Origin: a virus | Reading direction: 5' to 3' (one strand) | Virus record (IMG/VR): IMGVR_UViG_3300020474_000993 | DNA length: 64,000 bases | Part shown: piece after piece, positions 1 to 64,000 of the stretch | Position numbering within the stretch: position 1 is the stretch's first letter | How the letters are laid out: each line of letters begins with the position of its first letter | Made by a program: the position numbers and the translations under genes | Notes under the pieces: model-generated | Databases searched by the model: none | Told to the model about the DNA's origin: nothing | The model's input: only the letters and a program-made list of their open reading frames with translations

Positions 1-332
1 CTGGGTTGGATACTGCTACAGTTGGTATGAACAATCTCAATGAGTTGGGTCAGTTTGGTATGACTACTATTGGTGCAGTCTCTACCACTGGTATGAACAA
101 TCTCGTTGGGTTGGGTCAGTACGGTATTGATGCAGCTGAAACTCTAGGTATTCAAGGTATGTTGGGTATTCATGAGACCAATGAAGATTGGTTAACTTAT
201 ACCGCTAGTAGTGATACTAACTTTGCTACGATTCTCGCAGACTTTAACGCGACAATCAAACAATTTGGAACAGATTTGGGAACCCCTATCACATGTAACG
301 CTGATGCAAACGGAGTGTTTACTTGTCAATAA
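1..332 (+). CDS. C-terminal part of a hypothetical protein with 22-aa Gly-rich repeats (probably structural; truncated by window edge)
   Basis: Open frame from window start; GMNNLxxLGQ(F/Y)G repeat, nt repeat ggtatgaacaatctc at 24 and 90 (66-nt period). Confidence 0.6.
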   Translation, partial: GLDTATVGMNNLNELGQFGMTTIGAVSTTGMNNLVGLGQYGIDAAETLGIQGMLGIHETNEDWLTYTASSDTNFATILADFNATIKQFGTDLGTPITCNADANGVFTCQ

Positions 333-346
333 TTACATAAAAGTTG

Positions 347-354
347 TATAAATA
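347..354 (+). promoter_or_regulatory. T4-type late promoter TATAAATA
   Basis: Exact gp55 consensus upstream of ORF 397. Confidence 0.75.
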
Positions 355-355
355 T

Positions 356-379
356 AGGGGACAATAAGTCCCCTTTTTT
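356..379 (+). terminator. Rho-independent terminator
   Basis: ggggac-aataa-gtcccc hairpin followed by T-run. Confidence 0.8.
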
Positions 380-396
380 AATTATGAGGTAATATT

Positions 397-843
397 ATGG
401 AAAAGAAAGAAATAAAGAAAGTATTGGATGGTGCAGAATTCGTGATGAAGGACATGCCTGAAGAGTTAAAAGAAGTTTTGAAAACACAAATTGTGAATCC
501 AAAACTAATGGATGAATTTGATAACTTATACGATGAAGATATCGATGCTGAAACAGTCAAAGCATTATCCCACGCATTAGAATTAGACTACATTGAAAAA
601 TGGAAAGTCTTTGCTCAAATGAAACTCCTAGAAAAGAATTTTGCTATTGCTGAACAGGCAAGGGTTGCTTTGCGTGAACAATTAACAACTGCTAATGCCA
701 ATGTTCAAGTTCTTTTGAGGAACTATGAAGAGAAAAAAATTGGATTAGACCACGAAATAAAAGAGAAACTAAAAGTAAAAGAAGAACTTAAATTAGTTCG
801 TGCTGAATTGAAGAACCTTAAAAAGAAGACGCCTGAATTATAA
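397..843 (+). CDS. hypothetical coiled-coil protein
   Basis: 148-aa ORF, GAGG RBS, heptad-rich C-terminus. Confidence 0.7.
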   Translation: MEKKEIKKVLDGAEFVMKDMPEELKEVLKTQIVNPKLMDEFDNLYDEDIDAETVKALSHALELDYIEKWKVFAQMKLLEKNFAIAEQARVALREQLTTANANVQVLLRNYEEKKIGLDHEIKEKLKVKEELKLVRAELKNLKKKTPEL

Positions 844-846
844 ATA
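839..846 (+). promoter_or_regulatory. T4-type late promoter TATAAATA
   Basis: Exact consensus 32 nt upstream of ORF 878. Confidence 0.8.
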
Positions 847-877
847 GTGGCAAACAAAATGTTTATGGAAAGAGTTA

Positions 878-2131
878 ATGGTCGGATTTTTATCATATCT
901 AAACGAAGATGCACAGGGCAAGAACCTACATCTTGAACACCTAGAAGACGAAATATTAAATTTCGGAATAGGTGGAGCTCGTGGTGCAATTAATTTCTTA
1001 CAGGCATTGAGAGATATGTTGTCGGGAAGTTCTCGTTCATCCGTAAATATGACAGTTAAATGGGACGGTGCTCCTGCTATATTTGCTGGTATTGACCCCA
1101 GTGATGGTAAATTTTTTGTTGCTAAGAAAGGTGTATTCAATAAGACACCACTATTATATAAGTCCACACAAGAAATAAACAAAGACAGTAAATTGCCACA
1201 GGCATTAAAACCCGCCTTTACAATCGCGTTACAAGAATTTAGCAAACTCGGCATCAAGAGTGTATTACAGGGTGACTTAATGTTTACACAGGCATCTCTT
1301 GAATCTGAAACTATAGATGGTGAGAGGTACACCACATTCCAACCAAACACTATAGTCTATGCTATTCCAAAGATGTCAGAACTGGAACAAAGAATTAAAG
1401 CTGCTAAGATTGGTGTTGTTTGGCACACATCATATACAGGTAACACATTAGAAGGTATGAAGGCATCTTTTGGTGTAAACATTAGTAGTCTTAGAAAATC
1501 AAGAAGTGTCTGGATGGATGATGCTAGTTATAGAGATACTAGTGGAACTTCTACATTTACGCAAACAGAGACATCTGCTGTTACTACAAAACTATCCGAG
1601 TGTGGTAGAATATTTAAGAAAATAAATTCAGCACAATTAAACAATTTCTTAAAATTTCAAAATGGGTTTTCTGGAAAAATGGTTGGCGCCAATATCAAAA
1701 CCTATAATAATTCAAAAGTAAAGGTTGGTGCGAAGATAACTAATGTCTCTGGCCATGTGTCTGGATACGCAAAGTGGGTAGAAGACAAATTTGATACAGA
1801 GATAAATAAGTTAAAAACGGAACAGTCACAGAAAAAACTAGAGATAAAAAAGAAAGAAACTTTAAGGGAACTAAATCAATATACTGCTCTTCTTATAAAT
1901 GTTATCAATTTTCAGAACTCTATGGTAGATGCTAAAATGATAATTGTTAGTAAACTAAATAGAGTAAAACAGTTGATGGATACTTTTGTCAGAACTAAAC
2001 AAGGATTTAAAGTTACAAATCCAGAAGGATATGTTGCAATCGATAGGGTGTCTGGTAATGCTGTTAAACTGGTAGACAGAATGGAATTTAGTTATAATAA
2101 CTTTACTGCAATTAAGGCGTGGGATAGATGA
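878..2131 (+). CDS. DUF6267-like protein with covalent nucleotidyltransferase (RNA/DNA ligase-fold) motifs; putative capsid-packaged protein
   Basis: KWDG (motif I), QGDLMF, EGYV (motif IV), VKLVDR (motif V); N-terminus MVGFLSYLNE resembles the T4 capsid-targeting sequence. Confidence 0.7.
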   Translation: MVGFLSYLNEDAQGKNLHLEHLEDEILNFGIGGARGAINFLQALRDMLSGSSRSSVNMTVKWDGAPAIFAGIDPSDGKFFVAKKGVFNKTPLLYKSTQEINKDSKLPQALKPAFTIALQEFSKLGIKSVLQGDLMFTQASLESETIDGERYTTFQPNTIVYAIPKMSELEQRIKAAKIGVVWHTSYTGNTLEGMKASFGVNISSLRKSRSVWMDDASYRDTSGTSTFTQTETSAVTTKLSECGRIFKKINSAQLNNFLKFQNGFSGKMVGANIKTYNNSKVKVGAKITNVSGHVSGYAKWVEDKFDTEINKLKTEQSQKKLEIKKKETLRELNQYTALLINVINFQNSMVDAKMIIVSKLNRVKQLMDTFVRTKQGFKVTNPEGYVAIDRVSGNAVKLVDRMEFSYNNFTAIKAWDR

Positions 2132-2715
2132 AAACATTAGTATATGCATTTGGAAGGATGAACCCGCCTACTGCTGGTCATGGAAAACTTGTACAGAAGG
2201 TAAAACAACTTGCTCAAAGAGAAAGAGCAGACCACCTTATTGTAGTTAGTCACAGTCAAGATAAACATAAGAACCCATTGACCCCACAGAAAAAAGTTGC
2301 CCATCTTAAAAAGATGTTCACAGGAACTAAATTCAAGGCATCTGATAGAGTCAACCCAAACTTCATAAAACAATTAGGTCTACTTACAGGAAAGTATGAT
2401 AAGGTTATTATGGTTGCTGGTTCAGATAGGGTTCAAGAATTCCAGAGGATACTGGATAGATACAATGGTAAGGATTTTAAATTTGACGAAATAGATGTAA
2501 TCTCTGCTGGACAAAGAGACCCAGACGCGGAAGGCGTAACTGGTATAAGTGCTAGTAAGATGAGACTGTTCGCCAAGAACAATGATTTTAACTCATTCAA
2601 AAGAGGGTTGCCCGCTGGTTATAGTGGGTCTCAAGCTTTATTCAAAGATGTGAAGAGTGGGATGGAGTTAAAGGAAGATAAACACTACACTTTTTCACAA
2701 TTTTTAAGAGGATAA
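2128..2715 (+). CDS. cytidylyltransferase-like (HIGH/HxGH superfamily) nucleotidyltransferase
   Basis: FGRMNPPTAGHGKL, KNPL, VAGSDR, ISASKMR motifs typical of T4-like phage cytidyltransferases; ATGA overlap with upstream gene. Confidence 0.85.
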   Translation: MKTLVYAFGRMNPPTAGHGKLVQKVKQLAQRERADHLIVVSHSQDKHKNPLTPQKKVAHLKKMFTGTKFKASDRVNPNFIKQLGLLTGKYDKVIMVAGSDRVQEFQRILDRYNGKDFKFDEIDVISAGQRDPDAEGVTGISASKMRLFAKNNDFNSFKRGLPAGYSGSQALFKDVKSGMELKEDKHYTFSQFLRG

Positions 2716-2718
2716 AAT

Positions 2719-3381
2719 ATGTCAAAATATCTAAAGGGTTTATTACCCACAACAGGATTGAAGTTCGACCCTAGTTCGGCACCTCATGGATACGCAGACC
2801 CCACTTCTAGTGGCGATGCTTTTTTACCAGACCTTGATTTCCCAAATGGGAAATGGGGATTATTCGGGGCAAAATCAAGTGGGCCTGGCATCAGTGAACC
2901 AACTGATTTACCAGATGAATACTATGAAGAAGTAGCAGATAGAGAAGAACTTCTTGAACAACTAAAAGAGGATGAAGGAGTAAAATATGAAATCTATCTC
3001 GACCACCTTGGGTACGCCACCTGTGGTATCGGTCATCTCCTCAAAGATGGGGACGAAGAATATAACAAAGAAGTCGGAACCGAAGTCTCAGAAGAAAGAG
3101 TCATTGAACTCTTCAAACAAGATATCGGAATTGCCTGCCGAGACGCCGTTAATTTATACGGCTGGTCTGGATTTTGTGAGTGGCCAGAGGAAGTCCAAAA
3201 TATCTGTATTAATATGATATTCAATATGGGTATGACTAGACTTAGCAAGTTTAAAAACATGCACAAGGCATTAGAACAACAGAATTGGAAACAAGCAGCC
3301 ATTGAAGGCCGCGACTCTAAATGGTACACACAAGTAACCAATAGAGCAGAAAGATTAATGAGTAAACTTGAAGAAGTATAA
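2719..3381 (+). CDS. phage lysozyme (GH24, T4 e-like) with N-terminal extension
   Basis: EG..Y.D.LGY.T.GIGH catalytic region; NMIFNMG; SKWYTQV.NRA. Confidence 0.9.
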   Translation: MSKYLKGLLPTTGLKFDPSSAPHGYADPTSSGDAFLPDLDFPNGKWGLFGAKSSGPGISEPTDLPDEYYEEVADREELLEQLKEDEGVKYEIYLDHLGYATCGIGHLLKDGDEEYNKEVGTEVSEERVIELFKQDIGIACRDAVNLYGWSGFCEWPEEVQNICINMIFNMGMTRLSKFKNMHKALEQQNWKQAAIEGRDSKWYTQVTNRAERLMSKLEEV

Positions 3382-3428
3382 ACTGTATTTACACGGACGA
3401 ATACACAAACAGGGAAGGATATGAACAA

Positions 3429-4013
3429 ATGGAGTGGATACTAGATTTAGCTATGACTTTTTGGATGTGGACGGTATTAATTGCCATCATCTTGATAGGT
3501 TGGATTATTGATAGATTAGACATGAGGGAAGAGACAGGATTAACATTTTCAATGAAGGAAATGCCAGTCTTAAAACCAATTGTCATAGAGACAAAGGGTA
3601 AGGGGTTTTGGAAATCAATGCTTCATTGGTTTTTGTCTACAAGAAATTGGGAAGTAACCAAAGACTGGCACTACACAATAGATGATATTGAGTATGTTAT
3701 TCCGAAAGGATTTCAGTTTGATGGTGCTAGTATTCCAAAATTTCTGAGAACATTTTTTTCTCCAGTAGGTATAATGCTGGTTGGTGGATTGGTACATGAT
3801 TATGGATATAAGTATGAGACTTTGCTAATGAAAGGCAAAAAGAAAACAGTTGGAATTAAAGACCAAAAGTGGATGGATGAAGTATTCAAAGACATTAATA
3901 TTAATGTTAATGGGTTCTATCTATTTAACATTCTATCTTATTGGTCATTGAGATTGGCTGGATTCATTGCTTGGAATGGGCATAGGAAACGGAACTTATC
4001 ACCAAATATTTAA
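3429..4013 (+). CDS. DUF1353-family membrane-anchored protein
   Basis: IPKGFQFDGASIP and VHDYGY motifs; N-terminal TM helix. Confidence 0.8.
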   Translation: MEWILDLAMTFWMWTVLIAIILIGWIIDRLDMREETGLTFSMKEMPVLKPIVIETKGKGFWKSMLHWFLSTRNWEVTKDWHYTIDDIEYVIPKGFQFDGASIPKFLRTFFSPVGIMLVGGLVHDYGYKYETLLMKGKKKTVGIKDQKWMDEVFKDININVNGFYLFNILSYWSLRLAGFIAWNGHRKRNLSPNI

Positions 4014-4025
4014 TAAGGTTAAATT

Positions 4026-4241
4026 ATGACAGAAGTAGAATTGGTACAAAAATATAGCAACAAACTTGCTGAGTTGAACGAATTGCGAGACAGTGGTATG
4101 CTTAGTTTTGACGAATATAATGATTTAGTTGAGGACTTTCGAGATGTAAAAGCAATCGAAGCAGATATTGATGACCCCAAGTTAAAAGTATTTGCTAGTG
4201 CGGTAGTCAATAGTGTCTCATCCCAGATTAAAACATTATAA
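4026..4241 (+). CDS. hypothetical protein
   Basis: 71-aa ORF with AAGG RBS. Confidence 0.6.
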   Translation: MTEVELVQKYSNKLAELNELRDSGMLSFDEYNDLVEDFRDVKAIEADIDDPKLKVFASAVVNSVSSQIKTL

Positions 4242-4244
4242 ATA
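4237..4244 (+). promoter_or_regulatory. T4-type late promoter TATAAATA
   Basis: Exact consensus immediately upstream of ORF 4253. Confidence 0.8.
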
Positions 4245-4252
4245 GTCTTACT

Positions 4253-6598
4253 ATGGAAAAGACTTTTGCAGACTTTGTAGACATACCAGAGCTTGAAGAA
4301 GGTGTCAATGACCCTGCCATTTTCAAGGCAATTTTCCTTGCCGGCGGGCCTGGGTCTGGTAAGTCTTTCATGGTTGGACAAACAGGTCTAACTGGATTGG
4401 GTTTCAAGATAGTCAACTCCGACCAACAATTTGAAATCGCCTTAAAAAAAGCAGGATTAACTCAAAAACCAGAAGACATATTCTCAACAAAAGGTCAATC
4501 TCTCAGAGACCGAGCTAAATTACTCACTGGAAAAAAACAAGATGGATATCTTGGTGGTAGACTTGGATTAGTCATTGATGGTACTGGTAGAGAGTACGAC
4601 AAAATCTCAAAACAAAAAACAGAACTAGAAAAACTGGGATATGAAACTGCCATGATAATGGTAAATACATCCCTACAAACTGCTGTTGGCAGAGACCAAG
4701 CAAGAGACAGGACATTGGGTAAGGCCGCTATCACTCCAATGTGGAAAGCGGTTCAGACAAACATTGGTAAATTTTCAAACCTTTTTAAACAAAATATGTA
4801 CATCGTAGATAATTCGGATGGTGCAGATTTTAAAAGAGGTGCATTGTCTGTATATAGAAGTCTTATGTCTTGGTCAAAGAGACCACCTCAAGACAGGCGG
4901 GCAAAAGCATGGATTAAAAACGAAAAACAAAAACGCAATATCAAAGAAGAAAAAAAGAACTGTGGATGTGGACAAGACCCTTGTATCACATATGGCAAAA
5001 AAGAATTAAAACAAAAAATTAAAGAAGAATTACCACCGCATTTAAAAAGACATTTCGATAAGAAAGGAAATGTAGTACAGGGTACATGGAAAGATGGTAA
5101 GTGGAGTCCGAACAAGAAACAACCAAAAATCAAGACCACTATCAGAGATGTGACACCAAAAGGATATGGCCCAACCGAAGATATCAAGAACATGGATATG
5201 GGTGATGTAATCACAGATTTCTATAATAGTGATGCACCTCAGTTCAAAGGTAAATCTAAAAAGAAACGCAGAGAGATGGCGATTGCCGCTAAACTTTCTA
5301 CTGAAGGAGTTTTTGACAGGGATTCTAAATCAAACTCTTTTAACAGAACTAAGTCTAAAACCACAAAAGTAAAAATGGGTACTAAGGGTGGTAAACCAGT
5401 ATACGGAAAATCTACCACACCTCAAGGATTCCCAAAACTATCAGAAGATTTAAGAAAGTGGTTTGGTAAAGGTAAGAAGGGGGATTGGATTCGCGTAGGC
5501 ACAGACGGTGACATCAAGGGAGATTGTGCAAGAGAGCCTGGCGAGGGTAAACCGAAGTGTATGCCTAGAGACAAAGCACACAGTATGTCTAAAAAAGACA
5601 GGGCGACATCTGCCAGAAGGAAACGCAGAGAAGACCCAGTTGCAGATAGAAAAGGTAAAGGTGGAAAACCAGTAATGGTTAAAACCGATGTCAAAGAAGA
5701 TGTTCAAATTAGTAGGTACGAATGGGGTAGACCAGATGGTACTGCTTATATGAAAGCGCTGACGCCTGGCGAGCCTGGTAAGACAACTAAAAAGAACAGG
5801 TCTAACGGAAACAAGAAACATTACAAGGCAGTAATGGAAGCAGGAGATAAAGAAGAATTAAAATCAATATCATCTGCAACTCATGACCAAATGCATAAAG
5901 ATGTAGATGGGACTCAAGATGACTTTGAAGGAATCATTACTCTTGATACTATGGATAATGATTGGACTGCAATATTCACAGAACCAGAAATAGAAGCGAT
6001 TGAACACGAAGTTGATGAACTTTCATTTGAAGATATGATGGGTCTGGGGATGTATGACAAAGAAGAATTAGAAGACTTTGAAGCATTTGACCAAGATATA
6101 GATTGGCATGATGATATACAAATAACTGAGGTTCTATCTATTCAAGGTAGAATGAAAAGGCGATTCGCTGCTAGGAGAAATAGACAAAAACTTAAAGTTG
6201 CTCGTATGAGGGCATCAAGAAGGGCTGCTGACCCTGCTAGGTTGAAGAAGCGTGCTACTCGTGGTGCGAGGAATATGCTTAAGAATAGGATTGCTAGGGG
6301 TAGGGATTTAACTGCATTGCCACCCGCTGAGAAGGCTCGTATTGAAGGTATGGTAATGAGATTTTCTGGATTAGTATCTAGGATTGCTCAGAGAATGATA
6401 CCTATTGTTCGTAGGAATGAGATGAAAAGATTGAAATCTGGGTCAAGACAGAAATCACAAAAGGCGAAGAAGTATAATCCTAAGAAAGCATTAGCTTCTG
6501 CTTCAAAACAGAAGGGTAAAAAGTTTAAAGCAAGTAAGAAAACCTTTGCTAAACCAAAATTAGCAAGTAAACCAAAGGCGGCAACAAAAACGAAATGA
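4253..6598 (+). CDS. internal-head polyprotein: N-terminal P-loop kinase (zeta-toxin/AAA_33/Pnk-like) followed by short basic modules
   Basis: MEKTFADF targeting-like start; GGPGSGKS Walker A, IDGTG; many xxE junctions (LEE, IKE, PTE, STE, LSE, VKE, VME, ITE). Confidence 0.75.
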   Translation: MEKTFADFVDIPELEEGVNDPAIFKAIFLAGGPGSGKSFMVGQTGLTGLGFKIVNSDQQFEIALKKAGLTQKPEDIFSTKGQSLRDRAKLLTGKKQDGYLGGRLGLVIDGTGREYDKISKQKTELEKLGYETAMIMVNTSLQTAVGRDQARDRTLGKAAITPMWKAVQTNIGKFSNLFKQNMYIVDNSDGADFKRGALSVYRSLMSWSKRPPQDRRAKAWIKNEKQKRNIKEEKKNCGCGQDPCITYGKKELKQKIKEELPPHLKRHFDKKGNVVQGTWKDGKWSPNKKQPKIKTTIRDVTPKGYGPTEDIKNMDMGDVITDFYNSDAPQFKGKSKKKRREMAIAAKLSTEGVFDRDSKSNSFNRTKSKTTKVKMGTKGGKPVYGKSTTPQGFPKLSEDLRKWFGKGKKGDWIRVGTDGDIKGDCAREPGEGKPKCMPRDKAHSMSKKDRATSARRKRREDPVADRKGKGGKPVMVKTDVKEDVQISRYEWGRPDGTAYMKALTPGEPGKTTKKNRSNGNKKHYKAVMEAGDKEELKSISSATHDQMHKDVDGTQDDFEGIITLDTMDNDWTAIFTEPEIEAIEHEVDELSFEDMMGLGMYDKEELEDFEAFDQDIDWHDDIQITEVLSIQGRMKRRFAARRNRQKLKVARMRASRRAADPARLKKRATRGARNMLKNRIARGRDLTALPPAEKARIEGMVMRFSGLVSRIAQRMIPIVRRNEMKRLKSGSRQKSQKAKKYNPKKALASASKQKGKKFKASKKTFAKPKLASKPKAATKTK

Positions 6599-7071
6599 TA
6601 AAATTTACAGAACTATTAGAAAAAAATGTACCGACCAATCCAAAGTTATGGTCTAAGTTTAAATCACAGGCGAAATCAAAGTTTGATGTCTATCCCTCAG
6701 CATACGCGAATGGGTGGGCTGCCAAACAATATAAGAAAGCTGGTGGTGGATGGAAGACTGTATCAGAAGAACTATCAGAGGAGACTGGCGAACAAATCAC
6801 CATCATTAGTGAAGAGGGTGAAAAGAAGAAAGTCAAACTGGGTAAAGTTCAGAGAGGCGGTAGTAAGAAATTTTATGTACATGTCAAAAACGATAAAGGT
6901 AATGTTGTCAAGGTATCGTTTGGTGACCCAAATATGGAAATAAAACGAGATGACCCAGAACGCAGAAAGTCATTTCGTGCAAGGCACAATTGCGACAATC
7001 CAGGCCCTCGCTGGAAGGCAAGATACTGGAGTTGTAAGCAATGGAGGGCCGGTTCCAAAGTAGAGGATTAG
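6595..7071 (+). CDS. internal-head protein with DUF5872-like and DUF6321-like modules
   Basis: MIKFTELLE start; KFDVYPSAYANGW..KQYK..GG.W; RRKSFRARHNC...YWSC. Confidence 0.7.
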   Translation: MIKFTELLEKNVPTNPKLWSKFKSQAKSKFDVYPSAYANGWAAKQYKKAGGGWKTVSEELSEETGEQITIISEEGEKKKVKLGKVQRGGSKKFYVHVKNDKGNVVKVSFGDPNMEIKRDDPERRKSFRARHNCDNPGPRWKARYWSCKQWRAGSKVED

Positions 7072-7072
7072 T

Positions 7073-7312
7073 ATGATTGAGTGGTTAAAAAAGATATTCT
7101 ACGAGGAGTGGGAAATAACAATTTTCTATCCTGCTGAAACTAGAGTATTAGCAGATGGAACCAGAGTCGAAAGTCTAAAACCAAAAACATATAGGGCAAA
7201 AGCTCTAAAAAAGATATCTGAGAAACATTTTAAGTTTATTGATACTGAAGGTGTACTACATGAAATAAAAGTAGTCAACCCAGTTGGATACGATATTAAA
7301 AAGGTGTATTAA
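7073..7312 (+). CDS. hypothetical protein
   Basis: 79-aa ORF with GAGG RBS. Confidence 0.65.
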   Translation: MIEWLKKIFYEEWEITIFYPAETRVLADGTRVESLKPKTYRAKALKKISEKHFKFIDTEGVLHEIKVVNPVGYDIKKVY

Positions 7313-7515
7313 TGGAAGGACAAAGTATTAGTTCAGTTCCACCTGTATCCAGTATTGCTTCTTCATGGAGTGATAGACAGGTTGTTACAAGAGTATATTC
7401 TGGTGATAATGGACAAGTTAAAGTTCAACAGGATATATACAATATAACTGTATATGACGCGATGGGTAACAAACAAACTGTGACAACTTCACACAGTATT
7501 GATTACCTAGTTTAA
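7312..7515 (+). CDS. hypothetical protein
   Basis: 67-aa ORF, TAATG coupling. Confidence 0.6.
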   Translation: MEGQSISSVPPVSSIASSWSDRQVVTRVYSGDNGQVKVQQDIYNITVYDAMGNKQTVTTSHSIDYLV

Positions 7516-7553
7516 TTATGTTCCTGTGATTGGTATCCCTAGCACTTGAACTT

Positions 7554-7561
7554 TATAAATA
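7554..7561 (+). promoter_or_regulatory. T4-type late promoter TATAAATA
   Basis: Exact consensus upstream of ORF 7596. Confidence 0.8.
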
Positions 7562-7595
7562 ATACCTATAAACGAATTTATATTGGAGATACCAA

Positions 7596-9713
7596 ATGTC
7601 CAGCAACTTAGACAGAATAATTAGAGAAGTCCTCACAGAAGGACAAAGTACTCTATTAGAAGCGGATATGTCAAGGAGACTTGATATGTTAGTGAGACAG
7701 GGATTAATGCCTGCATCACAATTACCTATTTTAAAACGCGGTTTAGAGAAATTCAACCAAGGTAAAGTGCCTGCTCCGAATGAAAGAAACGCGGTCAACA
7801 CACTATTAAACGGTATGATGTTCATCGTATTGGGTGACGATACTGTATTCAATAGAGCAAGAACCTCTGTACAACAGAAAAAATATCAAACAGAAGACTT
7901 AGAGGAATGTAAATCCGAAGAAGATTTCAAACCTCATATGATGTATGACCCTAAGACAGGCAAAGGCGTAAAAGCAGAAACTTACGAAGACCATGTAAAA
8001 TTAGATAAAAAGGGATATACTCACGAGAAACCAGATGTTACTGAAGAATATGAGATAGTATCTGAAGCATATAAAACTGGTCACAAGTCTTATACCGATG
8101 CAGTTAATCACGCAATGGATCATCACAAAAAAGGTGGATTAGAATCTTCAGCAGATGACAGGGCACAACATATAGGTCTGGATTCCAAAAAGCCAGGCGA
8201 GGGTAAAACTACTCGCGTGAATCTTCCTGCTAAAGATAAAAATGGCAAGAAACATATGGTTCATATGCAAGTCTATAACAAGGGTGGTTCACATCCATAT
8301 GAGTTAAACACATACTCAAGTACAACAAAAGCATTGCAAAAAGAAGAACAACAGTTAGATGAGTATGGTGCAATGAGAAACGATAATCCATCTGCAAATA
8401 CTGGTGGAATGAGAATTTCAAATAAAGACGCAGCTGCTGCCAAAGAAAGAGCAAAGAAAAAGAGTGCAGAGAAACGCGACAAGTTATCAAACATTATCAA
8501 AAAGAATACCATCCAGAAGGGCCCCATGAAAGGTTACATGACGGATGAAACTAATCAAGAGGAACAACAAATGAAAATAGATTGGTCTAAAAATCCTTTC
8601 GCTCAAGCAAAAGCAATGGAGGAAGGTGCATTTAAACGAATGGCCACCGATGCTGAAGAAAATAGATTAGCCGCAGAAAGGAAGGCCAAGAAATTATCTG
8701 CTAAGAAAAGTAAAGAAGAAAAAGATACAGACCCCGGCATAGAGGAATCTGAATATTCAAGACCCAAAGAGAAATCTGAGGACGAAACCAAAAAGATAAA
8801 GGCAAAGATGAAGGCGAAAGCAGAAGAAAAGCCTAACTATCAATCAGAAGGTGTCGCTAAGAATACTCTTGATATCTATCAGGCACATGCTGATGCGAAG
8901 GGTAAGAAAACCCTCAAGTCTATTAGTAAACAAATGAATAAGGCGGTTACTAAAGCCAACGCAAAACTAAAGGAAGACTTAGAAGGTTTACCAGAGTTGG
9001 ATGACATGGACTTAGAGATGCAAGAGAACTATCAGTCACCTACTAAGAACAACTATTCTGATAAAGAACTTAGACAGGCCAAAGGTATCGCATTTGATAA
9101 GAGATACAAAGGTGGTAACATGACAGGTGCTGCTAAGGCAATGGAAAAAATCAAGAAAGGTTTATCCGACCATCCTGTTGCCTCTAAAGCATTACGAAAG
9201 GCAAATGAAGAACATTTAAAAGCCGAATATATTGACATGTTTGATGTAGAAAATTTCTCAGATATCTTTGAAATGGATTATAAAGAAAAATTTCAATCCA
9301 TGTTAAAAAAGACAGGTAAGAAATTATCAGATATGTCCGATGAAGATAAGAAGAAATTCTTCAATAAAGTAGATGGCGCTCATACAGCAGTAAATGAAAA
9401 CAAAGCATTCAGAGATGCTGCTAGGGACTACGCGAAAGATGATAAAAGAGGTCTTGCACCGACTAAGAAGGATGCACCTAAAGTATCAGACGCGAAGAAC
9501 GCTAAAGAAATCGAACATATCGTACCTCAAATGAGGAAAGCAATATCAGTAGGTAAAAAGGTGCAATTTAAAGATGGGAAACATCACACAGTTTCTAAAG
9601 CACATGCCGCTAAATTCTTGAATAAATATATGAGTGGCAAACCTCAAGATAAAGAAAAGATGCAATCGCATGCCCACGCAAGTCATAAGAACTTCATGGA
9701 TCATGCAAAATAG
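7596..9713 (+). CDS. Lys/Glu-rich internal-head polyprotein
   Basis: 705 aa; short modules separated by xxE sites (LTE, LLE, VTE, VSE, LDE, AME, QSE, LKE, ANE, VNE). Confidence 0.65.
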   Translation: MSSNLDRIIREVLTEGQSTLLEADMSRRLDMLVRQGLMPASQLPILKRGLEKFNQGKVPAPNERNAVNTLLNGMMFIVLGDDTVFNRARTSVQQKKYQTEDLEECKSEEDFKPHMMYDPKTGKGVKAETYEDHVKLDKKGYTHEKPDVTEEYEIVSEAYKTGHKSYTDAVNHAMDHHKKGGLESSADDRAQHIGLDSKKPGEGKTTRVNLPAKDKNGKKHMVHMQVYNKGGSHPYELNTYSSTTKALQKEEQQLDEYGAMRNDNPSANTGGMRISNKDAAAAKERAKKKSAEKRDKLSNIIKKNTIQKGPMKGYMTDETNQEEQQMKIDWSKNPFAQAKAMEEGAFKRMATDAEENRLAAERKAKKLSAKKSKEEKDTDPGIEESEYSRPKEKSEDETKKIKAKMKAKAEEKPNYQSEGVAKNTLDIYQAHADAKGKKTLKSISKQMNKAVTKANAKLKEDLEGLPELDDMDLEMQENYQSPTKNNYSDKELRQAKGIAFDKRYKGGNMTGAAKAMEKIKKGLSDHPVASKALRKANEEHLKAEYIDMFDVENFSDIFEMDYKEKFQSMLKKTGKKLSDMSDEDKKKFFNKVDGAHTAVNENKAFRDAARDYAKDDKRGLAPTKKDAPKVSDAKNAKEIEHIVPQMRKAISVGKKVQFKDGKHHTVSKAHAAKFLNKYMSGKPQDKEKMQSHAHASHKNFMDHAK

Positions 9714-9746
9714 TTTTAATAACCAAAAACACATAGGAGAGAAAAA

Positions 9747-10337
9747 ATGAGTGGATGGGGAGCAACTGATTCAGACGAATCAAAACCAAAGTGGTTAACA
9801 GCAGACCAGAAAGAAGATGTCATTGCTAACTCTAGTGGTTGGGTTGTAAAGGCTGGGTCAACTATGACAGGAAATGGCAGAACTGGTGCCACTCCAGAAG
9901 TTCTAGTTGCACTTGGTTCACTTGCAACTTCACTAGGACAAGCAACTATTGATGCTGTAGATTGGGAGTCAACAACATTTGATGTCTCAGCTGGTGGTCA
10001 GATTATAGTTAATGTTCACTACAATGAGGAAATCACAGTCGCTGGTGCTTCACCTCTAATGTATGTAGAGAACGGTCAAGAAGGTGGCGGTTCAGCATCT
10101 AGTGTTACATTAACAATGGATGGAAGTTTACCGTTTACTGGTGACAAACTTACATTCAGTAATACAATTGGTGCCGGTGGTTCAACGATTTCTGCTGGTG
10201 ATGTTTTAACATTCGCAGCTCAATCGATTAACCTCAACGGTTCTACAATGGTAGACAAAATCGGTGGTGGAAATGCGGAGAGAGCAATCTCAGCTGCACA
10301 ATCAACCGCTGGTGGAACAATTACCGCAGTAGCATAA
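9747..10337 (+). CDS. virion structural protein (head decoration/fibre-like)
   Basis: MSGWGATD start typical of T4-like structural proteins; G/S/T/A-rich beta composition; AGGAG RBS. Confidence 0.6.
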   Translation: MSGWGATDSDESKPKWLTADQKEDVIANSSGWVVKAGSTMTGNGRTGATPEVLVALGSLATSLGQATIDAVDWESTTFDVSAGGQIIVNVHYNEEITVAGASPLMYVENGQEGGGSASSVTLTMDGSLPFTGDKLTFSNTIGAGGSTISAGDVLTFAAQSINLNGSTMVDKIGGGNAERAISAAQSTAGGTITAVA

Positions 10338-10348
10338 GGAGCTGAAAC

Positions 10349-10399
10349 ATGTGTAAATGTTGCAAGTGTTGTACATGTACATGTCCAGAGTGTAACTAA
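10349..10399 (+). CDS. 16-aa Cys-rich micropeptide MCKCCKCCTCTCPECN
   Basis: AAGGAG RBS at 10336; stop overlaps next start (TAATG); not in ORF track. Confidence 0.65.
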   Translation: MCKCCKCCTCTCPECN

Positions 10400-10845
10400 T
10401 GGCTGATAGTAAACTTTCAGAATTAACGGCTGCTACATCTGTAGCAGCCGCTGATACCTTTTATCTAGTACAAAGTTCTACTAGTAAAGGTGTGACAGCT
10501 GCGAATCTATTCGCTGATGTGGCGACACCTGTATCTTTTTCGGATAAGGTATCAATCGCAGACGCGGATACAGTAACAGGGCCAGGCGCAGTCTCAGTCA
10601 CAACGAATGTGACCAGACTGACAAACCCAAGCACAGGTGGTACACTAACCATTGCTGCTGGGACAGAAGGTCAATTGAAAATTATTGTCATGGATGGTAA
10701 TTCTAGTGCAGTGACGCTGACACTGGATGATTCGGACTTAGGTCACGATACCATAACATTCAATAATAAAGGCGATACGGCAACCCTCATATATACTAAT
10801 AGTAAATGGTGGTTGATAGGGGGAACTGCCACAGTCGCTAACTAA
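10399..10845 (+). CDS. virion fibre/structural protein
   Basis: MADSKLSELTAAT fibre-type N-terminus; GD...L.Y...KWW C-terminal domain. Confidence 0.6.
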   Translation: MADSKLSELTAATSVAAADTFYLVQSSTSKGVTAANLFADVATPVSFSDKVSIADADTVTGPGAVSVTTNVTRLTNPSTGGTLTIAAGTEGQLKIIVMDGNSSAVTLTLDDSDLGHDTITFNNKGDTATLIYTNSKWWLIGGTATVAN

Positions 10846-10865
10846 TAATATTAAAAGATTTATGA

Positions 10866-11243
10866 ATGATTGAATTGAATGACGATAATTACCTAGTTTA
10901 TGCATTAAAGAATTACAATAGTCCAGAATGTTCTGGTATGGATGATTTTGAAGAAGATGTAAAGCGGTTTAAATATTTAAAAAGACTGTTTCGTAGATAT
11001 GAAAGAACAGATACTTTAAATGATAGACTAATTCTAAATCATCTAATTGTATTATATAATGTATTTGATAAGGCGGCCACGCCTTTATTGTTTTTTAAAA
11101 TAGATAGAGAACATTGGTCTATATTAAAAACATTTTTGGTATTCTTAAACAGAATGCCTATGGAACAAATAGTCACTGGTGGTGTTAGAGGAGATGATAT
11201 TCAACTCGACATGAAAGTGATAAACATATTAAGGAAAATTTAG
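10866..11243 (+). CDS. conserved T4-like phage hypothetical protein
   Basis: F.ED.KRFKYLKRLF, RLILNH.IVLYNVF motifs conserved in marine T4-likes. Confidence 0.75.
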   Translation: MIELNDDNYLVYALKNYNSPECSGMDDFEEDVKRFKYLKRLFRRYERTDTLNDRLILNHLIVLYNVFDKAATPLLFFKIDREHWSILKTFLVFLNRMPMEQIVTGGVRGDDIQLDMKVINILRKI

Positions 11244-11785
11244 TGTCCAGAATAGTAGACAGTCTTATTGCATATCGAATACTTAGGATGTTCTCGCAAC
11301 CTATTAAGAAACATCCAGCGTATTTGATGGGGATTGTTGATGCAGACGGTAACAAATTAAAAGAACCATCTGGTTCTCAAGAGTTGGATGCCTACACATT
11401 ACTGGACAAACTCGCTTTTAAAATAAAACGAGCTTTAATGAAGTCTCCAGATAGAACTGCCAAGAGACTTCTCACATTTGCTGCCGCTATTGCAATTCTA
11501 CGAGAGAACAAAGATGTAGAAGAAATGCAAGATGGTGAGTTTGAGGCGCTGATTGATTTATATTCACAAGATGACATTGTAATAAAAGAATCAAAAATGT
11601 TAGAAATGGGAAGGACACCTTTCTCCTATTTCGCTTTAAACGAAGAGATTGCAAATGTAGCTGGCCCGATGGGTGGTGGTGCAATTGCTGGGATAGGAAC
11701 TGGCGCTCAAGGCGAGCCTGGCAGGAACCCTAACTTAATGCCTCTTCAACGAAGGAAGAAGAAGAGGCGAGTAAATGGCAAATAG
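11243..11785 (+). CDS. conserved T4-like phage hypothetical protein
   Basis: AY..GIVD..G motif; Gly-rich/basic tail after LNEE. Confidence 0.7.
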   Translation: MSRIVDSLIAYRILRMFSQPIKKHPAYLMGIVDADGNKLKEPSGSQELDAYTLLDKLAFKIKRALMKSPDRTAKRLLTFAAAIAILRENKDVEEMQDGEFEALIDLYSQDDIVIKESKMLEMGRTPFSYFALNEEIANVAGPMGGGAIAGIGTGAQGEPGRNPNLMPLQRRKKKRRVNGK

Positions 11786-12221
11786 TATCGAAACCAAGGT
11801 AGCAGTATTAGAACAAGACCTCAGACAAATGGGTGGATTGTTTGATAGGCTTGATATATCCATAGAAAAAATCACAGAACTAAATATTAGTATAAAGGAA
11901 GTTTTGGCGGTGCATGAACAAAGGATAACTGCCACGGAGGTAGACATAGAGAGAACATACGATACATTTGAGGAAAAGTACGAACAATTACACTCTCGTA
12001 TATCAACAGTAAACCGAGAGATATCTAAAGAACTCAAAGACAATACTGCTTCCGTACAGGATGCATTGAAGGATATTACTGCTTTAATATCAGAACACGC
12101 GAGTCAGCATGACGATAGAATAAGGGCACTTGAGAAGAGACAATGGATGATGATGGGTGCTGCTGCTGTTTTGGGCTTTCTAATAGGCAATACCGAGTTT
12201 TTCCAACTCATTTTTTCTTAA
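11775..12221 (+). CDS. coiled-coil protein with C-terminal TM helix
   Basis: Heptads then LEKRQWMMMGAAAVLGFLIG. Confidence 0.7.
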   Translation: MANSIETKVAVLEQDLRQMGGLFDRLDISIEKITELNISIKEVLAVHEQRITATEVDIERTYDTFEEKYEQLHSRISTVNREISKELKDNTASVQDALKDITALISEHASQHDDRIRALEKRQWMMMGAAAVLGFLIGNTEFFQLIFS

Positions 12222-12238
12222 AATAATTAAAAAAAGAC

Positions 12239-12267
12239 TTGACATTTGGCCTAGTCTGGCGTATAAT
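12239..12267 (+). promoter_or_regulatory. sigma70-type promoter of primase
   Basis: TTGACA-17-TATAAT. Confidence 0.8.
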
Positions 12268-12277
12268 GTACCATATT

Positions 12278-13321
12278 ATGATTTATGTAGATGTGAAATA
12301 TATAAACTTGATATCTCATCACTTTGAGAAATTCAAGAAAAAGAATGATTATCTTTGGAATGTAAGATGCCCGTTCTGTGGCGATTCACGCAAAAATCTC
12401 AACAAAATGCGTGGATATTTTTTCCGCAAAGAAAACAATATGATATACAAGTGTCATAACTGTGGTTTTGGCGCAAGTATTAATACTGTGCTCAAGGAAC
12501 TTGCTCCCACAACGCACAAGGAATATTGTCTTGAAAAATTCGGTTCAAATGAGAACAAGAATTGGGAACCCACAGGTGCAAACTGGACACCAAATGGCCA
12601 TAAATTGTTTGATGACAAACCAGTAGAACCACCAAAATTCACACCAAAATTTAGTTTATTTGATAAACTTGTGGACAGATTGGATACCCTTCCATATGAC
12701 CACGAGGCAGTTCAATATGTGCAAAGTAGAAATATCCCAAATGATAAATGGGATCGACTTTACTATATTGATAATATAAAGAATATAGTACAACTCAACG
12801 ACAAGTATCAAAAATCGATAGTAACCGAAGAACCCAGATTGGTCATCCCCTTCTTTGACCAAGATGGACAGTTGATGTCGGTGTCGCTGAGGGCTATGAG
12901 AGGGGAAACACTGAGGTACATTCTCGTAAAAATTAAAGAGGATGCGCCTACAGTATTTGGTTTAGATAAAGTTAATATGTCTAAACCTATATCGGTTGTT
13001 GAAGGCCCGCTAGACAGTCTGTTTCTTGAAAACAGTATTGCCTGTTCGGGAACATCCTTCAACAAAATTGATGAATTGGGTATTGACCGTGATAAAATTA
13101 CAATCATATTCGACAATCAACCAAGAAACAAAGATGTTGTAAAATTGGTTGAAAAGTATGTTGACATGGATTATAATGTTGTCATATGGCCAGACCCATT
13201 GACTCAAAAAGATATAAATGATATGGTGAACGATGGTATTGATGTACGCGATATAATTAGTTGTAATACACACAGTGGACTCACTGCCAAGTTTTTGTTA
13301 AACCAATGGAAAAAATGTTAG
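12278..13321 (+). CDS. 61: DNA primase (T4 gp61)
   Basis: CPFCGDS...CHNC zinc finger, VEGPLDSLF and FDN TOPRIM motifs, KDINDM; start moved to ATG downstream of promoter. Confidence 0.95.
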   Translation: MIYVDVKYINLISHHFEKFKKKNDYLWNVRCPFCGDSRKNLNKMRGYFFRKENNMIYKCHNCGFGASINTVLKELAPTTHKEYCLEKFGSNENKNWEPTGANWTPNGHKLFDDKPVEPPKFTPKFSLFDKLVDRLDTLPYDHEAVQYVQSRNIPNDKWDRLYYIDNIKNIVQLNDKYQKSIVTEEPRLVIPFFDQDGQLMSVSLRAMRGETLRYILVKIKEDAPTVFGLDKVNMSKPISVVEGPLDSLFLENSIACSGTSFNKIDELGIDRDKITIIFDNQPRNKDVVKLVEKYVDMDYNVVIWPDPLTQKDINDMVNDGIDVRDIISCNTHSGLTAKFLLNQWKKC

Positions 13322-13326
13322 GAGCA

Positions 13327-13677
13327 ATGATGGAAAACCAAGTAATAAATCTAGTTGATGGGTCTATATTTCTGGGTGTTCTTGTAGTTCTTGCGCTTAT
13401 CTCTGGCATTTTTGTTAGACAATCTAAACAAGCAGAAGACAAGGTTAAAACTTTTAAAGATAAGTTAGCTGAACAGTCTGCAAAGGTTGATAAGAGTGTA
13501 CACGGTGTTAGTGTATCTGCTTTCAAACTAGAAGAGTTAGAAAAGTTAACAAAAGTTAAGTTAGATGAGTTTGGTGAAGCTAAAGGTATTAAGCTTGACC
13601 GTAGGAAGACTAAAAAGAACATGATTGAAGATTTACTTAATTCAATTGATGGTAGTAATCACAAACTAGGAAAATAA
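13327..13677 (+). CDS. membrane-anchored protein with C-terminal Rho-N/HeH-like domain
   Basis: TM helix; LEKLTKVKL...GIKLDRRKTK..MI. Confidence 0.6.
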   Translation: MMENQVINLVDGSIFLGVLVVLALISGIFVRQSKQAEDKVKTFKDKLAEQSAKVDKSVHGVSVSAFKLEELEKLTKVKLDEFGEAKGIKLDRRKTKKNMIEDLLNSIDGSNHKLGK

Positions 13678-13680
13678 TAT

Positions 13681-14352
13681 ATGTTATCGAATGTGAGTTT
13701 GGTTGGGGTGACCCAACCTTCTGCTGCTACTGGATGTCGAACCGCAAATGAATTAATCGCATATGCGGCTAGAGTCAGTAACCCAGAAAATCAAGCGAAC
13801 ACCAAAACCGCACCAAAGTTATTGGCTTATCTTATTAAGCACGAACATTGGTCACCCTTTGAAATAGTATCCTTGACAATGGAAATTAAAACAACAAGAG
13901 ATATCGGTAGACAAATACTGAGACATCGTAGTTTTGCTTTTCAAGAGTTTAGTCAGAGATACGCAGTGTCAGAGGATTTTGAAACCAGAGATACAAGAAT
14001 ACAAGACGAAAAAAATCGACAGAATTCTATTGAGACAGATGATAATCATCTCAAAGAACAATGGAGTATGAAACAGGCGAAAGTAATACATGAAGCTAAA
14101 AAGTCCTATAAATGGGCGCTTGATAATGGTATTGCGAAAGAACAGGCTAGAGCAGTTCTACCAGAAGGTAATACTCTTACCACCATATACATGGCTGGTA
14201 CATTGAGGTCTTGGATTCATTATTGTGGTCTTAGAGGTGGGCATGGTACACAGTTAGAACACACACAGATAGCTAATTTATGTTGGAGTGTCATTGAAAC
14301 CCATTTCCCAGATGTAGTAAAGGCAGTGAACGATGCGAGACAAAGCGACTAG
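13681..14352 (+). CDS. thyX: FAD-dependent thymidylate synthase
   Basis: HWSPFE, RHRSF.FQEFSQRY, EQARAVLP. Confidence 0.97.
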   Translation: MLSNVSLVGVTQPSAATGCRTANELIAYAARVSNPENQANTKTAPKLLAYLIKHEHWSPFEIVSLTMEIKTTRDIGRQILRHRSFAFQEFSQRYAVSEDFETRDTRIQDEKNRQNSIETDDNHLKEQWSMKQAKVIHEAKKSYKWALDNGIAKEQARAVLPEGNTLTTIYMAGTLRSWIHYCGLRGGHGTQLEHTQIANLCWSVIETHFPDVVKAVNDARQSD

Positions 14353-15172
14353 TAGATATAAAGCATTCGAGCGTATATTTTTTGGTAAAACAGAAGATGA
14401 AGATAAACATGTAGAATCGGTGAACGGTAGAATTCCATATGCTTTTGGTTGGAATAGAAAACTAAATGAACCTAGTAGACAGAAGTTTAGTTCTACTGAT
14501 AGTGAAGATGCTTGGGAGTCTAATTTAAAAAACCAGAAAGACCTTTTGGAAAAGTATGGTTGGTTGGACACGGAAGTTTATTATGATTTAAACTCTCATG
14601 GTTATCGTGATGAAGAGTTTAAGGAGTCGCCAAACTCTATTGTTGCTGCTGGTGAGTGTTTCACATACGCGACAGGATTACCAATAGAGATGTCATGGCC
14701 ATATCTTTTAGGGAAAGAACTTGACACTAAGATATGGAACTTGGCATTATGTACTACAGGACTTGATGTTACTTTCAGAAGTCTGCTGAGTTGGTTGCCT
14801 GTAATAAAACCCAAGATGGTTCTATTATTGGAGAACAGTCAATTGGGTAGGGAAGTGTGGTACATAGATGAAGAGAAGGATGAGTGGAATACACAAATTG
14901 GATTTTGGTCTGACTATGACTGGCAAAAAGAATTGGTAGAATCTAAGACAGAGAGATTTATATCAAGACAAAAGAATTTACTTGCCATAAAACAGTTGTG
15001 TCAAATACACGATATAGAGTTGAAAATCGTATCTGCAAGAGAAAGGAATGAGATAGGGTTATCAAATTGGAACGAACATAAAGAAGAAAGATATGCATTG
15101 TCTAGGGATTTAATGCACCCAGGCCTTGCATTTCATGAAGCTATAGCGGAACGCTGGAAAAAGGAACTATAA
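14333..15172 (+). CDS. SGNH-like hypothetical protein
   Basis: NSHGYR.EEF, GECFTY, WP, NLA, D.MHPG. Confidence 0.6.
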   Translation: MRDKATSRYKAFERIFFGKTEDEDKHVESVNGRIPYAFGWNRKLNEPSRQKFSSTDSEDAWESNLKNQKDLLEKYGWLDTEVYYDLNSHGYRDEEFKESPNSIVAAGECFTYATGLPIEMSWPYLLGKELDTKIWNLALCTTGLDVTFRSLLSWLPVIKPKMVLLLENSQLGREVWYIDEEKDEWNTQIGFWSDYDWQKELVESKTERFISRQKNLLAIKQLCQIHDIELKIVSARERNEIGLSNWNEHKEERYALSRDLMHPGLAFHEAIAERWKKEL

Positions 15173-16971
15173 TGGCGACAGAAGATTATTTAGGAATTAG
15201 GATAGACAAAGAGAGAGACCAATTATTTGATAAATTGGGTATCCAGCGTCTACAAGAAAGTTACATGAAAGAGGACGAAGACAGTCCACAACAGAGGTTT
15301 GCTTTTGTGAGCAAACAATTCTCATCAAATGATGAACACGCACAGAGATTATATGATTACGCGAGTAAACATTGGTTGTCTTACTCTACACCTATCCTAT
15401 CATTTGGTAGGTCTAAAAAAGGTCTGCCTATTTCATGTTTTCTCAATTATATAAACGATACAGCGGAGGGATTAGTTGAAAATTTATCGGAAACAAATTG
15501 GCTTAGTATGCTTGGTGGCGGTGTTGGTATTGGGTTTGGTATCCGAGCTAGCGATGATAAGTCTACTGGTGTCTTGCCACACCTCAAAACATATGACTCA
15601 AGTAGTCTGGCATACAGACAGGGTAGAACACGAAGGGGTAGTTATGCCGCTTACCTCGACATTAGTCACCCCGATATTACAATGTTTCTCGAAATGCGTA
15701 AACCAACAGGAGACCAAAACCTTAGATGCCTAAATTTACACCACGGTGTAAACATTAGTGATAGGTTTATGGAAATAATTGAACGGTGTATGTCAGACCC
15801 AACTGCTGATGATAGGTGGAACTTGACAGACCCACATACAGGTGAGGTAAGAGACACGGTATCAGCAAAAGCATTATGGCAAAAGATACTAGAGATGAGA
15901 ATGGAAACAGGTGAACCTTATTTACATTTTGTTGATGCTAGTAATCGTGGACTACCAGAGTGGTTGAAAGAAAAAGGATTAAAAATTAGTCAATCTAATC
16001 TTTGTTCAGAGATTATACTACCAACAAATGAAAATAGAACTGCCGTGTGTTGTCTCTCATCTGTTAACTTAGAACACTATGACGCATGGTCAAAAAGTAC
16101 CACATTCTTAAAAGATGTGGCAGAGATGCTGGATAATGTATTACAGTATTTCATTGAGAACGCACCACCTACAGTTTCTAGGGCAGTTTATTCTGCCAAA
16201 CAAGAACGCAGTATAGGTATTGGTGCTTTGGGATTCCATGCTTACCTACAGAAGAACAGTATTCCATTTGAGGGTTTCATGGCGAAATCCACTAATATAA
16301 GAATGTTTAAATTAATAAGAGGAAAACTTGATGAAGCAAACTTGGACTTGGGTAAAGAAAGAGGGGAGGCTATTGATGCGAAGGGGACAGGAAGAAGATT
16401 TAGCCATGTTATGGCTATCGCTCCTAATGCTAGTAGTTCTATTATTATGGGAAACACCTCGCCGTCTATTGAACCTTATCGTGCAAACGCTTACCGACAA
16501 GACACATTATCGGGAGCGTATCTCAATAAGAATAAGCATCTTGATGTTATCATTAAAGATAAATGCGAAGAAAATAAAAGACTCAATTACGACCAGATTT
16601 GGTCATCAATAATTGCTAATGATGGTTCAGTACAACATGTGCCATGCCTTGACAACAAAGAAAAAGAAGTATACAAAACTGCCATGGAAATTGACCAACG
16701 ATGGGTAGTAGAACACGCATCTACTAGACAGGAATGGATTGACCAAGGACAGTCAGTTAATCTATTCTTTAGACCAGATGTCAACATTAAATATTTACAT
16801 GCAATACATTATCTAGCGTGGAAACAGGGCATGAAAACTTTATATTACTGTAGGTCTGAGAAGTTGGGGAAAGCAGACAAGGTATCTAAACGCATAGAAA
16901 GAGAAGTAATCAAAGAGATTGATTTTCAGAGTATGATAGCTGGTGAAGACTGTGTTGCTTGCGAAGGATAA
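15172..16971 (+). CDS. nrdA: ribonucleotide reductase class Ia alpha subunit
   Basis: ISCF, SNLCSEI, AIAPNASSS, TLYY, C-terminal CVACEG. Confidence 0.97.
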   Translation: MATEDYLGIRIDKERDQLFDKLGIQRLQESYMKEDEDSPQQRFAFVSKQFSSNDEHAQRLYDYASKHWLSYSTPILSFGRSKKGLPISCFLNYINDTAEGLVENLSETNWLSMLGGGVGIGFGIRASDDKSTGVLPHLKTYDSSSLAYRQGRTRRGSYAAYLDISHPDITMFLEMRKPTGDQNLRCLNLHHGVNISDRFMEIIERCMSDPTADDRWNLTDPHTGEVRDTVSAKALWQKILEMRMETGEPYLHFVDASNRGLPEWLKEKGLKISQSNLCSEIILPTNENRTAVCCLSSVNLEHYDAWSKSTTFLKDVAEMLDNVLQYFIENAPPTVSRAVYSAKQERSIGIGALGFHAYLQKNSIPFEGFMAKSTNIRMFKLIRGKLDEANLDLGKERGEAIDAKGTGRRFSHVMAIAPNASSSIIMGNTSPSIEPYRANAYRQDTLSGAYLNKNKHLDVIIKDKCEENKRLNYDQIWSSIIANDGSVQHVPCLDNKEKEVYKTAMEIDQRWVVEHASTRQEWIDQGQSVNLFFRPDVNIKYLHAIHYLAWKQGMKTLYYCRSEKLGKADKVSKRIEREVIKEIDFQSMIAGEDCVACEG

Positions 16972-17581
16972 GTTAGAAAAAGACATACCACTAAATAAAA
17001 GGATTGCAGTTTTATTAAGTGGTGGATGGGACAGTGCTGTTATGTGGTACATGGTCAAATCTATATGTATGGAACGCAATCAAGAATGTAACCCCTTTAC
17101 CGTACCGAAGATAGATGGTGCGGAACATTATGCTAATAAGGTCTTAGAATGGTCTTCAGACCGTCTAGGACACGCTCTAATGACTACAACTTTAGTCGGG
17201 GATGTATCATCCGATAATCCTTCAGACTATGTTACAAGTGGTGGTTGGGATATATGGAACAGGGGTTTGGGAGAACATTTATTCAGTGCAGTAAATGCTT
17301 ATCCACCTAATCAGAGGTCTATGTTACCAGAGGGTTATCCCTTACCCAATGATAGATTTCAAAAAACAGATGAACATAAACATTTGAGTCAACCTTTTGC
17401 TGAATTAACAAAAGATGCAATAGTACAGTTGGGGTTTGACTTAGGTATAGCGAATGAAATTGCGCCCATTACGCATAGTTGTACCGAATTAAATAGAGGT
17501 AGATGTAATAACTGCTGGTGGTGTAAAGAAAGAGAATGGGCATTTAAACAAATTGGACAGGAAGATATTGGAGAGAATTGA
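16943..17581 (+). CDS. QueC-like PP-loop ATPase
   Basis: LLSGGWDS PP-loop; THSC...CNNCWWC.ER..AF Zn motif. Confidence 0.75.
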   Translation: MKTVLLAKDKLEKDIPLNKRIAVLLSGGWDSAVMWYMVKSICMERNQECNPFTVPKIDGAEHYANKVLEWSSDRLGHALMTTTLVGDVSSDNPSDYVTSGGWDIWNRGLGEHLFSAVNAYPPNQRSMLPEGYPLPNDRFQKTDEHKHLSQPFAELTKDAIVQLGFDLGIANEIAPITHSCTELNRGRCNNCWWCKEREWAFKQIGQEDIGEN

Positions 17582-18570
17582 TGGCCCCTAAACAAGATTT
17601 AACAAGTAAAAGAGAATATTTTAAACCATTTAATTACCCTTGGGCTTATGATGCATGGTTAAAACACGAGCAATCTCATTGGTTGCACACAGAGGTTCCT
17701 ATGGCAGAAGATGTCAAGGATTGGAAAGAACGATTGACAACTAATGAGAAATCATTTCTTACGAATATATTTCGATTTTTTACACAAGGTGATATAGATG
17801 TGGCAGATGGGTATGTAACTAATTACCTACCATATTTTCCACAACCAGAGGTACGAATGATGTTGTCTGGATTTGCCGCTAGAGAAGCATTACATGTTGC
17901 CGCCTACTCACACTTAATAGAAACCCTTGGGATGCCCGAGAGTACATACAGTGAGTTCTTGGAGTATCAAGCAATGGCAGATAAACATGAGTACTTCATG
18001 GACTTATCAAAAGCAAATGGAACAAAAGAAAGTGTTGCTACAAACATCGCCGCCTTTAGTGCATTTACTGAGGGTATGCAATTGTTCTCTTCATTTATCA
18101 TGTTGTTGAACTTCCCACGCCACGGTAAAATGAAAGGTATGGGTCAGATTGTTACATGGTCTATTGTAGATGAAACTATGCACGCTGAGTCTATGATTAA
18201 GTTGTTTAGGACATACATAGAGGAGAACAGGTCACTATGGAAAGATTCTCTCAAGAAAGAAATATATACTATTGCCGAGAACATGGTGGAACTAGAGGAA
18301 AAGTTTATTGACCTTGCATTTGCTATGGGCCCGATGGAGAATCTAAAACCAGAAGATGTTAAAACATACATTCGATACATTGCAGACAGGAGACTTATTA
18401 GTTTAGGTATGAGAGGAATATTCAAAGTAAAACGCAATCCGCTACTGTGGGTTGAGGAAATGATTAACGCACCGACACATACAAACTTCTTTGAAAATAG
18501 AGCAACAGACTACGCTAGGGGGGCGCTTCAAGGTAAGTGGGATGATGTTTGGGGAACAGCGGCACAATAA
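17581..18570 (+). CDS. nrdB: ribonucleotide reductase class Ia beta subunit
   Basis: FFTQGD, EALH..AY (radical Tyr), EGMQLF, DETMH, NFFE. Confidence 0.97.
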   Translation: MAPKQDLTSKREYFKPFNYPWAYDAWLKHEQSHWLHTEVPMAEDVKDWKERLTTNEKSFLTNIFRFFTQGDIDVADGYVTNYLPYFPQPEVRMMLSGFAAREALHVAAYSHLIETLGMPESTYSEFLEYQAMADKHEYFMDLSKANGTKESVATNIAAFSAFTEGMQLFSSFIMLLNFPRHGKMKGMGQIVTWSIVDETMHAESMIKLFRTYIEENRSLWKDSLKKEIYTIAENMVELEEKFIDLAFAMGPMENLKPEDVKTYIRYIADRRLISLGMRGIFKVKRNPLLWVEEMINAPTHTNFFENRATDYARGALQGKWDDVWGTAAQ

Positions 18571-18752
18571 TGTCAGACCCTTCAAAGATAATAGAATGTG
18601 AAAGTTGTGATGCAGTTTACAGGATTAAACATGATATGTCAGTGTCGCATTATCGCGTGACATATTGTACATTTTGTGGTTCTAGGTTAGAACTTGAAGA
18701 AGAATTAGAACAAGAAGATTGGGATAAAGAGGAAGTATTAGAGGATTGGTAA
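18570..18752 (+). CDS. small zinc-ribbon protein with acidic tail
   Basis: CESC...CTFCG; TAATG coupling to nrdB. Confidence 0.7.
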   Translation: MSDPSKIIECESCDAVYRIKHDMSVSHYRVTYCTFCGSRLELEEELEQEDWDKEEVLEDW

Positions 18753-19183
18753 TGGATAAGTTTGACAAAGCGCATATGCAGACTGCTAAAGTATATGCTA
18801 AATTGTCACCAGCAAGAAGACTAAAAGTTGGTGCGATTTTGGTTAGAGAAGGTAGGATTATTTCGATAGGATATAACGGTACACCTTCTGGATGGGACAA
18901 TGATTGTGAATATGCTAAACGAGGTGCATTGACAGGAAACATCGTGGAGTTGGTTACTAAACCAGAAGTCTTACACGCGGAGACAAATGCAATTGCTAAG
19001 GTTGCTAGGTCTACAGAGAGTGCTGAGGGTTCGGTGTTGTATACTACACACGCACCATGTTTGGAATGTTCTAAATTGATATATCAGTCTGGTATAGTTT
19101 CAGTTTATTACGAAAAAGAATACAGGTCACAGGAAGGAATTAAGTTTTTAAAGAAATCTGGAATCCCAGTTTTCAATATGTAG
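18752..19183 (+). CDS. cd: dCMP deaminase
   Basis: GYNG, HAE.NAI, PCLEC. Confidence 0.93.
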   Translation: MDKFDKAHMQTAKVYAKLSPARRLKVGAILVREGRIISIGYNGTPSGWDNDCEYAKRGALTGNIVELVTKPEVLHAETNAIAKVARSTESAEGSVLYTTHAPCLECSKLIYQSGIVSVYYEKEYRSQEGIKFLKKSGIPVFNM

Positions 19184-19191
19184 GAGAAATA

Positions 19192-19866
19192 ATGGAAGTA
19201 GAATTTTATGGGTACGAGTTGAAACATGATGAAAGTTGTTTTACACCAACAACAATAACAAAGTACACAGCAATTAATGTGCCGGTGGAAGGCAAGAAGG
19301 TATTAGACCTTGGGTGTGGTATTGGCCCACTTGCCATATACTACGCTAAAAATGGTGCTGAATCGGTGACTGCTGTTGATGTGTATGATAAACACTGTTA
19401 CTACACAATGATTAATTCTGCTACTAATAATGTTCAAGACAAAGTAAAAGTTGTACAGAGTGATTTGTTTGAAAACATTGATGAGAAATTTGATATCATA
19501 TCATGTGATGTATCTGGTGTAGACAGGAGAGTTGCAGAAATGACAGGTTGGTTTCCAAATGGAGTACCAACCGCAGACGAAACAGGTGCAGATATAATAT
19601 GCCGTGCAATCAAAGATGCCCCCAATTATCTAAATGAGGGTGGTGATTTTTATTTGTGTACTGCTCAGTTTTCAGACTTACAAAAGATACAAGTACAGAT
19701 GGCCCAGACTCAAGGGTTGAATCAAGGGGAGAAAGTATTTGAGAAGTCTATACCTTTTTCAAGACGGTTGTTAGAAAATATAGATAACCTAGACCCCAAA
19801 CATTACAATAAGAAAGGGTCAAGATATTTTTGGAACTTTGGTTTATGGCGCATGGGATTGTTGTGA
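19192..19866 (+). CDS. class I SAM methyltransferase (HemK/MTS-like)
   Basis: VLDLGCGIG, SDLFE; DVSG in place of NPPY. Confidence 0.85.
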   Translation: MEVEFYGYELKHDESCFTPTTITKYTAINVPVEGKKVLDLGCGIGPLAIYYAKNGAESVTAVDVYDKHCYYTMINSATNNVQDKVKVVQSDLFENIDEKFDIISCDVSGVDRRVAEMTGWFPNGVPTADETGADIICRAIKDAPNYLNEGGDFYLCTAQFSDLQKIQVQMAQTQGLNQGEKVFEKSIPFSRRLLENIDNLDPKHYNKKGSRYFWNFGLWRMGLL

Positions 19867-20132
19867 AAAAACTTTTAACATTATTTTTATTGTCGAGTGG
19901 TTGTGCTTCTAATCCACATCTAGATTTAAAAAGAGGTAATGGATACGGTGACGAATATTGTCCTACAAGTGGATATCTTCTCATAGGTTCTGTATCAGGA
20001 GTAGGTGCTGGAGTTATCTCTGGTTCAGCTGCAACAGGTGGTATAGTAGCACTTGTAACTGGATTTTTTATATGGGGTAATACTGTTCCTTGGCATGAAG
20101 TTAATTGTGAACCTATAGAGGAAAATGAATGA
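19863..20132 (+). CDS. putative lipoprotein/membrane protein
   Basis: GTG start, lipobox-like SSGC, Gly-rich TM segment. Confidence 0.55.
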   Translation: MKKLLTLFLLSSGCASNPHLDLKRGNGYGDEYCPTSGYLLIGSVSGVGAGVISGSAATGGIVALVTGFFIWGNTVPWHEVNCEPIEENE

Positions 20133-20425
20133 AGAAACTTACTACATTATGGATGATTTTTCTATGGTTTTTATTACTACCTATCATAGCATTCATACCA
20201 CATTCTAATTGCTGGTACTACTCTGTAAAGAGATGGATATTGGAGGGGTTTAAAGGTAAAGTCATTCCAGTTGAAAGTAGAAGATGGAGAGGATATCATT
20301 GTGTCTATCAAGATGTAGATGGTGTTCTATGGGAGTATACACTAAAGAAAATGCCTAGGTTTATGCCATGGTGGAAACTTATAGTATACAGAGGTATTGA
20401 AAGAAAGTATCGTGGAAAAGTTTGA
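20129..20425 (+). CDS. hypothetical membrane protein
   Basis: 98-aa ORF, N-terminal hydrophobic helix. Confidence 0.6.
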   Translation: MKKLTTLWMIFLWFLLLPIIAFIPHSNCWYYSVKRWILEGFKGKVIPVESRRWRGYHCVYQDVDGVLWEYTLKKMPRFMPWWKLIVYRGIERKYRGKV

Positions 20426-21029
20426 AGACATTCCTACTATGGGCCCAGAATGGGACTTTAGACAGATAGTAAAGGATTTGCCCAAACAAGGGAATTTATT
20501 GGAGATAGGTAGTTTTTTGGGTGCATCTGCTATTGCTTTTGCTAGAGAGTTTAAATCCGCGAAGAAACAATGGAACATACATTGTGTTGATATGTTTAGA
20601 GGTATGGAAGCACTTGGGCCAACTCCAAAGATTCGTGAATACATGAAAAAATTCACAATGGATGAAGAACTACACTTGAAGTTATTTAAAAAAAATATAG
20701 AAAAGTGGGATAATATAACATGGGAAAAAACATGGTTGGGTACAGAACTGGAAATTGAAGATTACGAACCACCATTTAAGGCAACAGCTTTATTTTATGA
20801 TGGAGACCATAAATATCAACCATTAATGAGGTTCCTAGAATCTCACTGTAAAAATATACCTTACCTTTTTATAGCTGATTATGAATTGAACTTCAAAGGA
20901 ACAATCAAAGCAGTTGATGAATATGTTACAAAATATAATAAACAACTTATTGTACTTAATTGTGCTAGATGGAACCCAAAGATTATGGTAAGATTTGAAC
21001 ATGAGTCCCCAGTGGCGTGTATATTATGA
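20397..21029 (+). CDS. class I SAM methyltransferase (Methyltransf_24-like)
   Basis: LLEIGSFLGAS, VD.F, YDGDH.Y. Confidence 0.8.
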   Translation: MKESIVEKFEDIPTMGPEWDFRQIVKDLPKQGNLLEIGSFLGASAIAFAREFKSAKKQWNIHCVDMFRGMEALGPTPKIREYMKKFTMDEELHLKLFKKNIEKWDNITWEKTWLGTELEIEDYEPPFKATALFYDGDHKYQPLMRFLESHCKNIPYLFIADYELNFKGTIKAVDEYVTKYNKQLIVLNCARWNPKIMVRFEHESPVACIL

Positions 21030-21661
21030 ATTACTTAGACTTTTTAGAAAAGAATGTTTTTAGTGGTAGAGTAGAAAATCAATCTGTATTAGAACTTGGT
21101 GCTTTGAATAGTAAAATAACTAATGTTATTGGTAGGTGTAATCCAAATTCAATATACACAGTAGACCCAGAGTCTTCTGGCAAACCAGATTTTAGGGGTA
21201 CTGCTAATGATTTTTATGCTGCTGACCATTTTACAGAACCATATGATGTTGTGGTGTGCATGGGATTATTATATCATTTGCACAGTCCTTGGCATTTAAT
21301 AGAATTAATTATTAATCATTCTCGACCAAAGATATTAATATTAGAAACTGCTCATAGTATTAGACACTCCGCTGGAGTAACAGTTGACTATGAAGAATAT
21401 AATACATTTGGTAATGCCTACGCAGATAAAGAAATAAAATACCCCATAAAAAGGAGGAGTGCTGTCGTAAAAGAAGATTGGATTGATGGAATACAAACAA
21501 CACCATTGAAATTAGAACAGTTGTGGGACTATAATGAAATGGATGGATTTTTTGAACAGGATAAGTTCTTCACACAATCAAAAAGAAATATGTGGATGGG
21601 GGTATTTAAATGGGAAAATCGATATGTCGGTGGACAATTACGATATCGAATGGCAAAATAG
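21026..21661 (+). CDS. class I SAM methyltransferase
   Basis: VLELGA, DVVVCMGLLYHL..P, LILET. Confidence 0.75.
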   Translation: MNYLDFLEKNVFSGRVENQSVLELGALNSKITNVIGRCNPNSIYTVDPESSGKPDFRGTANDFYAADHFTEPYDVVVCMGLLYHLHSPWHLIELIINHSRPKILILETAHSIRHSAGVTVDYEEYNTFGNAYADKEIKYPIKRRSAVVKEDWIDGIQTTPLKLEQLWDYNEMDGFFEQDKFFTQSKRNMWMGVFKWENRYVGGQLRYRMAK

Positions 21662-21672
21662 GGAGTGTTTAA

Positions 21673-21855
21673 ATGGGAAAATTAAGTAAATGGTTATATG
21701 ACAAAATGGAACCATACAGAGAATGGCAAGATACTTTGCCTTTTTGGAAACGATTGCTGGTTGAAATTATCGGAATCATAGTAATAACATCACCATTCAT
21801 ATTTTTAATATGGTTAATAACAGGAGAGGTATGGATATTCCTACCTAGTGCGTAA
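21673..21855 (+). CDS. small membrane protein
   Basis: GGAG RBS, one TM helix. Confidence 0.6.
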   Translation: MGKLSKWLYDKMEPYREWQDTLPFWKRLLVEIIGIIVITSPFIFLIWLITGEVWIFLPSA

Positions 21856-21856
21856 C

Positions 21857-22060
21857 ATGGCAAAAATAAAAAAACCAATAAATTTTAACAATAAGAAACC
21901 AAAGATTAAAACTGTGCCGAAGGAAGAGGCGTGGGAGAGATTATGGGGTTCTGAAAACACCATAAATAGTAGTTCCATAAGTGAGGAATTACCAGATGGT
22001 TATGAATGGAACGAAAAGAAAACGAAAATCATCCCGAAAGAAAGTACCGAAGACTCATAG
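21857..22060 (+). CDS. hypothetical protein
   Basis: short ORF in operon context. Confidence 0.5.
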   Translation: MAKIKKPINFNNKKPKIKTVPKEEAWERLWGSENTINSSSISEELPDGYEWNEKKTKIIPKESTEDS

Positions 22061-22355
22061 AGTTTATTGTACATACTTTCCAGATGGGAGATACTACATA
22101 GGTTACTCATGCAAGACCGAAAAGTTGTATGAAAAATATTATGGTAGCTCTAATATAGTAAAAGAGTATGAAGGTGAACTAACCAAAGAAACCATTGTCG
22201 AGTATAATACCAGAGCTCCTGCCAAGATACAGGAATTCTTGTTACAATGGCAACAACGCAAAGACGAAAACTGTTTGAACGATATGATTCATATAAGACT
22301 AAGAATGAGTTATTTAAAAGATTTTGAACCAATAGAATGGTCACCACAGTGTTAG
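22002..22355 (+). CDS. GIY-YIG-like nuclease domain protein (catalytic domain only)
   Basis: RVYCT....RYYIG...YYGSS...E...N; start uncertain. Confidence 0.6.
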   Translation: MNGTKRKRKSSRKKVPKTHRVYCTYFPDGRYYIGYSCKTEKLYEKYYGSSNIVKEYEGELTKETIVEYNTRAPAKIQEFLLQWQQRKDENCLNDMIHIRLRMSYLKDFEPIEWSPQC

Positions 22356-22807
22356 TACTGGAGACTAGTAAACACGCATTTGGAATAATGGGTAGGTGTG
22401 GTTCTACTGCTATGATACGGCGGTCTAAAAAGACACGCGAAACTAATACCAGAACATATGATTTCTGGAATGAATTAGAGAAAGAAAAATATATTATTCT
22501 GAGGAACCCTATCACTAGGTGGTACTCAGCTGAAAATTCTGGCATGGGTATAGACCCATATCACGCTTTGCCTTACATGCATAATATTGATTGGGCTAAA
22601 GTTACTGGTATAATACCTTTTGAAGATTTGGAAACTTATTTACCAAGGGGTAATTTTATATCTAGGGGCAGTGGTAGAGTATATAAGGGAAACCAACCAT
22701 CGTCTGTAATAGACCATGAGTTGACTTTATATCACATTATGAGAAAGAACAAACCAGTTCTTATGCCAGATAAGTTTAAGGAGATAGTAAAAGAATGGGA
22801 TTATTGA
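22337..22807 (+). CDS. sulfotransferase-like protein
   Basis: GRCGSTA (5'-PSB-like loop) and LRNPITRWYS (3'-PB-like motif). Confidence 0.5.
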   Translation: MVTTVLVLETSKHAFGIMGRCGSTAMIRRSKKTRETNTRTYDFWNELEKEKYIILRNPITRWYSAENSGMGIDPYHALPYMHNIDWAKVTGIIPFEDLETYLPRGNFISRGSGRVYKGNQPSSVIDHELTLYHIMRKNKPVLMPDKFKEIVKEWDY

Positions 22808-24135
22808 TAGGATTATTATTCTCAGCATTAGCAGTATCGGTAGTTGCCGCTTACTTTTCTATTGTTGGGTTGATGGCAATTTTTAGTGGACTACCACAGT
22901 CTATATTTGCTATGGGTGCGGTGTTAGAAATTGCAAAATTAGTTACAGCGTCATGGGTGTATCAGTATTGGAACAAGACACAATTTTTAATGAAGACATA
23001 CATGGTGGCTGCTGTTGTTATATTATCAATTATTACATCCGTTGGCATTTTTGGATTCCTATCTAAAGCACACCTAGACCAATCAGCTTCTACTGGTGAC
23101 GCAGTGGCACAAGTCGAGAGGATACAAGACCTAGTACAACGAGAACAGGTAAGAATAACCACAGCAGAAGAACAAATAGACCGTATCCAGAAAGGTGGTG
23201 TTCTGGATGTGTCAGAGAGTATCAAACAACAAGAGGAAATAAGAAACACGGCATGGGACAGAATACAGGATGATGTCCAGTACGCAGAAAATCAAATCGC
23301 AAAGATACGAGAATCACTGGAGTCTGATTTAAGTAAGAAACAATCAGAGTTAGATGCTCTTGATGATATAGTAAAATCATATACAGAACAAGGCACCACT
23401 GGTGGCGTATTCACTAGGGAAGATAATGTAGCGAAGGGTATAGAAATTAGAGAGACACAGAAACCAGAGAGGGATAGGATTGCCCTTGAAATGGGTGAAC
23501 TGAGAGGATACGCAGAGACACAGATTGCTGGATATCGTAATAACATAAAAGGATATCGGGATTCGGTACAGAGTACTATTGATGGTGCGGATAGAGAAAT
23601 AAACAGATTAAGAGAACAGGGTGCTGATGACCAAGCATCCAGAGATGAACAAATTGACACTATACAAGGCAGAATTGATAGTGCGTATATAAAGATTGAT
23701 GATTATAACATTGAGTTGTTTGATAAACAATCTATTGTAAGGGACATAGAAAAAGAAGTAGGCCCAATTAAGTATGTTGCCCAGTTGCTCTATGGTAACA
23801 GTGGTGCTGGTGCGGTAGATAATGCCGTTACTATTCTTATTCTATTGCTAGTGTTTGTATTTGACCCATTGGCGATTATGTTAGTACTTGCAGCCAACCT
23901 TAGTTTTAAGGAAAGGCAAGGGGAACTCATAACACCAATGTCAGTTGACGAAACAGTAGTTGAAGAGCAGATAATACCAGAGGAAGAACCATCGGGTATG
24001 CCTAGCGATGATTTACCAGAAATGGCGGATTGGGTCAAGGATAAGTATGGGACTAGCTCTGGGGTGGACAACCTTCCAGAACACGATAAAAGAAAATTGG
24101 AATGGTTGATTGATAAACGAAAAAACATGGAGTAA
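22795..24135 (+). CDS. multi-TM membrane protein with long coiled coil
   Basis: N-terminal TMs (LEIAKLV, GIFGFLSKAH), coiled coil, EVGPIKY, FVFDPLA. Confidence 0.75.
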   Translation: MGLLIGLLFSALAVSVVAAYFSIVGLMAIFSGLPQSIFAMGAVLEIAKLVTASWVYQYWNKTQFLMKTYMVAAVVILSIITSVGIFGFLSKAHLDQSASTGDAVAQVERIQDLVQREQVRITTAEEQIDRIQKGGVLDVSESIKQQEEIRNTAWDRIQDDVQYAENQIAKIRESLESDLSKKQSELDALDDIVKSYTEQGTTGGVFTREDNVAKGIEIRETQKPERDRIALEMGELRGYAETQIAGYRNNIKGYRDSVQSTIDGADREINRLREQGADDQASRDEQIDTIQGRIDSAYIKIDDYNIELFDKQSIVRDIEKEVGPIKYVAQLLYGNSGAGAVDNAVTILILLLVFVFDPLAIMLVLAANLSFKERQGELITPMSVDETVVEEQIIPEEEPSGMPSDDLPEMADWVKDKYGTSSGVDNLPEHDKRKLEWLIDKRKNME

Positions 24136-24136
24136 A

Positions 24137-25708
24137 GTGAAAAATATAATCATGATTGCATTGGCGATGCTAAGTTTCGGCGCCTATGCAGAAGAAATAG
24201 AAGAAACTATCGTGGTCGGTGCCAAAATATATAATGGATATTCAGACCCAATGTACGACACAAATCTTTTAGAAGGTATTCTATACACAAAAAGAGATAT
24301 TGCTGGTGGTTTGGGTGGATTTCATGGTATACAATTAAATGGTACTGATACGAAACATACCGCAGTATACAAAAACGGCGTGCCTGTCAATGACCCCAGT
24401 TCTGGGTGGTACGATTTTGGTAACGATTTACCAGCACATCAAAACATAAGAACTATATCTGGGCCTAATAGTGCCAAGTATGGTAGTGGTTCTATGGCTG
24501 GTGTAGTACTCATAGAGGATAACTTTGAGAGAAATCTTACAGTAGAGGGTGGTGAAGACTTATCTAAAATAGTAGCTAGTTATGAATGGTTCAATGAACA
24601 ACAAGAGGTAGGAGTACAACTTGCTCACTACAATGGTACTACTGGTTCTGCTATGACATATAACAATGAGTTGGATTGGTATGAAAACACCACAACAAAG
24701 TTTGCCTATGCAAATGCATATGGAAAACTAAATATTGAAAATGTAAATTACAGTTACGATTATGACCAGTGTTGGTATATGATGCCACCTAGTGAATGGG
24801 AAGATTGGATGTGTAATACTAAGGGTGAGAAGACCACAGTATCATTGAGAAATGAATGGTTCACTTTTGGATATACATCTAACGAAGCAGAACACAATAC
24901 TGGATATGGTATGGAGTCTGAAAGGTTATACGGAAATATTGTTGCCTATAAAGATACACAACATGAACTTGGAGTGACTTTACAAGAGGAAAAATACGAC
25001 AATAGAGATAGAGACACCCAAGCGATATACTATAACTGGCAAAATGATTTTTTTGGTATTGGATACAGATATGAGGAAGGTCAAAATATTGGAAGAATTG
25101 GCCTGCAACAGGGAGAATTCAGATTTTCAATTGCAAATAGTTACAGACTGCCCAATTTATATGAGCAGTTCGGTGATGCGTGGGTTTCTGATAATCCAGA
25201 CCTACAACCAGAATCGGGGATAGGAGTGGAATTTGGATACAAGGATGTGTCCATTTACCATTATGAATTCGATGAAGGTATTGATTTTGACTACAACAGG
25301 TATCAATATGTGAATTCTGGTGAATATTCTACACATGGAATCCGCTATCAAGACCAAATTTTGCTTGACAATGGGTCTCTTTTCGTGTATACTGAGTACA
25401 CAGAAACAGATAAAATTAGAGTACCTAGATATAAGACCAAATTAAGTTACTGGACATCTGGGAATTTTAATGGTATCCAATGGGATACCGCTTTGGAATA
25501 CATAGGCGAATTTAAAAAGGGAAAAGACTTTGATGCAAGAGCAATTGATGATGTTAATACTATTAATTTTAAGTTCGGGGTTTATGCAAACCCTACTGTC
25601 TATGTTATGATTTCAGTTGATGATTTAATGAATAACAAATACGAGGTTTTACCAGATTATGCTTCTGGAGGAAGAACAATACGACTTAGTATCGACAAAG
25701 TATTATAA
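24137..25708 (+). CDS. TonB-dependent outer-membrane receptor (BtuB-like)
   Basis: Signal peptide, TonB box ETIVV, plug motifs NGVP.ND and GP.S..YGSG..AGV, YRLP.LYE, NP.L.PE, C-terminal GR beta-strand. Confidence 0.85.
   Translation: MKNIIMIALAMLSFGAYAEEIEETIVVGAKIYNGYSDPMYDTNLLEGILYTKRDIAGGLGGFHGIQLNGTDTKHTAVYKNGVPVNDPSSGWYDFGNDLPAHQNIRTISGPNSAKYGSGSMAGVVLIEDNFERNLTVEGGEDLSKIVASYEWFNEQQEVGVQLAHYNGTTGSAMTYNNELDWYENTTTKFAYANAYGKLNIENVNYSYDYDQCWYMMPPSEWEDWMCNTKGEKTTVSLRNEWFTFGYTSNEAEHNTGYGMESERLYGNIVAYKDTQHELGVTLQEEKYDNRDRDTQAIYYNWQNDFFGIGYRYEEGQNIGRIGLQQGEFRFSIANSYRLPNLYEQFGDAWVSDNPDLQPESGIGVEFGYKDVSIYHYEFDEGIDFDYNRYQYVNSGEYSTHGIRYQDQILLDNGSLFVYTEYTETDKIRVPRYKTKLSYWTSGNFNGIQWDTALEYIGEFKKGKDFDARAIDDVNTINFKFGVYANPTVYVMISVDDLMNNKYEVLPDYASGGRTIRLSIDKVL
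25365..25393 (+). promoter_or_regulatory. internal sigma70-type promoter within the TBDR gene
   Basis: TTGACA-17-TATACT. Confidence 0.55.
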
Positions 25709-25721
25709 GGAAACTTACCAC

Positions 25722-26762
25722 ATGCCCACTCTTTTGACGAATGGATGTTCTATAACTCTTGGCGCAGAACTTGGCGAAACAACCAAGACACACAAGTCTG
25801 GGTTTGAGTATCAACATTGCGACACTAATTATAGAGATAATAATAGATGGTCAAGTAAACTTGCCTCTAAATTTGATATGAAAGCCATTAATCTGGCTAG
25901 AGGTGGTGGTTCTAATTGGCGTATATGGAGAAGTACACAAGATTATCTATTAGATAACCCGAATCAACCATACGCTGCTGTCATACAGATGACAGAACCA
26001 AGTCGATTTCAGATACCTATCAGTTATGATTTTGTAAAAAAGTGGAGACCAAGCAATAAGGTAAGAAATTTCCACGATTGGGCTGGTGGTGGTATATACG
26101 GCAGCTCTGATTATGGTGGGCAGTACGAAGAATATAGTCATTGGAATTGGGGCGAACAACACCAGTTGCAAAGTTTTATGAATGATAGGGTTGATAAGGG
26201 TATAGAAAATGGTAAGGTAGTTGATGAAAATCACTATGTTGACATGGCAGATGAGATTACAGGATATTTCCTAATCAATGACCAGATACACTGTTATTTT
26301 GACTATCTTAGACATATTCTATATCTACATCATTTATTTGAGTCATATAATATGCCACACCTAATTGTAGATATGCTAGAGGGGTTTACTATATGTCAGT
26401 TCATACGAGATGAGTTAAGTCAAGTCGAAGAGATGCCAGTTGATGTTTCAGTTAACAAGTTCTTCAATTACATTATACCACAAGACGCAGACCCAGAAAA
26501 GGTAAAGGTATGGTTTGATTATATAAAACGGTCAAACATGCATACAAAATTCAGCAATCTATTTAAGACGGTGGCCACCGCTAATTGGTTTGATGGTCAC
26601 CCATACAGGAATTACTTTTCAAAAGTAACCAGAGAATGCCCACGCGAGGGCATGAATGACATGTATATCGGAGAGATGCCCAGAGGACATCCCAATGAGG
26701 TGTGTCATACAGTAATCGCGGAAAGAATGTTTAGTGAAATACAAAGGAGAAATATATTATGA
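25722..26762 (+). CDS. SGNH-like (DUF6071-like) protein
   Basis: NGCSIT.G, NLARGG.SN, HPNE..H. Confidence 0.65.
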   Translation: MPTLLTNGCSITLGAELGETTKTHKSGFEYQHCDTNYRDNNRWSSKLASKFDMKAINLARGGGSNWRIWRSTQDYLLDNPNQPYAAVIQMTEPSRFQIPISYDFVKKWRPSNKVRNFHDWAGGGIYGSSDYGGQYEEYSHWNWGEQHQLQSFMNDRVDKGIENGKVVDENHYVDMADEITGYFLINDQIHCYFDYLRHILYLHHLFESYNMPHLIVDMLEGFTICQFIRDELSQVEEMPVDVSVNKFFNYIIPQDADPEKVKVWFDYIKRSNMHTKFSNLFKTVATANWFDGHPYRNYFSKVTRECPREGMNDMYIGEMPRGHPNEVCHTVIAERMFSEIQRRNIL

Positions 26763-27031
26763 CTAAATTAAACCGAGACCAACTAGTTGAAATGCTAGTA
26801 GAGAGTGAAGCTAAAATTGCCTATACCAAGAAAGATGGTACGGCAAGAGATGTATTTGCTACATTAAAACCTAGTATGATTCCAGAGGTGACTAATCCAG
26901 CACCAGTGAAAGAAACGCATTTAACTGTTTTCGATACAGAAAAACAGCAATGGAGGACTTTATTGGTAGACCAGATTGGAGAAATCGCAGTTGGAGTACC
27001 ACAAAAGACTCTTGTTGGCGCTTTAGCGTAA
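26759..27031 (+). CDS. Sm-like/SH3 beta-barrel (WYL_2-like) protein
   Basis: YTKKDGT.R...ATL, VFDTEK..WR. Confidence 0.75.
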   Translation: MTKLNRDQLVEMLVESEAKIAYTKKDGTARDVFATLKPSMIPEVTNPAPVKETHLTVFDTEKQQWRTLLVDQIGEIAVGVPQKTLVGALA

Positions 27032-27038
27032 AAAACGC

Positions 27039-27068
27039 TTGACACTTGGACTAGACTTGTGTTATCAT
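27039..27068 (+). promoter_or_regulatory. sigma70-type promoter
   Basis: TTGACA-18-TATCAT; spacer resembles that of primase promoter. Confidence 0.6.
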
Positions 27069-27098
27069 ATATAGCTATGATACACAAGGAGTCCAATA

Positions 27099-27611
27099 AT
27101 GGCAAAGAGAATAACTAAGGACGATTTTCGTTCTAACAAACCGATGCGTAGGCGTAGAAAACCTATGACTGAGGAACAGAAAGCTGCTGCTGTCGAAAGG
27201 TTAGCAAAAGCACGAGAGGTGAGGTTAAAAAAGAACCCACCAAAATTGAAGCATGTACATCCAGATGTATTAGCAAAACCCGATGATGATTGGTTATCAT
27301 ATGAGAAAGTAAAGGGTTGGATTAAATACAATAAAGATTTGATACCATCTCTCAACCAAGAGATAAGGGCAAATCAAAAGGGTGCTATTGCTAAACTAGA
27401 ATCAGTAAAAGGTTACATCCGACAGATGGAGACATATCTTAGACATGGTGTATGGTTATCAAATTTTTGTGGTGAAAACCAGAACAGAAAAGTAGTCTGG
27501 GAATGTATTGTTCCATCATACGACAAAGACGGTAATATCAATCGTCAAAGGGGGGTCTACTATAAAGACCTTGGATTTGTATGGGGAGAACAAGACAATG
27601 ATATTGATTGA
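27099..27611 (+). CDS. conserved T4-like hypothetical protein
   Basis: MTEEQK...ERLAKARE, Y...G.W.S.F.G; AAGGAG RBS. Confidence 0.75.
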   Translation: MAKRITKDDFRSNKPMRRRRKPMTEEQKAAAVERLAKAREVRLKKNPPKLKHVHPDVLAKPDDDWLSYEKVKGWIKYNKDLIPSLNQEIRANQKGAIAKLESVKGYIRQMETYLRHGVWLSNFCGENQNRKVVWECIVPSYDKDGNINRQRGVYYKDLGFVWGEQDNDID

Positions 27612-28482
27612 TTATAATCAAATTAGTATCAGCAATCTCATGGCAGAACTCAATGGTTCTAAAGATGGTGATATTAATATAGATTTGGTTCGCCACATGA
27701 TACTCAATACTTTACGGAGTTATAAAACAAAGTATGGTGAAGAGTATGGTGACCTAGTAATTGCCTGTGACAATAGGAGATATTGGCGCAGAAAAGTGTT
27801 CCCACAATACAAGGCAAGTCGCAAGAAAACGCGAGAAGATAGTGGATACGATTGGTCATCTATCTTTGAGGGTCTTTCACTAGTCAAACAGGAACTACAA
27901 CAACACATGCCATATCCAGTAATTGATGTGGATGGTGCTGAGGCAGATGATGTAATTGGTACACTGGCAGAATGGAGTCAGACAAATGATTTGGTACAGG
28001 AAGGTTTATTTGAATCCCCTAGACCATTTCTTATTGTGTCTGGTGACCATGACTTCCAACAGTTGCAGAAGTGGGATAATGTCGCCCAGTTTTCACCACT
28101 GAAGAAAAGGTTCGTGAAGATTAAAGAATCCGCTGAACAAATACTGAGGGAACATATCATACGCGGAGACAAGGGTGATGGTGTTCCTAATATTCTTAGT
28201 GAGGATGATTCATTCGTTGAGGGTATAAGACAGAGACCTATACGAAAAACATTGGTCGCTGAGTGGAAATCCACTAAACCAGAAGAATGGGTAACTGGAG
28301 AAATGGCAGCTGCGTATATCAGAAATAAAACAATGGTAGATTTATCGCAGACACCCACTGAAATAAAAGAACAAGTAATATTTCAGTATGAGAAACAACT
28401 GAATAAGTCAACTGAGGACATGTATAAATACTTCATGAACTACAGTCTTGATAGACTTGTTGAAGTGATTGAAGAATTTTAA
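27598..28482 (+). CDS. rnh: RNase H (5'-3' exonuclease, T4 type)
   Basis: YKASR, EADD, SGD.DF.QL, GD.GDGVPN. Confidence 0.95.
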   Translation: MILIDYNQISISNLMAELNGSKDGDINIDLVRHMILNTLRSYKTKYGEEYGDLVIACDNRRYWRRKVFPQYKASRKKTREDSGYDWSSIFEGLSLVKQELQQHMPYPVIDVDGAEADDVIGTLAEWSQTNDLVQEGLFESPRPFLIVSGDHDFQQLQKWDNVAQFSPLKKRFVKIKESAEQILREHIIRGDKGDGVPNILSEDDSFVEGIRQRPIRKTLVAEWKSTKPEEWVTGEMAAAYIRNKTMVDLSQTPTEIKEQVIFQYEKQLNKSTEDMYKYFMNYSLDRLVEVIEEF

Positions 28483-28493
28483 ATGAGGTAATT

Positions 28494-28985
28494 ATGCAAA
28501 AATTTAGACAAATGAATGAAGGGTTCAATTTCGTATTTGAAGTTGATACCATAGACGAGCAAGTGACTCGCTTAAAACAATGGGGTCAAACCAATCAAAC
28601 ATTGGTGCCAATAGTTAGACTAGGTATTGGTGCTGATAAGGCTGATTGGGGATTGCCAGACGGCATGCCCGAAACTACCAAATTAGAAGAAGGTACGCCA
28701 GATGGATTGGGTGCTACATCTATCCAATTGGAGTGGCGTAGGATTAAACAATTCACAGACCCAAATTCTAATATGAAAAATCTTCCGCCATGGAAGCAGG
28801 AAATGAATTGGTTACAGATTCTTGAGGGTATCCATCCAGAAGAGGCAAAAGTATTAACTGCCGTGAAGGATGGTAAACTATTAGATTTGTATCCTAAATT
28901 AGAAAAACTCATGGAGCCGCTTGGGATTACTGAATACAATAAACCCAAAAAGAAAAGAGCTCCACGCAAGAAAAAGGAAAAGTAA
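28494..28985 (+). CDS. conserved T4-like hypothetical protein (DUF6433-like)
   Basis: LP.G.P, LEGIHPEEA..L..VKD. Confidence 0.65.
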   Translation: MQKFRQMNEGFNFVFEVDTIDEQVTRLKQWGQTNQTLVPIVRLGIGADKADWGLPDGMPETTKLEEGTPDGLGATSIQLEWRRIKQFTDPNSNMKNLPPWKQEMNWLQILEGIHPEEAKVLTAVKDGKLLDLYPKLEKLMEPLGITEYNKPKKKRAPRKKKEK

Positions 28986-29242
28986 TGCCAGATTTCACAC
29001 CGCAATTAACACTATCTCTGAAACACTATTTCGAGAGCAATATAGAACGACATAAAATAAATGTACAAGTTCTAATGCAGAATGGCGTGGGAGTTGCTGA
29101 ACACCCAGATATAATGAAAACCATTGAGGACGAACTTGGCAAGATTGCTGAATACAAGGATAAACTAGAAGCACTAGATACACTTGAACCACATCCGCAA
29201 TCGACACTGAGTTTTTTAAAGGAAGATGGAACGAGCGACTAG
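28985..29242 (+). CDS. conserved T4-like hypothetical protein
   Basis: VGVAEHPDI...IE.EL. Confidence 0.75.
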   Translation: MPDFTPQLTLSLKHYFESNIERHKINVQVLMQNGVGVAEHPDIMKTIEDELGKIAEYKDKLEALDTLEPHPQSTLSFLKEDGTSD

Positions 29243-29759
29243 ATTCTTTTTATTTAAATGTGGCGGATGGAAGAATGAGTTTTGGATAGTAGATGAAAAG
29301 AGTCTACAGGAAGTACCAAAACCACGCGAGATGATAATTAAGTTCTCTAATATAGAACAGATTAGAGAATACGCAATCACCCAAAACCCACAAGACTTAC
29401 CAATAGTCGATAGGTGCAGAGACCGTACCGCTTGGCACACGCCAGAGGGTCGAGAACGCATAAAACAGGCTAAACTGGGTCAAAGTAACCCCAATTCTAG
29501 GGGACTGTCAGAAGCGCATAGGGCGAAGATATCACAAACGATGACAGGTACGCGGAGGGGTGAATTCAATCCCATGTATGGGAGACAACACAAAGCACAT
29601 ACCATAGAACTAATACGACAGAAGGCATATGCTCGCCCCAAGATGAGATGGGCAGTAGAACCTACTGGAAAATCCCATTTGATACGCGCTGACGGTGAAA
29701 TACCCCAAGAATGGCAATGGGGACGATATTACGACAAATACAGACCAAATGAGGAGTAA
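29226..29759 (+). CDS. NUMOD3 DNA-binding motif protein
   Basis: HT.E..E.I, SE.HRAKIS, G..NPMYG..H; no recognisable nuclease motif. Confidence 0.7.
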   Translation: MERATRFFLFKCGGWKNEFWIVDEKSLQEVPKPREMIIKFSNIEQIREYAITQNPQDLPIVDRCRDRTAWHTPEGRERIKQAKLGQSNPNSRGLSEAHRAKISQTMTGTRRGEFNPMYGRQHKAHTIELIRQKAYARPKMRWAVEPTGKSHLIRADGEIPQEWQWGRYYDKYRPNEE

Positions 29760-29760
29760 A

Positions 29761-29870
29761 AAAAGTTGAATTATTTTGCTTTTTCCTTGTATATCAATGA
29801 CTTACAAAGGCGCTTTTATCGCCGAAACGCTTGACTTTTGCTCCCATATCTGTCATGATCACTATGTAAT
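29761..29870 (+). promoter_or_regulatory. early promoter cassette (AT-tract, ATATCAATGACTTAC box, TTGACT-17-CATGAT)
   Basis: -35 at 29831, -10 at 29854; closely similar cassette at 36946-37050. Confidence 0.75.
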
Positions 29871-29893
29871 TAATTAAAAGTGAGAGAAAAAAT

Positions 29894-30124
29894 ATGATAG
29901 ATTTTGTTGGTGCGAAGAATGGTGGTTTAGAGTTTACAACGATTTGTGACACTAAGATTTTTGGTGGTACACTTGAAGAGTGTGCTTTGATTATTGCGAA
30001 ACAAGGACTCGCCGACAGGGTGATGGGTTCTTCTTCTATGGACTTTGCTGATGAGTATGGTTTTAAGACTCAAGAAGGTGCCATGGAAATGTATCAATAC
30101 GCAATTAAGTTAAGTGGAGTATAA
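29894..30124 (+). CDS. early hypothetical protein
   Basis: First ORF after early promoter; SSSMDFA.EYGF motif. Confidence 0.7.
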   Translation: MIDFVGAKNGGLEFTTICDTKIFGGTLEECALIIAKQGLADRVMGSSSMDFADEYGFKTQEGAMEMYQYAIKLSGV

Positions 30125-30127
30125 AAT

Positions 30128-30355
30128 ATGACAGGATTAGTAGAAACAGAATTGACCGTGACTATGGAACAGTTGATTGAGAAGTTAGGTGCGCCCAAAG
30201 GCACTACCTATGAACAGTTGGATGAGGGACAACAGGCCCATGTCGATGGGTACTGTGAACAGTTTGACGATGAGATTGACCATGACGGAGGTCAATGTTA
30301 TTGTGGTGAGTACAATTGCCCAGACAACTATGTACATGCAACGAGCGGATGGTAA
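30128..30355 (+). CDS. early hypothetical protein (Cys/His C-terminus)
   Basis: C.CG...CPD.Y.H.TSGW. Confidence 0.65.
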   Translation: MTGLVETELTVTMEQLIEKLGAPKGTTYEQLDEGQQAHVDGYCEQFDDEIDHDGGQCYCGEYNCPDNYVHATSGW

Positions 30356-30963
30356 TGGTTAAGGTAAACAAAGAAAAAATAATTCTAACAGACTGTGATG
30401 GGGTTTGCCTTGATTGGGAATTCTCTTTCACACAATGGATGGCCCACAATGGGATGAATCCAGTTGGTGAAGACCACAAACTCAAGTATAAAGTTTCTGA
30501 TAGATTTGGAGTTACAGTCGCTGAAGGTCAGCGATTAACAGGACAGTTCAACAGTTCTGCCGCTATCGGATTTCTACCGCCTCTGAGAGATGCACAACAC
30601 TATATGAAGTTGTTGGCAGAGAAACACGGATATCGATTCGTGGCAGTCACTAGTCTACACAGTGACCCATATGCTCAAGAGTTAAGAACACAAAACCTTA
30701 AAAAGTTATTTGGTGAGGATACATTTGTTGAGTATCACTATTTAGAATGTGGTGCTGACAAGGACGAAATCCTATTAGAATTGGCGAATAAATACGAGGG
30801 ATGCCCTTGGATTGAAGATAAGTATATCAATGTTGAAGTTGGTATGAAAGTCGGATTCAAAGGATATCTGATTGAACATGGGCATAACCTAAACTATGAA
30901 GGTAATGCTACTGTAGTCAAAAACTGGGAGCAAATCTATGACGCAATTACTCAAGGAAGTTGA
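30355..30963 (+). CDS. HAD-superfamily phosphatase (5'-nucleotidase-like)
   Basis: DCDGV motif I, VTS, K, IED. Confidence 0.8.
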   Translation: MVKVNKEKIILTDCDGVCLDWEFSFTQWMAHNGMNPVGEDHKLKYKVSDRFGVTVAEGQRLTGQFNSSAAIGFLPPLRDAQHYMKLLAEKHGYRFVAVTSLHSDPYAQELRTQNLKKLFGEDTFVEYHYLECGADKDEILLELANKYEGCPWIEDKYINVEVGMKVGFKGYLIEHGHNLNYEGNATVVKNWEQIYDAITQGS

Positions 30964-31123
30964 CCACGATTCAGGCGCAGAGTTTGAATCATTCTGTCAC
31001 GAGTTATTTCACCAAAACTGTTCTGAGAGGGAGGCGTATAATGAACCGCTTCTTTCGTATGAGGAATATGTGACTAAGGCACGAAAATTTCTATTAGAGG
31101 AATTTAAAAAACAAAGGGGATAA
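30938..31123 (+). CDS. hypothetical protein
   Basis: N..ER..Y...L...EY pattern. Confidence 0.6.
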   Translation: MTQLLKEVDHDSGAEFESFCHELFHQNCSEREAYNEPLLSYEEYVTKARKFLLEEFKKQRG

Positions 31124-31124
31124 A

Positions 31125-31358
31125 ATGATAGGATTAGAACTGGCAGGAATTCTGCTCGGTATCGGTTTATACATTTCATATCACATGGGGTTTCGTAAAG
31201 GAACCGCAACATCAGCGCAAGCTACGATGATACTCATGCGAGAATTTCTTGCAGATAAAAAAGGATATGATTGGACTGATATCACACTAGGAAAAAACTT
31301 CAATCGACTAACCCGCTGGATGGAACAGTTGGAAAATGGTGACGAAGAGAAGTCCTAG
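31125..31358 (+). CDS. small membrane protein
   Basis: N-terminal TM helix. Confidence 0.6.
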   Translation: MIGLELAGILLGIGLYISYHMGFRKGTATSAQATMILMREFLADKKGYDWTDITLGKNFNRLTRWMEQLENGDEEKS

Positions 31359-31674
31359 TATAAGACAATACCAAGTTATGCTCAAAGACCATCACTTTAC
31401 ATGGGAAATGGACTATGAGATGAAGAATGGAGATGCACCGCCAGTAAGTATTCGCCGTAAACACGAACAACGCGAAGACATTTTGATAGAGTATTCTCAA
31501 TTATCTGAGATGCACAGCGAGTTATACAACGCTCATTTTAATCATGCGACAGTAAAGGATTCGCCCAAACCGAAACTGGTAGAGGCGGGAAGAGAAAACG
31601 GAAAAATCGTCTATAAAATAATACATGATACAGGGGACGGTTTAATTTTTGATTGGAGGAAACAACATGTATGA
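31336..31674 (+). CDS. hypothetical protein
   Basis: 112-aa ORF in operon. Confidence 0.55.
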   Translation: MVTKRSPSIRQYQVMLKDHHFTWEMDYEMKNGDAPPVSIRRKHEQREDILIEYSQLSEMHSELYNAHFNHATVKDSPKPKLVEAGRENGKIVYKIIHDTGDGLIFDWRKQHV

Positions 31675-32032
31675 ATATAATGTAGTGATACAACGCTGGG
31701 TAGATGGCGACACGGTTGATGTGGACATAGACCTAGGCTTTGGTGTATGGTTAAATGACCAGAGAGTACGCCTTGCTGGCATCAACGCACCAGAGAGTAG
31801 AACGCGAGACTTAGAAGAGAAGAAACTAGGACTGGCGGCAAAAGACTTCTGTAAAAACTTTATCAATGAAGGGTCATATGCTAAATTGGTATGTAAGCAG
31901 TATGATGCCAAGGGTAAGTTTGGTAGGATTTTGGGGGAGATTTGGAGCGTAACGAATTTCGCAGACAAATCATTAAACGAATATTTACTTGACAAAGGAC
32001 ACGCTACAGTATACAATGGCGGCAAAAGATAG
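31667..32032 (+). CDS. thermonuclease (SNase-like)
   Basis: DGDTV.V.IDLGF, RL.GI.APE, GKFGRIL. Confidence 0.9.
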   Translation: MYEYNVVIQRWVDGDTVDVDIDLGFGVWLNDQRVRLAGINAPESRTRDLEEKKLGLAAKDFCKNFINEGSYAKLVCKQYDAKGKFGRILGEIWSVTNFADKSLNEYLLDKGHATVYNGGKR

Positions 32033-33008
32033 AGACTACGGCAAACCTAGATTACCAAGAACGCTAATCACTGGTGGTTGCTCATTTACAGCACACCAAG
32101 TAGAAGAAACTCTTTCTTGGGCAAATCAGTTAGACCAGAAATACGATAATGTAATTAACACCGCTGAGATGGCAAGTGGGAATCAGATTATCTGTGACAG
32201 GATATGCTACGAATTAAGCAAACCCGAAGTCACGAGTGAAAACACAATGGTCGCTGTCATGTGGTCATCGCCATGGAGAAAAGAGTTCTTGCTCACATCC
32301 GATTACCCAGACTGGCAAGAATTATGGCAGAAATTTCATAGGGACAAGACAGGATTTAGCAACTATATTCTAACAGATAAAGTCCATGAGAAACATCCAA
32401 CATCTAACTGGCTCATCGTAGGGGGCGGATATGGTATATGGAATTACGAAGTAAACGCGCTGGACGCTAAATTGGAGAACTATTTTAGAGATATCTGGAG
32501 TCCAGAGGAAGCGTATGTAAGCACTCTGAGGGCCATGATTACTGTACAAGCGCTGTGTGAGGCAAAAAGAATTCCGCTGTTAAACATGACATGGCAGAGT
32601 ATTTTCCATGACCTAGGCAGTAAAGATTTCGAGAGTGAAGAGAGTTTTTGGAAGAAGGATATAGTCAGCACGACAGGATGGTTATATACAAGACTGAGAA
32701 CAGCATTTAGCAACAGATTAAGAAAAGCGGGATTGGATGAACAGGAATTAAAATCCGATATGCATAACAAAAGAATTGATAGATTGTACCCTAATACAAA
32801 ACACTGGTTTGAGCTAGTCGATTGGGGTACATGGCACTTCTATGAAAATGATTTGGTAGAGAAAGGTGGATTACAGGAGTATTCGCATTTTGAGTGTGGC
32901 ACACCAAGTGAAGAATTAAAAGTACATCCCAGTAAAGAAGTGCAGAAAAAATGGTTGAATAGAATAATGAAAGTACTTGAGGAAAAATATGGCATGGAAA
33001 CGAATTAA
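32016..33008 (+). CDS. SGNH-like (DUF6071-like) protein
   Basis: GGCSFT, SGN, VMWS...R, HPS. Confidence 0.65.
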   Translation: MAAKDRDYGKPRLPRTLITGGCSFTAHQVEETLSWANQLDQKYDNVINTAEMASGNQIICDRICYELSKPEVTSENTMVAVMWSSPWRKEFLLTSDYPDWQELWQKFHRDKTGFSNYILTDKVHEKHPTSNWLIVGGGYGIWNYEVNALDAKLENYFRDIWSPEEAYVSTLRAMITVQALCEAKRIPLLNMTWQSIFHDLGSKDFESEESFWKKDIVSTTGWLYTRLRTAFSNRLRKAGLDEQELKSDMHNKRIDRLYPNTKHWFELVDWGTWHFYENDLVEKGGLQEYSHFECGTPSEELKVHPSKEVQKKWLNRIMKVLEEKYGMETN

Positions 33009-33195
33009 AGAAACTCTATGGGGAAACCCAAATAAAGGTATCAGTGGGGTTAGAGAAGCAGACCCGAATGACTTAACACTAGAGAACGCATATAAGACAA
33101 GATGGATATGGTATCACACAATATTAGGAATCGAATTATTAATCGTTATTATAGTACAAGTCGCTATCTTAACACTACTGGCAGTGAAATTATGA
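32989..33195 (+). CDS. small membrane protein
   Basis: NAYKTRWIWYHTIL followed by TM helix. Confidence 0.65.
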   Translation: MAWKRIKETLWGNPNKGISGVREADPNDLTLENAYKTRWIWYHTILGIELLIVIIVQVAILTLLAVKL

Positions 33196-33308
33196 TAGGA
33201 TTCTTAGAAAGAGTATTCTTCATTGCTTTAGGTTATTGGTTAGCAAAAGGGATGCCAACACCAGATTGTATATTTGGTTGGTGTCAGACAGTAAACACAA
33301 CGACATAA
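33192..33308 (+). CDS. small hypothetical protein (38 aa)
   Basis: ATGA overlap with upstream gene. Confidence 0.45.
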   Translation: MIGFLERVFFIALGYWLAKGMPTPDCIFGWCQTVNTTT

Positions 33309-33319
33309 GGAGAAACAGT

Positions 33320-33412
33320 ATGGTGTTTGAGTGCTTCATACAGATAGCATTAGCATTTATTATTGGATATCTTATAGGAAAGTACAGGGGAGATGGTGAC
33401 CATTATGCCTAA
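33320..33412 (+). CDS. 30-aa membrane peptide
   Basis: AAGGAG RBS; MVFECFIQIALAFIIGYLIGKY... Confidence 0.5.
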   Translation: MVFECFIQIALAFIIGYLIGKYRGDGDHYA

Positions 33413-33557
33413 AAAACATGGTGTAAAGGTAAACATCGTAAACAGTCTGAGTCGCTCTGAGACAAAAAGGAATAAACGACATAGTAATAAGACAATCAGA
33501 CAGGCAGGGAGAAGAAGTTCTGTGCTTGAACTGAGAGGGGGGAAAAGTGGGAAATAG
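33405..33557 (+). CDS. 50-aa basic peptide
   Basis: MPKKHGVKVN...; overlaps previous stop. Confidence 0.4.
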   Translation: MPKKHGVKVNIVNSLSRSETKRNKRHSNKTIRQAGRRSSVLELRGGKSGK

Positions 33558-33565
33558 TGGTGATG

Positions 33566-33645
33566 TAAATCCGCGTGAGGGCAGGAGTGAGCGCCGCTGC
33601 CCGACTAAAAAATCAGACACCGCTGCCGCTCCCAGACGCGATTTA
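33566..33645 (-). ncRNA. candidate ~80-nt hairpin small RNA / origin transcript
   Basis: Starts just below the leftward promoter; stems taaatc-gcgt/acgc-g-gattta, gagcg/cgctc, tgtctga/tcgggca (G-U pairs only on minus strand). Confidence 0.45.
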
Positions 33646-33650
33646 AAGAG

Positions 33651-33679
33651 ATCATACCATAGGCAGTGGCAATTGTCAA
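33651..33679 (-). promoter_or_regulatory. leftward sigma70-type promoter
   Basis: TTGACA-17-TATGAT on minus strand. Confidence 0.7.
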
Positions 33680-33752
33680 GCGAAAGGCGCCCTCTATGGA
33701 CACAGTGGCAGGAGTGGCTCTGATCTTTTTTCACATAAAACGAAAATAATGC

Positions 33753-33781
33753 TTGACAAGTGCTTATCTAATGTGTATAAT
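33753..33781 (+). promoter_or_regulatory. consensus sigma70 promoter
   Basis: TTGACA-17-TATAAT. Confidence 0.8.
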
Positions 33782-33858
33782 AGGGTGTTCCCTTTAAGAA
33801 GAGTAATGGCTGCTGCTAAGTCATTGATATATAAGGGAATAATAAAGTAAAATAATCC

Positions 33859-33887
33859 TTGACATCTGGTTCGTACTGTGTCATGAT
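33859..33887 (+). promoter_or_regulatory. early promoter driving structured RNA
   Basis: TTGACA-17-CATGAT, preceded by inverted TAAGTCATTGATAT box. Confidence 0.75.
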
Positions 33888-33897
33888 CACTAAGTAA

Positions 33898-34290
33898 TTG
33901 AGATGAGGAGAGACCATTGAGTTGACAATAGATTAAACCCCAGTTAAACCGCACCATCTCACCGTGATTGAGGTTCAGAAAGAGTGCTATCGGGGTCGGA
34001 TATGAATCACGGGGCCAATGTGAAAGGTGGCATGACCACGCTCCGCATTGACCAAGGCAGGGGGGACGCAGCCCCATCAAAAGGCGGAGAGACAACTAAA
34101 AGGAGAGTCCAGTAGCGAAATTGCAAGCCGGCAAAGATGCGTGAATGGACAGGGCAGTTCGCTGCTAACGGTGTGGTGACCTAATACACCCGCCGCTCCC
34201 CCACGGTTAGGGGAGCACCACCCAGCTCGAAGCGGCCTATGCTTTGGGATCGAGGTGGTCGCCCTTACAAGGGCATCTGGCATCCCCCCT
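33898..34290 (+). ncRNA. candidate large structured non-coding RNA (~395 nt), family unrecognised
   Basis: GC-rich, no credible ORF, about ten helices including long-range 34059-34069/34280-34290; begins at a predicted TSS. Confidence 0.7.
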
Positions 34291-34359
34291 AGTACATTGC
34301 TAAAAAAAGATTTTGCCCAGTACAGGATTGCCACACAGAATTTTTTTCGGGATATAATT

Positions 34360-34797
34360 ATGGCAGATATAATTTTTGATGTAGACGGCACTCTTATGGA
34401 TATAGAACATAGGAGACAATTCGTCACACAGCGTCCCAAGGACTTTAAATCGTTTCGTGAACATACCCAATTCGATACAAGGAAAGAGGACATCTTTGCC
34501 ATTGCGGATGCGTTACAGGCACAGGGTCATCGTATTCTTATATCTACTGGTCGTATTAAATCAGAACATGATATCACCGTTAAACAGATACGAGATGGCG
34601 GTATAGACTTTGAAGCAATATACATGCGTTCTGATACAGACTACCGTCCCGATGATGAATTAAAAGAAGGATACCTAGAGAAGATGCGTAGAGATGGTTA
34701 CAATCCTACTATGGCATTTGATGACCGTCAGCGTGTTGTAGATATGTTTCGTTCTAAGGGATTAACAGTATTTCAAGTGGCAGAAGGAGATTTTTAA
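34360..34797 (+). CDS. HAD 3'-phosphatase (C-terminal domain of T4 Pnkp/PseT)
   Basis: FDVDGTL, STGR, MR...D.RPD...K, FDDR..VV, GL.VFQVA.GDF. Confidence 0.85.
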   Translation: MADIIFDVDGTLMDIEHRRQFVTQRPKDFKSFREHTQFDTRKEDIFAIADALQAQGHRILISTGRIKSEHDITVKQIRDGGIDFEAIYMRSDTDYRPDDELKEGYLEKMRRDGYNPTMAFDDRQRVVDMFRSKGLTVFQVAEGDF

Positions 34798-34982
34798 TGT
34801 ATACATACTTAAAAGAAATCACAGAGTGGGATGAACCTATACCCAATCACACATATATATTTAATGAAAAGAATCAGAATGTCGGTTATATAAAGACTGG
34901 CACTACTGAGTCTATATTCTATGCGAAACCTTCTACATTGTTTAGTAAGTCGCGTAGGAAGTTTATTACTCTTAAACGGTGA
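34797..34982 (+). CDS. conserved small hypothetical protein
   Basis: LKEITEW...PNHTY...F...RRKF; TAATG coupling. Confidence 0.7.
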   Translation: MYTYLKEITEWDEPIPNHTYIFNEKNQNVGYIKTGTTESIFYAKPSTLFSKSRRKFITLKR

Positions 34983-35164
34983 AATATGAATGAAACAAAA
35001 AACAGTAAATATCCTAGTACAAACAATCTTTTGGGGTTGCGTAATATTGGGAGCAATTTTTATTACAGTGCCAGTGCATTAGCATTCCTTACTTGGGCAT
35101 TATATGATAGTCTTTATATGATGGTACTAGAGGTTTGGTGTGTAGCATATGGAATTCTTATGTA

Positions 35165-35920
35165 ATGGGAGTTTATGGTGGGCATCAACCGAAAGAGATA
35201 TCTTTTGAACTGACAAAGAATCAGCGGAAAGGTCAACTTTGGGTATATGGAGATTCATTCGCAGCTCAACCAGCACCTTGGTTGGATATCGTTGCAAAAG
35301 ATTTAAATCTAACTCAAGCAAATCATGCGTGGCCTGGTTCTTCACTGGAATACACCAGCGTACAAATCAACAAAACAATGGATTTGTGGGAAAAACAGGA
35401 TGTCGTTATTGTTTGTCTTACTGAGGTATTGCGTATATGGGAAAGATGGGAACATAAAGACCACGGTACTAAACATTTCAGAGGACAACATGTACCCGAA
35501 TCTGCAATTCTTGATATGAAAGACAGCAAGGGTTCCAAGGGTCTTGAGAATCTACCTCTTCAACCTACCATACAGATTAACACTGCACTACGCAATCATC
35601 TCATAAGAGTTTTATCCTATGCGAATGTGCGTGCCGTGGTGGTGCTTGATGGGTTTAAGAACAAGGCAAACAGTTCCATGACTATTCCGAGCAATCTAAT
35701 CTATAGTGAAGAGGGATATCTCATGGAGGTTAGTATCAAGGAACCAGAGGGTTGGTACAATTTCAGCACATTCGGGCCAGACTGGCGTAAGAATCACCTA
35801 TCGGAAGTTAACCACCCTATCCTAGCGGAAAAGGTAGTAACAGGAGTACTGGAAAAATCGTCCGTAAACCTTACCTTCGGTTTTGAAAAAGATATATTTA
35901 GGGTCGGTGAGGAAAAATAG
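35165..35920 (+). CDS. SGNH-like protein
   Basis: YGDSF, N.A.PGSS, NHLS..NH.ILA. Confidence 0.65.
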   Translation: MGVYGGHQPKEISFELTKNQRKGQLWVYGDSFAAQPAPWLDIVAKDLNLTQANHAWPGSSLEYTSVQINKTMDLWEKQDVVIVCLTEVLRIWERWEHKDHGTKHFRGQHVPESAILDMKDSKGSKGLENLPLQPTIQINTALRNHLIRVLSYANVRAVVVLDGFKNKANSSMTIPSNLIYSEEGYLMEVSIKEPEGWYNFSTFGPDWRKNHLSEVNHPILAEKVVTGVLEKSSVNLTFGFEKDIFRVGEEK

Positions 35921-36946
35921 GTGGATTATCAGATTGATGGTATAGACGGGCTTGGCGTTAAGGGGGAACTATGGGGTATAATTGTTTCGGGGAAGTTTAA
36001 AGAACATGATTTATTAGTCTATAACGCATACGAAGCAGAACTGGGCCCAGAAACCGATTACTATGAGATGGGTAAGTATGTCAAAAGTTATACAGAGATT
36101 ACTGGCGCATCCAATCTAAATCGTTTCATACCTAGACTAGATAATGTACATATAATTTCATGGCCATATCACTGGTTAAATGATACAATATGTCGATACG
36201 GTTCAAAGGGTGACCAGATTGACCTTAATTATTTCAAAGAGATTAACGCATATCCACCACCAAAACATCTATTTACCAGTATGATACGACAACCAAAACC
36301 CCATCGTGAAATGCTTTGGGATTTATTAAAGAGTCGGGACATGGTAAACGAGTTTTGTAGTTACGCACCAGAGGGTGTACACATTGATTTGAAAGAACAA
36401 AAATCTGAGGGTCAGATTTTCTTTCACAATGATGACGAGGATATACAGGCAAGAACGCATATGCCTCCGACTTGGTATAAAGATGTATTATTCGATGTTA
36501 TCTGTGAAACACATCATGAAGATAATATGATGTTCTTCACCGAAAAGACTTGGAAGGCATTTCTTGGTATGAAGTATCCGCTTATTCTAGGTGCGAAAGG
36601 TATACATGCACATTTGGAAAAGTTGGGATTTAGATTTCCGTGGAATCTACCATATCGATTCGATGGAGAACCTCACATATACAATAGGGCAAAACAACTA
36701 GTGCTTACTCTGGAGTATGTACAGGAGGCAACGGTGAAAAGGGTATCGCAATTTGGAAAAGAGGCCACCGTTGGGGATTTATATAAGGAATGGTATAATG
36801 ACTTACTATGGAATCAGCGATTAGCACTCAATTTATGTGCTGAGAACCCCCCAGATTGCTTCGGATCAGTCCCATGTCCGCCAGAATGGTATCGACATTG
36901 GTTATTTTCGAGTTCAATAGCGACAAATACAACAGCAAATTTATAA
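35921..36946 (+). CDS. GT10-like (TEKT-motif) glycosyltransferase-related protein
   Basis: PHRE.L, ICET....FFTEKTWK....P..LG...L..LGF. Confidence 0.5.
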   Translation: MDYQIDGIDGLGVKGELWGIIVSGKFKEHDLLVYNAYEAELGPETDYYEMGKYVKSYTEITGASNLNRFIPRLDNVHIISWPYHWLNDTICRYGSKGDQIDLNYFKEINAYPPPKHLFTSMIRQPKPHREMLWDLLKSRDMVNEFCSYAPEGVHIDLKEQKSEGQIFFHNDDEDIQARTHMPPTWYKDVLFDVICETHHEDNMMFFTEKTWKAFLGMKYPLILGAKGIHAHLEKLGFRFPWNLPYRFDGEPHIYNRAKQLVLTLEYVQEATVKRVSQFGKEATVGDLYKEWYNDLLWNQRLALNLCAENPPDCFGSVPCPPEWYRHWLFSSSIATNTTANL

Positions 36947-37050
36947 AAAAATTCAATTATTTTGCTTTATCTAGGAATATCAATGGCTTACAGAGGCAGC
37001 TTTTTCTTGACATTTGCTTCAAATTATGGGATCATGATCCTGTAATCAAT
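36946..37050 (+). promoter_or_regulatory. early promoter cassette (copy 2)
   Basis: AT-tract, ATATCAATGGCTTAC at 36977, TTGACA at 37007, GATCATGATC. Confidence 0.75.
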
Positions 37051-37068
37051 TGAGAGAGGTCTAAAACC

Positions 37069-37431
37069 ATGGCGTATGTATCCCAAGAAAAGAAAAAAGA
37101 ACTTGCGGTTGGAATCAAATCGGTACTGAAAAAGTACGGTATGAAAGGTTCTATCGCGGTTAACAATCATTCCACATTAGTGGTCAATCTGAAGTCTGGC
37201 CCCATCAACTTCAAGGCGCAAAACGAACATTATCAAGTTAATCCTTACCATGTCGAGTCACAATGGACTGGCGTTGCTAAGGAGTTTCTGCTTGAGTTGT
37301 TGGAAGCGATGAAGGGTGAAGGTACTGGATGGTTCGATAAGTCGGACATCATGACTGACTACTTCCACACTGCTTGGTACAATGATATCAACATTGGAAA
37401 GTGGAACAAAACCTACGAACTAACTGTTTAA
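37069..37431 (+). CDS. early protein, LPD25-like
   Basis: MAYVSQE.KK, DIMTDYFHTAWY..INIGKW. Confidence 0.65.
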   Translation: MAYVSQEKKKELAVGIKSVLKKYGMKGSIAVNNHSTLVVNLKSGPINFKAQNEHYQVNPYHVESQWTGVAKEFLLELLEAMKGEGTGWFDKSDIMTDYFHTAWYNDINIGKWNKTYELTV

Positions 37432-37449
37432 CTTTGAGAGAGTAATATT

Positions 37450-37713
37450 ATGAGTGTAGAAACTATCAAGAAAGAAATGCTGACCATGAGTCAAGAAGAG
37501 TTGAGTATGATTATTCATTATGCCCAACGCATCAAAACGGTATCCGCGACTGCCACCTTTTCGGTGGGTCAAAAGGTTACCGTCATTCAGAAAACCAAAC
37601 GCCGTGAGGGTGTCATTCTCAAGATGAACACCAAGAAGGCTCTTGTCGAGATGCCTTGGCAAGGTCGAATCGCTTCGGTTTCTGTTCCCTATTCTATGTT
37701 GGAGGCTGCGTAA
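37450..37713 (+). CDS. early hypothetical protein (SH3-like C-terminus)
   Basis: VGQKV...G.I.K.N.K...V. Confidence 0.65.
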   Translation: MSVETIKKEMLTMSQEELSMIIHYAQRIKTVSATATFSVGQKVTVIQKTKRREGVILKMNTKKALVEMPWQGRIASVSVPYSMLEAA

Positions 37714-37964
37714 TGATACGAGTGAAAAATCAAAATCGTAAACAGGTCATTGACCTTGATGGGTCTGACGGCAATGCTTTCGTTTTAATGGGCATTGCCC
37801 GTAGCGTATTGCGAAAAGGTGGTTCCAATGAATATTGTGAATTGGTTCTTAAAGAGATGCAATCAAGTGACTACAATAACCTAGTCAAAACTTTTGACAA
37901 GTATCTTGGTGAGTACTTCACCCTCGAAACCTCAAATGAGGAACTACTAGAGGCGATTGCTTAA
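37713..37964 (+). CDS. early hypothetical protein
   Basis: IDL.G.DGNAF.LMG...EM.S.DY..L...F. Confidence 0.7.
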   Translation: MIRVKNQNRKQVIDLDGSDGNAFVLMGIARSVLRKGGSNEYCELVLKEMQSSDYNNLVKTFDKYLGEYFTLETSNEELLEAIA

Positions 37965-38089
37965 TGAGTTGTCATTTTACTGAAGCATTTCTGGAACGGT
38001 ACTATGAGGAAGGCCTTGAAATGGGCATGACCGATGAACAGGCCTCCGAGTATGCAAACAAAATGCTAGAGGAGGCGCCTCAACCTTGA
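37964..38089 (+). CDS. 41-aa acidic peptide
   Basis: TAATG and TTGA coupling on both sides. Confidence 0.6.
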   Translation: MSCHFTEAFLERYYEEGLEMGMTDEQASEYANKMLEEAPQP

Positions 38090-38577
38090 GTCTGGTTCTT
38101 CGCGTGACAGGTGGAAACAAATTCCAAAAACAACTAGTGTTTGGTACGGTGCAATTTTGTATGCACCGTCTTCTACCTAATGTGCGTAAACTAGATATTA
38201 ATGTACATATCCGAAACTTCAAAGAAGATTCAAACATTGGATACTGTACCGATGATTCATCTGATGCCACTGACTTTGTTGGCAAATCACCTAGACGATT
38301 TCAGATTGAAATATCAAAAGACTTGAACTTGACAGATTTTATTAAGTGTGTCTTACATGAGTTTGTCCATCTCAAGCAGTTTGTACTTAGAGAGATGGTC
38401 GAATTAGATAGACAACGAACACGATGGAAAAGTAAGGTCATACCAGATACTACAAAATACTATGACCAGCCTTGGGAGAAAGAGGCGTATCGACTTGAAT
38501 CACAATTACTCTGGGAGTGCCTAGAGAATCAAGAATTTTTAACGAATAATATTAATGTAAATGGAGTGAGAATATGA
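38086..38577 (+). CDS. zinc metallopeptidase (HExxH)
   Basis: LHEFVHLKQ, Y...PWE.EAY. Confidence 0.8.
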   Translation: MSLVLRVTGGNKFQKQLVFGTVQFCMHRLLPNVRKLDINVHIRNFKEDSNIGYCTDDSSDATDFVGKSPRRFQIEISKDLNLTDFIKCVLHEFVHLKQFVLREMVELDRQRTRWKSKVIPDTTKYYDQPWEKEAYRLESQLLWECLENQEFLTNNINVNGVRI

Positions 38578-38732
38578 TTAGATGGTGTGTAGGATTCTTT
38601 TTAGTACTTGGTAGTGTTGGTGGTTTGGAAAATATGACCATGACTGTTACTGAGACTTTGGCGTTTGCCTTTATGGGGCTTGCGTTGATGGGTTGGGCGA
38701 CTGCCGATTTCAATAAGCAATATGGCGAGTAA
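38574..38732 (+). CDS. 52-aa membrane protein
   Basis: GGAG RBS, ATGA overlap, two hydrophobic segments. Confidence 0.55.
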   Translation: MIRWCVGFFLVLGSVGGLENMTMTVTETLAFAFMGLALMGWATADFNKQYGE

Positions 38733-38735
38733 TTA

Positions 38736-39068
38736 ATGGGTATGATGCACATGGGTGGCAGTCTTCGATATGATATGTCTGGTCGTAAACGCAAGGCGTA
38801 CAAGAAGAACAACCCAAAATCGAAAAACACTTTCGTGACAAAGACTATGCAACCCCTAAAGATTGACCGTAGTCGCATTGAGGCAATGGAGGCGCATCGT
38901 AAGAAGTATCCTTCATTAGATACCTTGGGTGGTGGCAGTGGCACTAAGAATGACAAGTGGATACGAGAGAAACAAGAAATCTCATCTGGTTACACGGTTG
39001 CACCAGCATACAATAAAGGTGCCTACCAAGTAATCGGCAAATCCAATATAAAAGACATTGGAAAATAA
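38736..39068 (+). CDS. conserved T4-like hypothetical protein
   Basis: SGRKRK, YTVAPAYNKGAYQVI...IKDIG. Confidence 0.75.
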   Translation: MGMMHMGGSLRYDMSGRKRKAYKKNNPKSKNTFVTKTMQPLKIDRSRIEAMEAHRKKYPSLDTLGGGSGTKNDKWIREKQEISSGYTVAPAYNKGAYQVIGKSNIKDIGK

Positions 39069-39081
39069 TTGAAAAAAACAC

Positions 39082-39110
39082 TTGACATTTGCAAAAAAGA
39101 TCAGTATAAT
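39082..39110 (+). promoter_or_regulatory. consensus sigma70 promoter
   Basis: TTGACA-17-TATAAT. Confidence 0.8.
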
Positions 39111-39123
39111 AGTTGTTAATGGT

Positions 39124-39131
39124 TATAAATA
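39124..39131 (+). promoter_or_regulatory. T4-type late promoter TATAAATA
   Basis: Exact consensus ending 5 nt before the tRNA 5' end. Confidence 0.7.
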
Positions 39132-39136
39132 AGCAT

Positions 39137-39206
39137 GCGGTGGACGGTATTCGTACAATCCGTTTCCAACGGACAAGGTTAGGTGAGACTCCTAGACGCC
39201 GCTCCA
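39137..39206 (+). tRNA. atypical tRNA-Gly(TCC), 70 nt
   Basis: Acceptor GCGGTG/CGCCGC, U73 and encoded CCA; anticodon loop TT-TCC-AA; T arm TTAGG-TGAGACT-CCTAG; minimal D arm GTA-TTCG-TAC. Confidence 0.75.
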
Positions 39207-39211
39207 ATTAT

Positions 39212-39440
39212 ACAGTTGTAGTCCTAGGCAAAGACTCCATCCTGTCACAAGTTAAACTGCCTCGACTGAATGACGGTACTATAAGTACAATGCAGAGTAG
39301 GTCGTTAAACCATAAGGAGCCCTGAGCAGTGGCGCTAGGTAACACACAGACCGAAAAAGGCTCAGTCCATCGACTACAGAGGTCAGTGATGCCCTCGCAT
39401 ACAAAGATGGACGCAAGGGAGCTGGGCACCTCTCTGTATT
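39212..39440 (+). ncRNA. candidate structured RNA downstream of tRNA
   Basis: Helices tgtagtc/gactaca, ctgagc/gctcag, gtact/agtac, tacagag/ctctgta; no credible ORF. Confidence 0.5.
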
Positions 39441-39470
39441 TAAACTGCCCACTATTAATGGAGTTGTACA

Positions 39471-39614
39471 ATGAAATACATTAGTATTTTTATCGTGTGT
39501 TTAATGATTTCGGCATGTTCTAGTAGGATAACACTTACCGCTGACACTGCCAAAGGTCAAGATTTGGATGTCACAATCAGAACATCTCAATCAGGCACAC
39601 CGACAGTAGATTGA
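39471..39614 (+). CDS. 47-aa lipoprotein
   Basis: GGAG RBS; MKYISIFIVCLMISA-C lipobox. Confidence 0.65.
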   Translation: MKYISIFIVCLMISACSSRITLTADTAKGQDLDVTIRTSQSGTPTVD

Positions 39615-39688
39615 AAAGTTATAGAGAAAGATAATAAAGTCTGTCTGTCATATGCACCGAACTTTTGTTACGATGCATCGAAATAGAA

Positions 39689-40050
39689 TTTGTGGGTGGT
39701 TAACATTTGTTAACTTTTATTTGAAAGAAAACGGAGTATAGTATGAAAAAAACTTCACAAGCAACAAAGGTAATTTCTGCCTTAGAGTCTACAGACAATG
39801 GTCTTACGGCTAATGAAATGAAAAATAGGTTTGGCGTAGTTAATGCGAGAGCATTAGTGACACACCTTCGACAGAACGGTTTCGCCATTTATTTAAACAA
39901 AACCCCAAAGTACACTGACCGTAATGGTAATGTACGCAAAGGTGTCTCACGATATCGTTTGGGCACACCGTCTAGGGCAATTATTGCTGCTGGATACAAA
40001 GCTCTGGCTGCATCTAGCTAGAGTTAATTGAACCGTTAACTACCCACAAA
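39689..40050. repeat. imperfect inverted repeat bracketing ORF 39743-40021
   Basis: tttgtgggtggttaac (39689-39704) vs gttaactacccacaaa (40035-40050): 15 Watson-Crick pairs + 1 G-U, extended by ttaact/agttaa. Confidence 0.8.
39743..40021 (+). CDS. winged-HTH DNA-binding protein conserved in T4-like phages
   Basis: LT..E...RFG..N.RA....LR..GF.IY.N...YRLGTPSR.IIAAGY. Confidence 0.75.
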   Translation: MKKTSQATKVISALESTDNGLTANEMKNRFGVVNARALVTHLRQNGFAIYLNKTPKYTDRNGNVRKGVSRYRLGTPSRAIIAAGYKALAASS

Positions 40051-40057
40051 TATTCGG

Positions 40058-40090
40058 AAAAAGGGGCGTCTTGCGATGCCCCTTTTTTTT
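40058..40090. terminator. bidirectional intrinsic terminator
   Basis: A-run, ggggcgtc-ttgc-gatgcccc, T-run, between convergent genes. Confidence 0.85.
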
Positions 40091-40093
40091 AGC

Positions 40094-40264
40094 TTACACG
40101 CTCCACTTAGAACCGCGATAGATTCCAGATGTAGCAGGAATCCATTGCTCTCTTAGAGTGGGATTATGTTTGACGCCACGATATAACATCTCTTGAGACT
40201 CAATTGTCTTATGAGTTATAGTTCCGTTATATTTAACGCCTCTGTAGTTTAGCTGTGTAGTCAT
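40094..40264 (-). CDS. DUF4278-like YRG-repeat peptide (56 aa)
   Basis: MTTQLNYRGVKY...LYRGVKH...IYRGSKW; AGGAGG RBS; not in ORF track. Confidence 0.85.
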   Translation of the reverse strand: MTTQLNYRGVKYNGTITHKTIESQEMLYRGVKHNPTLREQWIPATSGIYRGSKWSV

Positions 40265-40286
40265 TTAACACCTCCTGTATTAAGAG

Positions 40287-40357
40287 ATGCGTTCCTTCGG
40301 CGGAATTGCCTACTTCCGTCCACCGCTACATTTAGGGTGGATGAACGAATGTAGTCT
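40287..40357 (-). promoter_or_regulatory. glutamine riboswitch (glnA / Downstream-peptide family)
   Basis: CGTTCATCC...GGACGGAAGTAGG...CCGAAGGAACGC; upstream ctacatt can pair with loop aatgtag; sits in the 5' UTR of the YRG peptide. Confidence 0.85.
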
Positions 40358-40396
40358 TTTCACCCATGACTTATGGAGTACCGATTGGTACAGTAT

Positions 40397-40404
40397 TATT
40401 TATA
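40397..40404 (-). promoter_or_regulatory. T4-type late promoter TATAAATA
   Basis: Exact consensus on minus strand upstream of riboswitch. Confidence 0.7.
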
Positions 40405-41808
40405 CTAACTTATCTTCACAAAGAAAGAAGATTGGTCAACATCTGAACTCGCGTATCTAAACATCTTTGTTATAAGGTCATGTTGTTTTGCCTTACTTGT
40501 ACCAGTTGATGCAAATGCTTCTATGAACATTAGACAGATAGACTTAGACATTCTAAAGTTGTCACCTTGTTCGTGGTTTGCCCACTCTTGTAGAAAGACC
40601 TTTTCCGATACTAGGTCTATTGATGGTTTACTTTTGGAGTTATGTTTCTTGTAAAGTTGATATGCCTTTGATGGCCACTTCTTATCCGTCTTGATAGAAG
40701 ATAGAAATGCTTTTTCAGAACCTTTACCATTGTAAATGTCATTATTGAATATTTGTTTACAGTAGAAGTCTACATTACCTCCACCTATCTTACCACCAGC
40801 TGCAGAACCGCCTTTTATCTCACCCTGCCATGAAGTGTCGCCACCAAATGTTCTGAATTGTATCTCACCACCATTAGTATCTATGTAGATGTCTTGAGAA
40901 CTAAAGAAGTCCCCAGTTTTACCGAACTTGAAACTACCGTATGTAAATGTATCTCTGTTCGCTATTTGTTTCGGGGTATTGAACTCTTTCGCGGTTGCAG
41001 GCGAACCCTTACCTAGTTTCTTGAGTGATATACCAAGAAGTTTACCCGCCTTTGCGAGTCTCATTACTTCTGCTTGCAAGTCTCCCCAACTAGATGTGCT
41101 TTCTGATAAAGGGGTTTCTAAAGAACCAAATGTAGTTGCCCATATATCGCCTGGGTTCCATTTGTCATGTGAAAATGAACCTGGCGCTTGTGGGTTATCT
41201 GACGCTTTATCTATCTTATGACATTCTGCCTTGGCATCATATAGTCCTTTCATGAAAGGTGACCCTCTATGGAAATGTACTTTTCCGTTTTTGGTCATTC
41301 TCCTACCATACTTTTCCCAAAGTTTATTTGCAGTCTTTATATAAACATCCGTTTCAATCCAATCAGCAGGCCCTTTGTTTAGACAGTCTTGTAATCCATG
41401 TGATGTGTGGGCGAACTCTGATGCGGATTTAAGTTGTGCTGGGGATACGGATGCACATGTTGACTTCTTTATATTGAATACATACGCATTATAAAAACAC
41501 TGTAGTGATTCGGTACGGTCTGTATCCGCTGACCCACCACCAGAACCACCACCGCCACCAAAGTCTTTATCTTTGAATACCTGTGCTCGTCTTGCTTCTA
41601 CCGTTTTCTTTGAGTTGTTTTTATATGTAAGTATTTCGGTTTTTCTATCATAAGATATGCCGATTACTTTTGTGCCGGATGCAGATGACCCTATGACAAA
41701 TGGTTTTTTGTCTTTTATCTTTAAGTCGAATATGTCTAACCGCGTGTTACCAGCGTAATCGCCAGCGGAAGACTTCTTTCGCATATCATCTGCTGATAGT
41801 GTGGGCAT
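40405..41808 (-). CDS. PD-(D/E)XK-like nuclease-fold hypothetical protein
   Basis: TESLQC, DKWNPGDIW, GISLKK. Confidence 0.5.
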   Translation of the reverse strand: MPTLSADDMRKKSSAGDYAGNTRLDIFDLKIKDKKPFVIGSSASGTKVIGISYDRKTEILTYKNNSKKTVEARRAQVFKDKDFGGGGGSGGGSADTDRTESLQCFYNAYVFNIKKSTCASVSPAQLKSASEFAHTSHGLQDCLNKGPADWIETDVYIKTANKLWEKYGRRMTKNGKVHFHRGSPFMKGLYDAKAECHKIDKASDNPQAPGSFSHDKWNPGDIWATTFGSLETPLSESTSSWGDLQAEVMRLAKAGKLLGISLKKLGKGSPATAKEFNTPKQIANRDTFTYGSFKFGKTGDFFSSQDIYIDTNGGEIQFRTFGGDTSWQGEIKGGSAAGGKIGGGNVDFYCKQIFNNDIYNGKGSEKAFLSSIKTDKKWPSKAYQLYKKHNSKSKPSIDLVSEKVFLQEWANHEQGDNFRMSKSICLMFIEAFASTGTSKAKQHDLITKMFRYASSDVDQSSFFVKIS

Positions 41809-41809
41809 T

Positions 41810-41968
41810 TTATCTCCCCTGTCCCCTATATTTTTTGTAAGACCTTTTTTTGTTTTTGTTCATCGTGGAAGTATTAATCTTCACACTACGCCCTCGCCCA
41901 CCGATACCTTGAGATGTACCCTTTTTAGTCGGTTCATGTACATGTACCGCGCTCCATTTTCTAGCCAT
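41810..41968 (-). CDS. 52-aa basic protein conserved in T4-like phages
   Basis: K.TSQG.G...MNK.KKRS.KKYRGQG; GGAG RBS; not in ORF track. Confidence 0.8.
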   Translation of the reverse strand: MARKWSAVHVHEPTKKGTSQGIGGRGRSVKINTSTMNKNKKRSYKKYRGQGR

Positions 41969-41985
41969 TCATTTCTCCATTATAA

Positions 41986-42426
41986 CTATTGCGTGTTAGA
42001 CAACGGATTTTCAAGCGCCTCTTCAATCTGTGTTCGTATAGATTTTCTGATTTCAATAAGTTCCTTACTGGTATCTCTTTCAAGTTCATATAGTCTCTTA
42101 TCGGACGCTCTAACATCCGAGAACAGAGATTGCATATCTCCGTCTATTCTATTTATAGACTCTCTGGATAGACTTGTTATGGACTCTTGCGCCGCTAAAG
42201 TAGTGTTCTGAGACTCAATTCTTTCTTCTAGGATTGATATTCTCTCTTCTATACCCGACAAATCTGGTGCTTCATATGTCCCTATAGCTTCTTGCATGTC
42301 TTGATAAGTCTTATAGACCTCAAATGCACCATACAGGGAACCAATTAGTGTAGCAAGTGCAGTTAAGACCATAAAAAGTCTCCCACCCTTTATTTTTATT
42401 CCACCAACATCTATTTCTGTGCTCAT
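41986..42426 (-). CDS. TM-anchored coiled-coil protein
   Basis: N-terminal TM, YEAPDLS, heptads, ALENPL C-terminus. Confidence 0.7.
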   Translation of the reverse strand: MSTEIDVGGIKIKGGRLFMVLTALATLIGSLYGAFEVYKTYQDMQEAIGTYEAPDLSGIEERISILEERIESQNTTLAAQESITSLSRESINRIDGDMQSLFSDVRASDKRLYELERDTSKELIEIRKSIRTQIEEALENPLSNTQ

Positions 42427-44621
42427 TCGTACTGACTCCTAATCATTTTACGGATAGTTCCGTGATTACTCTTAGACAAATTGTACATCAATCGTGCGTT
42501 ATCGTCAAGTCTATTTTCATAAACAATGTAGTTGACATTATAGAAGTCTCCATCTGATAGACTTGTTTCGTAATATGAACCCAAATCTATAGAACTTTGA
42601 AGTGAAACGATTGCTTGCGTTTGTCCCGAAGCAACTTTGTTGGAATTTTCCATCTTTTGTTGTGCCACTCTTTCTGAAATAACCTCGGCAAGAGATTTTT
42701 GTGGCGTTTCTTGCTTTGGTTGTACCGTCACTGTCTCTACTGGAATAATTGTTACACCCACAACTGGGTTTCCTGTAGAGAGTAAATTATTTTCTATCTC
42801 CATTTGCATTTGTTCTGACTGTGTATCTACTGACATATCTTGTGTTTCTAAAGTTTCTACTGTAATTCCACTCATACTTGAGAAAAGTTGTGTGTCTGCA
42901 CTAAAAAATTGTTGGTTCATCGCGCTTACACTGTTTTGTGATGAGTAAGAAGCACTTTGTTGGTCGTTTTGAGCAGTTCCGATAGTTTGTGAAATCGTGC
43001 CTGGCCCAGAATCGGAAGCAAAATTTGATCCTCCCGATTGATTTTGACCACTTTCTTGTGACTGTCCACCACTATTACTACCTTTTGATGACTCTTGACT
43101 CATTGAAACTGCATTTTTACTCACTTTTAATGCATTTCTGGTCTGTGCCAACGCAATTCTTGTCGCAAGTGGTGAAGTTTTTGACTCAGTGGGGGTATCA
43201 CTGGTCTCTTCTACCGTTTCTTCCTCCAAAATAGTCTCTTCAAGTTCTTCTTCAATAAATTCTTCTTCAATTATCTCTTCAATCTCTTCTTCTGGTTCTA
43301 AAAAGTCCTCTTCAAACAATTCTTCAAAGATTTCTGGTTCTTCTTCAAATAATTCCTCAAGATACTCTTCAGTTTCCTCTACTGCAAGTTCAATTTCCTC
43401 CATTGGGCTGGTTTGAAGTTCCTCCGCGATAATTTCTGGAAGTTCATCAAGGGACAAGGCGAGAAAACTCTCGTCTTCGATGAACACGAGGTCAAAATCG
43501 GATGAGGCGAAAAGGTCGATTCCCTGTTCTTCCATAAAGAACTCTTCTGGAAGTCCTGTGAAGAATTCGTCTTCTTCCACCATGCCTCCGATTCCATCTT
43601 CTTCATCGATGTATCCGTACATTTGTTCTTCTTCTTCATCTGTGAACCAATCCTCCGTTTCTTCCATTTCTGCCAGTTGTTCTTCTATGAACGCTTCGTA
43701 ATATCCATCACATGTATCTGTATATAATGGGTCTAGGTCGCACTGTAAATCATTGTATGCATCTGTGTAACCATCACATTCAGTTGAATAGAATGAATCA
43801 CTATCACATTGTTGGTTGAAAAATGCATCTGCGTATCCAGTACATTGTTGGTCATATAGTGGATTTTGTGAACATTGTTGTGATAAGTATGCAGCCGCGT
43901 AACCATCACATTGTTGACTTGATAATGGGTCATATGCACAAGCTAAACCTTCACTTTGATATGCTTTAGTCCCAGCATTTCCTGCCGCTGTACCGTAGAT
44001 GTAATTAGTTTGGTTTGACTTGGCATAGAATTCGTGTTGAACAAATTCGTCTTGTGTTAGGTCGCCCATTATACCTATGGTTATACTGTGATTGTTAATC
44101 TTCAAATCACCATACTCCATGGCGTAATCACCACTTGGTAATATTTCTAAACTGATATTATTTTCATGGTTCTTATTGTATTCTTCTATTCTATGCCACC
44201 AATATTTTGTTCCTGTTGTACCTGTCTTGGAATAGAATCCTCCATCATTATCTTTTTGTATTAGGTCTGTCCAGAAGGGTGCTATTGCAAAACTAAATTT
44301 TTGTTCATTGTTAGCAGCTATGTTTGCAATTTCCATTCCGTCACAACACCAACCCTTATTAGGCCAATTTTGTAAACCATATGTTGCTGGATTTCTAAAC
44401 ATGACAACACCGTTTGCCATCATGTAAGAAGTAGTAAAGGTCTCTCCATAGAAAGGAAAACTATGTCCTAGTGGCACAGTCGCGTAACAGTCATCACATA
44501 TACTATGAGAAGTCGCATCTGAAGGAGGCGCGGTATAGTCTGCAAACGCTGGCGCTGCTTGTAGTGCAAAGTATAATAATACTACTGCTACTCCCAACAT
44601 TGTACCTGTTATCTTTACCAT
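42423..44621 (-). CDS. secreted protein with NIDO-like domain, 22-aa Cys repeats and acidic linker
   Basis: Signal peptide; DD....VPLG.SFPFYG, IAPFWTDL; four C..(D/N)PL....C.GY repeats. Confidence 0.7.
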   Translation of the reverse strand: MVKITGTMLGVAVVLLYFALQAAPAFADYTAPPSDATSHSICDDCYATVPLGHSFPFYGETFTTSYMMANGVVMFRNPATYGLQNWPNKGWCCDGMEIANIAANNEQKFSFAIAPFWTDLIQKDNDGGFYSKTGTTGTKYWWHRIEEYNKNHENNISLEILPSGDYAMEYGDLKINNHSITIGIMGDLTQDEFVQHEFYAKSNQTNYIYGTAAGNAGTKAYQSEGLACAYDPLSSQQCDGYAAAYLSQQCSQNPLYDQQCTGYADAFFNQQCDSDSFYSTECDGYTDAYNDLQCDLDPLYTDTCDGYYEAFIEEQLAEMEETEDWFTDEEEEQMYGYIDEEDGIGGMVEEDEFFTGLPEEFFMEEQGIDLFASSDFDLVFIEDESFLALSLDELPEIIAEELQTSPMEEIELAVEETEEYLEELFEEEPEIFEELFEEDFLEPEEEIEEIIEEEFIEEELEETILEEETVEETSDTPTESKTSPLATRIALAQTRNALKVSKNAVSMSQESSKGSNSGGQSQESGQNQSGGSNFASDSGPGTISQTIGTAQNDQQSASYSSQNSVSAMNQQFFSADTQLFSSMSGITVETLETQDMSVDTQSEQMQMEIENNLLSTGNPVVGVTIIPVETVTVQPKQETPQKSLAEVISERVAQQKMENSNKVASGQTQAIVSLQSSIDLGSYYETSLSDGDFYNVNYIVYENRLDDNARLMYNLSKSNHGTIRKMIRSQYE

Positions 44622-45082
44622 ATTTTTATTATCATGAAAGTAAATAAGAATGTTGTAACTATAGCACCACCAGCAATTCCCATAATTTGCAATGTTGCCA
44701 TAGTTTGTTTTCTTGATGCTCTTTTTTCTCTTATTATTCTTTCTTCCTCTTCCCTTTCTTCTCTAATTCTATCTGCTCTTAGTTTTAATATTTCTTGCCA
44801 AGTACCAAAACCAAATCTGTAGTCAATAAGGTTTTTCATTTCTTCAATTTGTTCGTTAGCCAACTTTGCATCAATTACGGCATGGGCCGCACTTTTGTGC
44901 TGACCCATCATAGTCTTGTTTCCCCACCTATCTTTATTGATTTGTTGTTGACCGTTTAATGCATTGTCAACCATATCAAAAATTTGACTTATGTCTTGAG
45001 CAGTATTAATATTTCGTTTTATAAACTCCACACTCTGTTGTACTAAAGCAATTCCCGCCAATGCGGTTGATACTGGTTCCAT
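44615..45082 (-). CDS. helical protein with C-terminal TM
   Basis: MEP.S.ALAG, RFG.GTWQEI...R. Confidence 0.7.
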   Translation of the reverse strand: MEPVSTALAGIALVQQSVEFIKRNINTAQDISQIFDMVDNALNGQQQINKDRWGNKTMMGQHKSAAHAVIDAKLANEQIEEMKNLIDYRFGFGTWQEILKLRADRIREEREEEERIIREKRASRKQTMATLQIMGIAGGAIVTTFLFTFMIIKIW

Positions 45083-45093
45083 GTTGGATATCC

Positions 45094-46209
45094 TTATTCT
45101 TCATTTTTACATATATCCTCATTTGGATTCACAGAACAGAAGTCTTCTTTTCGATGTACTCTATATTCTACTTCCTCACCTTTATCATTTCTATACATAC
45201 CAGTAACACCATCCTGTGCAATGAGGGCCTCTTCTGGTGCCAAGTCTGGTTGCACTTCCCATGCAGTTAGAGCTTCGTCACCAATTTTACCTCTGAACGG
45301 GCAGGGCGTGCCGGCCATGAGCATCGCATTGAATACGCGAGCATCTTGGCACATCAAAGATACAGCAGCCACCTTCATCCCCATGTCATATAAGCCACGG
45401 CTTAATTTAATCCTTTCGCAGTTTTCATCTCGTACTGTTTTACCAGCACTAATACCAAACACTTGTGTTTGTACCGCACCACCAACACCAGTTGTACACA
45501 AATCCTGTGAATAAGACCCACCTATTGCCGGCGCAATCGCACTTGGAGGCGGCGACTTTATCTCTTGTGTAATCTTCTGGTTTGAGTTATTCGTATTTAC
45601 ATTTTCATTCCTGTTATTTGATGTAACATTAGAATCACTTGTTGAAGTATTATTATTGTTGTTGGTATTGGTATTATCAGTCGTAGTATTATTAGTAATA
45701 TTACTATTGTTATTGCTTGTGCTATTGGAAGTAACATTACTAGTATTATTATTAGTATTTGTTTGGTTTACCGTCTGATTAACAGTACTATTGTTATTGT
45801 TAGTATTGGTGTTATTACTAGTACTATTAATCGTATTATTATTAGTGTTGATATTAGTGTTAGTGCTAGTGCCAGTATAAGTTGTATTGTTATTATTGTT
45901 GTTGGTATTGGTACTAGTCCCAGTATATGTGGTCGTATTTACATTGGTGTTGGAATTGGTATTATTATTCGTATTCGTGCCAGTGTAAGTAGTGGCATTA
46001 GTGTTATTATTCGTATTAGTATTGGTATTTGTGCCAGTGTAATTAGTCGTGTTGTTATTGGTGTTAGCGTTGGTGTTCGTGTTGTTAGTAGTGCTATTGA
46101 CAGTACTTGTAGTAGTTGTGGTAACCTCGCTAGTAGTATCTGTAGCAAAAGCTTGGCCCGCTATCATAAGACCGCCCAATATCAAGCAGACATGTCTCGT
46201 AAATCTCAT
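45094..46209 (-). CDS. secreted Asn/Thr-rich repeat protein with Cys-containing C-terminal domain
   Basis: Signal peptide; TTYTGT(N/S)TN repeats; PPSAIAP, D.NCERIK, GMKVAAV..MCQD, AGTPCP. Confidence 0.75.
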   Translation of the reverse strand: MRFTRHVCLILGGLMIAGQAFATDTTSEVTTTTTSTVNSTTNNTNTNANTNNNTTNYTGTNTNTNTNNNTNATTYTGTNTNNNTNSNTNVNTTTYTGTSTNTNNNNNNTTYTGTSTNTNINTNNNTINSTSNNTNTNNNNSTVNQTVNQTNTNNNTSNVTSNSTSNNNSNITNNTTTDNTNTNNNNNTSTSDSNVTSNNRNENVNTNNSNQKITQEIKSPPPSAIAPAIGGSYSQDLCTTGVGGAVQTQVFGISAGKTVRDENCERIKLSRGLYDMGMKVAAVSLMCQDARVFNAMLMAGTPCPFRGKIGDEALTAWEVQPDLAPEEALIAQDGVTGMYRNDKGEEVEYRVHRKEDFCSVNPNEDICKNEE

Positions 46210-46263
46210 TTTTCTCCTCTCTGTGGAATGTTAAACAAACCATTACCAAACTAAGGAATTCGC

Positions 46264-46343
46264 TTGACTTCCTCTCTCAATTATGTTATAGTATGTAACT
46301 ATAGCCGTATTTATATCCGGCGCTCCGTTTGGCAATATAAATA
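46264..46343. promoter_or_regulatory. divergent promoter region: late promoters on - (46308-46315) and + (46336-46343), plus sigma70-like TTGACT-17-TATAGT (+)
   Basis: Two back-to-back TATAAATA. Confidence 0.75.
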
Positions 46344-46348
46344 TTGTT

Positions 46349-47077
46349 ATGATGAAGATAATTGACAAAATTTTAAGACCAACACCAACCAGTTTACTGG
46401 TTGGCCAGACTATTGCTCAGATTTCAGTAATTCCAATGTTTTTTATTGGTACACCTGTAACTTGGGCGATTTGTGCATTTATGTACTTTGGAATTATGAC
46501 TTTTGGTATCACAATGGGGTATCATCGATACTGGAGTCACTATAGTTTCAAATGTTCTAAATGGCTGGAATATGTTATGATGTTTTTTGCCCATATTATG
46601 ATGGTTGGCCCCGCTTTAGCTTGGGTAGCACAACATAGAGAACATCATATACACGCGGATACAGATAAAGACCCACACTCACCAGAGTATCAAGGATTTA
46701 TTCGTTGTTATTACTCACAAGTGATGTCTTTACCTAAAATGTGGTATGTAAAGAAGGATTTGTTAAGGAATGAATTATGCAAGACACAACATCGATATTA
46801 CTGGCACTTTATATTACTGTTTGGAGTGTGTCTTTTTTTAATTGACCCATATGCAGTGATATACGCTTGGTTGGCTCCTGCTGGATTTGCTAAATTGATA
46901 GGGTCGTTGGTTTTTATTCATTCACATAGAGGTGGTAAACCTAGAAGTGATTATTGGTTGGGGTTAGTTACATTCGGTGAAGGGTTTCACGCGAAACATC
47001 ATGACGAACCTTGGAGTTGGGACTTTCATCCTTGGGATATAGGGGGAAAAATTATTCGGTTATTAAAAAATGCTTAA
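46349..47077 (+). CDS. fatty acid desaturase (delta-9/DesC-like)
   Basis: His boxes HRYWSH, HREHH, HAKHH; DTDKDPHSP; GEG.H. Confidence 0.9.
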   Translation: MMKIIDKILRPTPTSLLVGQTIAQISVIPMFFIGTPVTWAICAFMYFGIMTFGITMGYHRYWSHYSFKCSKWLEYVMMFFAHIMMVGPALAWVAQHREHHIHADTDKDPHSPEYQGFIRCYYSQVMSLPKMWYVKKDLLRNELCKTQHRYYWHFILLFGVCLFLIDPYAVIYAWLAPAGFAKLIGSLVFIHSHRGGKPRSDYWLGLVTFGEGFHAKHHDEPWSWDFHPWDIGGKIIRLLKNA

Positions 47078-47768
47078 AAAAAGAGATTTACCAGCGTGTG
47101 CGCCGATACCAAATATTAAATTTGATATCAATCGTATGAAAGAAGAACTTACTTATATAGGTGATAAATGGCAAAACATTTATGATGCAAATCCAGGCAT
47201 CACAAAGTTACATGACCAAGATTTCTTATCACAGATTTATAGTACCTTACATGAAATACCTTTGATGTCTATGTCACCAGAAGACATGAAAAAGGCAGAG
47301 GACTTTGAGATAGAAGACCTTGGTAAAAGTAAAATAGAAAGAGTTAGAAACAAAAAGGCAAAGGGTGCAAACTTACCCCCTACTGCAAACGAGATGTTGT
47401 GGGACTATCCCTTAAATGCCTACAAAGGAAGTTACTTTGAACACGCGATAAAGAATAACTTTAAAGCAGAGGTTTGTCGAGCTAGGATACATTTACTAGA
47501 GCCGGGCAAAGATATCTCTCCTCATATAGATTATGACCCCTCATATGGTGTTCGTTGTATATGTCCTATATCAGGCACAGAAGGAACAACAAATTTCTTT
47601 TGGTATAACGGAGAAAAACAAGAGTATAATTTGCCAGCAGATGGTTCAGTATATTTTCTTAATACTGGTTTCAAACATTCGGTGGAAAATCGTGGAACTG
47701 AAAATAGAATTGCTTTAGTATGGACTTTGAAATCACAAGAAGATATAGAATGTTTGGCTATGAAATAA
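47070..47768 (+). CDS. Asp/Asn beta-hydroxylase-like 2OG-Fe(II) oxygenase
   Basis: R.R...L.PG....HID, G.VYFLNT...HSV.N....RI.L. Confidence 0.8.
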   Translation: MLKKRDLPACAPIPNIKFDINRMKEELTYIGDKWQNIYDANPGITKLHDQDFLSQIYSTLHEIPLMSMSPEDMKKAEDFEIEDLGKSKIERVRNKKAKGANLPPTANEMLWDYPLNAYKGSYFEHAIKNNFKAEVCRARIHLLEPGKDISPHIDYDPSYGVRCICPISGTEGTTNFFWYNGEKQEYNLPADGSVYFLNTGFKHSVENRGTENRIALVWTLKSQEDIECLAMK

Positions 47769-48349
47769 GAACATATACACCAGATAAAAGGTCAGAAATA
47801 GAATCGTTTAGAGAATTGTCTTTTAAAGAAGGCAATGATAGTATCTCATACGAAAAATATGACCCAGATAATATTGATGGTGAAACTTGGATGGTTTATG
47901 TTAATAATGAATTGGCATGTATTAGTGTAGCGGAAGCAAGTCATTACACCAGTGACCCCAAAGTAGCTGCAAGAATTTGTAGACTACATATTGCAAAAAA
48001 GTTTAGACCAGCATGGTTGGGTATACCCATATTACCATATCAGATAGAGTGGGCGAAAGAAAAAGGATTTAAGGTATTATACTTCACGCATGATATCAAA
48101 GCTAGGGCGATAAACGCCATGTACCAACATAAAAAGTTTGGTGCTGCTATTACTCCTCTTCAAAAGAAGATAAAGGAAATGTGGTATAGTGATTGGTATC
48201 GTGCATTGAAGACGGATGACCGATATTACTTTCAAGTTGATGATAGGATTGAGTTATTACAATACATTTATTATTGGACACTAGAAGACGGTTATATATG
48301 GCGTCCAAAATCGAATATTATGGAGATAGATAATGAAAATAGAACATGA
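47750..48349 (+). CDS. GNAT-fold acyltransferase-like protein
   Basis: RICRLHI...FR, Q.EWAK..GF..LYFT. Confidence 0.55.
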   Translation: MFGYEIRTYTPDKRSEIESFRELSFKEGNDSISYEKYDPDNIDGETWMVYVNNELACISVAEASHYTSDPKVAARICRLHIAKKFRPAWLGIPILPYQIEWAKEKGFKVLYFTHDIKARAINAMYQHKKFGAAITPLQKKIKEMWYSDWYRALKTDDRYYFQVDDRIELLQYIYYWTLEDGYIWRPKSNIMEIDNENRT

Positions 48350-48926
48350 AACAGTAGCAAGATGGTTTAACTATGTTAGAGAAAAAAATGACCGTTGGTT
48401 TACGGAAAGTTTTTGGGATACACAGTTAAAATCCAAAAAAGAAATAATAGATAATATTCCTCAACACTTCCACGGAAATTATTATATTTTTGGTGGATGG
48501 TATGGTGTACTAGCACACTTAATAGATGACAATGTGCCAGCAGATGAAATATACACCGTTGATATTGACCCCAAATGCAAAGAGGTTGGCGACAGGTATT
48601 TTATAAGACCCAATGTAACATATGTCACGCATGACATGAAAGACTATGCATACCCTAAGAAACCAGATGTTGTTATAAACACCAGCACAGAACATGTACA
48701 TCAACACTCTTACGCTTTGTGGTGGGAAAGGATTCCTACAGGGACATTTTACATAATACAGGGAAATGACCTTGATATACCAGACCATGTTCGTTCATTT
48801 GCTTCTCTTGAATACTTTATTAAGTGGAACCTATGTACGAATATTATCTTTGAGTCTGCCATAGAATTGCCAGGCCCAAATAACAAAACTTACAACCGTT
48901 ATACGGTTATGGGATATAAAGAATGA
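48333..48926 (+). CDS. class I SAM methyltransferase-like protein
   Basis: GGWYG, DIDP, INTS.EH, QGN, RY.V.G. Confidence 0.6.
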   Translation: MKIEHETVARWFNYVREKNDRWFTESFWDTQLKSKKEIIDNIPQHFHGNYYIFGGWYGVLAHLIDDNVPADEIYTVDIDPKCKEVGDRYFIRPNVTYVTHDMKDYAYPKKPDVVINTSTEHVHQHSYALWWERIPTGTFYIIQGNDLDIPDHVRSFASLEYFIKWNLCTNIIFESAIELPGPNNKTYNRYTVMGYKE

Positions 48927-49729
48927 ACGGAAATCAAGTTGCAATTATAGGACATGGGTTTGTTGGAAGAGCGACTGAAAAGTTGTTACAAAAAGTTCCA
49001 GAAATAGGAAGAATATTTATCCAAGACCCCAAATATGATTTAATTCCTAAACATGGCCCATCAACCTTAAAACGAATATCACCAGACGAATGGGACTTTG
49101 TTAAATACGCATTTATATGTGTTCCTACTCCACTCCAAAGTGATATTAGTGTTTTGGATTATGATTACGAAGGACAGAATAAATTTGATATGTCTTGCAT
49201 AGAAGAAGCAGTAAAGGATATACCGCAACATGTACAAATAGTTATTCGTAGTACTGTTGGCCCAGATAACATAAGAGATGAGTGGGTTCATATGCCAGAA
49301 TTCTTGCGTGAACGACACTGGGAAGAGGATATAGAAGATGCATCTATTCCTATTGTAATAGGATGTTCTTATGATGAAGGTTTATTAGATTGGTTTCCAG
49401 ATAGAAATGTTGTTCGCATGGAACCAAAAGAAGCTGCCATGTACAAACTATCAAGGAACGCGATGTTAGCAGCTAAAGTAACACTGACAAACTATATTTT
49501 TGATGTTTGTAATGAATACGATGTGAACTATGATAATGTCAAAGATATGTTAAGCACATATGGAAACTTGGGTGACTCTCATTGGGATGTGCCTGGCCCA
49601 GATGGTGATTTTGGATTTGGTGGAACATGTTTTCCCAAAGATACTACACACTTTTCCTCACTACTTAAACGAACAAACATATTTGAATATATTTTAAGAG
49701 ACAATGAACGAAACCGCAAAATTCTATAA
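48923..49729 (+). CDS. UDP-glucose/GDP-mannose dehydrogenase family protein (short form)
   Basis: G.GFVG, ICVPTP, RSTV, PEFLRE, GFGGTCFPKD. Confidence 0.85.
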   Translation: MNGNQVAIIGHGFVGRATEKLLQKVPEIGRIFIQDPKYDLIPKHGPSTLKRISPDEWDFVKYAFICVPTPLQSDISVLDYDYEGQNKFDMSCIEEAVKDIPQHVQIVIRSTVGPDNIRDEWVHMPEFLRERHWEEDIEDASIPIVIGCSYDEGLLDWFPDRNVVRMEPKEAAMYKLSRNAMLAAKVTLTNYIFDVCNEYDVNYDNVKDMLSTYGNLGDSHWDVPGPDGDFGFGGTCFPKDTTHFSSLLKRTNIFEYILRDNERNRKIL

Positions 49730-50981
49730 GGATATAACAGAAAGAAACAATGCAGTAGGCAAAGGGTTTTGTGTACTCAAGTGGTGGCACTTAGAGATGC
49801 ATCTAGGTACGGGCAACTATCATTCTTGTTTTCACTGTCCACAACAAAACCTAAAACTTGATGAAGACATGCATAATACACTTCATAAGGTTCAACAAAG
49901 AAAGACTATGTTGGAAGGTGGTAGACCAGATGAGTGTTCTTATTGTTGGAAGGCAGAAGATGCTGGTGCGGTAAGTCCTAGAACAACTTTAACCCCGATA
50001 TACACGGACATGCAACCCGATATCATTGAAACTACTTCACAACTGAAGTGGGACGAACATGTTTATCCAAAATATCTTGAAATGAGTTTTTCTAACACAT
50101 GTCAAATGAAGTGTTCTTATTGTGCTCCATCACTAAGTTCTACTTTGTTAAAAGAAATAAAAGAGAATGGTATATATCCGTTACAAGACCCAGTGAATCG
50201 CGGGCAGTATGAATTAAATGGAACAGAAGAACTTTATAAGGATGATGATAACCCCCTTGTAGAAAAGTTTTGGGGTTGGTTTGAAGAAGCAAGAAAACAT
50301 CTTGAAACATTGAGAATAACAGGTGGGGAACCTTTGTTACATAAAAGTACATTTGACATGATGAAGAAACTGGATGGAAGTGATATCAACTTTCATGTAA
50401 ACAGCAACCTTTCAATGTCTAATAGAAGGGTAATCGATGCATGTAACTTGTTACCATCAAAATCTAGGATATATGCAAGTGTAGATACGATTGGAAATCA
50501 AGCAGAGTGGATTAGACACGGACTAAACTGGGAGTTGTTTGAACAAAATGTTCTTACTATTATTAATCGCAAAATTCCAATTAGTTTTATGACTACATTT
50601 TGTTTATTGAGTATTCCAAGATTCAAAGATTTCCTATACTGGATAATACAAGCAAAAGAGTTTGGAGATGTTACATTGGACACTCCATTTATGACAAACC
50701 CACCTCACCTATCTTGTCTTATTATGGATGACAATATAAGGAACACACTTGAAGACTCATATCAGTTTATGAAAGAGAATAGTGAATTTAAGGAACAAGA
50801 AGTAATAAAGTTTGAAAGAATATTGAAGTGGGTTGATGCAAATAGGTTTTCTGGAGACCGCCTAAATAGTAATAGAAAAGATTTTAAAATATTTGTCGAT
50901 GAACATGATAGGCGCAGAAACACAAACTGGCATGAAGCCTTTCCAGAGTTGACATATTTTTATGAGCTATGTGATGACTGA
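49704..50981 (+). CDS. N-terminal Twitch-domain radical SAM protein 1
   Basis: FCVLKW..CFHC..CSYCW; CQMKCSYC; GGEP. Confidence 0.9.
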   Translation: MNETAKFYKDITERNNAVGKGFCVLKWWHLEMHLGTGNYHSCFHCPQQNLKLDEDMHNTLHKVQQRKTMLEGGRPDECSYCWKAEDAGAVSPRTTLTPIYTDMQPDIIETTSQLKWDEHVYPKYLEMSFSNTCQMKCSYCAPSLSSTLLKEIKENGIYPLQDPVNRGQYELNGTEELYKDDDNPLVEKFWGWFEEARKHLETLRITGGEPLLHKSTFDMMKKLDGSDINFHVNSNLSMSNRRVIDACNLLPSKSRIYASVDTIGNQAEWIRHGLNWELFEQNVLTIINRKIPISFMTTFCLLSIPRFKDFLYWIIQAKEFGDVTLDTPFMTNPPHLSCLIMDDNIRNTLEDSYQFMKENSEFKEQEVIKFERILKWVDANRFSGDRLNSNRKDFKIFVDEHDRRRNTNWHEAFPELTYFYELCDD

Positions 50982-52362
50982 AAACAAACCAAATGAATAC
51001 TGGATAGAACAACTAAAACAGAAAAGAGAAAAGATTAACGCAATCTCTCCTTCTTTCTGTTCTGCTAAGTGGTTACAAACTACTCTGTATTTGCAGAATG
51101 GTTATAATCACTCTTGTCACCATCCATCCCCACATAAGATACCTGTAAAAGAAGTACTGGAAAATCCAGCAGCTCTTCATAATAGTAATTACAAAAAAGA
51201 ACAAAGAGTTAAGATGTTAAATGGCGTAAGACCAAAAGAATGTGATTACTGTTGGAAAATAGAAGACCAAGGCAAAGGTCATTTTTCTGACCGTCATTAC
51301 AAAACTTCTGATTGGTGGGCATGGGATAAAACTGATATTATTGCAACTAGTAATCCAACCGATGATGTCTATCCAACATACCTAGAAGTATCGTTTTCAA
51401 ACGCATGTAATTTTGCGTGTGCGTATTGTTCACCAGAGATTAGTTCTAAGTGGATGAAGGATATAGAAAAGAATGGTGACTATCCTGTACAGTTTGGTTC
51501 TGGTAATTTAGACTATTTGAGGCAAGTAGAAAAGTTTCCATATAAACACTCTGACCCAAATCCTTATGTTGATGCATTTTGGAAATGGTTCCCAGAGGCG
51601 CTTCCTCACCTTAGAGTTTTCCGCATGACTGGCGGTGAACCTACCATGAGTAAAGATGTCTGGAAAGTAATAGATTACATATATGAAAATGCCCAACCAG
51701 ATTTGTCTATCGCAATCAATAGTAATCTAGGTACAACACCAGAACTGATACAGAGACTAGTTGACGCATGTAACAAATTAAAAGACAAAGTTAAACAAAT
51801 TGAGATATATACAAGTGCGGAGGCAATTGGAGAACAGGCAGAATATATTAGAGATGGAATGGACTACGATTACTGGCGTGCCAATGTAGAAAAGGTATTA
51901 TCAGAAACAGATGCCAATGTTGCGATTATGACTACATTGAACATATTAAGTATGACTACATTTAATGACTTCATCGAAGACATAATGGAATTGAGGATAA
52001 AGTATAATAAAGATTTAGCAAATAACAGAATACCGTTAAGTATAAACTATTTAAGATTCCCGCCCCATTTACAATGTACTCTATTAGACAGGAATACTAG
52101 AATATCATATGCGTCTGATTACGAATTGACCGCGAAGGTTTGGTTGAAATATAATTCACCAGACAAGTTCGCAAGAATTTACTTGGAAGAGTATGACCAG
52201 ATACAAAGGTTCTGTGAATATCTTAGGCAAGAACACAAAGGTGCTGAAAAGTATAGAGCAGACTTTGTAAATTATATAAAAGCCTACGATATCAGAAGAG
52301 AGAAAAACTTTAGCAAAACTTTTCCAGAATATGAACATTTATTGGAGTGGTGGGATGCCTAA
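50962..52362 (+). CDS. N-terminal Twitch-domain radical SAM protein 2
   Basis: FCSAKW..CHH..CDYCW; CNFACAYC; GGEP. Confidence 0.9.
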   Translation: MSYVMTENKPNEYWIEQLKQKREKINAISPSFCSAKWLQTTLYLQNGYNHSCHHPSPHKIPVKEVLENPAALHNSNYKKEQRVKMLNGVRPKECDYCWKIEDQGKGHFSDRHYKTSDWWAWDKTDIIATSNPTDDVYPTYLEVSFSNACNFACAYCSPEISSKWMKDIEKNGDYPVQFGSGNLDYLRQVEKFPYKHSDPNPYVDAFWKWFPEALPHLRVFRMTGGEPTMSKDVWKVIDYIYENAQPDLSIAINSNLGTTPELIQRLVDACNKLKDKVKQIEIYTSAEAIGEQAEYIRDGMDYDYWRANVEKVLSETDANVAIMTTLNILSMTTFNDFIEDIMELRIKYNKDLANNRIPLSINYLRFPPHLQCTLLDRNTRISYASDYELTAKVWLKYNSPDKFARIYLEEYDQIQRFCEYLRQEHKGAEKYRADFVNYIKAYDIRREKNFSKTFPEYEHLLEWWDA

Positions 52363-52582
52363 AAAATACATTCATGTAAACATGCACAAAATTCGTGCCA
52401 ATAAAAAACATGGAACAAACGAACCTGTTCTTACAGTAAAAGAAGGAAGAAAAAATACTTATGGACATAGTGTAAAAATACATGGCCCAAGTGAAGTAAT
52501 ATATGGTGGGAATGAAAAACCATTGTTACCCTGTGGGGCAAGAGTTGTTATAATGACAGAAGCGGAGATTGAAATTGAATAA
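52355..52582 (+). CDS. conserved small phage protein
   Basis: IHVN.H.I..N.K....PV.TVK...L.CGARV. Confidence 0.75.
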   Translation: MPKKYIHVNMHKIRANKKHGTNEPVLTVKEGRKNTYGHSVKIHGPSEVIYGGNEKPLLPCGARVVIMTEAEIEIE

Positions 52583-54077
52583 AGAACATGACTTGATAAA
52601 GTATCGTAAAGATATCCTTGATACTAAGTCGAAGAGTTTTTGTGGTGCGAAGTGGTACAACGCTACCACATGGTTAGGTAGTGGTACTACTGCTAGTTGT
52701 CATCACCCCCCAGCACATAAGATTCCATTACACGAGATTTCGGCTGACCCATCTGCAATCCACAACACGCAACATAAGAAGGCAATGCGTAAGATGATGC
52801 AACGCGGAGAAAGACCTCGTGAGTGTGAGTATTGTTGGAAAGTTGAAGATATGAAAGATGAAGCTGTTAGTGACAGAGTTTTTAAATCAATCATATACAC
52901 CAACGAAGATTTGAAGAAAGCACACGAGGCGGACTTCAATGATAACACATTATTAAAAACATTTGAGATTGCATTTGACCGAACATGTAACCTCGCGTGT
53001 TCTTATTGTAACTCTAGTTTCTCTACTACATGGGCGAAGGATATAAAGAAATCTGGGCCGTATCAAAATATGGTATCAGATGGTGCAGCTGCTTTTCAAC
53101 ATGATGGTTCATGGGCAGACCCATATGGAAAGAAAGAAGAAAATCCATATGTAACAGCATTCTGGGATTGGTGGGAAGATGGACTCTCAAAGAGTCTTGA
53201 AGAGTTGAGGGTTACAGGTGGTGAACCATTGATGTCTGACCAAGTATGGAAACTGTTTGATTGGTTTGAACAGAACCCATCCGATATGAGATTTGCAGTA
53301 AACTCTAATCTTATTGCGAAGAAAAGTATTGTTGATAGACTGATAGAGAAGTCAAAGGGTGTCAAGAAGTTCCACCTTTATACTAGTTGTGAGGCAACAG
53401 GGAAACAGGCGGAGTATATAAGGGACGGACTTGACTATGAACTATGGACTAGTAATATAACACGATTTATTAAAGAAGGCAACTACGAAGGCATCAATAT
53501 AATGATGACTATTAATAGTCTGTGTTTGTTTAGTATAACAGACTTCCTAGATGATGTGTTTAAATTAAAAGAATTGACAAAAAGTAAAACGCCTGTGTTT
53601 AGTGTTAACTTATTACGATTCCCTAGTTTCCAAAGTCCCCTTGCACTACCAGACCACATCAAAGACTATCTTAGAGAAAAGTTATCTAGTTGGTATGAAG
53701 AAAACAAAGATAGACCATATTGGCATGACTTTGAGAAAGCAAGTGTTGAAAGGTTGATAGACTATCTTGTAATCGTTGACGCGCCACATAGAAGGACTAG
53801 TGATAAGATGACATTGTGGAGAGACTTCAAAACTTTCTATAATCAGTATGATGTAAGAAGAGATAAAAGTTTATCTGTATTTCCAGAAATTCTTACTGAT
53901 TGGGTAGACACTATTCCAGACACCGAAACTAAACAAATAACAGTTATGCCAAGTGGTGATAGTACAGAACAGTACGCGGATGACCCAGACTTGAAAAAAA
54001 TTGCAGAAGAAGAAGGTTGGGTATTAAAACCAGATAATAAAAATATTGATGAAGCATTGGGGGACTACGATAAATGA
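52569..54077 (+). CDS. N-terminal Twitch-domain radical SAM protein 3
   Basis: FCGAKW..CHH..CEYCW; CNLACSYC; GGEP. Confidence 0.9.
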   Translation: MKLNKEHDLIKYRKDILDTKSKSFCGAKWYNATTWLGSGTTASCHHPPAHKIPLHEISADPSAIHNTQHKKAMRKMMQRGERPRECEYCWKVEDMKDEAVSDRVFKSIIYTNEDLKKAHEADFNDNTLLKTFEIAFDRTCNLACSYCNSSFSTTWAKDIKKSGPYQNMVSDGAAAFQHDGSWADPYGKKEENPYVTAFWDWWEDGLSKSLEELRVTGGEPLMSDQVWKLFDWFEQNPSDMRFAVNSNLIAKKSIVDRLIEKSKGVKKFHLYTSCEATGKQAEYIRDGLDYELWTSNITRFIKEGNYEGINIMMTINSLCLFSITDFLDDVFKLKELTKSKTPVFSVNLLRFPSFQSPLALPDHIKDYLREKLSSWYEENKDRPYWHDFEKASVERLIDYLVIVDAPHRRTSDKMTLWRDFKTFYNQYDVRRDKSLSVFPEILTDWVDTIPDTETKQITVMPSGDSTEQYADDPDLKKIAEEEGWVLKPDNKNIDEALGDYDK

Positions 54078-54511
54078 AGATATTAATATTTGGACTGCCT
54101 GGCTCTGGTAAAACCACTCTTGCTAGAGAACTATCATATCACTTTTTACTACCCCATCACAATGGTGATACTTATAGGGAACGCATGAATGATTGGGATT
54201 TTAGTTATTCTGGAAGAAATAAACAAGCAACCAGAATGGGTAACCAATGGGGTATATTAGATTTTGTTTGCCCCACTGAATATTTAAGAGAGATTGTCAG
54301 ACCGCATTTTACTATCTTTATGAACACGATACATGAAGGTAGATACGATGACACAAATAAATTATTTGAACAACCACTATCGTGTGATATTGAGGTAAAA
54401 GAATGGATAGAACTAAACCAACTACGCAGCTCCTTGGAAGGTTTCAACCATGGCATAAAGGGCATACAGAGTTATTTAAACGAGCAATTTCCAAAACTGG
54501 TCAAGTCATAA
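54074..54511 (+). CDS. adenylyl-sulfate kinase (CysC)-like P-loop kinase
   Basis: GLPGSGKTT, NGD..R, DFS..GR, DFVCP. Confidence 0.7.
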   Translation: MKILIFGLPGSGKTTLARELSYHFLLPHHNGDTYRERMNDWDFSYSGRNKQATRMGNQWGILDFVCPTEYLREIVRPHFTIFMNTIHEGRYDDTNKLFEQPLSCDIEVKEWIELNQLRSSLEGFNHGIKGIQSYLNEQFPKLVKS

Positions 54512-54753
54512 TCTTGCTCAGAAATACGACTATTGATGAAGATAATCCATACAGCATCGAAGACAGAAGAAGTATGATTGCTATTGCACTTAATCAATCT
54601 GGATTTATTTATGGTGAAGATTATGAAGTTATGGGAGTTCCTAATATAACGCATATTACATATGGCCGCGATGTTGGATACAAAATAGAAAAGGAGTTAT
54701 TTGGAGAAAATGTAGAAAATATTTCTGCAACCGAAATTCGTAATGAAAGATAG
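54403..54753 (+). CDS. HIGH-family nucleotidyltransferase (minimal)
   Basis: GRFQPWHKGH, NP, YGRDVGY, ISATEIR; GAGG RBS. Confidence 0.8.
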   Translation: MDRTKPTTQLLGRFQPWHKGHTELFKRAISKTGQVIILLRNTTIDEDNPYSIEDRRSMIAIALNQSGFIYGEDYEVMGVPNITHITYGRDVGYKIEKELFGENVENISATEIRNER

Positions 54754-56044
54754 ACCTTACCTTTGTACAGCACCGTGGACACATACCTATGTCTCCCCAC
54801 AAGGAGAACGGAGGTTGTGTTGTGCTAGCAGAGAAGAGGCATCATTTCAAAAACAGTATTTAGATAGTGGTACTGCAAAGGGTAAGTTTGAACCACAATC
54901 ATTAAAAGAACATTGGAATAGTGATTATATGAAAGATATCCGTAAGAGGATGTTAGCGGGAGAAAAATTAAAACAATGTCAAGTATGTAATGACCAAGTT
55001 TTAAACCTACACACATATCGTCAATATTTTACCGAAACATTGTTCCCCCACAAAGTAGATGACATTATAGCGACTACGCGAGAAGACGGGCATTACGATA
55101 AGATGCCAGTCTCGTATGATTATCGTATTTCAAATCTATGTAACTTTAAATGTCGGATGTGTGGGGAACAATTATCCTCTAGTTGGGAAGCAGAAAAGAA
55201 AAAACATAATCTTATTGATGTAAAACAAGACCCTTGGATGGAACCCACTACTAGAAAGAAAATATCGAACTTTCAAGAAGAAGTTTTAGAAGAAGAATTA
55301 CAAAAAGCAGTTGATGATAAAACCATAGAAGAAATATACTGGGTTGGTGGCGAACCATTGATGTGGGAAAGACATTGGACTGTCATGCAACAATTGGTAG
55401 ATAATGGACACGCGAAAAATGTTACTATCCGTTATAATACAAATTTAAGTAGAGTAAAATATAAAGATTATAATTTATGGGACATGTTACCACATTTTAA
55501 GAATGTTAATATATGTGCCAGTATTGATGGTGCGTATGAAGTAGGTGAATATATCAGAGATGGACTAGTATGGAGTGAGTGGATAGAAAACTTCAAGTCT
55601 GGTATGTTTTTGATAGACCAATTTGGGGATGATGCGATGGTATTTGATGTTACACTAACAACGCCAGGCTTATTTCATCTTAATAAATTGATTGATGTAG
55701 CACATTCACTTGATATAAAATCATACTTCAAATTTACATATGCATTTGACCCTAGTGTTGTCATGTCACCGTTTTGTGTTCCAAAAAATGTACTTTTACC
55801 CCAAGTTGATTCATTAATGCAACATCTTAGTGACAAACTGACTCCAAAAACAAAAGTTTATAAGGATTCGCTGAATAATCTAATAAATAGAGAGTCATTT
55901 GATGAACAATGGCCTAAAACATATAAAAACGGATTGAAACGCGGAAAAGAGTTTCAAGAATATCTTGATAATCTAAGAAATACCAAATTGAAGTTTGTTG
56001 ATACACTTCACGGTGATGCCGTGGATTGGTGGAATAAAATATGA
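54743..56044 (+). CDS. N-terminal Twitch-domain radical SAM protein 4
   Basis: CTAPW..CC..CQVC; CNFKCRMC; GGEP. Confidence 0.9.
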   Translation: MKDRPYLCTAPWTHTYVSPQGERRLCCASREEASFQKQYLDSGTAKGKFEPQSLKEHWNSDYMKDIRKRMLAGEKLKQCQVCNDQVLNLHTYRQYFTETLFPHKVDDIIATTREDGHYDKMPVSYDYRISNLCNFKCRMCGEQLSSSWEAEKKKHNLIDVKQDPWMEPTTRKKISNFQEEVLEEELQKAVDDKTIEEIYWVGGEPLMWERHWTVMQQLVDNGHAKNVTIRYNTNLSRVKYKDYNLWDMLPHFKNVNICASIDGAYEVGEYIRDGLVWSEWIENFKSGMFLIDQFGDDAMVFDVTLTTPGLFHLNKLIDVAHSLDIKSYFKFTYAFDPSVVMSPFCVPKNVLLPQVDSLMQHLSDKLTPKTKVYKDSLNNLINRESFDEQWPKTYKNGLKRGKEFQEYLDNLRNTKLKFVDTLHGDAVDWWNKI

Positions 56045-57267
56045 GCGAATCATTTTGTCCTTTACCTTGGAACCATCTTGCAACCCATCCTCATGGGATA
56101 TGTACTCTATGTTGTGAGTCAAATCAAGAAGAGGGACAGTCACAAGCATTTAATGAAACGAATAATAAATCGTTTAGAAAGTTTTTGACATTACAGGATG
56201 TAAGTGATTTTTCTGAGATTACCAATTCCGATAGTTTCAGTAAAGTTAGACTACAAATGTTGAATGGTGAAAAACCAGTTGAATGTAGTAAGTGTTGGGA
56301 AGCAGAAAGTGTAGGTAACAAAAGTAAACGATATTATGAAAGTCGCCGTTTGCCTATGACTTTGAAACAGGCAAAAGAGATAACAAATGATGATGGAACT
56401 TTAAAGGAGGTCAACTATGAATTTGTGGAATTGCGTCTTGGCAACCATTGTAATGTTCAGTGCCGGACTTGCAATCCTTACTCGTCTTCTAGGTGGTTAA
56501 AGGATTGGGACAACATATATCCAGAAAGAAGAGCGCTTCCAGAGTTTACGCGAAAAAGCAGTTTTAACTGGCCATTAGAAGAAGAGTTCTGGGAAAAACT
56601 TATTGATAGATGCAACGAACTGAAATTGTTGTATATCAATGGTGGTGAACCGTTTCTTATAGACAAACATTTTAATTTCTTGCAGACTTTAGTTGATAGA
56701 GGGATATCAAAGAATGTAGAAATAGTTTACTCTACCAACTGTACCATTATCAATCACACATATGAGGACATATGGAAGGAATTTAAAAAGGTACAGTTTA
56801 TGTTGTCCATTGATTGTGTTGGTGAGAGGAATGAGTATATTAGAACCTACACCGCGTGGTCTAAGGTACTGGAGTTTGTTGATTGGATGAAGGATATTAC
56901 AGGTAAGAATGACAACCTAGATTATAACATACTTCAAACTGTATCCACATACAACATCTTCTATATACCAGAATTCTATGAGTATTTTGATGGTGAACAT
57001 ATAAGTCATAACTTTGTAAAAGACCCAGCTCAATATGACCCATTGATTTTACCACAAGTTATACAACAAAAGATTTTAGATAAATTGTCTGGATGTGAAG
57101 GATATGATGTAGTTAAGAACTACTTTAATATAGAAGGTATATCATATACTGATTTAGATTTGATGAAGTCTTTCTTCCAAAAAACTGGTGCGATGGATGT
57201 CACAAAGAAAACATCATTTAAGAAAACCTTTCCAGAATTTTATGAGTTAATTAAAGATTATGAGTGA
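56041..57267 (+). CDS. N-terminal Twitch-domain radical SAM protein 5
   Basis: CPLPW..CC..CSKCW; CNVQCRTC; GGEP. Confidence 0.9.
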   Translation: MSESFCPLPWNHLATHPHGICTLCCESNQEEGQSQAFNETNNKSFRKFLTLQDVSDFSEITNSDSFSKVRLQMLNGEKPVECSKCWEAESVGNKSKRYYESRRLPMTLKQAKEITNDDGTLKEVNYEFVELRLGNHCNVQCRTCNPYSSSRWLKDWDNIYPERRALPEFTRKSSFNWPLEEEFWEKLIDRCNELKLLYINGGEPFLIDKHFNFLQTLVDRGISKNVEIVYSTNCTIINHTYEDIWKEFKKVQFMLSIDCVGERNEYIRTYTAWSKVLEFVDWMKDITGKNDNLDYNILQTVSTYNIFYIPEFYEYFDGEHISHNFVKDPAQYDPLILPQVIQQKILDKLSGCEGYDVVKNYFNIEGISYTDLDLMKSFFQKTGAMDVTKKTSFKKTFPEFYELIKDYE

Positions 57268-58519
57268 TAAGAAAAATCTATGTATGTTGCCGTGGGTTCA
57301 TCTACACACATGGCCTAATGGAACAGTATATCCTTGTTGTGTTACTCCCATGAATTACAAAGCAGGAAACTTAAACGATAATACTTTAGAAGAGGTATAT
57401 AACAGTGACTTAATGAAAGAAATTCGTGTCAAGATGATAAACGAAGAAAGACACGATGCATGTTCTAGGTGTTGGTTACAGGAAGACCAAGGCGGTATGT
57501 CAATGAGACATAGAGCAAATAAAAGTTGGACGGAATACGAACACATGATTGATGATACTAAAGAAGATGGTACAGTGGAAGAAATGAAACTGCCATACTG
57601 GGACTTTAGGTTTTCTAATATCTGTAATTTTAAATGTCGTAGTTGTGGCCCTCAATTGAGTACTGGTTGGTACACAGATGTAAAAAAGATTTCTGTTATA
57701 GAAACTGGTAAACCAACATTGCCAGACGATATACCAAAAGGAAATAAATTTGATTTGTGGGAACAGATAGAACCACACTTTGAATCTGTAGAGGAAATAT
57801 ATTTTGCTGGTGGTGAACCTCTTATAATGGAAGAACACTATCGCATATTAAAAAAACTAGATGCGATGGGGAAACACGATGTCTTGTTAAGATATAATAC
57901 AAACTTCAGTGAAATGAGATATAAAGATTTGCATGTACTAGAATTCTGGCCAAAATTTAAAAATGTAGAGGTTGGTGCTAGTATAGATGGGATGCAAGAA
58001 CAAGGTGAATTTATTCGTAGTGGATTTAACTGGGAACAGTTTAAACAAAACAGAAACAGGATGAAAGAAACATGTTCTCATGTAAACTTTTATGTTAGTT
58101 CTACTATTAGTATTCAAAATGCATATCATGTAGTACCATTCCATCACGCGCTTGTAGACGGTGGGTATATTGACAGTTATAACTCTTTTAATGTTAATAT
58201 CGTAACAGAACCGCCTTGGCTTGATACTAGAATATTACCAGACCATCATAAACAAAAACTTGTTGAATTATATAACACTCATATTGATTTTCTTTCAGAT
58301 AAAAATGCGTGGGCAATAAAACAAAACTTTGAGGCTTTACGAAATCATGTTTCATCCGAATTAGACCCAAATACATCTTCATCTGGTAATCATTATCCAA
58401 GAAAACCATTAGGATTAAGAAAACTATTTAAATATAAAATGGAACAACTAGACGAAATAAGAAAAGAAAGTTTTTCAGAAACATTTCCAGAACTTGAGGA
58501 TTTATACGATGCCGTTTAA
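57260..58519 (+). CDS. N-terminal Twitch-domain radical SAM protein 6
   Basis: CMLPW..PCC..CSRCW; CNFKCRSC; GGEP. Confidence 0.9.
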   Translation: MSDKKNLCMLPWVHLHTWPNGTVYPCCVTPMNYKAGNLNDNTLEEVYNSDLMKEIRVKMINEERHDACSRCWLQEDQGGMSMRHRANKSWTEYEHMIDDTKEDGTVEEMKLPYWDFRFSNICNFKCRSCGPQLSTGWYTDVKKISVIETGKPTLPDDIPKGNKFDLWEQIEPHFESVEEIYFAGGEPLIMEEHYRILKKLDAMGKHDVLLRYNTNFSEMRYKDLHVLEFWPKFKNVEVGASIDGMQEQGEFIRSGFNWEQFKQNRNRMKETCSHVNFYVSSTISIQNAYHVVPFHHALVDGGYIDSYNSFNVNIVTEPPWLDTRILPDHHKQKLVELYNTHIDFLSDKNAWAIKQNFEALRNHVSSELDPNTSSSGNHYPRKPLGLRKLFKYKMEQLDEIRKESFSETFPELEDLYDAV

Positions 58520-59636
58520 AGAAAATGATAGACCTCGAAAAGAAGACAGAGTTTTCAAGACAGGTGTGGGTCATTGTAAGGATGCGGTGATTACATTAAG
58601 GTTGAGAAACAGTAGAGATGATAATGTGTCACCATTAAACATAAAAATTAAATTAGATAATAATGATGCCGTTCAGTTATGGTATCAGAGATTTAAACAC
58701 GAACTAAAAACTAATGCCTTTTTAAGAAAAGAACATGTATTCATGGGAGAAAGTATTTTGGATACAGAAGAAATGATTAAAAAAGTAAATTCTACTTTAG
58801 ACCACATATCAAAGTTTGATTTTATTGCTGAACAATGGTCTCGGTGGCAAGACTTTGTAAAGGCAGACCAGACAAATGTAATTAATCAACCTTTAACAAA
58901 AAATCCAAACATATCTGAACGGTTATCAATAGAAGATTTTGCAGATGGTAACGATAATGAAAGAATGAATGTTGTCCATAATTATTTTCCATTGTTGTCG
59001 GGCCCAGCAGATAAAACTACTGCCCATTTATATGTTGCACCACCAGATGTTCAGGCTAGTATTTGTAGATTAAATTTAGAAGTTCACGAACTCCACACTA
59101 CATTACAAAATGATGAACAGGCAGACTTTAATATGCATGTTAATGTTTCTTGGCAAAGAGCGCCAAAGAAATTGCCTGTGTTACCAGAATCTTTTGACGA
59201 TTTGTTTACTAAGTATACTAAGTTTGGTGATGTGTTACTTGGATATCCTCAGATTGGTAAAACGCACATAGAGGCTTATGCAGAAGAAGATGAGGAGTTA
59301 GAAGACGAACATGTAGAACCTATCAAATACCTTTCTGGTGATATGTTGATAAAATTTTCAACAGACCAACACGAAGATTGGGTAGAGGGGTTTGATAACT
59401 GGTTAAGAGAACAAGGATTAGACCCAGAAGATAAAAAAGGTAGATATGGGTATGCTAAATTGGGCACAGTTGTGGGTGTTGATTTGGATTTTGTGCAAGA
59501 AGAAATATCTGGTAAGTATGATGATATTGATAGGATAATTGTGATAGATAAAGAAGAACACCTTGACCATAAGTTTCCTTATAGCAGACACGATGATGAC
59601 TATGAAACTAAATTTTTGGGGTATTTACATGACTGA
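58509..59636 (+). CDS. hypothetical protein in radical SAM cluster
   Basis: N.VH.YF, LN..VHE, GDV.LGY..IGK. Confidence 0.65.
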   Translation: MPFKENDRPRKEDRVFKTGVGHCKDAVITLRLRNSRDDNVSPLNIKIKLDNNDAVQLWYQRFKHELKTNAFLRKEHVFMGESILDTEEMIKKVNSTLDHISKFDFIAEQWSRWQDFVKADQTNVINQPLTKNPNISERLSIEDFADGNDNERMNVVHNYFPLLSGPADKTTAHLYVAPPDVQASICRLNLEVHELHTTLQNDEQADFNMHVNVSWQRAPKKLPVLPESFDDLFTKYTKFGDVLLGYPQIGKTHIEAYAEEDEELEDEHVEPIKYLSGDMLIKFSTDQHEDWVEGFDNWLREQGLDPEDKKGRYGYAKLGTVVGVDLDFVQEEISGKYDDIDRIIVIDKEEHLDHKFPYSRHDDDYETKFLGYLHD

Positions 59637-60813
59637 TAAAATATGTGTATTGCCTTGGGTTCATACAGAGTTTACCACGGATGGAACTGCTAATCCATGT
59701 TGTTTATATAAAGGAGACCCGATGGGCAACTTGAAAGAAGAAAACTTTCTTGATGTTTGGAATGGGGACTCTTACACAAACCTAAGAAAAGAATTCCTTG
59801 ATGGAAAGAAACCAAAAGGTTGTGCTATGTGTTGGGAAGGTGAAGATGCTGGATATCAATCTAAAAGACTTCAAGACAATAAACGATTTGAAAGACAACT
59901 AAAAGAAATAAAAGAACAACAAAATTTTATTGCAACTGACCCTCCAAAATATCTTGACTTAAAGTTTGGTACTCTATGTAATTTAAAATGCAGAACATGT
60001 GGTAGTATAAACAGTTCAAAATGGCAAACAGATGAGAAAAAACTATACGGTAGAATATTAAACAAAAAAGACCCCCTATGGATTATTAAAAACCCAAATG
60101 TGTGGGACGAACTTTTTGAGATTATGCATACGGTAGAACAAATGGACTTCACTGGTGGTGAACCATTTATGATAGAAGAACACTTTGAGTTATTGCGTAG
60201 AACAGTCGAGGCGGGACACGCGGAACACATATCTTTACATTATAACACAAATGGAACTATTCGTCCACCACAAAAAATATTTGATTTGTGGAAAGAGTTC
60301 AAGTCTTGTGAAGTGATGTTTAGTCTTGACGGAATATTCAAGAAATTTGAATATATGAGACACCCAGCAAAATGGGATGAAGCGTGGTCAAATTATAACC
60401 ACTTTAAATCGCTTGATTGGATGCATGTACAAGTATGTCATACGGTAAGTCTTTATAATGTATATTACCTAGATGAGTTTATAGACTTGTTTGGTAGAGA
60501 AAATATATACCTTAATCTTTTACACTTTCCTAGACAGTATTGTATTAGAAATATGCCAGATGTGTGTAAAGAAAAGGTTGCAGATAAACTTATAAATATT
60601 CCAGACATAGATGATATCATATTATTTATGAATCAAGAAGCTCAATATGATAAACTTGATATGGGATTTTTGCATGTTACAGAAAAATTGGACAACATAA
60701 GAAATGAAAGTTACAGTGAAACTTTTTCAGAATTTTATAGGATATTGATAGATGGCGGAATTGGAAGAGAACCTTGGACAGTTAAGCAGTACTTTAGACC
60801 GATTGGTGAATGA
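59629..60813 (+). CDS. N-terminal Twitch-domain radical SAM protein 7
   Basis: CVLPW..PCC..CAMCW; CNLKCRTC; GGEP. Confidence 0.9.
   Translation: MTDKICVLPWVHTEFTTDGTANPCCLYKGDPMGNLKEENFLDVWNGDSYTNLRKEFLDGKKPKGCAMCWEGEDAGYQSKRLQDNKRFERQLKEIKEQQNFIATDPPKYLDLKFGTLCNLKCRTCGSINSSKWQTDEKKLYGRILNKKDPLWIIKNPNVWDELFEIMHTVEQMDFTGGEPFMIEEHFELLRRTVEAGHAEHISLHYNTNGTIRPPQKIFDLWKEFKSCEVMFSLDGIFKKFEYMRHPAKWDEAWSNYNHFKSLDWMHVQVCHTVSLYNVYYLDEFIDLFGRENIYLNLLHFPRQYCIRNMPDVCKEKVADKLINIPDIDDIILFMNQEAQYDKLDMGFLHVTEKLDNIRNESYSETFSEFYRILIDGGIGREPWTVKQYFRPIGE
60591..60598 (+). promoter_or_regulatory. possible internal late promoter TATAAATA
   Basis: Exact consensus about 155 nt upstream of ORF 60752. Confidence 0.45.
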
Positions 60814-62485
60814 AGTAGCTGGTCTTAGAACAGAATTAGCAGACCTCAAAAAAATCAATACCAGTGTACTCAAAAAACAACTGGTAAGAAAGGGCGCTGA
60901 AAAAGAAATACATTATTTGTGGTGGGATAAAAAACAAGGACAAACAAATCACGAAGATGTTTTTACTTGGCCATCATCAAACTGTTCTTCTAGGCCAAAC
61001 CATGTTTTTCAAAATCAAACTACGATACTATCACATTACCAGAATGTAGATTGGCCTTACCAAGTTGGCGATATTCAAAACTTTGAACCAGATGGAGTTC
61101 ACAAAAACAAAAACAACCTTTACTTCTTAGAACCACAATATGTGTTTTCAGACCAATGGGAATTGTGCGTGGATTATATTCCACAAGAAGTTGTATGTTG
61201 GTTGCGAGAAAGAAAAATGGCTTTGGTTTTATGGTTCCCCCACGAAGGTTTTAATTTTGAACAGGGATATAACCACATAGGATGGTTACAAATGTTCCAT
61301 GAACAAATGCGAAAACACCAACTAGAAAACATTATATGTTATTTTGTATTTGGTGATTTACAGGCAGCTCCGAACTATGATACATTTTTAAGAACGCGAC
61401 AGGGTAATGAAAGAACTCAATTTGAATTTACAAAAGTTATTTCTTATGATTATTTTCATCAAGATTACTGGAGAGAGTATTCAGAAAGAACAGGCATCTA
61501 TGTAAACAGATTACAAAATCCAAAATATATGCATCAAAACACATATGGTGATTCTCAATTAACAGGAGGATTTACTGACCATGTTATAATTCCATACGAA
61601 GACTTTAACGCTGAACTTTTGGGTAGAGAACCAAACTCTATAGTACAAGACTCCTATGAAAGATGCAAACCAGATGAAGTATTGGTAGGAATTCCAAACG
61701 GAATTGATAAAACCAAAGACCTTATTTGCCTAAATGCTAGACCGAGGTCTCATAGACCAGTATTGGTTTCTGAATTGCACAGGATAGGATATAACAATGA
61801 AAATTCGTATGTAAGTTTTCTTGGTAGAGAAGATATGTTGAATCAACACGGAGAACTTATTACTGGTCAACCTATTTGGAAACAACAGATGTTCAGAGAT
61901 TTGAACATCACGCAGTTTACTGCTAGGAAAGATAATCCTTTCATTTCTTTTCTTTCACATGATGTTCAGATAGAATACACTTATAGATTCTGGAAAGACC
62001 GAAATATGGTTCTCGCTGATAGGTCAGTAATGGAAGTACATGGTGATGACAGACTAATAACATCGCAGATGTATAAAGATACATTTTTTAGTTTGGTGTC
62101 TGAAACATTATTTGGTGAAGATAAAGAAAGTTTGTTTGTAACAGAAAAAACATTCAAAGCTATTGCTTATCGACATCCTTTTATGATTGTAGGAAACATG
62201 GGTACATTGAGGCATTTGAGGTTTCTTGGATATGAAACATTCCCCGAAATGTTTGATGAAAGTTATGACCAAGAATATGACCCAAAGAAAAGGTTCTCAA
62301 TTATATTAAGAAACTTGGAACAGTGGTATCAATTATCAAGGGAGGAAAAAATTAAAAAGTATGATTCCGTAAAGGAAAAACTAAAACACAATTTTGAATT
62401 ATTTAAAAACTCTAGGAGTCAATTTGAGAAAGACACCACTCATGTATTGAGTCAGTTGTCATCTCACAGTGTTGATATATTGTAA
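60752..62485 (+). CDS. GT10-like (TEKT-motif) glycosyltransferase-related protein
   Basis: CLN..PR.HR, SLVSET....FVTEKTFK....PF..VG...L..LGYETF..DESYD. Confidence 0.55.
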   Translation: MAELEENLGQLSSTLDRLVNEVAGLRTELADLKKINTSVLKKQLVRKGAEKEIHYLWWDKKQGQTNHEDVFTWPSSNCSSRPNHVFQNQTTILSHYQNVDWPYQVGDIQNFEPDGVHKNKNNLYFLEPQYVFSDQWELCVDYIPQEVVCWLRERKMALVLWFPHEGFNFEQGYNHIGWLQMFHEQMRKHQLENIICYFVFGDLQAAPNYDTFLRTRQGNERTQFEFTKVISYDYFHQDYWREYSERTGIYVNRLQNPKYMHQNTYGDSQLTGGFTDHVIIPYEDFNAELLGREPNSIVQDSYERCKPDEVLVGIPNGIDKTKDLICLNARPRSHRPVLVSELHRIGYNNENSYVSFLGREDMLNQHGELITGQPIWKQQMFRDLNITQFTARKDNPFISFLSHDVQIEYTYRFWKDRNMVLADRSVMEVHGDDRLITSQMYKDTFFSLVSETLFGEDKESLFVTEKTFKAIAYRHPFMIVGNMGTLRHLRFLGYETFPEMFDESYDQEYDPKKRFSIILRNLEQWYQLSREEKIKKYDSVKEKLKHNFELFKNSRSQFEKDTTHVLSQLSSHSVDIL

Positions 62486-63531
62486 TGTATTGGTCAAGGG
62501 GTGCTGACAGAGAAAGTGGCAGTTGGCATATAACAGAATTTGAAAGACTTTTTGTTAGAGAACTAATTGCTCAGAAACCAGATGATTGTATCTTGGTTAA
62601 TTCTACATGGTTTTCAAAACCAGAGAATGTAACAGACTTAAAACAATGGTTTAATGCGAGTCAATTTAAAGCAGGAGAAACCCCCCGAATTTTATTGTAT
62701 TCTGGCATGGATTGGGAAAACTCCACATGTACAGAATCTACGCGAGAAGCACATAAGTTTCTTAATGATAATTGGGAAGTTATTAATATAGGGAATACTG
62801 GTACTGGGCATTACTTTAACTTTTGGTTGTCTTTTATACATAAAAACCTTGACACCTTCTTTGATTCGTGTTATACTGAAACACCTAACATAAAAAAATA
62901 CTTTATGTGTTTGAATCATCAACCGCATAAACACAGAATAGAGTTTTTAAATCTTTTACATGAAGTGGGTATGTTTCACCATGGCATTGTTTCTGCTGTA
63001 GTTCCACATGAAGAATATACATTTCAAAATCCTATTGTATTAAAAGAAAATAGACCATCTTATATTATGGAAAAGGCGTATGAGTGGGAAAAGATAAATG
63101 AGACCCACCTAGCAAATGATATTATATCTTTGGGTGACCCACAATATTGGAATTCTCATTTTTGTACTGTTGTAACTGAAAGTGTAATGCATAGTAATGT
63201 GTTTTTAAGTGAGAAAACATTTAAACCGTTAATAGGACTTAGACCCTTTATAATTTTGGGTGATGATGGTGTGTATGATAAATTAAAAGAATATAAGTTT
63301 GATACATTTGAAGATTTGTTTCCACAAATACACCGCAAAGGGCAGAACAAATATTGGCGAATAAATAATGCTATGAGTGACCTTTGTTCCTTGCAAAGAA
63401 CATATGGTGATGCAGATAGTTTAACCGTCTTGTATAGTCAGTTAGAAGATAGGTTGATGTACAATAGAAAAAGAGTATTAGAAATAATTAATGATAATTA
63501 CACGGATATTATGGAGATTAATAAGTTATGA
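62485..63531 (+). CDS. GT10-like (TEKT-motif) glycosyltransferase-related protein
   Basis: CLN..PH.HR, VVTES...FLSEKTFKP...RPF..LG. Confidence 0.55.
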   Translation: MYWSRGADRESGSWHITEFERLFVRELIAQKPDDCILVNSTWFSKPENVTDLKQWFNASQFKAGETPRILLYSGMDWENSTCTESTREAHKFLNDNWEVINIGNTGTGHYFNFWLSFIHKNLDTFFDSCYTETPNIKKYFMCLNHQPHKHRIEFLNLLHEVGMFHHGIVSAVVPHEEYTFQNPIVLKENRPSYIMEKAYEWEKINETHLANDIISLGDPQYWNSHFCTVVTESVMHSNVFLSEKTFKPLIGLRPFIILGDDGVYDKLKEYKFDTFEDLFPQIHRKGQNKYWRINNAMSDLCSLQRTYGDADSLTVLYSQLEDRLMYNRKRVLEIINDNYTDIMEINKL

Positions 63532-64000
63532 CCAAGATTGCATTTATTGGATTTGGTAAATTAGGACAACCATGTGGAGAAGTAATCGCAGAAAAGGGGT
63601 TTGATGTAGTTGCATATGATGTAGCTAAAGTTGACACACACATACCCATGAAAGAATCAATAGAGGATGTTGTAAGGGGAAGACACATTGTCTTTGTCGC
63701 TGTACCAACGCCACATGACCCCCTATACGATGGTTCAGAACCAACATACCATTTACCGCCAAAAGATTTTAATTACGACACAGTAAAAGAGGTTGTTGCA
63801 GAAGCTAATAGTTATATGAACCCAGAACAGATGTTGGTTCTTATTAGTACGGTATTGCCGGGCACTGTTAGAAATGAAATTGCACCTCTTGTTACTAATA
63901 CAAGATTTGTCTATAACCCATACTTAATTGCTATGGGTACAGTTAAGTGGGATATGGTTAATCCAGAGATGGTAATGATAGGTACAGAAAATGGAGAAGA
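63528..64000 (+). CDS. UDP-glucose 6-dehydrogenase family protein (truncated by window edge)
   Basis: IG.GKLG, VAVPTP, ISTVLPGT, YNPYLIAMG. Confidence 0.85.
   Translation, partial: MTKIAFIGFGKLGQPCGEVIAEKGFDVVAYDVAKVDTHIPMKESIEDVVRGRHIVFVAVPTPHDPLYDGSEPTYHLPPKDFNYDTVKEVVAEANSYMNPEQMLVLISTVLPGTVRNEIAPLVTNTRFVYNPYLIAMGTVKWDMVNPEMVMIGTENGE

Follow-up and report, generated by a model that had tools for sequence, protein, structure and literature searches.

Introduction

To our knowledge, non-coding RNAs that exceed 300 nt and fold into multiple domains with conserved pseudoknots are rare. Large structured RNAs described earlier have proved to be ribozymes, ribonucleoprotein scaffolds or RNA-only assemblies. 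Among them, GOLLD (RF01998), ROOL (RF03087), OLE, raiA and IMES-1 are most like the RNA that we describe here: they share with it a length of several hundred nucleotides, multiple domains, pseudoknots, invariant loops and peripheral hairpins that can be expanded, and GOLLD and ROOL are, in addition, encoded by phages. The RNA described here nevertheless matches none of these Rfam models. It also differs from them in that it does not lie beside tRNA genes, is found in one marine T4-like lineage and forms part of a predicted early transcript, ahead of a phosphatase gene.

Group I introns of about this size, likewise rich in GC, are known from T4-like phages, where ORFs loop out from the peripheral helices. 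The introns of td, nrdB and nrdD, and that of cyanophage psbA, have in common with the present RNA that they form a GC-rich island of 250–600 nt in an AT-rich T4-like genome and that they tolerate large insertions in peripheral helices; one variant of our RNA is likewise accompanied by an ORF. Unlike these introns, however, the RNA has no RF00028 match, lies outside genes and has no recognisable P7 or guanosine site, and the ORF of the variant has no homing-endonuclease domain. The ColE1 RNA II and T4 oriF and oriG transcripts offer a different parallel: they are promoter-driven, folded and several hundred nucleotides long, lie in a non-coding control region and contain a G run and a C run. 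In the RNA described here, by contrast, the G run is not conserved, there is no analogue of the antisense RNA I, and the core contains pseudoknots and invariant loops.

A survey of phage sequences listed 10,006 candidate RNAs, among them the leaders of gp20 and gp32 (Fremin et al. 2023, PMC10690425). The cis-regulatory candidates of that survey, and riboswitches, resemble the present RNA in being fixed upstream of one gene, in covarying and in coming from IMG/VR-type contigs, but the RNA is much larger, has no recognisable expression platform and is followed by an unconserved spacer. We found no description of it in the literature; the 10,006 candidates may include it, as yet unrecognised. It is a new orphan family among large phage RNAs. 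Its minimal (~190 nt), standard (~390 nt) and expanded (567 nt) forms amount to a natural dissection that indicates which part to study.

Results

Genomic setting and promoters

The window is the 64,000-nt stretch of viral DNA analysed here (IMG/VR record IMGVR_UViG_3300020474_000993). It comes from a distant T4-like marine phage, whose RNase H is 42–45% identical to cyanomyovirus RNase H. The RNA locus is a GC-rich island at 33894–34290 on the + strand, with 52–58.5% GC as compared with 34–42% in the flanks. It lies downstream of a sigma70-type promoter and 70 nt upstream of a gene for a PNKP-type HAD phosphatase (34360–34797, + strand). The encoded protein of 145 aa consists of the phosphatase domain only (HAD_PNKP, PF25109, E = 1e-27; PHROG 'polynucleotide kinase'). 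The initial annotation of this DNA had pointed to a GC-rich island in an AT-rich genome, to a TTGACA-17-CATGAT promoter with a predicted transcription start directly behind it and to a position upstream of a Pnkp phosphatase gene, and each of these observations holds.

The promoter in question, P2 (33859–33887, + strand), has a TTGACA box, a 17-nt spacer and a TG-extended −10 box, CATGAT, which reads GATCAT in relatives. Its position and −35 box are kept in all relatives, and the −35 box and spacing are invariant in alignments A1 and A5. From the promoter sequence, the RNA is predicted to start near 33894, about 6 nt past P2. A second promoter, P1 (33753–33781, + strand), has the perfect sequence TTGACA-17-TATAAT and is kept in all types of the element (defined below); P2 lies 105 nt downstream of it, and P1 reads rightward into P2 and the RNA. 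We predict that the RNA is made from the first promoters to fire in infection. Because no intrinsic terminator was found between the RNA and the phosphatase gene, the RNA is physically a leader and formally a 5′ UTR. The P1 leader (33789–33858) has a feature of its own: a conserved hairpin, UUCCCUU...AAGGGAA, surrounds a mini-ORF of 14 codons (start ATG at 33806, stop at 33848–33850). Types B and H have an insertion in this leader.

The RNA gene is contained in a conserved non-coding region of ~800 nt with three promoters, and the RNase H gene is 6 kb away. Cumulative GC skew shows no inflection at the RNA locus, and no psbA gene was found in a 161-kb, 91%-complete relative, so that the phage may infect something other than a cyanobacterium.

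Known RNA families and coding potential

At gathering scores, the 4227 models of Rfam 15 (which include RNase P, 6S, tmRNA, SRP, riboswitches, self-cleaving ribozymes, GOLLD, ROOL, HEARO, OLE, raiA, manA and wcaG) gave a single match in the window, a glutamine riboswitch aptamer (RF01739) at 40286–40349 on the − strand, with 60 bits against a gathering score of 35. Positions 33300–34500 yielded nothing meaningful at E ≤ 10, and the 567-nt type H RNA yielded nothing at E ≤ 5; neither Intron_gpI (RF00028) nor Intron_gpII matched the window locus (E ≤ 10) or type H (E ≤ 5). ARAGORN reported zero tRNAs over window positions 1–64000 and no tRNA or tmRNA genes in the window or in contigs L062, L076 and L077. 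The Rfam (E ≤ 10) and ARAGORN searches thus agree with the initial annotation, which had recognised no tRNA, tmRNA, RNase P, 6S or group I or II intron in the sequence.

No open reading frame across the RNA region stays open in any type. Minus-strand ORFs of 133 and 141 aa are present in the window and both break up in relatives, and the indels among relatives are not multiples of three. An AUG inside H1 opens a frame (33902–33919) of 5–11 codons; since its length varies and it is lost in type H, where the codon is AUA, it does not encode a conserved peptide. In type E, this AUG region precedes an ORF of 142 aa. The fold of the single sequence gains modestly over shuffled sequences on both strands (z = −2.4 for + and −2.15 for −), and the case for structure therefore rests on the comparison with relatives.

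Distribution and architectural types

Relatives were identified through phosphatase-protein searches, exact DNA patterns and a covariance model of the 3′ core (R1). The element is carried by ~40 loci, all on marine metagenome or virome contigs of one phage lineage, with the same gene order throughout and one copy per genome or contig. These loci reduce to 11 distinct sequences and eight architectural types. The standard form of ~390 nt is type A (the window and L042). The P-b hairpin has a 21-nt insert in type B (L001 and L002), and the apex of P-a is cut down to a tetraloop in type C (L003); in type D (L004) the G run is altered jointly with its local partner. Type E (L005 and L049) has an ORF in place of the 5′ domain. 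An extra U in the invariant block distinguishes type F (L062), type G (L077 and L082) is D-like with a 45-nt insertion between P-a and P-b, and type H (L076) has an insertion of ~185 nt within P-a. The RNA is 378–567 nt long in types A–D and F–H and ~190 nt long in type E.

The phage lineage is represented on hundreds of contigs from Tara Oceans and other marine sources, and the phosphatase clusters that accompany the RNA have members on >100 contigs each, from which we conclude that the lineage is abundant. A scan of metagenomes with sequence patterns returned 12 true loci and two chance matches. Exact-pattern scans of IMG/VR with 3′ and 5′ motifs returned just the same five contigs (six further 17-mer matches were due to chance), and BLASTN in distant mode gave no match to the region among 50,697 phage records. 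The only pattern match in 185,579 prokaryote genomes was a chance match to an AT-rich Nitrosarchaeum contig, so no cellular homologue was found. With the core covariance model, neither divergent copies close to other PNKP genes nor second copies within the five phage contigs searched were detected. Between types, the RNA is 76–93% identical and the flanking genes are 78–96% identical. The RNA has therefore diverged about as far as its flanking genes, and its long invariant stretches reflect selection rather than recent ancestry.

Covariation and strand

Compensatory double changes are seen in nine helices, at ~18 base pairs. Across the whole RNA, compared over five types, 93.5% of cells are paired and 15 pairs show double changes; 0 of 500 shuffles reach this score, and partners slid out of register give 39–51% pairing and at most five double-change pairs. 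The corresponding values are 99.1% and eight pairs for the 5′ domain (seven types) and 95.1% and seven pairs for the 3′ core (11 sequences), and in neither case does any of 500 shuffles reach the covariation score. Several pairs exchange G-U for G-C or A-U, for which the minus strand would have A-C mismatches. The exchanges fit the + strand only, and the RNA was assigned to that strand. In the periphery, some hairpins are exchanged for others, some shrink to a tetraloop and some gain 45–185 nt; they carry UUCG or GAGA caps, and the loops are invariant.

The substitution patterns show that the element is a real, structured, non-coding RNA of the + strand, with at least nine evolutionarily maintained helices. 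An undescribed, large and highly structured RNA had been proposed for this locus from the single sequence. The absence of Rfam, tRNA and tmRNA matches and the strong covariation among homologues from marine contigs bear this proposal out. Expression from an early promoter, also proposed there, is a prediction, and a ribozyme, a scaffold or an anti-defence decoy are candidate roles.

The 5′ domain

The RNA consists of a 5′ domain, made up of helices H1–H3, and a 3′ domain. H1 (33900–33960, + strand) is a 6-bp stem, GAGAUG/CAUCUC, in which 33900–05 pair with 33955–60 to close a loop of 49 nt. Every alignment cell that contains letters is paired and the pairs never vary. The loop contains a nearly invariant 22-nt block, UUAAACCCCAGUUAAACCGCACC (33933–33954), with two differences in type H. 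H2 (33962–34012, + strand) is an 8-bp stem (33962–69 with 34005–12) with four compensatory pairs, its strands reading CCGUGAUU/AAUCACGG in some types and CCUGUGUU/RACACAGG in others, around a loop with the invariant sequence GGGGUCGGA. H3 (34013–34053, + strand) is composed of an outer stem, an internal loop, an inner stem of 3 bp and an apical hairpin GUGG/CCAC. The internal loop is a tandem G-A in types C, D, F, G and H, the inner stem varies between G-C, U-A and A-U, and the apical GUGG/CCAC is invariant. A local hairpin, GGGG/CCCC, follows at 34058–34077 (+ strand; 34060–63 with 34072–75); type D has GGCAG/CUGCC in its place, and types G and H have GAGG/CCUC.

The 3′ domain and its core

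A Shine–Dalgarno-like motif, CUAAA(A)GGAG (34096–34105, + strand), is conserved in all types including E and has no usable start codon after it. The P-a element (34107–34150, + strand) is a GUCC/GGAC stem closing a variable hairpin, which becomes GCCC-AGUA-GGGC in type C; in type H, GACCC/GGGUC closes the insertion of ~185 nt. This insertion (L076:876–1062) matches neither Rfam models nor tRNAs. The P-b element (34154–34165, + strand), as read from the alignments, is the tetraloop hairpin GCAG-UUCG-CUGC with an A-U to G-C compensatory change, and in types B, D, G and H it takes the form GGCGG...CCGCC, with a 21-nt insert capped by GGGU-GAGA-CCC.

An H-type pseudoknot occupies 34170–34191 (+ strand). 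All of its cells are paired in the 11 sequences and both arms covary: S1 (34170–72 with 34179–81) has two compensatory pairs, and S2 (34175–78 with 34187–90, plus 34173/34191) has one. It is followed by P-d (34195–34216, + strand), a 7-bp stem (34195–201 with 34210–16) with two compensatory pairs in type E and an invariant 8-nt loop, CACGGUUA. Helix X (34217–34259, + strand) pairs ACCACC with GGUGGU (34217–22 with 34254–59); 77–79% of its cells are paired, with two compensatory pairs, and it encloses a variable insert and a nearly invariant block, GGCCUAUGCUUUGGGAUC (34234–34251). The RNA ends in a nearly invariant 3′ tail, GCAUCUGGCAUCCCCCC (34273–34289, + strand). Judged by complementarity, AUCCC of the tail (34282–86) can pair with GGGAU (34246–50) to form a putative second pseudoknot across helix X; both segments are invariant and thus provide no covariation evidence for this pairing. 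We also note a candidate kissing contact between CGGUU of the P-d loop and AACCG, both sides being invariant. The AACCG sequence occurs in the H1 loop of types A–D and F–H and in the unrelated 5′ segment of type E, where we estimate the chance expectation at ~0.07.

The comparison of types shows that the indispensable unit is the 3′ core of ~130 nt (34164–34290), which comprises the H-type pseudoknot, the hairpin with the invariant CACGGUUA loop, the 18-nt near-invariant block and the 17-nt C-rich tail. Upstream of the core is a conserved CUAAAGGAG motif.

Several helices had already been read from the window sequence in the initial annotation. Compensatory pairs support ccgtgatt/aatcacgg (four), gctcccc/ggggagc (two) and ggtgt/acacc (one), the last of which turns out to be one arm of the pseudoknot. 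Support from compensatory changes is partial for caatgtg/cgcattg and for accacc/ggtggt, with 77–79% of cells paired. Three further pairings are kept and are invariant, so that covariation speaks neither for nor against them: tgagatg/catctca (6 bp, with a mini version in type E), gtgg/ccac and the proposed pseudoknot aacccc/ggggtc. The remainder does not survive comparison. The long-range helix aggggggacgc/gcatcccccct, thought to close a domain of ~210 nt, is not conserved, as its C run is constant while its G run is absent in type E and, in types D, G and H, changes in step with a local partner; this joint change indicates that the G run forms the local hairpin instead. The 3′ partner of ggcgg/ccgcc is missing outside types A and F, gccct/agggc is mismatched in 5 of the 11 distinct sequences (types B, D, F, G and H), and agtagcgaa-ttgc/gcag-ttcgctgct is specific to the window, the conserved fold being GUCC...GGAC plus GCAG-UUCG-CUGC.

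The type E variant

Type E, the form of one sister lineage, keeps both promoters and a mini H1 hairpin, GAGAU-GAGGGA-AUCUC. This hairpin is followed in order by the 142-aa ORF, covarying helices peculiar to the type, the CUAAAGGAG motif, the core and the phosphatase gene. The ORF (L005:2315–2743, + strand, and also in L049) encodes a Cys-rich protein and stands where the 5′ domain would be; its differences are distributed 9/6/19 over the three codon positions, a pattern indicating that it is genuinely coding. It has no Pfam domain, no PHROGs function and no Atlas match, and its neighbouring ORFs are without Pfam assignment or PHROGs function. The 5′ domain is found nowhere else in the 91%-complete type E genome. 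Retention of the core without the 5′ domain implies that the core is indispensable and that the 5′ domain is dispensable or replaceable.

The spacer and the phosphatase gene

An AU-rich spacer (34290–34359, + strand) leads to the phosphatase start codon. Its sequence is unconserved between types A/D/E and types B/C/F/H. The distance from the core to the ATG, by contrast with the sequence, is 65–75 nt in all eight types and on every one of the ~40 contigs. No fold masking the ribosome-binding site is shared among types: the mean unpaired probability of the site ranges from 0.27 to 0.58, and the structures differ per type. Sequestration of the ribosome-binding site was rejected on this ground.

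The enzyme encoded beside the RNA presumably removes 3′-phosphates, judging from what is known of T4 Pnkp. In other phages, PNKP genes at 63–78% identity are preceded directly by an ORF rather than by the RNA, and phosphatase genes at 33–58% identity lack a GC-rich leader. Neither a kinase domain nor Rnl2 or psbA was found in related contigs; RegB and Rnl1 were not found either, though these are weak answers because control genomes were also silent. Given these results for RegB, Rnl1 and Rnl2, a complete RNA-repair pathway is not evident. In a different marine phage (L072:1501–3435), a homologous phosphatase lies two genes upstream of an ATP-dependent DNA ligase, which suggests DNA-end healing and hints that stand-alone PNKP phosphatases heal DNA ends, not RNA ends. 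In a separate scan of the 64-kb window for antisense targets, four invariant blocks formed no better duplexes than shuffled blocks did.

Discussion

Two questions raised by this RNA are (i) what it does and (ii) whether it acts on the gene that follows it. The explanation that we consider best, and which we hold tentatively, is that it is an autonomous, modular and lineage-specific RNA that binds a partner. Tandem sigma70-type promoters would place the RNA in the first ~390 nt of a transcript running into the phosphatase gene. Its core would be an autonomously folded module that uses its invariant unpaired nucleotides to contact a partner, either a protein of the host or the phage or a small ligand, and would act either embedded in the early transcript or after release by cleavage in the AU-rich spacer; an AU-rich segment behind a GC-rich fold would be well suited to release by an endonuclease. 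Accessory scaffolding may be the role of the 5′ domain and of the hairpins that can expand. On this view, the RNA is probably not a classical riboswitch in which the 3′ strand governs the ribosome-binding site of the phosphatase. The autonomous module is favoured over a classical riboswitch because the RNA is missing from more distant PNKP genes, the spacer and the ribosome-binding region are unconserved and no masking fold is shared. Against it, the core stays at a fixed 65–75 nt from the phosphatase despite rearrangements on both sides, which fits a role in cis as well; moreover, there is no terminator before the gene and all sequences come from one lineage.

The fixed distance and the lack of a terminator speak for a cis-regulatory leader, in which the core, as an aptamer or a protein-binding operator, would control how the phosphatase mRNA is translated, how stable it is or whether Rho-dependent read-through occurs; what it senses might be a nucleotide, an RNA-damage product or a phage RNA-binding protein. 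We regard this as a rather unlikely reading that still deserves serious attention. The distance from core to ATG holds through ORF replacement in type E and through exchange of the spacer, transcription meets no terminator on the way, and in its size, its pseudoknot and its invariant unpaired nucleotides the core is like an aptamer. For AUCCC of the tail, two partners are conceivable, the internal GGGAU and, in types A, D and E, a GGGAU of the ribosome-binding region; and the glutamine riboswitch in the same window shows that the phage uses riboswitches. Two features are expected of a riboswitch: a conserved, covarying aptamer directly upstream of a gene is present, but a conserved expression platform overlapping it (a terminator/antiterminator or a helix sequestering the ribosome-binding site) was not found. 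In addition, the spacer and ribosome-binding region are wholly different in types A/D/E and B/C/F/H, no shared fold hides the ribosome-binding site, the phosphatase genes of related phages are leaderless, and a conserved 5′ domain of 160 nt and expansions of 185 nt would be unusual in riboswitches. A self-processing ribozyme, or an RNA processed to 2′,3′-cyclic phosphate or 3′-phosphate ends and coupled to the adjacent 3′-phosphatase, is improbable in our estimation. Ribozymes typically share the size of this RNA, its pseudoknots, the invariant single-stranded nucleotides of its core and the variable hairpins of its periphery, and the neighbouring enzyme presumably removes 3′-phosphates; yet no Rfam self-cleaving ribozyme, RNase P or intron matches even at E ≤ 10, the sequence reveals no cleavage site, the association with the phosphatase is lineage-specific and the kinase domain, RNA ligase and RegB nuclease were not found in related contigs.

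Position within the ~800-nt conserved non-coding region with its three promoters, an RNase H gene 6 kb off and a G6 run followed 225 nt downstream by a C6 run, which is reminiscent of ColE1 RNA II, could all be accommodated by a primer or R-loop transcript at an origin, comparable to ColE1 RNA II or T4 oriF/oriG, with the fold controlling a persistent RNA–DNA hybrid. We give this idea slender credence, since the C run is invariant whereas the G6 run is changed in types D, G and H and absent from type E; nor is there an evident antisense regulator or an inflection in cumulative GC skew, and R-loop origins of the T4 type need no invariant loops or pseudoknots. The similar size and GC content of group I introns in T4-like phages, together with the ORF between 5′ hairpin and 3′ core in type E, bring to mind a degenerate group I intron or other mobile RNA element of which type E would be the ORF-bearing form. 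This is very improbable: Intron_gpI and Intron_gpII do not match at E ≤ 10, the ORF has neither an endonuclease nor any other Pfam domain, the element is single-copy and fixed in position, and it interrupts no gene, extending from ~6 nt past the promoter to 70 nt before an intact phosphatase ATG. Finally, the modest z-scores of the single sequence (−2.4, and −2.15 for the minus strand) and the minus-strand ORFs of 133 and 141 aa are what a protein-coding region or a chance GC-rich spacer without functional RNA might present. With no frame open in any type, the minus-strand ORFs breaking up, indels that are not multiples of three and ~18 compensatory base pairs in excess of all controls, we find this scarcely credible, and covariation effectively refutes it.

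If the core binds a host factor or a small molecule, it would represent a new phage tool for takeover or counter-defence in the ocean; if the effect of the RNA is confined to tuning a single phosphatase gene, it adds modestly to the known phage leaders. A bolder proposal, which we think unlikely, is that the core represents a new functional class of RNA, acting as a ribozyme or else sensing or sponging up a nucleotide-derived signal or an RNA-damage product, and deployed at the start of infection by an abundant marine phage lineage, and that the 5′ domain is an RNA accessory replaced by a 142-aa protein in one sister lineage.

The window holds another conserved segment. Directly downstream of a leftward promoter on the minus strand (TTGACA-17-TATGAT with a TG element, 33679–33651), ~190 nt within 33470–33680 are nearly invariant in all types, with conservation above that of the neighbouring genes. 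This block has no Rfam match; it may be a further non-coding RNA or a control element in the DNA.

Follow-up and report, generated by a model that had tools for sequence, protein, structure and literature searches.

The window, a 64,000-nucleotide stretch of DNA from an uncultured marine T4-like phage, carries a gene island that contains seven overlapping open reading frames of the N_Twi_rSAM radical SAM family, spread over positions 49704–60813 and all on the plus strand. Neighbouring genes of the island overlap or abut by 1–62 nt, pN/pS values of 0.03–0.23 place the seven enzymes under purifying selection, and the island extends past the window end at position 64000. Three of the enzymes, R1 (49704..50981, 290.5 bits), R2 (50962..52362, 334.6 bits) and R3 (52569..54077, starting at a TTG at either 52569 or 52575, 298.9 bits), belong to subtype A, and four, R4 (54743..56044, 335.0 bits), R5 (56041..57267, 342.6 bits), R6 (57260..58519, 403.2 bits; AF2 model pLDDT 93) and R7 (59629..60813, 362.7 bits), to subtype B. 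Each of these scores (290–403 bits) refers to NCBIfam NF033640, whose cut-off is 170 bits, and each match covers nearly all 398 positions of the profile; matches to PF04055 (radical SAM) were found as well.

In the alignment, four N-terminal cysteines, the CxxxCxxC motif that follows them and GGEP are invariant in R1–R7; the four cysteines are kept in all orthogroups, and CxxxCxxC and GGEP are conserved at 100% or close to it in every one of the seven (509/553 aligned relatives). Subtype A is marked by CxxKW, C(F/H)H and CxxxC(S/A)YC, and subtype B by CxxPW, CC and CxxxCRxC. The N-terminal domain profile, compared with PDB sequences, matches the twitch domain of BtrN (residues 186–259, E 6e-7), and Pfam SPASM matches R4–R7 at residues 6–91, again at the N terminus. 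The full SPASM set of 7–8 cysteines for two auxiliary clusters is absent from R1–R7; outside CxxxCxxC, subtype A conserves four cysteines and subtype B five, consistent with a single-cluster twitch domain. As read from the alignment, each paralogue has the cysteine ligands for one SAM-cleaving [4Fe-4S] cluster and one auxiliary cluster. The architecture proposed in the initial annotation, seven intact enzymes with an N-terminal auxiliary domain, three of one subtype followed by four of another in overlapping or abutting genes, is thereby borne out. Six further residues do not vary between the seven clades (R56, S134, S241, E250, R253 and T282 in R6 numbering) and suggest one shared handle, for example a common carrier or a nucleotide diphosphate.

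The closest structural match to N_Twi_rSAM is BlsE, the cytosylglucuronate decarboxylase (Z 12.3, rmsd 3.9 over 221 residues), which, like the 2-deoxy-scyllo-inosamine dehydrogenase BtrN, has one auxiliary-cluster twitch domain. That domain is C-terminal in BtrN and BlsE but N-terminal in the window enzymes, a permuted order, and the latter also differ by a helical C-terminal extension of ~100 residues and share only 13–18% identity with the two; a further point of likeness is that dehydrogenase-like genes of a uronic-acid-forming type adjoin the window enzymes. Peptide-modifying enzymes tie with BlsE structurally (anSME 12.0, CteB 11.8, SkfB 11.3).

We built a FastTree phylogeny of 553 sequences and counted genes over 81 IMG/VR viral loci. 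Judged by this tree, R1–R7 are anciently diverged orthologues and not recent duplicates, because each falls in its own orthologous clade, usually with one copy per locus across the 81 loci: 66 members from 65 loci for R1, 19 from 19 for R2 (support 0.99), 81 from 79 for R3 (support 1.0), 72 from 69 for R4, 23 from 23 for R5 (support 1.0) and 78 from 78 for R7. What NF033640 catalogues as one family is thus divided here into at least seven anciently separated phage orthogroups that travel together. The core clades are R1 or R2, R3, R4, R6 and R7, and their core companions are a GT-B family, the orphan protein U380, a carbamoyltransferase and a Tyr-tailed micro-peptide. Among the 46 loci with full flanks, R3 and R6 are each found in 45, R7 in 43, R4 in 41 and R1 in 36, the GT-B family and the carbamoyltransferase in 36 each, and U380 in 31. 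The window lineage adds the accessory orthogroups R2 and R5, two divergent NDP-sugar-dehydrogenase-like genes and a split kinase/nucleotidyltransferase.

We define the cassette as the core orthogroups, U380, GT-B and the carbamoyltransferase with its Tyr-tailed peptide on one strand; the window holds R1–R7, U380 and two GT-B genes, and collinear relatives carry the carbamoyltransferase and the peptide tail downstream of these. At least 598 stretches in IMG/VR match it, so this phage is not alone in having the arrangement: the cassette recurs in hundreds of phage contigs, and the window carries a seven-enzyme variant, the richest form among those examined. In most other phages it lies directly behind a tail-fibre-like gene, in many of them one with a Peptidase_G2 IMC domain, and the genes c2, c3, c6, c7 and c8 linked to that position are absent from the window's lineage. 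The R6 orthogroup is also widespread in bacteria. Bacterial homologues have GT2, epimerase/dehydratase, UGDH, carbamoyltransferase and ABC-transporter genes as neighbours, and those of R6 type also UbiA prenyltransferases, many PhyH dioxygenases, WelO5-like oxygenases, GDSL-like proteins and B12-radical SAM enzymes.

U380 (58509..59636, plus strand) is an acidic protein of 375–380 aa with many invariant His, Trp, Glu and Lys residues, for which no family or fold match was found. It occurs in 47/81 viral loci, in 774 representative clusters, and, as a natural fusion with an R6-type enzyme, in protein P0253. U380 is a partner of the radical SAM enzymes that is specific to the cassette. A 75-aa open reading frame at 52355..52582 (plus strand) belongs to the phage family phrog_8676 (E 5e-19) and is confined to close relatives of the window (cluster 39, 4 loci).

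The sugar-related genes are more divergent than the initial annotation had proposed. The first of its two UDP-glucose dehydrogenases is a short NDP-sugar-dehydrogenase-like protein of 268 aa (48923..49729, plus strand), and the second is represented by its 5' part (63528..64000, plus strand) and in full by a 413-aa protein in the relative L001. Both have the N-terminal and central Pfam domains, the 268-aa protein lacking the C-terminal one, and both keep the GGxCxxKD-type catalytic cysteine motif (GFGGTCFPKD and, in L001, GDGGACHPRD), but their TIGR03026 scores of 80.4 and 134.3 bits lie below the curated cut-off of 189.8 bits. The kinase and nucleotidyltransferase are likewise present, as a P-loop kinase-like protein (54074..54511, plus strand) and a HIGH-motif nucleotidyltransferase with its own GAGG and ATG (54403..54753, plus strand), but as the N- and C-terminal halves of a split phrog_10255, the latter resembling NMNAT-type enzymes most. 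The sugar context holds through the GT-B and dehydrogenase-like genes and through the carbamoyltransferase and epimerase just downstream in a collinear relative, but part of it is accessory: UGDH-like genes occur in 10/81 viral loci, UGDH-like and epimerase genes lying in the range of 10–12/81, and the kinase/nucleotidyltransferase family in 6/81, the kinase-like gene being missing in L002. The partners that stay constant across loci are the GT-B family, U380, and the carbamoyltransferase together with its peptide.

Two adjacent plus-strand genes encode the putative glycosyltransferases, a 577-aa protein (60752..62485) and a 348-aa protein (62485..63531), which share cluster 1; the C-terminal half of the former is homologous to the latter (E 4e-8), carries the motif ...VSET...FVTEK..K...PF..VG, and the protein has virus-only clusters as Atlas neighbours. 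The 348-aa protein is predicted to adopt a GT-B fold of two Rossmann-like domains (AF2 pLDDT 88.5), and its conserved R...E...TEK..K pattern presumably resembles the GT10 donor-binding motif. GT10 fucosyltransferases are the top Foldseek matches, in line with the GT10-like label given initially, but neither protein has a Pfam match at E<=0.05, GT10 (PF00852) included, and the GT-B family profile has no match among PDB sequences. By VIA, glycosyltransferase-fold entries top the best 50 matches of the model (Z 10–11.7 over 240–287 residues); the GT10 enzymes H. pylori FucT, FUT9 and plant FUT13 score 11.2–11.3 and the phage DNA glycosyltransferases (T4 AGT/BGT, HY126) 11.0–11.7, so that glycosyltransferase families are not separated, and identity to either set is 7–12%.

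The co-directional run leading into the island begins upstream with four overlapping plus-strand genes (46349..48926), which encode a fatty-acid-desaturase-like membrane protein (PF00487, E 9e-12), an Asp/Asn beta-hydroxylase-like 2OG oxygenase of the LpxO family (PF05118, E 7e-6), a hypothetical 209-aa protein and a 197-aa protein with a weak methyltransferase-like match (Methyltransf_25, E 0.005); the set also lies 5' of the array in L002. Ahead of the run stand a late-promoter-like motif, TATAAATA (46336..46343, plus strand), and a sigma70-like site (46264–46292), the former being weak evidence for a promoter since it is no more frequent in the window than chance would predict. The desaturase is the sole membrane protein: no protein from 47070 onward has a membrane segment, and the island holds no membrane, flippase, polymerase or polyprenyl-phosphate transferase gene, which makes the host surface the least likely of the targets first suggested (virion, host surface or DNA).

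The start of this run, together with the UbiA, PhyH, WelO5-like, GDSL-like and B12-radical SAM neighbours of bacterial R6-type genes and weak similarity, in profile and in fold, to the tetraether lipid synthases Tes and GDGT-MAS, would fit the editing of an acyl chain, isoprenoid, cofactor or secondary metabolite, with the sugar genes incidental. We consider this quite improbable, as no more than 6–7/81 viral loci have the desaturase and hydroxylase genes (cluster counts), in viruses it is the GT-B family and the carbamoyltransferase that constantly accompany the array, and membrane proteins other than the desaturase are lacking.

Hypermodification of phage DNA, in which the GT-B proteins would glycosylate a modified base, as happens in T4 and the arabinosyl-5-hydroxycytosine phages, and the radical SAM enzymes and carbamoyltransferase would edit the sugar or its NDP donor, evading restriction, is in our judgement very improbable. 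T4 DNA-modification genes are early genes, and the late-type motif at the run, weak as it is, speaks against this reading, as do the 2–5 glycosyltransferase paralogues per locus, the GT10-like TEK..K motif and the position of the cassette behind tail-fibre genes in other phages. The hydroxymethylase usual in such systems is also missing: a collinear relative that is 91% complete (G001) has no match to the thymidylate-synthase/dCMP-hydroxymethylase family (PF00303) and carries ThyX only. In its favour are the T4-like phage background, the solubility of all proteins from 47070, a kinase and nucleotidyltransferase pair that recalls the sugar-activating AfhE of arabinosyl-5-hydroxycytosine phages, and the tie of the GT-B model (Z 11–11.7) with the HY126 DNA arabinosyltransferase and the T4 alpha- and beta-glucosyltransferases (PMC13326640).

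Maturation of a peptide or protein is somewhat less improbable, although we regard it too as unlikely. The radical SAM enzymes would then cross-link, epimerise or C-terminally alter a ribosomal product, such as a virion or tail-fibre protein or the Tyr-tailed peptide, with the glycosyltransferase-like and carbamoyl enzymes adding groups of their own to that scaffold. Most characterised SPASM/twitch enzymes act on peptides, SuiB joins SkfB, CteB and anSME among the top fold matches, the cassette follows the Peptidase_G2 IMC gene in many phages, and the 33-aa Tyr-tailed peptide (...RKRDPFIYK), which in the window lineage forms the tail of a 79-aa open reading frame just past the window end, is conserved in 55/81 viral loci. 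The peptide, however, is tied to the carbamoyltransferase, in most cases through a 4-nt overlap, rather than to the radical SAM genes, and 8 of the 46 full-flank loci contain 2–7 paralogues but lack both. R1–R7 have no match to an RRE or PqqD-like domain, c6 and c8, both small proteins of globular appearance, are absent from the window, and no other conserved small open reading frame was found beside the arrays, though a protein substrate encoded in trans is conceivable.

Sugar tailoring is the best supported reading: the island would be a variant of a widespread phage cassette whose enzymes build a sugar-containing product in the cytoplasm of the infected cell and modify it by radical chemistry, a proposal whose chances we see as evenly balanced. 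The GT-B enzymes would use NDP-sugars to build up a sugar or short glycan on a soluble acceptor, and in the window lineage the dehydrogenase-like enzymes may supply uronic acids. Each radical SAM paralogue would abstract hydrogen from a different unactivated C–H bond and so make one distinct edit, the auxiliary cluster taking up the electron; by analogy with BtrN, BlsE, DesII and AprD4, candidate edits are oxidation to a ketone, epimerisation, deoxygenation and decarboxylation. R6 probably acts in complex with U380, and the carbamoyltransferase would cap a hydroxyl group. The acceptor is most probably a soluble molecule made by the phage; the position of the cassette immediately after a tail-fibre-like gene in most other phages favours a virion protein. 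Chlorovirus capsids and mycobacteriophage capsids and tails are likewise glycosylated by soluble virus-encoded glycosyltransferases without host-type export machinery, and in many cassette phages the putative glycosyltransferase genes adjoin structural genes. To our knowledge, those virion glycosylation systems include neither radical SAM enzymes nor a carbamoyltransferase.

Several observations count against sugar tailoring, namely the structural ties with peptide enzymes, the lack of Pfam matches for the GT-B proteins, the rarity of UGDH-like and epimerase genes, a lineage without c2, c3, c6, c7 and c8, and the weakness of the promoter signals. The PhyH, WelO5-like and UbiA neighbours in bacteria, which fit small-molecule or lipid chemistry, are counted on the same side.

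The pathway had been called undescribed, and the literature searched yielded no paper describing it and none on the reaction of NF033640 enzymes, but only a passing gene count in the searched passages of one article (PMC5332604). These passages count radical SAM genes as Fe-S related and give no family, paralogue structure, cassette or function. The phage itself would supply an A-type Fe-S carrier: the 91%-complete relative G001 carries one alongside nine radical SAM genes, and in the 183-kb T4-like marine genome treated in those passages 12 radical SAM genes accompany an A-type carrier gene (Nishimura et al. 2017, PMC5332604).

The island that runs from 48923 to the end of the window has every long open reading frame (ORF) on the + strand, neighbors overlapping or abutting by 1–62 nt. 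Seven of its genes, R1 (49704–50981), R2 (50962–52362), R3 (52569–54077), R4 (54743–56044), R5 (56041–57267), R6 (57260–58519), and R7 (about 59629–60813), all on the + strand, match the profile of the twitch domain-containing radical SAM proteins (N_Twi_rSAM; NF033640) with scores of 290–403 bits (curated cut-off 170 bits), in alignments spanning essentially the whole of its 398 positions. Pfam recovers the radical SAM core in 7/7 paralogues and an N-terminal SPASM-type domain in R4–R7. Four N-terminal cysteines, CxxxCxxC, GGEP, and several more polar residues are invariant when the seven window proteins are aligned, and the initial annotation, which had read seven intact radical SAM paralogues of two motif subtypes in this DNA, is thereby confirmed in detail: R1–R3 carry CxxKW, C(F/H)H, and CxxxC(S/A)YC, and R4–R7 carry CxxPW, CC, and CxxxCRxC. 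The N-terminal 70 residues of the family profile align to the C-terminal twitch domain of BtrN (E = 6e-7), so the domain order is permuted relative to that enzyme; the core part of the profile matches viperin. The AlphaFold model of R6 is confident (pLDDT 93).

The source of the window is a T4-like marine phage that has not been cultured. At 78–94% nucleotide identity, the window is collinear with G001, an IMG/VR contig of 161 kb that is 91% complete, and two further contigs, at 76% protein identity, keep the seven genes in unchanged order. Whole-gene indels occur within the otherwise conserved island, since a 98%-identical relative (L001) has an extra 182-aa Methyltransf_24 gene, at 3668–4216 between the orphan gene U380 and R7, that is absent from the window, and a second relative (L002) lacks the kinase/NTase pair. 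The Fe–S genes of G001 include an A-type carrier (83090–83380) and nine radical SAM genes in all; those outside the N_Twi family lie at 18287–19816 and about 91951–93039, one of them, on the same strand, ~10 kb past the end of the window. This complement matches a remark by Nishimura et al. 2017 (PMC5332604) on T4-like environmental genomes in which a carrier gene accompanies as many as 12 radical SAM genes.

The seven window paralogues are too divergent for their alignment to seed a locus search. Scanning IMG/VR gave at least 598 matching stretches, from which we analyzed 80 loci (81 viral loci in all), clustering all of their ORFs and building a tree of 553 family members from the 81 viral and 79 bacterial loci. 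Each window paralogue falls in a separate clade that almost always has one member per locus (for example, 81 members in 79 loci for R3, with support 1.0, and 78 members in 78 loci for R7). Every cluster-binding cysteine and GGEP are kept in all seven clades, and R56, S134, S241, E250, R253, and T282 (R6 numbering) are invariant across them. Between the window and the 98%-identical relative, the radical SAM genes have pN/pS values of 0.03–0.16, compared with 0.07 in U380 and 0.23 in the gene of a 577-aa glycosyltransferase-like protein. Judged from their sequences, R1–R7 are working genes with separate jobs and not a recent amplification. Of the viral loci, 46 have complete 10-kb flanks; among these, R3 and R6 each occur in 45, R7 in 43, R4 in 41, R1 in 36, R5 in 11, and R2 in 10; R1 and R2 mostly replace one another across loci, and the window holds both.

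Bacterial homologues are almost all R6-type and adjoin genes for GT2, epimerase/dehydratase, UGDH, carbamoyltransferase, and ABC-transporter proteins, as well as PhyH, WelO5-like, and UbiA genes. Some of these bacterial neighbors, together with the desaturase and hydroxylase genes that head the gene run, suggest a lipid or small-molecule substrate for the enzymes, although desaturase and hydroxylase genes are rare among the viral loci. Two contigs of one Haliscomenobacter sp. MAG (L007 and L010) each hold five N_Twi_rSAM paralogues of phage orthogroups, with U380, a Tyr-tailed peptide, and a carbamoyltransferase; possible origins are a prophage, mis-binning of a phage contig, and a copy of the cassette that belongs to the bacterium. 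A Bacteriovoracaceae UBA6144 contig (L016), binned as bacterial, has an array of eight paralogues at 6028–18024 in which all seven phage orthogroups are represented.

The commonest phage order starts with a tail-fiber-like gene bearing a Peptidase_G2 intramolecular-chaperone domain, followed by members of the cassette protein clusters c7, c6, c3, c3, (c8), and c2; it continues with R1, (GT), R3, R6, R7, R4, and U380, and ends with a micro-peptide and the carbamoyltransferase, often followed by c10 and by additional GT genes on the other strand. The window instead runs from a methyltransferase-like gene and a short dehydrogenase-like gene through R1, R2, a 75-aa ORF, R3, kinase, NTase, R4, R5, R6, U380, R7, and two GT genes to a second dehydrogenase-like gene, and past its end the collinear relative continues with a 79-aa ORF ending ...RERDPFIYD, a 269-aa gene, the carbamoyltransferase, further ORFs, an NAD-dependent epimerase/dehydratase, and another radical SAM gene. 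None of c2, c3, c6, c7, c8, c9, and c10 occurs anywhere in the 161-kb relative, so the radical SAM set does not need them. The window's seven paralogues, the fullest set among the loci seen here, come without the tail-fiber-linked genes that the common form has, a difference that is useful for sorting core from accessory components. Searches of Pfam and PHROGs gave no match for c2, c3, c6, c7, and c8, and for c10 a sole match to one PHROG without assigned function. We considered c6 and c8 as precursor peptides and rejected them: neither is present in the window or its relative, and both appear to be ordinary small globular proteins.

Three smaller features accompany the window's layout. The 75-aa ORF that separates R2 from R3 (52355–52582) is basic, is assigned to phrog_8676 (E = 5e-19), and is otherwise confined to the window's close relatives. 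About 17 kb upstream of the island, a 339-aa ORF (31989–33008) is homologous to cluster c16 (tblastn E = 6e-38), and part of it weakly matches the DUF6071/SGNH-like family c14 (E = 9e-7), which is found alongside the cassette in other phages. A second copy of the late-promoter-like motif TATAAATA lies inside R7 (60591–60598), ~160 nt upstream of the 577-aa GT-like gene, and is a candidate internal late promoter; such motifs are no more numerous in the window than expected by chance.

U380 (58509–59636) is an acidic orphan with ~20 invariant residues, His, Trp, Glu, and Lys among them; it has no match in Pfam, PHROGs, or NCBIfam and no usable one in the protein Atlas, a scan of all 40 members at E ≤ 1 gave scattered noise only, and comparison of the U380 and GT profiles with PDB sequences gave nothing credible. 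Its profile nevertheless retrieves 774 representative clusters from the full database, including a metagenomic protein of 754 aa (P0253) in which U380 (residues 19–300) precedes an R6-type N_Twi_rSAM domain (residues 334–750; hhalign E = 1e-80; closest relatives all R6). Because of this natural fusion, and because R6 and U380 share 11 nt where the one ends and the other starts in the window, we regard U380 and R6 as putative physical partners, a lead provided by one fusion representative. Other U380 homologues, of 712–775 aa (P0200, P0205, P0212–P0215, and P0228), have an unrelated extra N-terminal domain of ~400 residues; in the P0205 type this region has no match to the rSAM profile, the GT profile, or PDB sequences.

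The 577-aa (60752–62485) and 348-aa (62485–63531) proteins have a C-terminal domain in common (E = 4e-8) and fall in the family that is most abundant among those co-occurring with the enzymes (156 members in 60 loci). Neither has a match in Pfam, PHROG, NCBIfam, or PDB sequences, and in the protein Atlas the 577-aa protein finds unnamed virus-only clusters only. The 348-aa protein is confidently modeled as a GT-B fold (pLDDT 88.5), for which Foldseek ranks GT10 fucosyltransferases first, weakly (E = 4e-3), and VIA-align gives Z of 10–11.7 over 240–287 residues, with phage HY126 DNA arabinosyltransferase, the T4 alpha- and beta-glucosyltransferases, and GT10 enzymes tied in the top rows. "Glycosyltransferase-like" is therefore a supported description, and GT10, to which the initial annotation likened these proteins, is a resemblance only. 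The tie with phage DNA glycosyltransferases in VIA-align (PMC13326640) keeps DNA hypermodification open as the purpose of the cassette, against which the near-complete relative lacks a thymidylate-synthase-family hydroxymethylase.

Each of the two dehydrogenase-like genes encodes the catalytic Cys motif along with an N-terminal and a central domain but scores under the NDP-sugar dehydrogenase cut-off; the first lacks the C-terminal domain. The kinase and NTase (54074–54753), present in only 6/81 loci, are two halves of one 230-position phage family (phrog_10255) encoded by genes that overlap by 109 nt, the NTase being closer to NMN adenylyltransferases than to sugar-1-phosphate NTases. A programmed frameshift joining the two was rejected, there being no canonical slippery site and the NTase having its own ribosome-binding site (GAGG and ATG, 54392–54405).

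The carbamoyltransferase is of the NodU/CmcH type, and in most other phage loci its start is overlapped by 4 nt by a strikingly conserved 33-aa Tyr-tailed peptide (...RKRDPFIYK; 55/81 loci). The 79-aa ORF of the window's lineage (G001 9219–9458, ~0.9 kb past the window end) ends ...KMRERDPFIYD, the same tail, and is separated from the carbamoyltransferase by the 269-aa gene. A peptide or protein substrate is plausible given this conserved peptide, the family's relatives, and the tail-fiber neighborhood in other phages; against it, the peptide is translationally coupled to the carbamoyltransferase, 8/46 complete loci are arrays without peptide and without carbamoyltransferase, and the enzymes show no detectable leader-binding domain.

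A sugar-bearing product, which would be made in the cytoplasm, is indicated by the constant partners of the enzymes, namely several GT-B paralogues and a carbamoyltransferase of the NodU/CmcH type, and likewise by the sporadic ones, which are dehydrogenase-like, epimerase, and SGNH-like genes. No island protein from 47070 onward has a membrane segment, and the island has no flippase, polymerase, polyprenyl-phosphate transferase, or exporter; a host surface polysaccharide, one of the targets entertained by the initial annotation, is therefore unlikely. Sugar tailoring, the reading advanced there, is the best available but unproven. Fold searches with the R6 model (BlsE 12.3, anSME 12.0, CteB 11.8) do not separate sugar-acting from peptide-acting relatives and favor neither substrate class. 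In sugar tailoring, each paralogue would make one hydrogen-abstraction-initiated edit on a common scaffold, candidate edits being oxidation, epimerization, deoxygenation, and decarboxylation. The analogy is with BtrN and BlsE, twitch enzymes that act on sugars, and with DesII and AprD4.

In phages, N_Twi_rSAM enzymes come in fixed sets, each made up of five to eight distinct paralogues and their dedicated partner proteins, a signature of a multi-step pathway. It is possible, if somewhat doubtful, that the cassette is a new viral pathway in which at least five mechanistically distinct radical SAM enzymes, one complexed with U380, perform successive C–H edits on a phage-made glycan or glycopeptide that is then carbamoylated and displayed on the virion. 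If so, the product would be the first viral glycoconjugate tailored by radical SAM enzymes, and N_Twi_rSAM, whose members number in the thousands (one search found at least 6,907) and for which we know of no reaction, would gain its first assigned reactions; sugar-acting radical SAM enzymes are, to our knowledge, few, and each has brought new chemistry. The identity of the product would assign functions to N_Twi_rSAM, U380, the virus-only GT-B family, and the peptide-coupled carbamoyltransferase together, and would explain the iron outlay (~56 atoms per enzyme set, for seven enzymes with two [4Fe-4S] clusters each) and the own Fe–S carrier of large aquatic phages in iron-poor water.

As far as we can tell, the split into orthogroups R1–R7 with core and accessory components, the U380::R6 fusion, and the full enzyme set without tail-fiber-linked genes in the window's lineage are new. 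Literature searches on the family name, N-terminal twitch, and phage radical SAM with carbamoyltransferase found no study of the cassette, the only mention being PMC5332604. The cassette is a real and conserved entity that the searched literature does not describe, and it is not unique to the window. Neither megablast of the island, run against 50,697 phage records, nor an exact-match search of IMG/VR with the window-end DNA gave a match, and tblastn with R6 found only relatives at 22–25% identity, in Vibrio phages K566 and K567 and Ralstonia phage RsoM2USA. BLAST did not detect U380, the GT-B family, or the carbamoyltransferase in Vibrio phage K566 (L170, OZ196521.1), a cultured phage of 255 kb. 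It carries four distant N_Twi-like paralogues (8965–15701; 24–26% identity), one of them annotated only as hypothetical, and could serve as an experimental handle.
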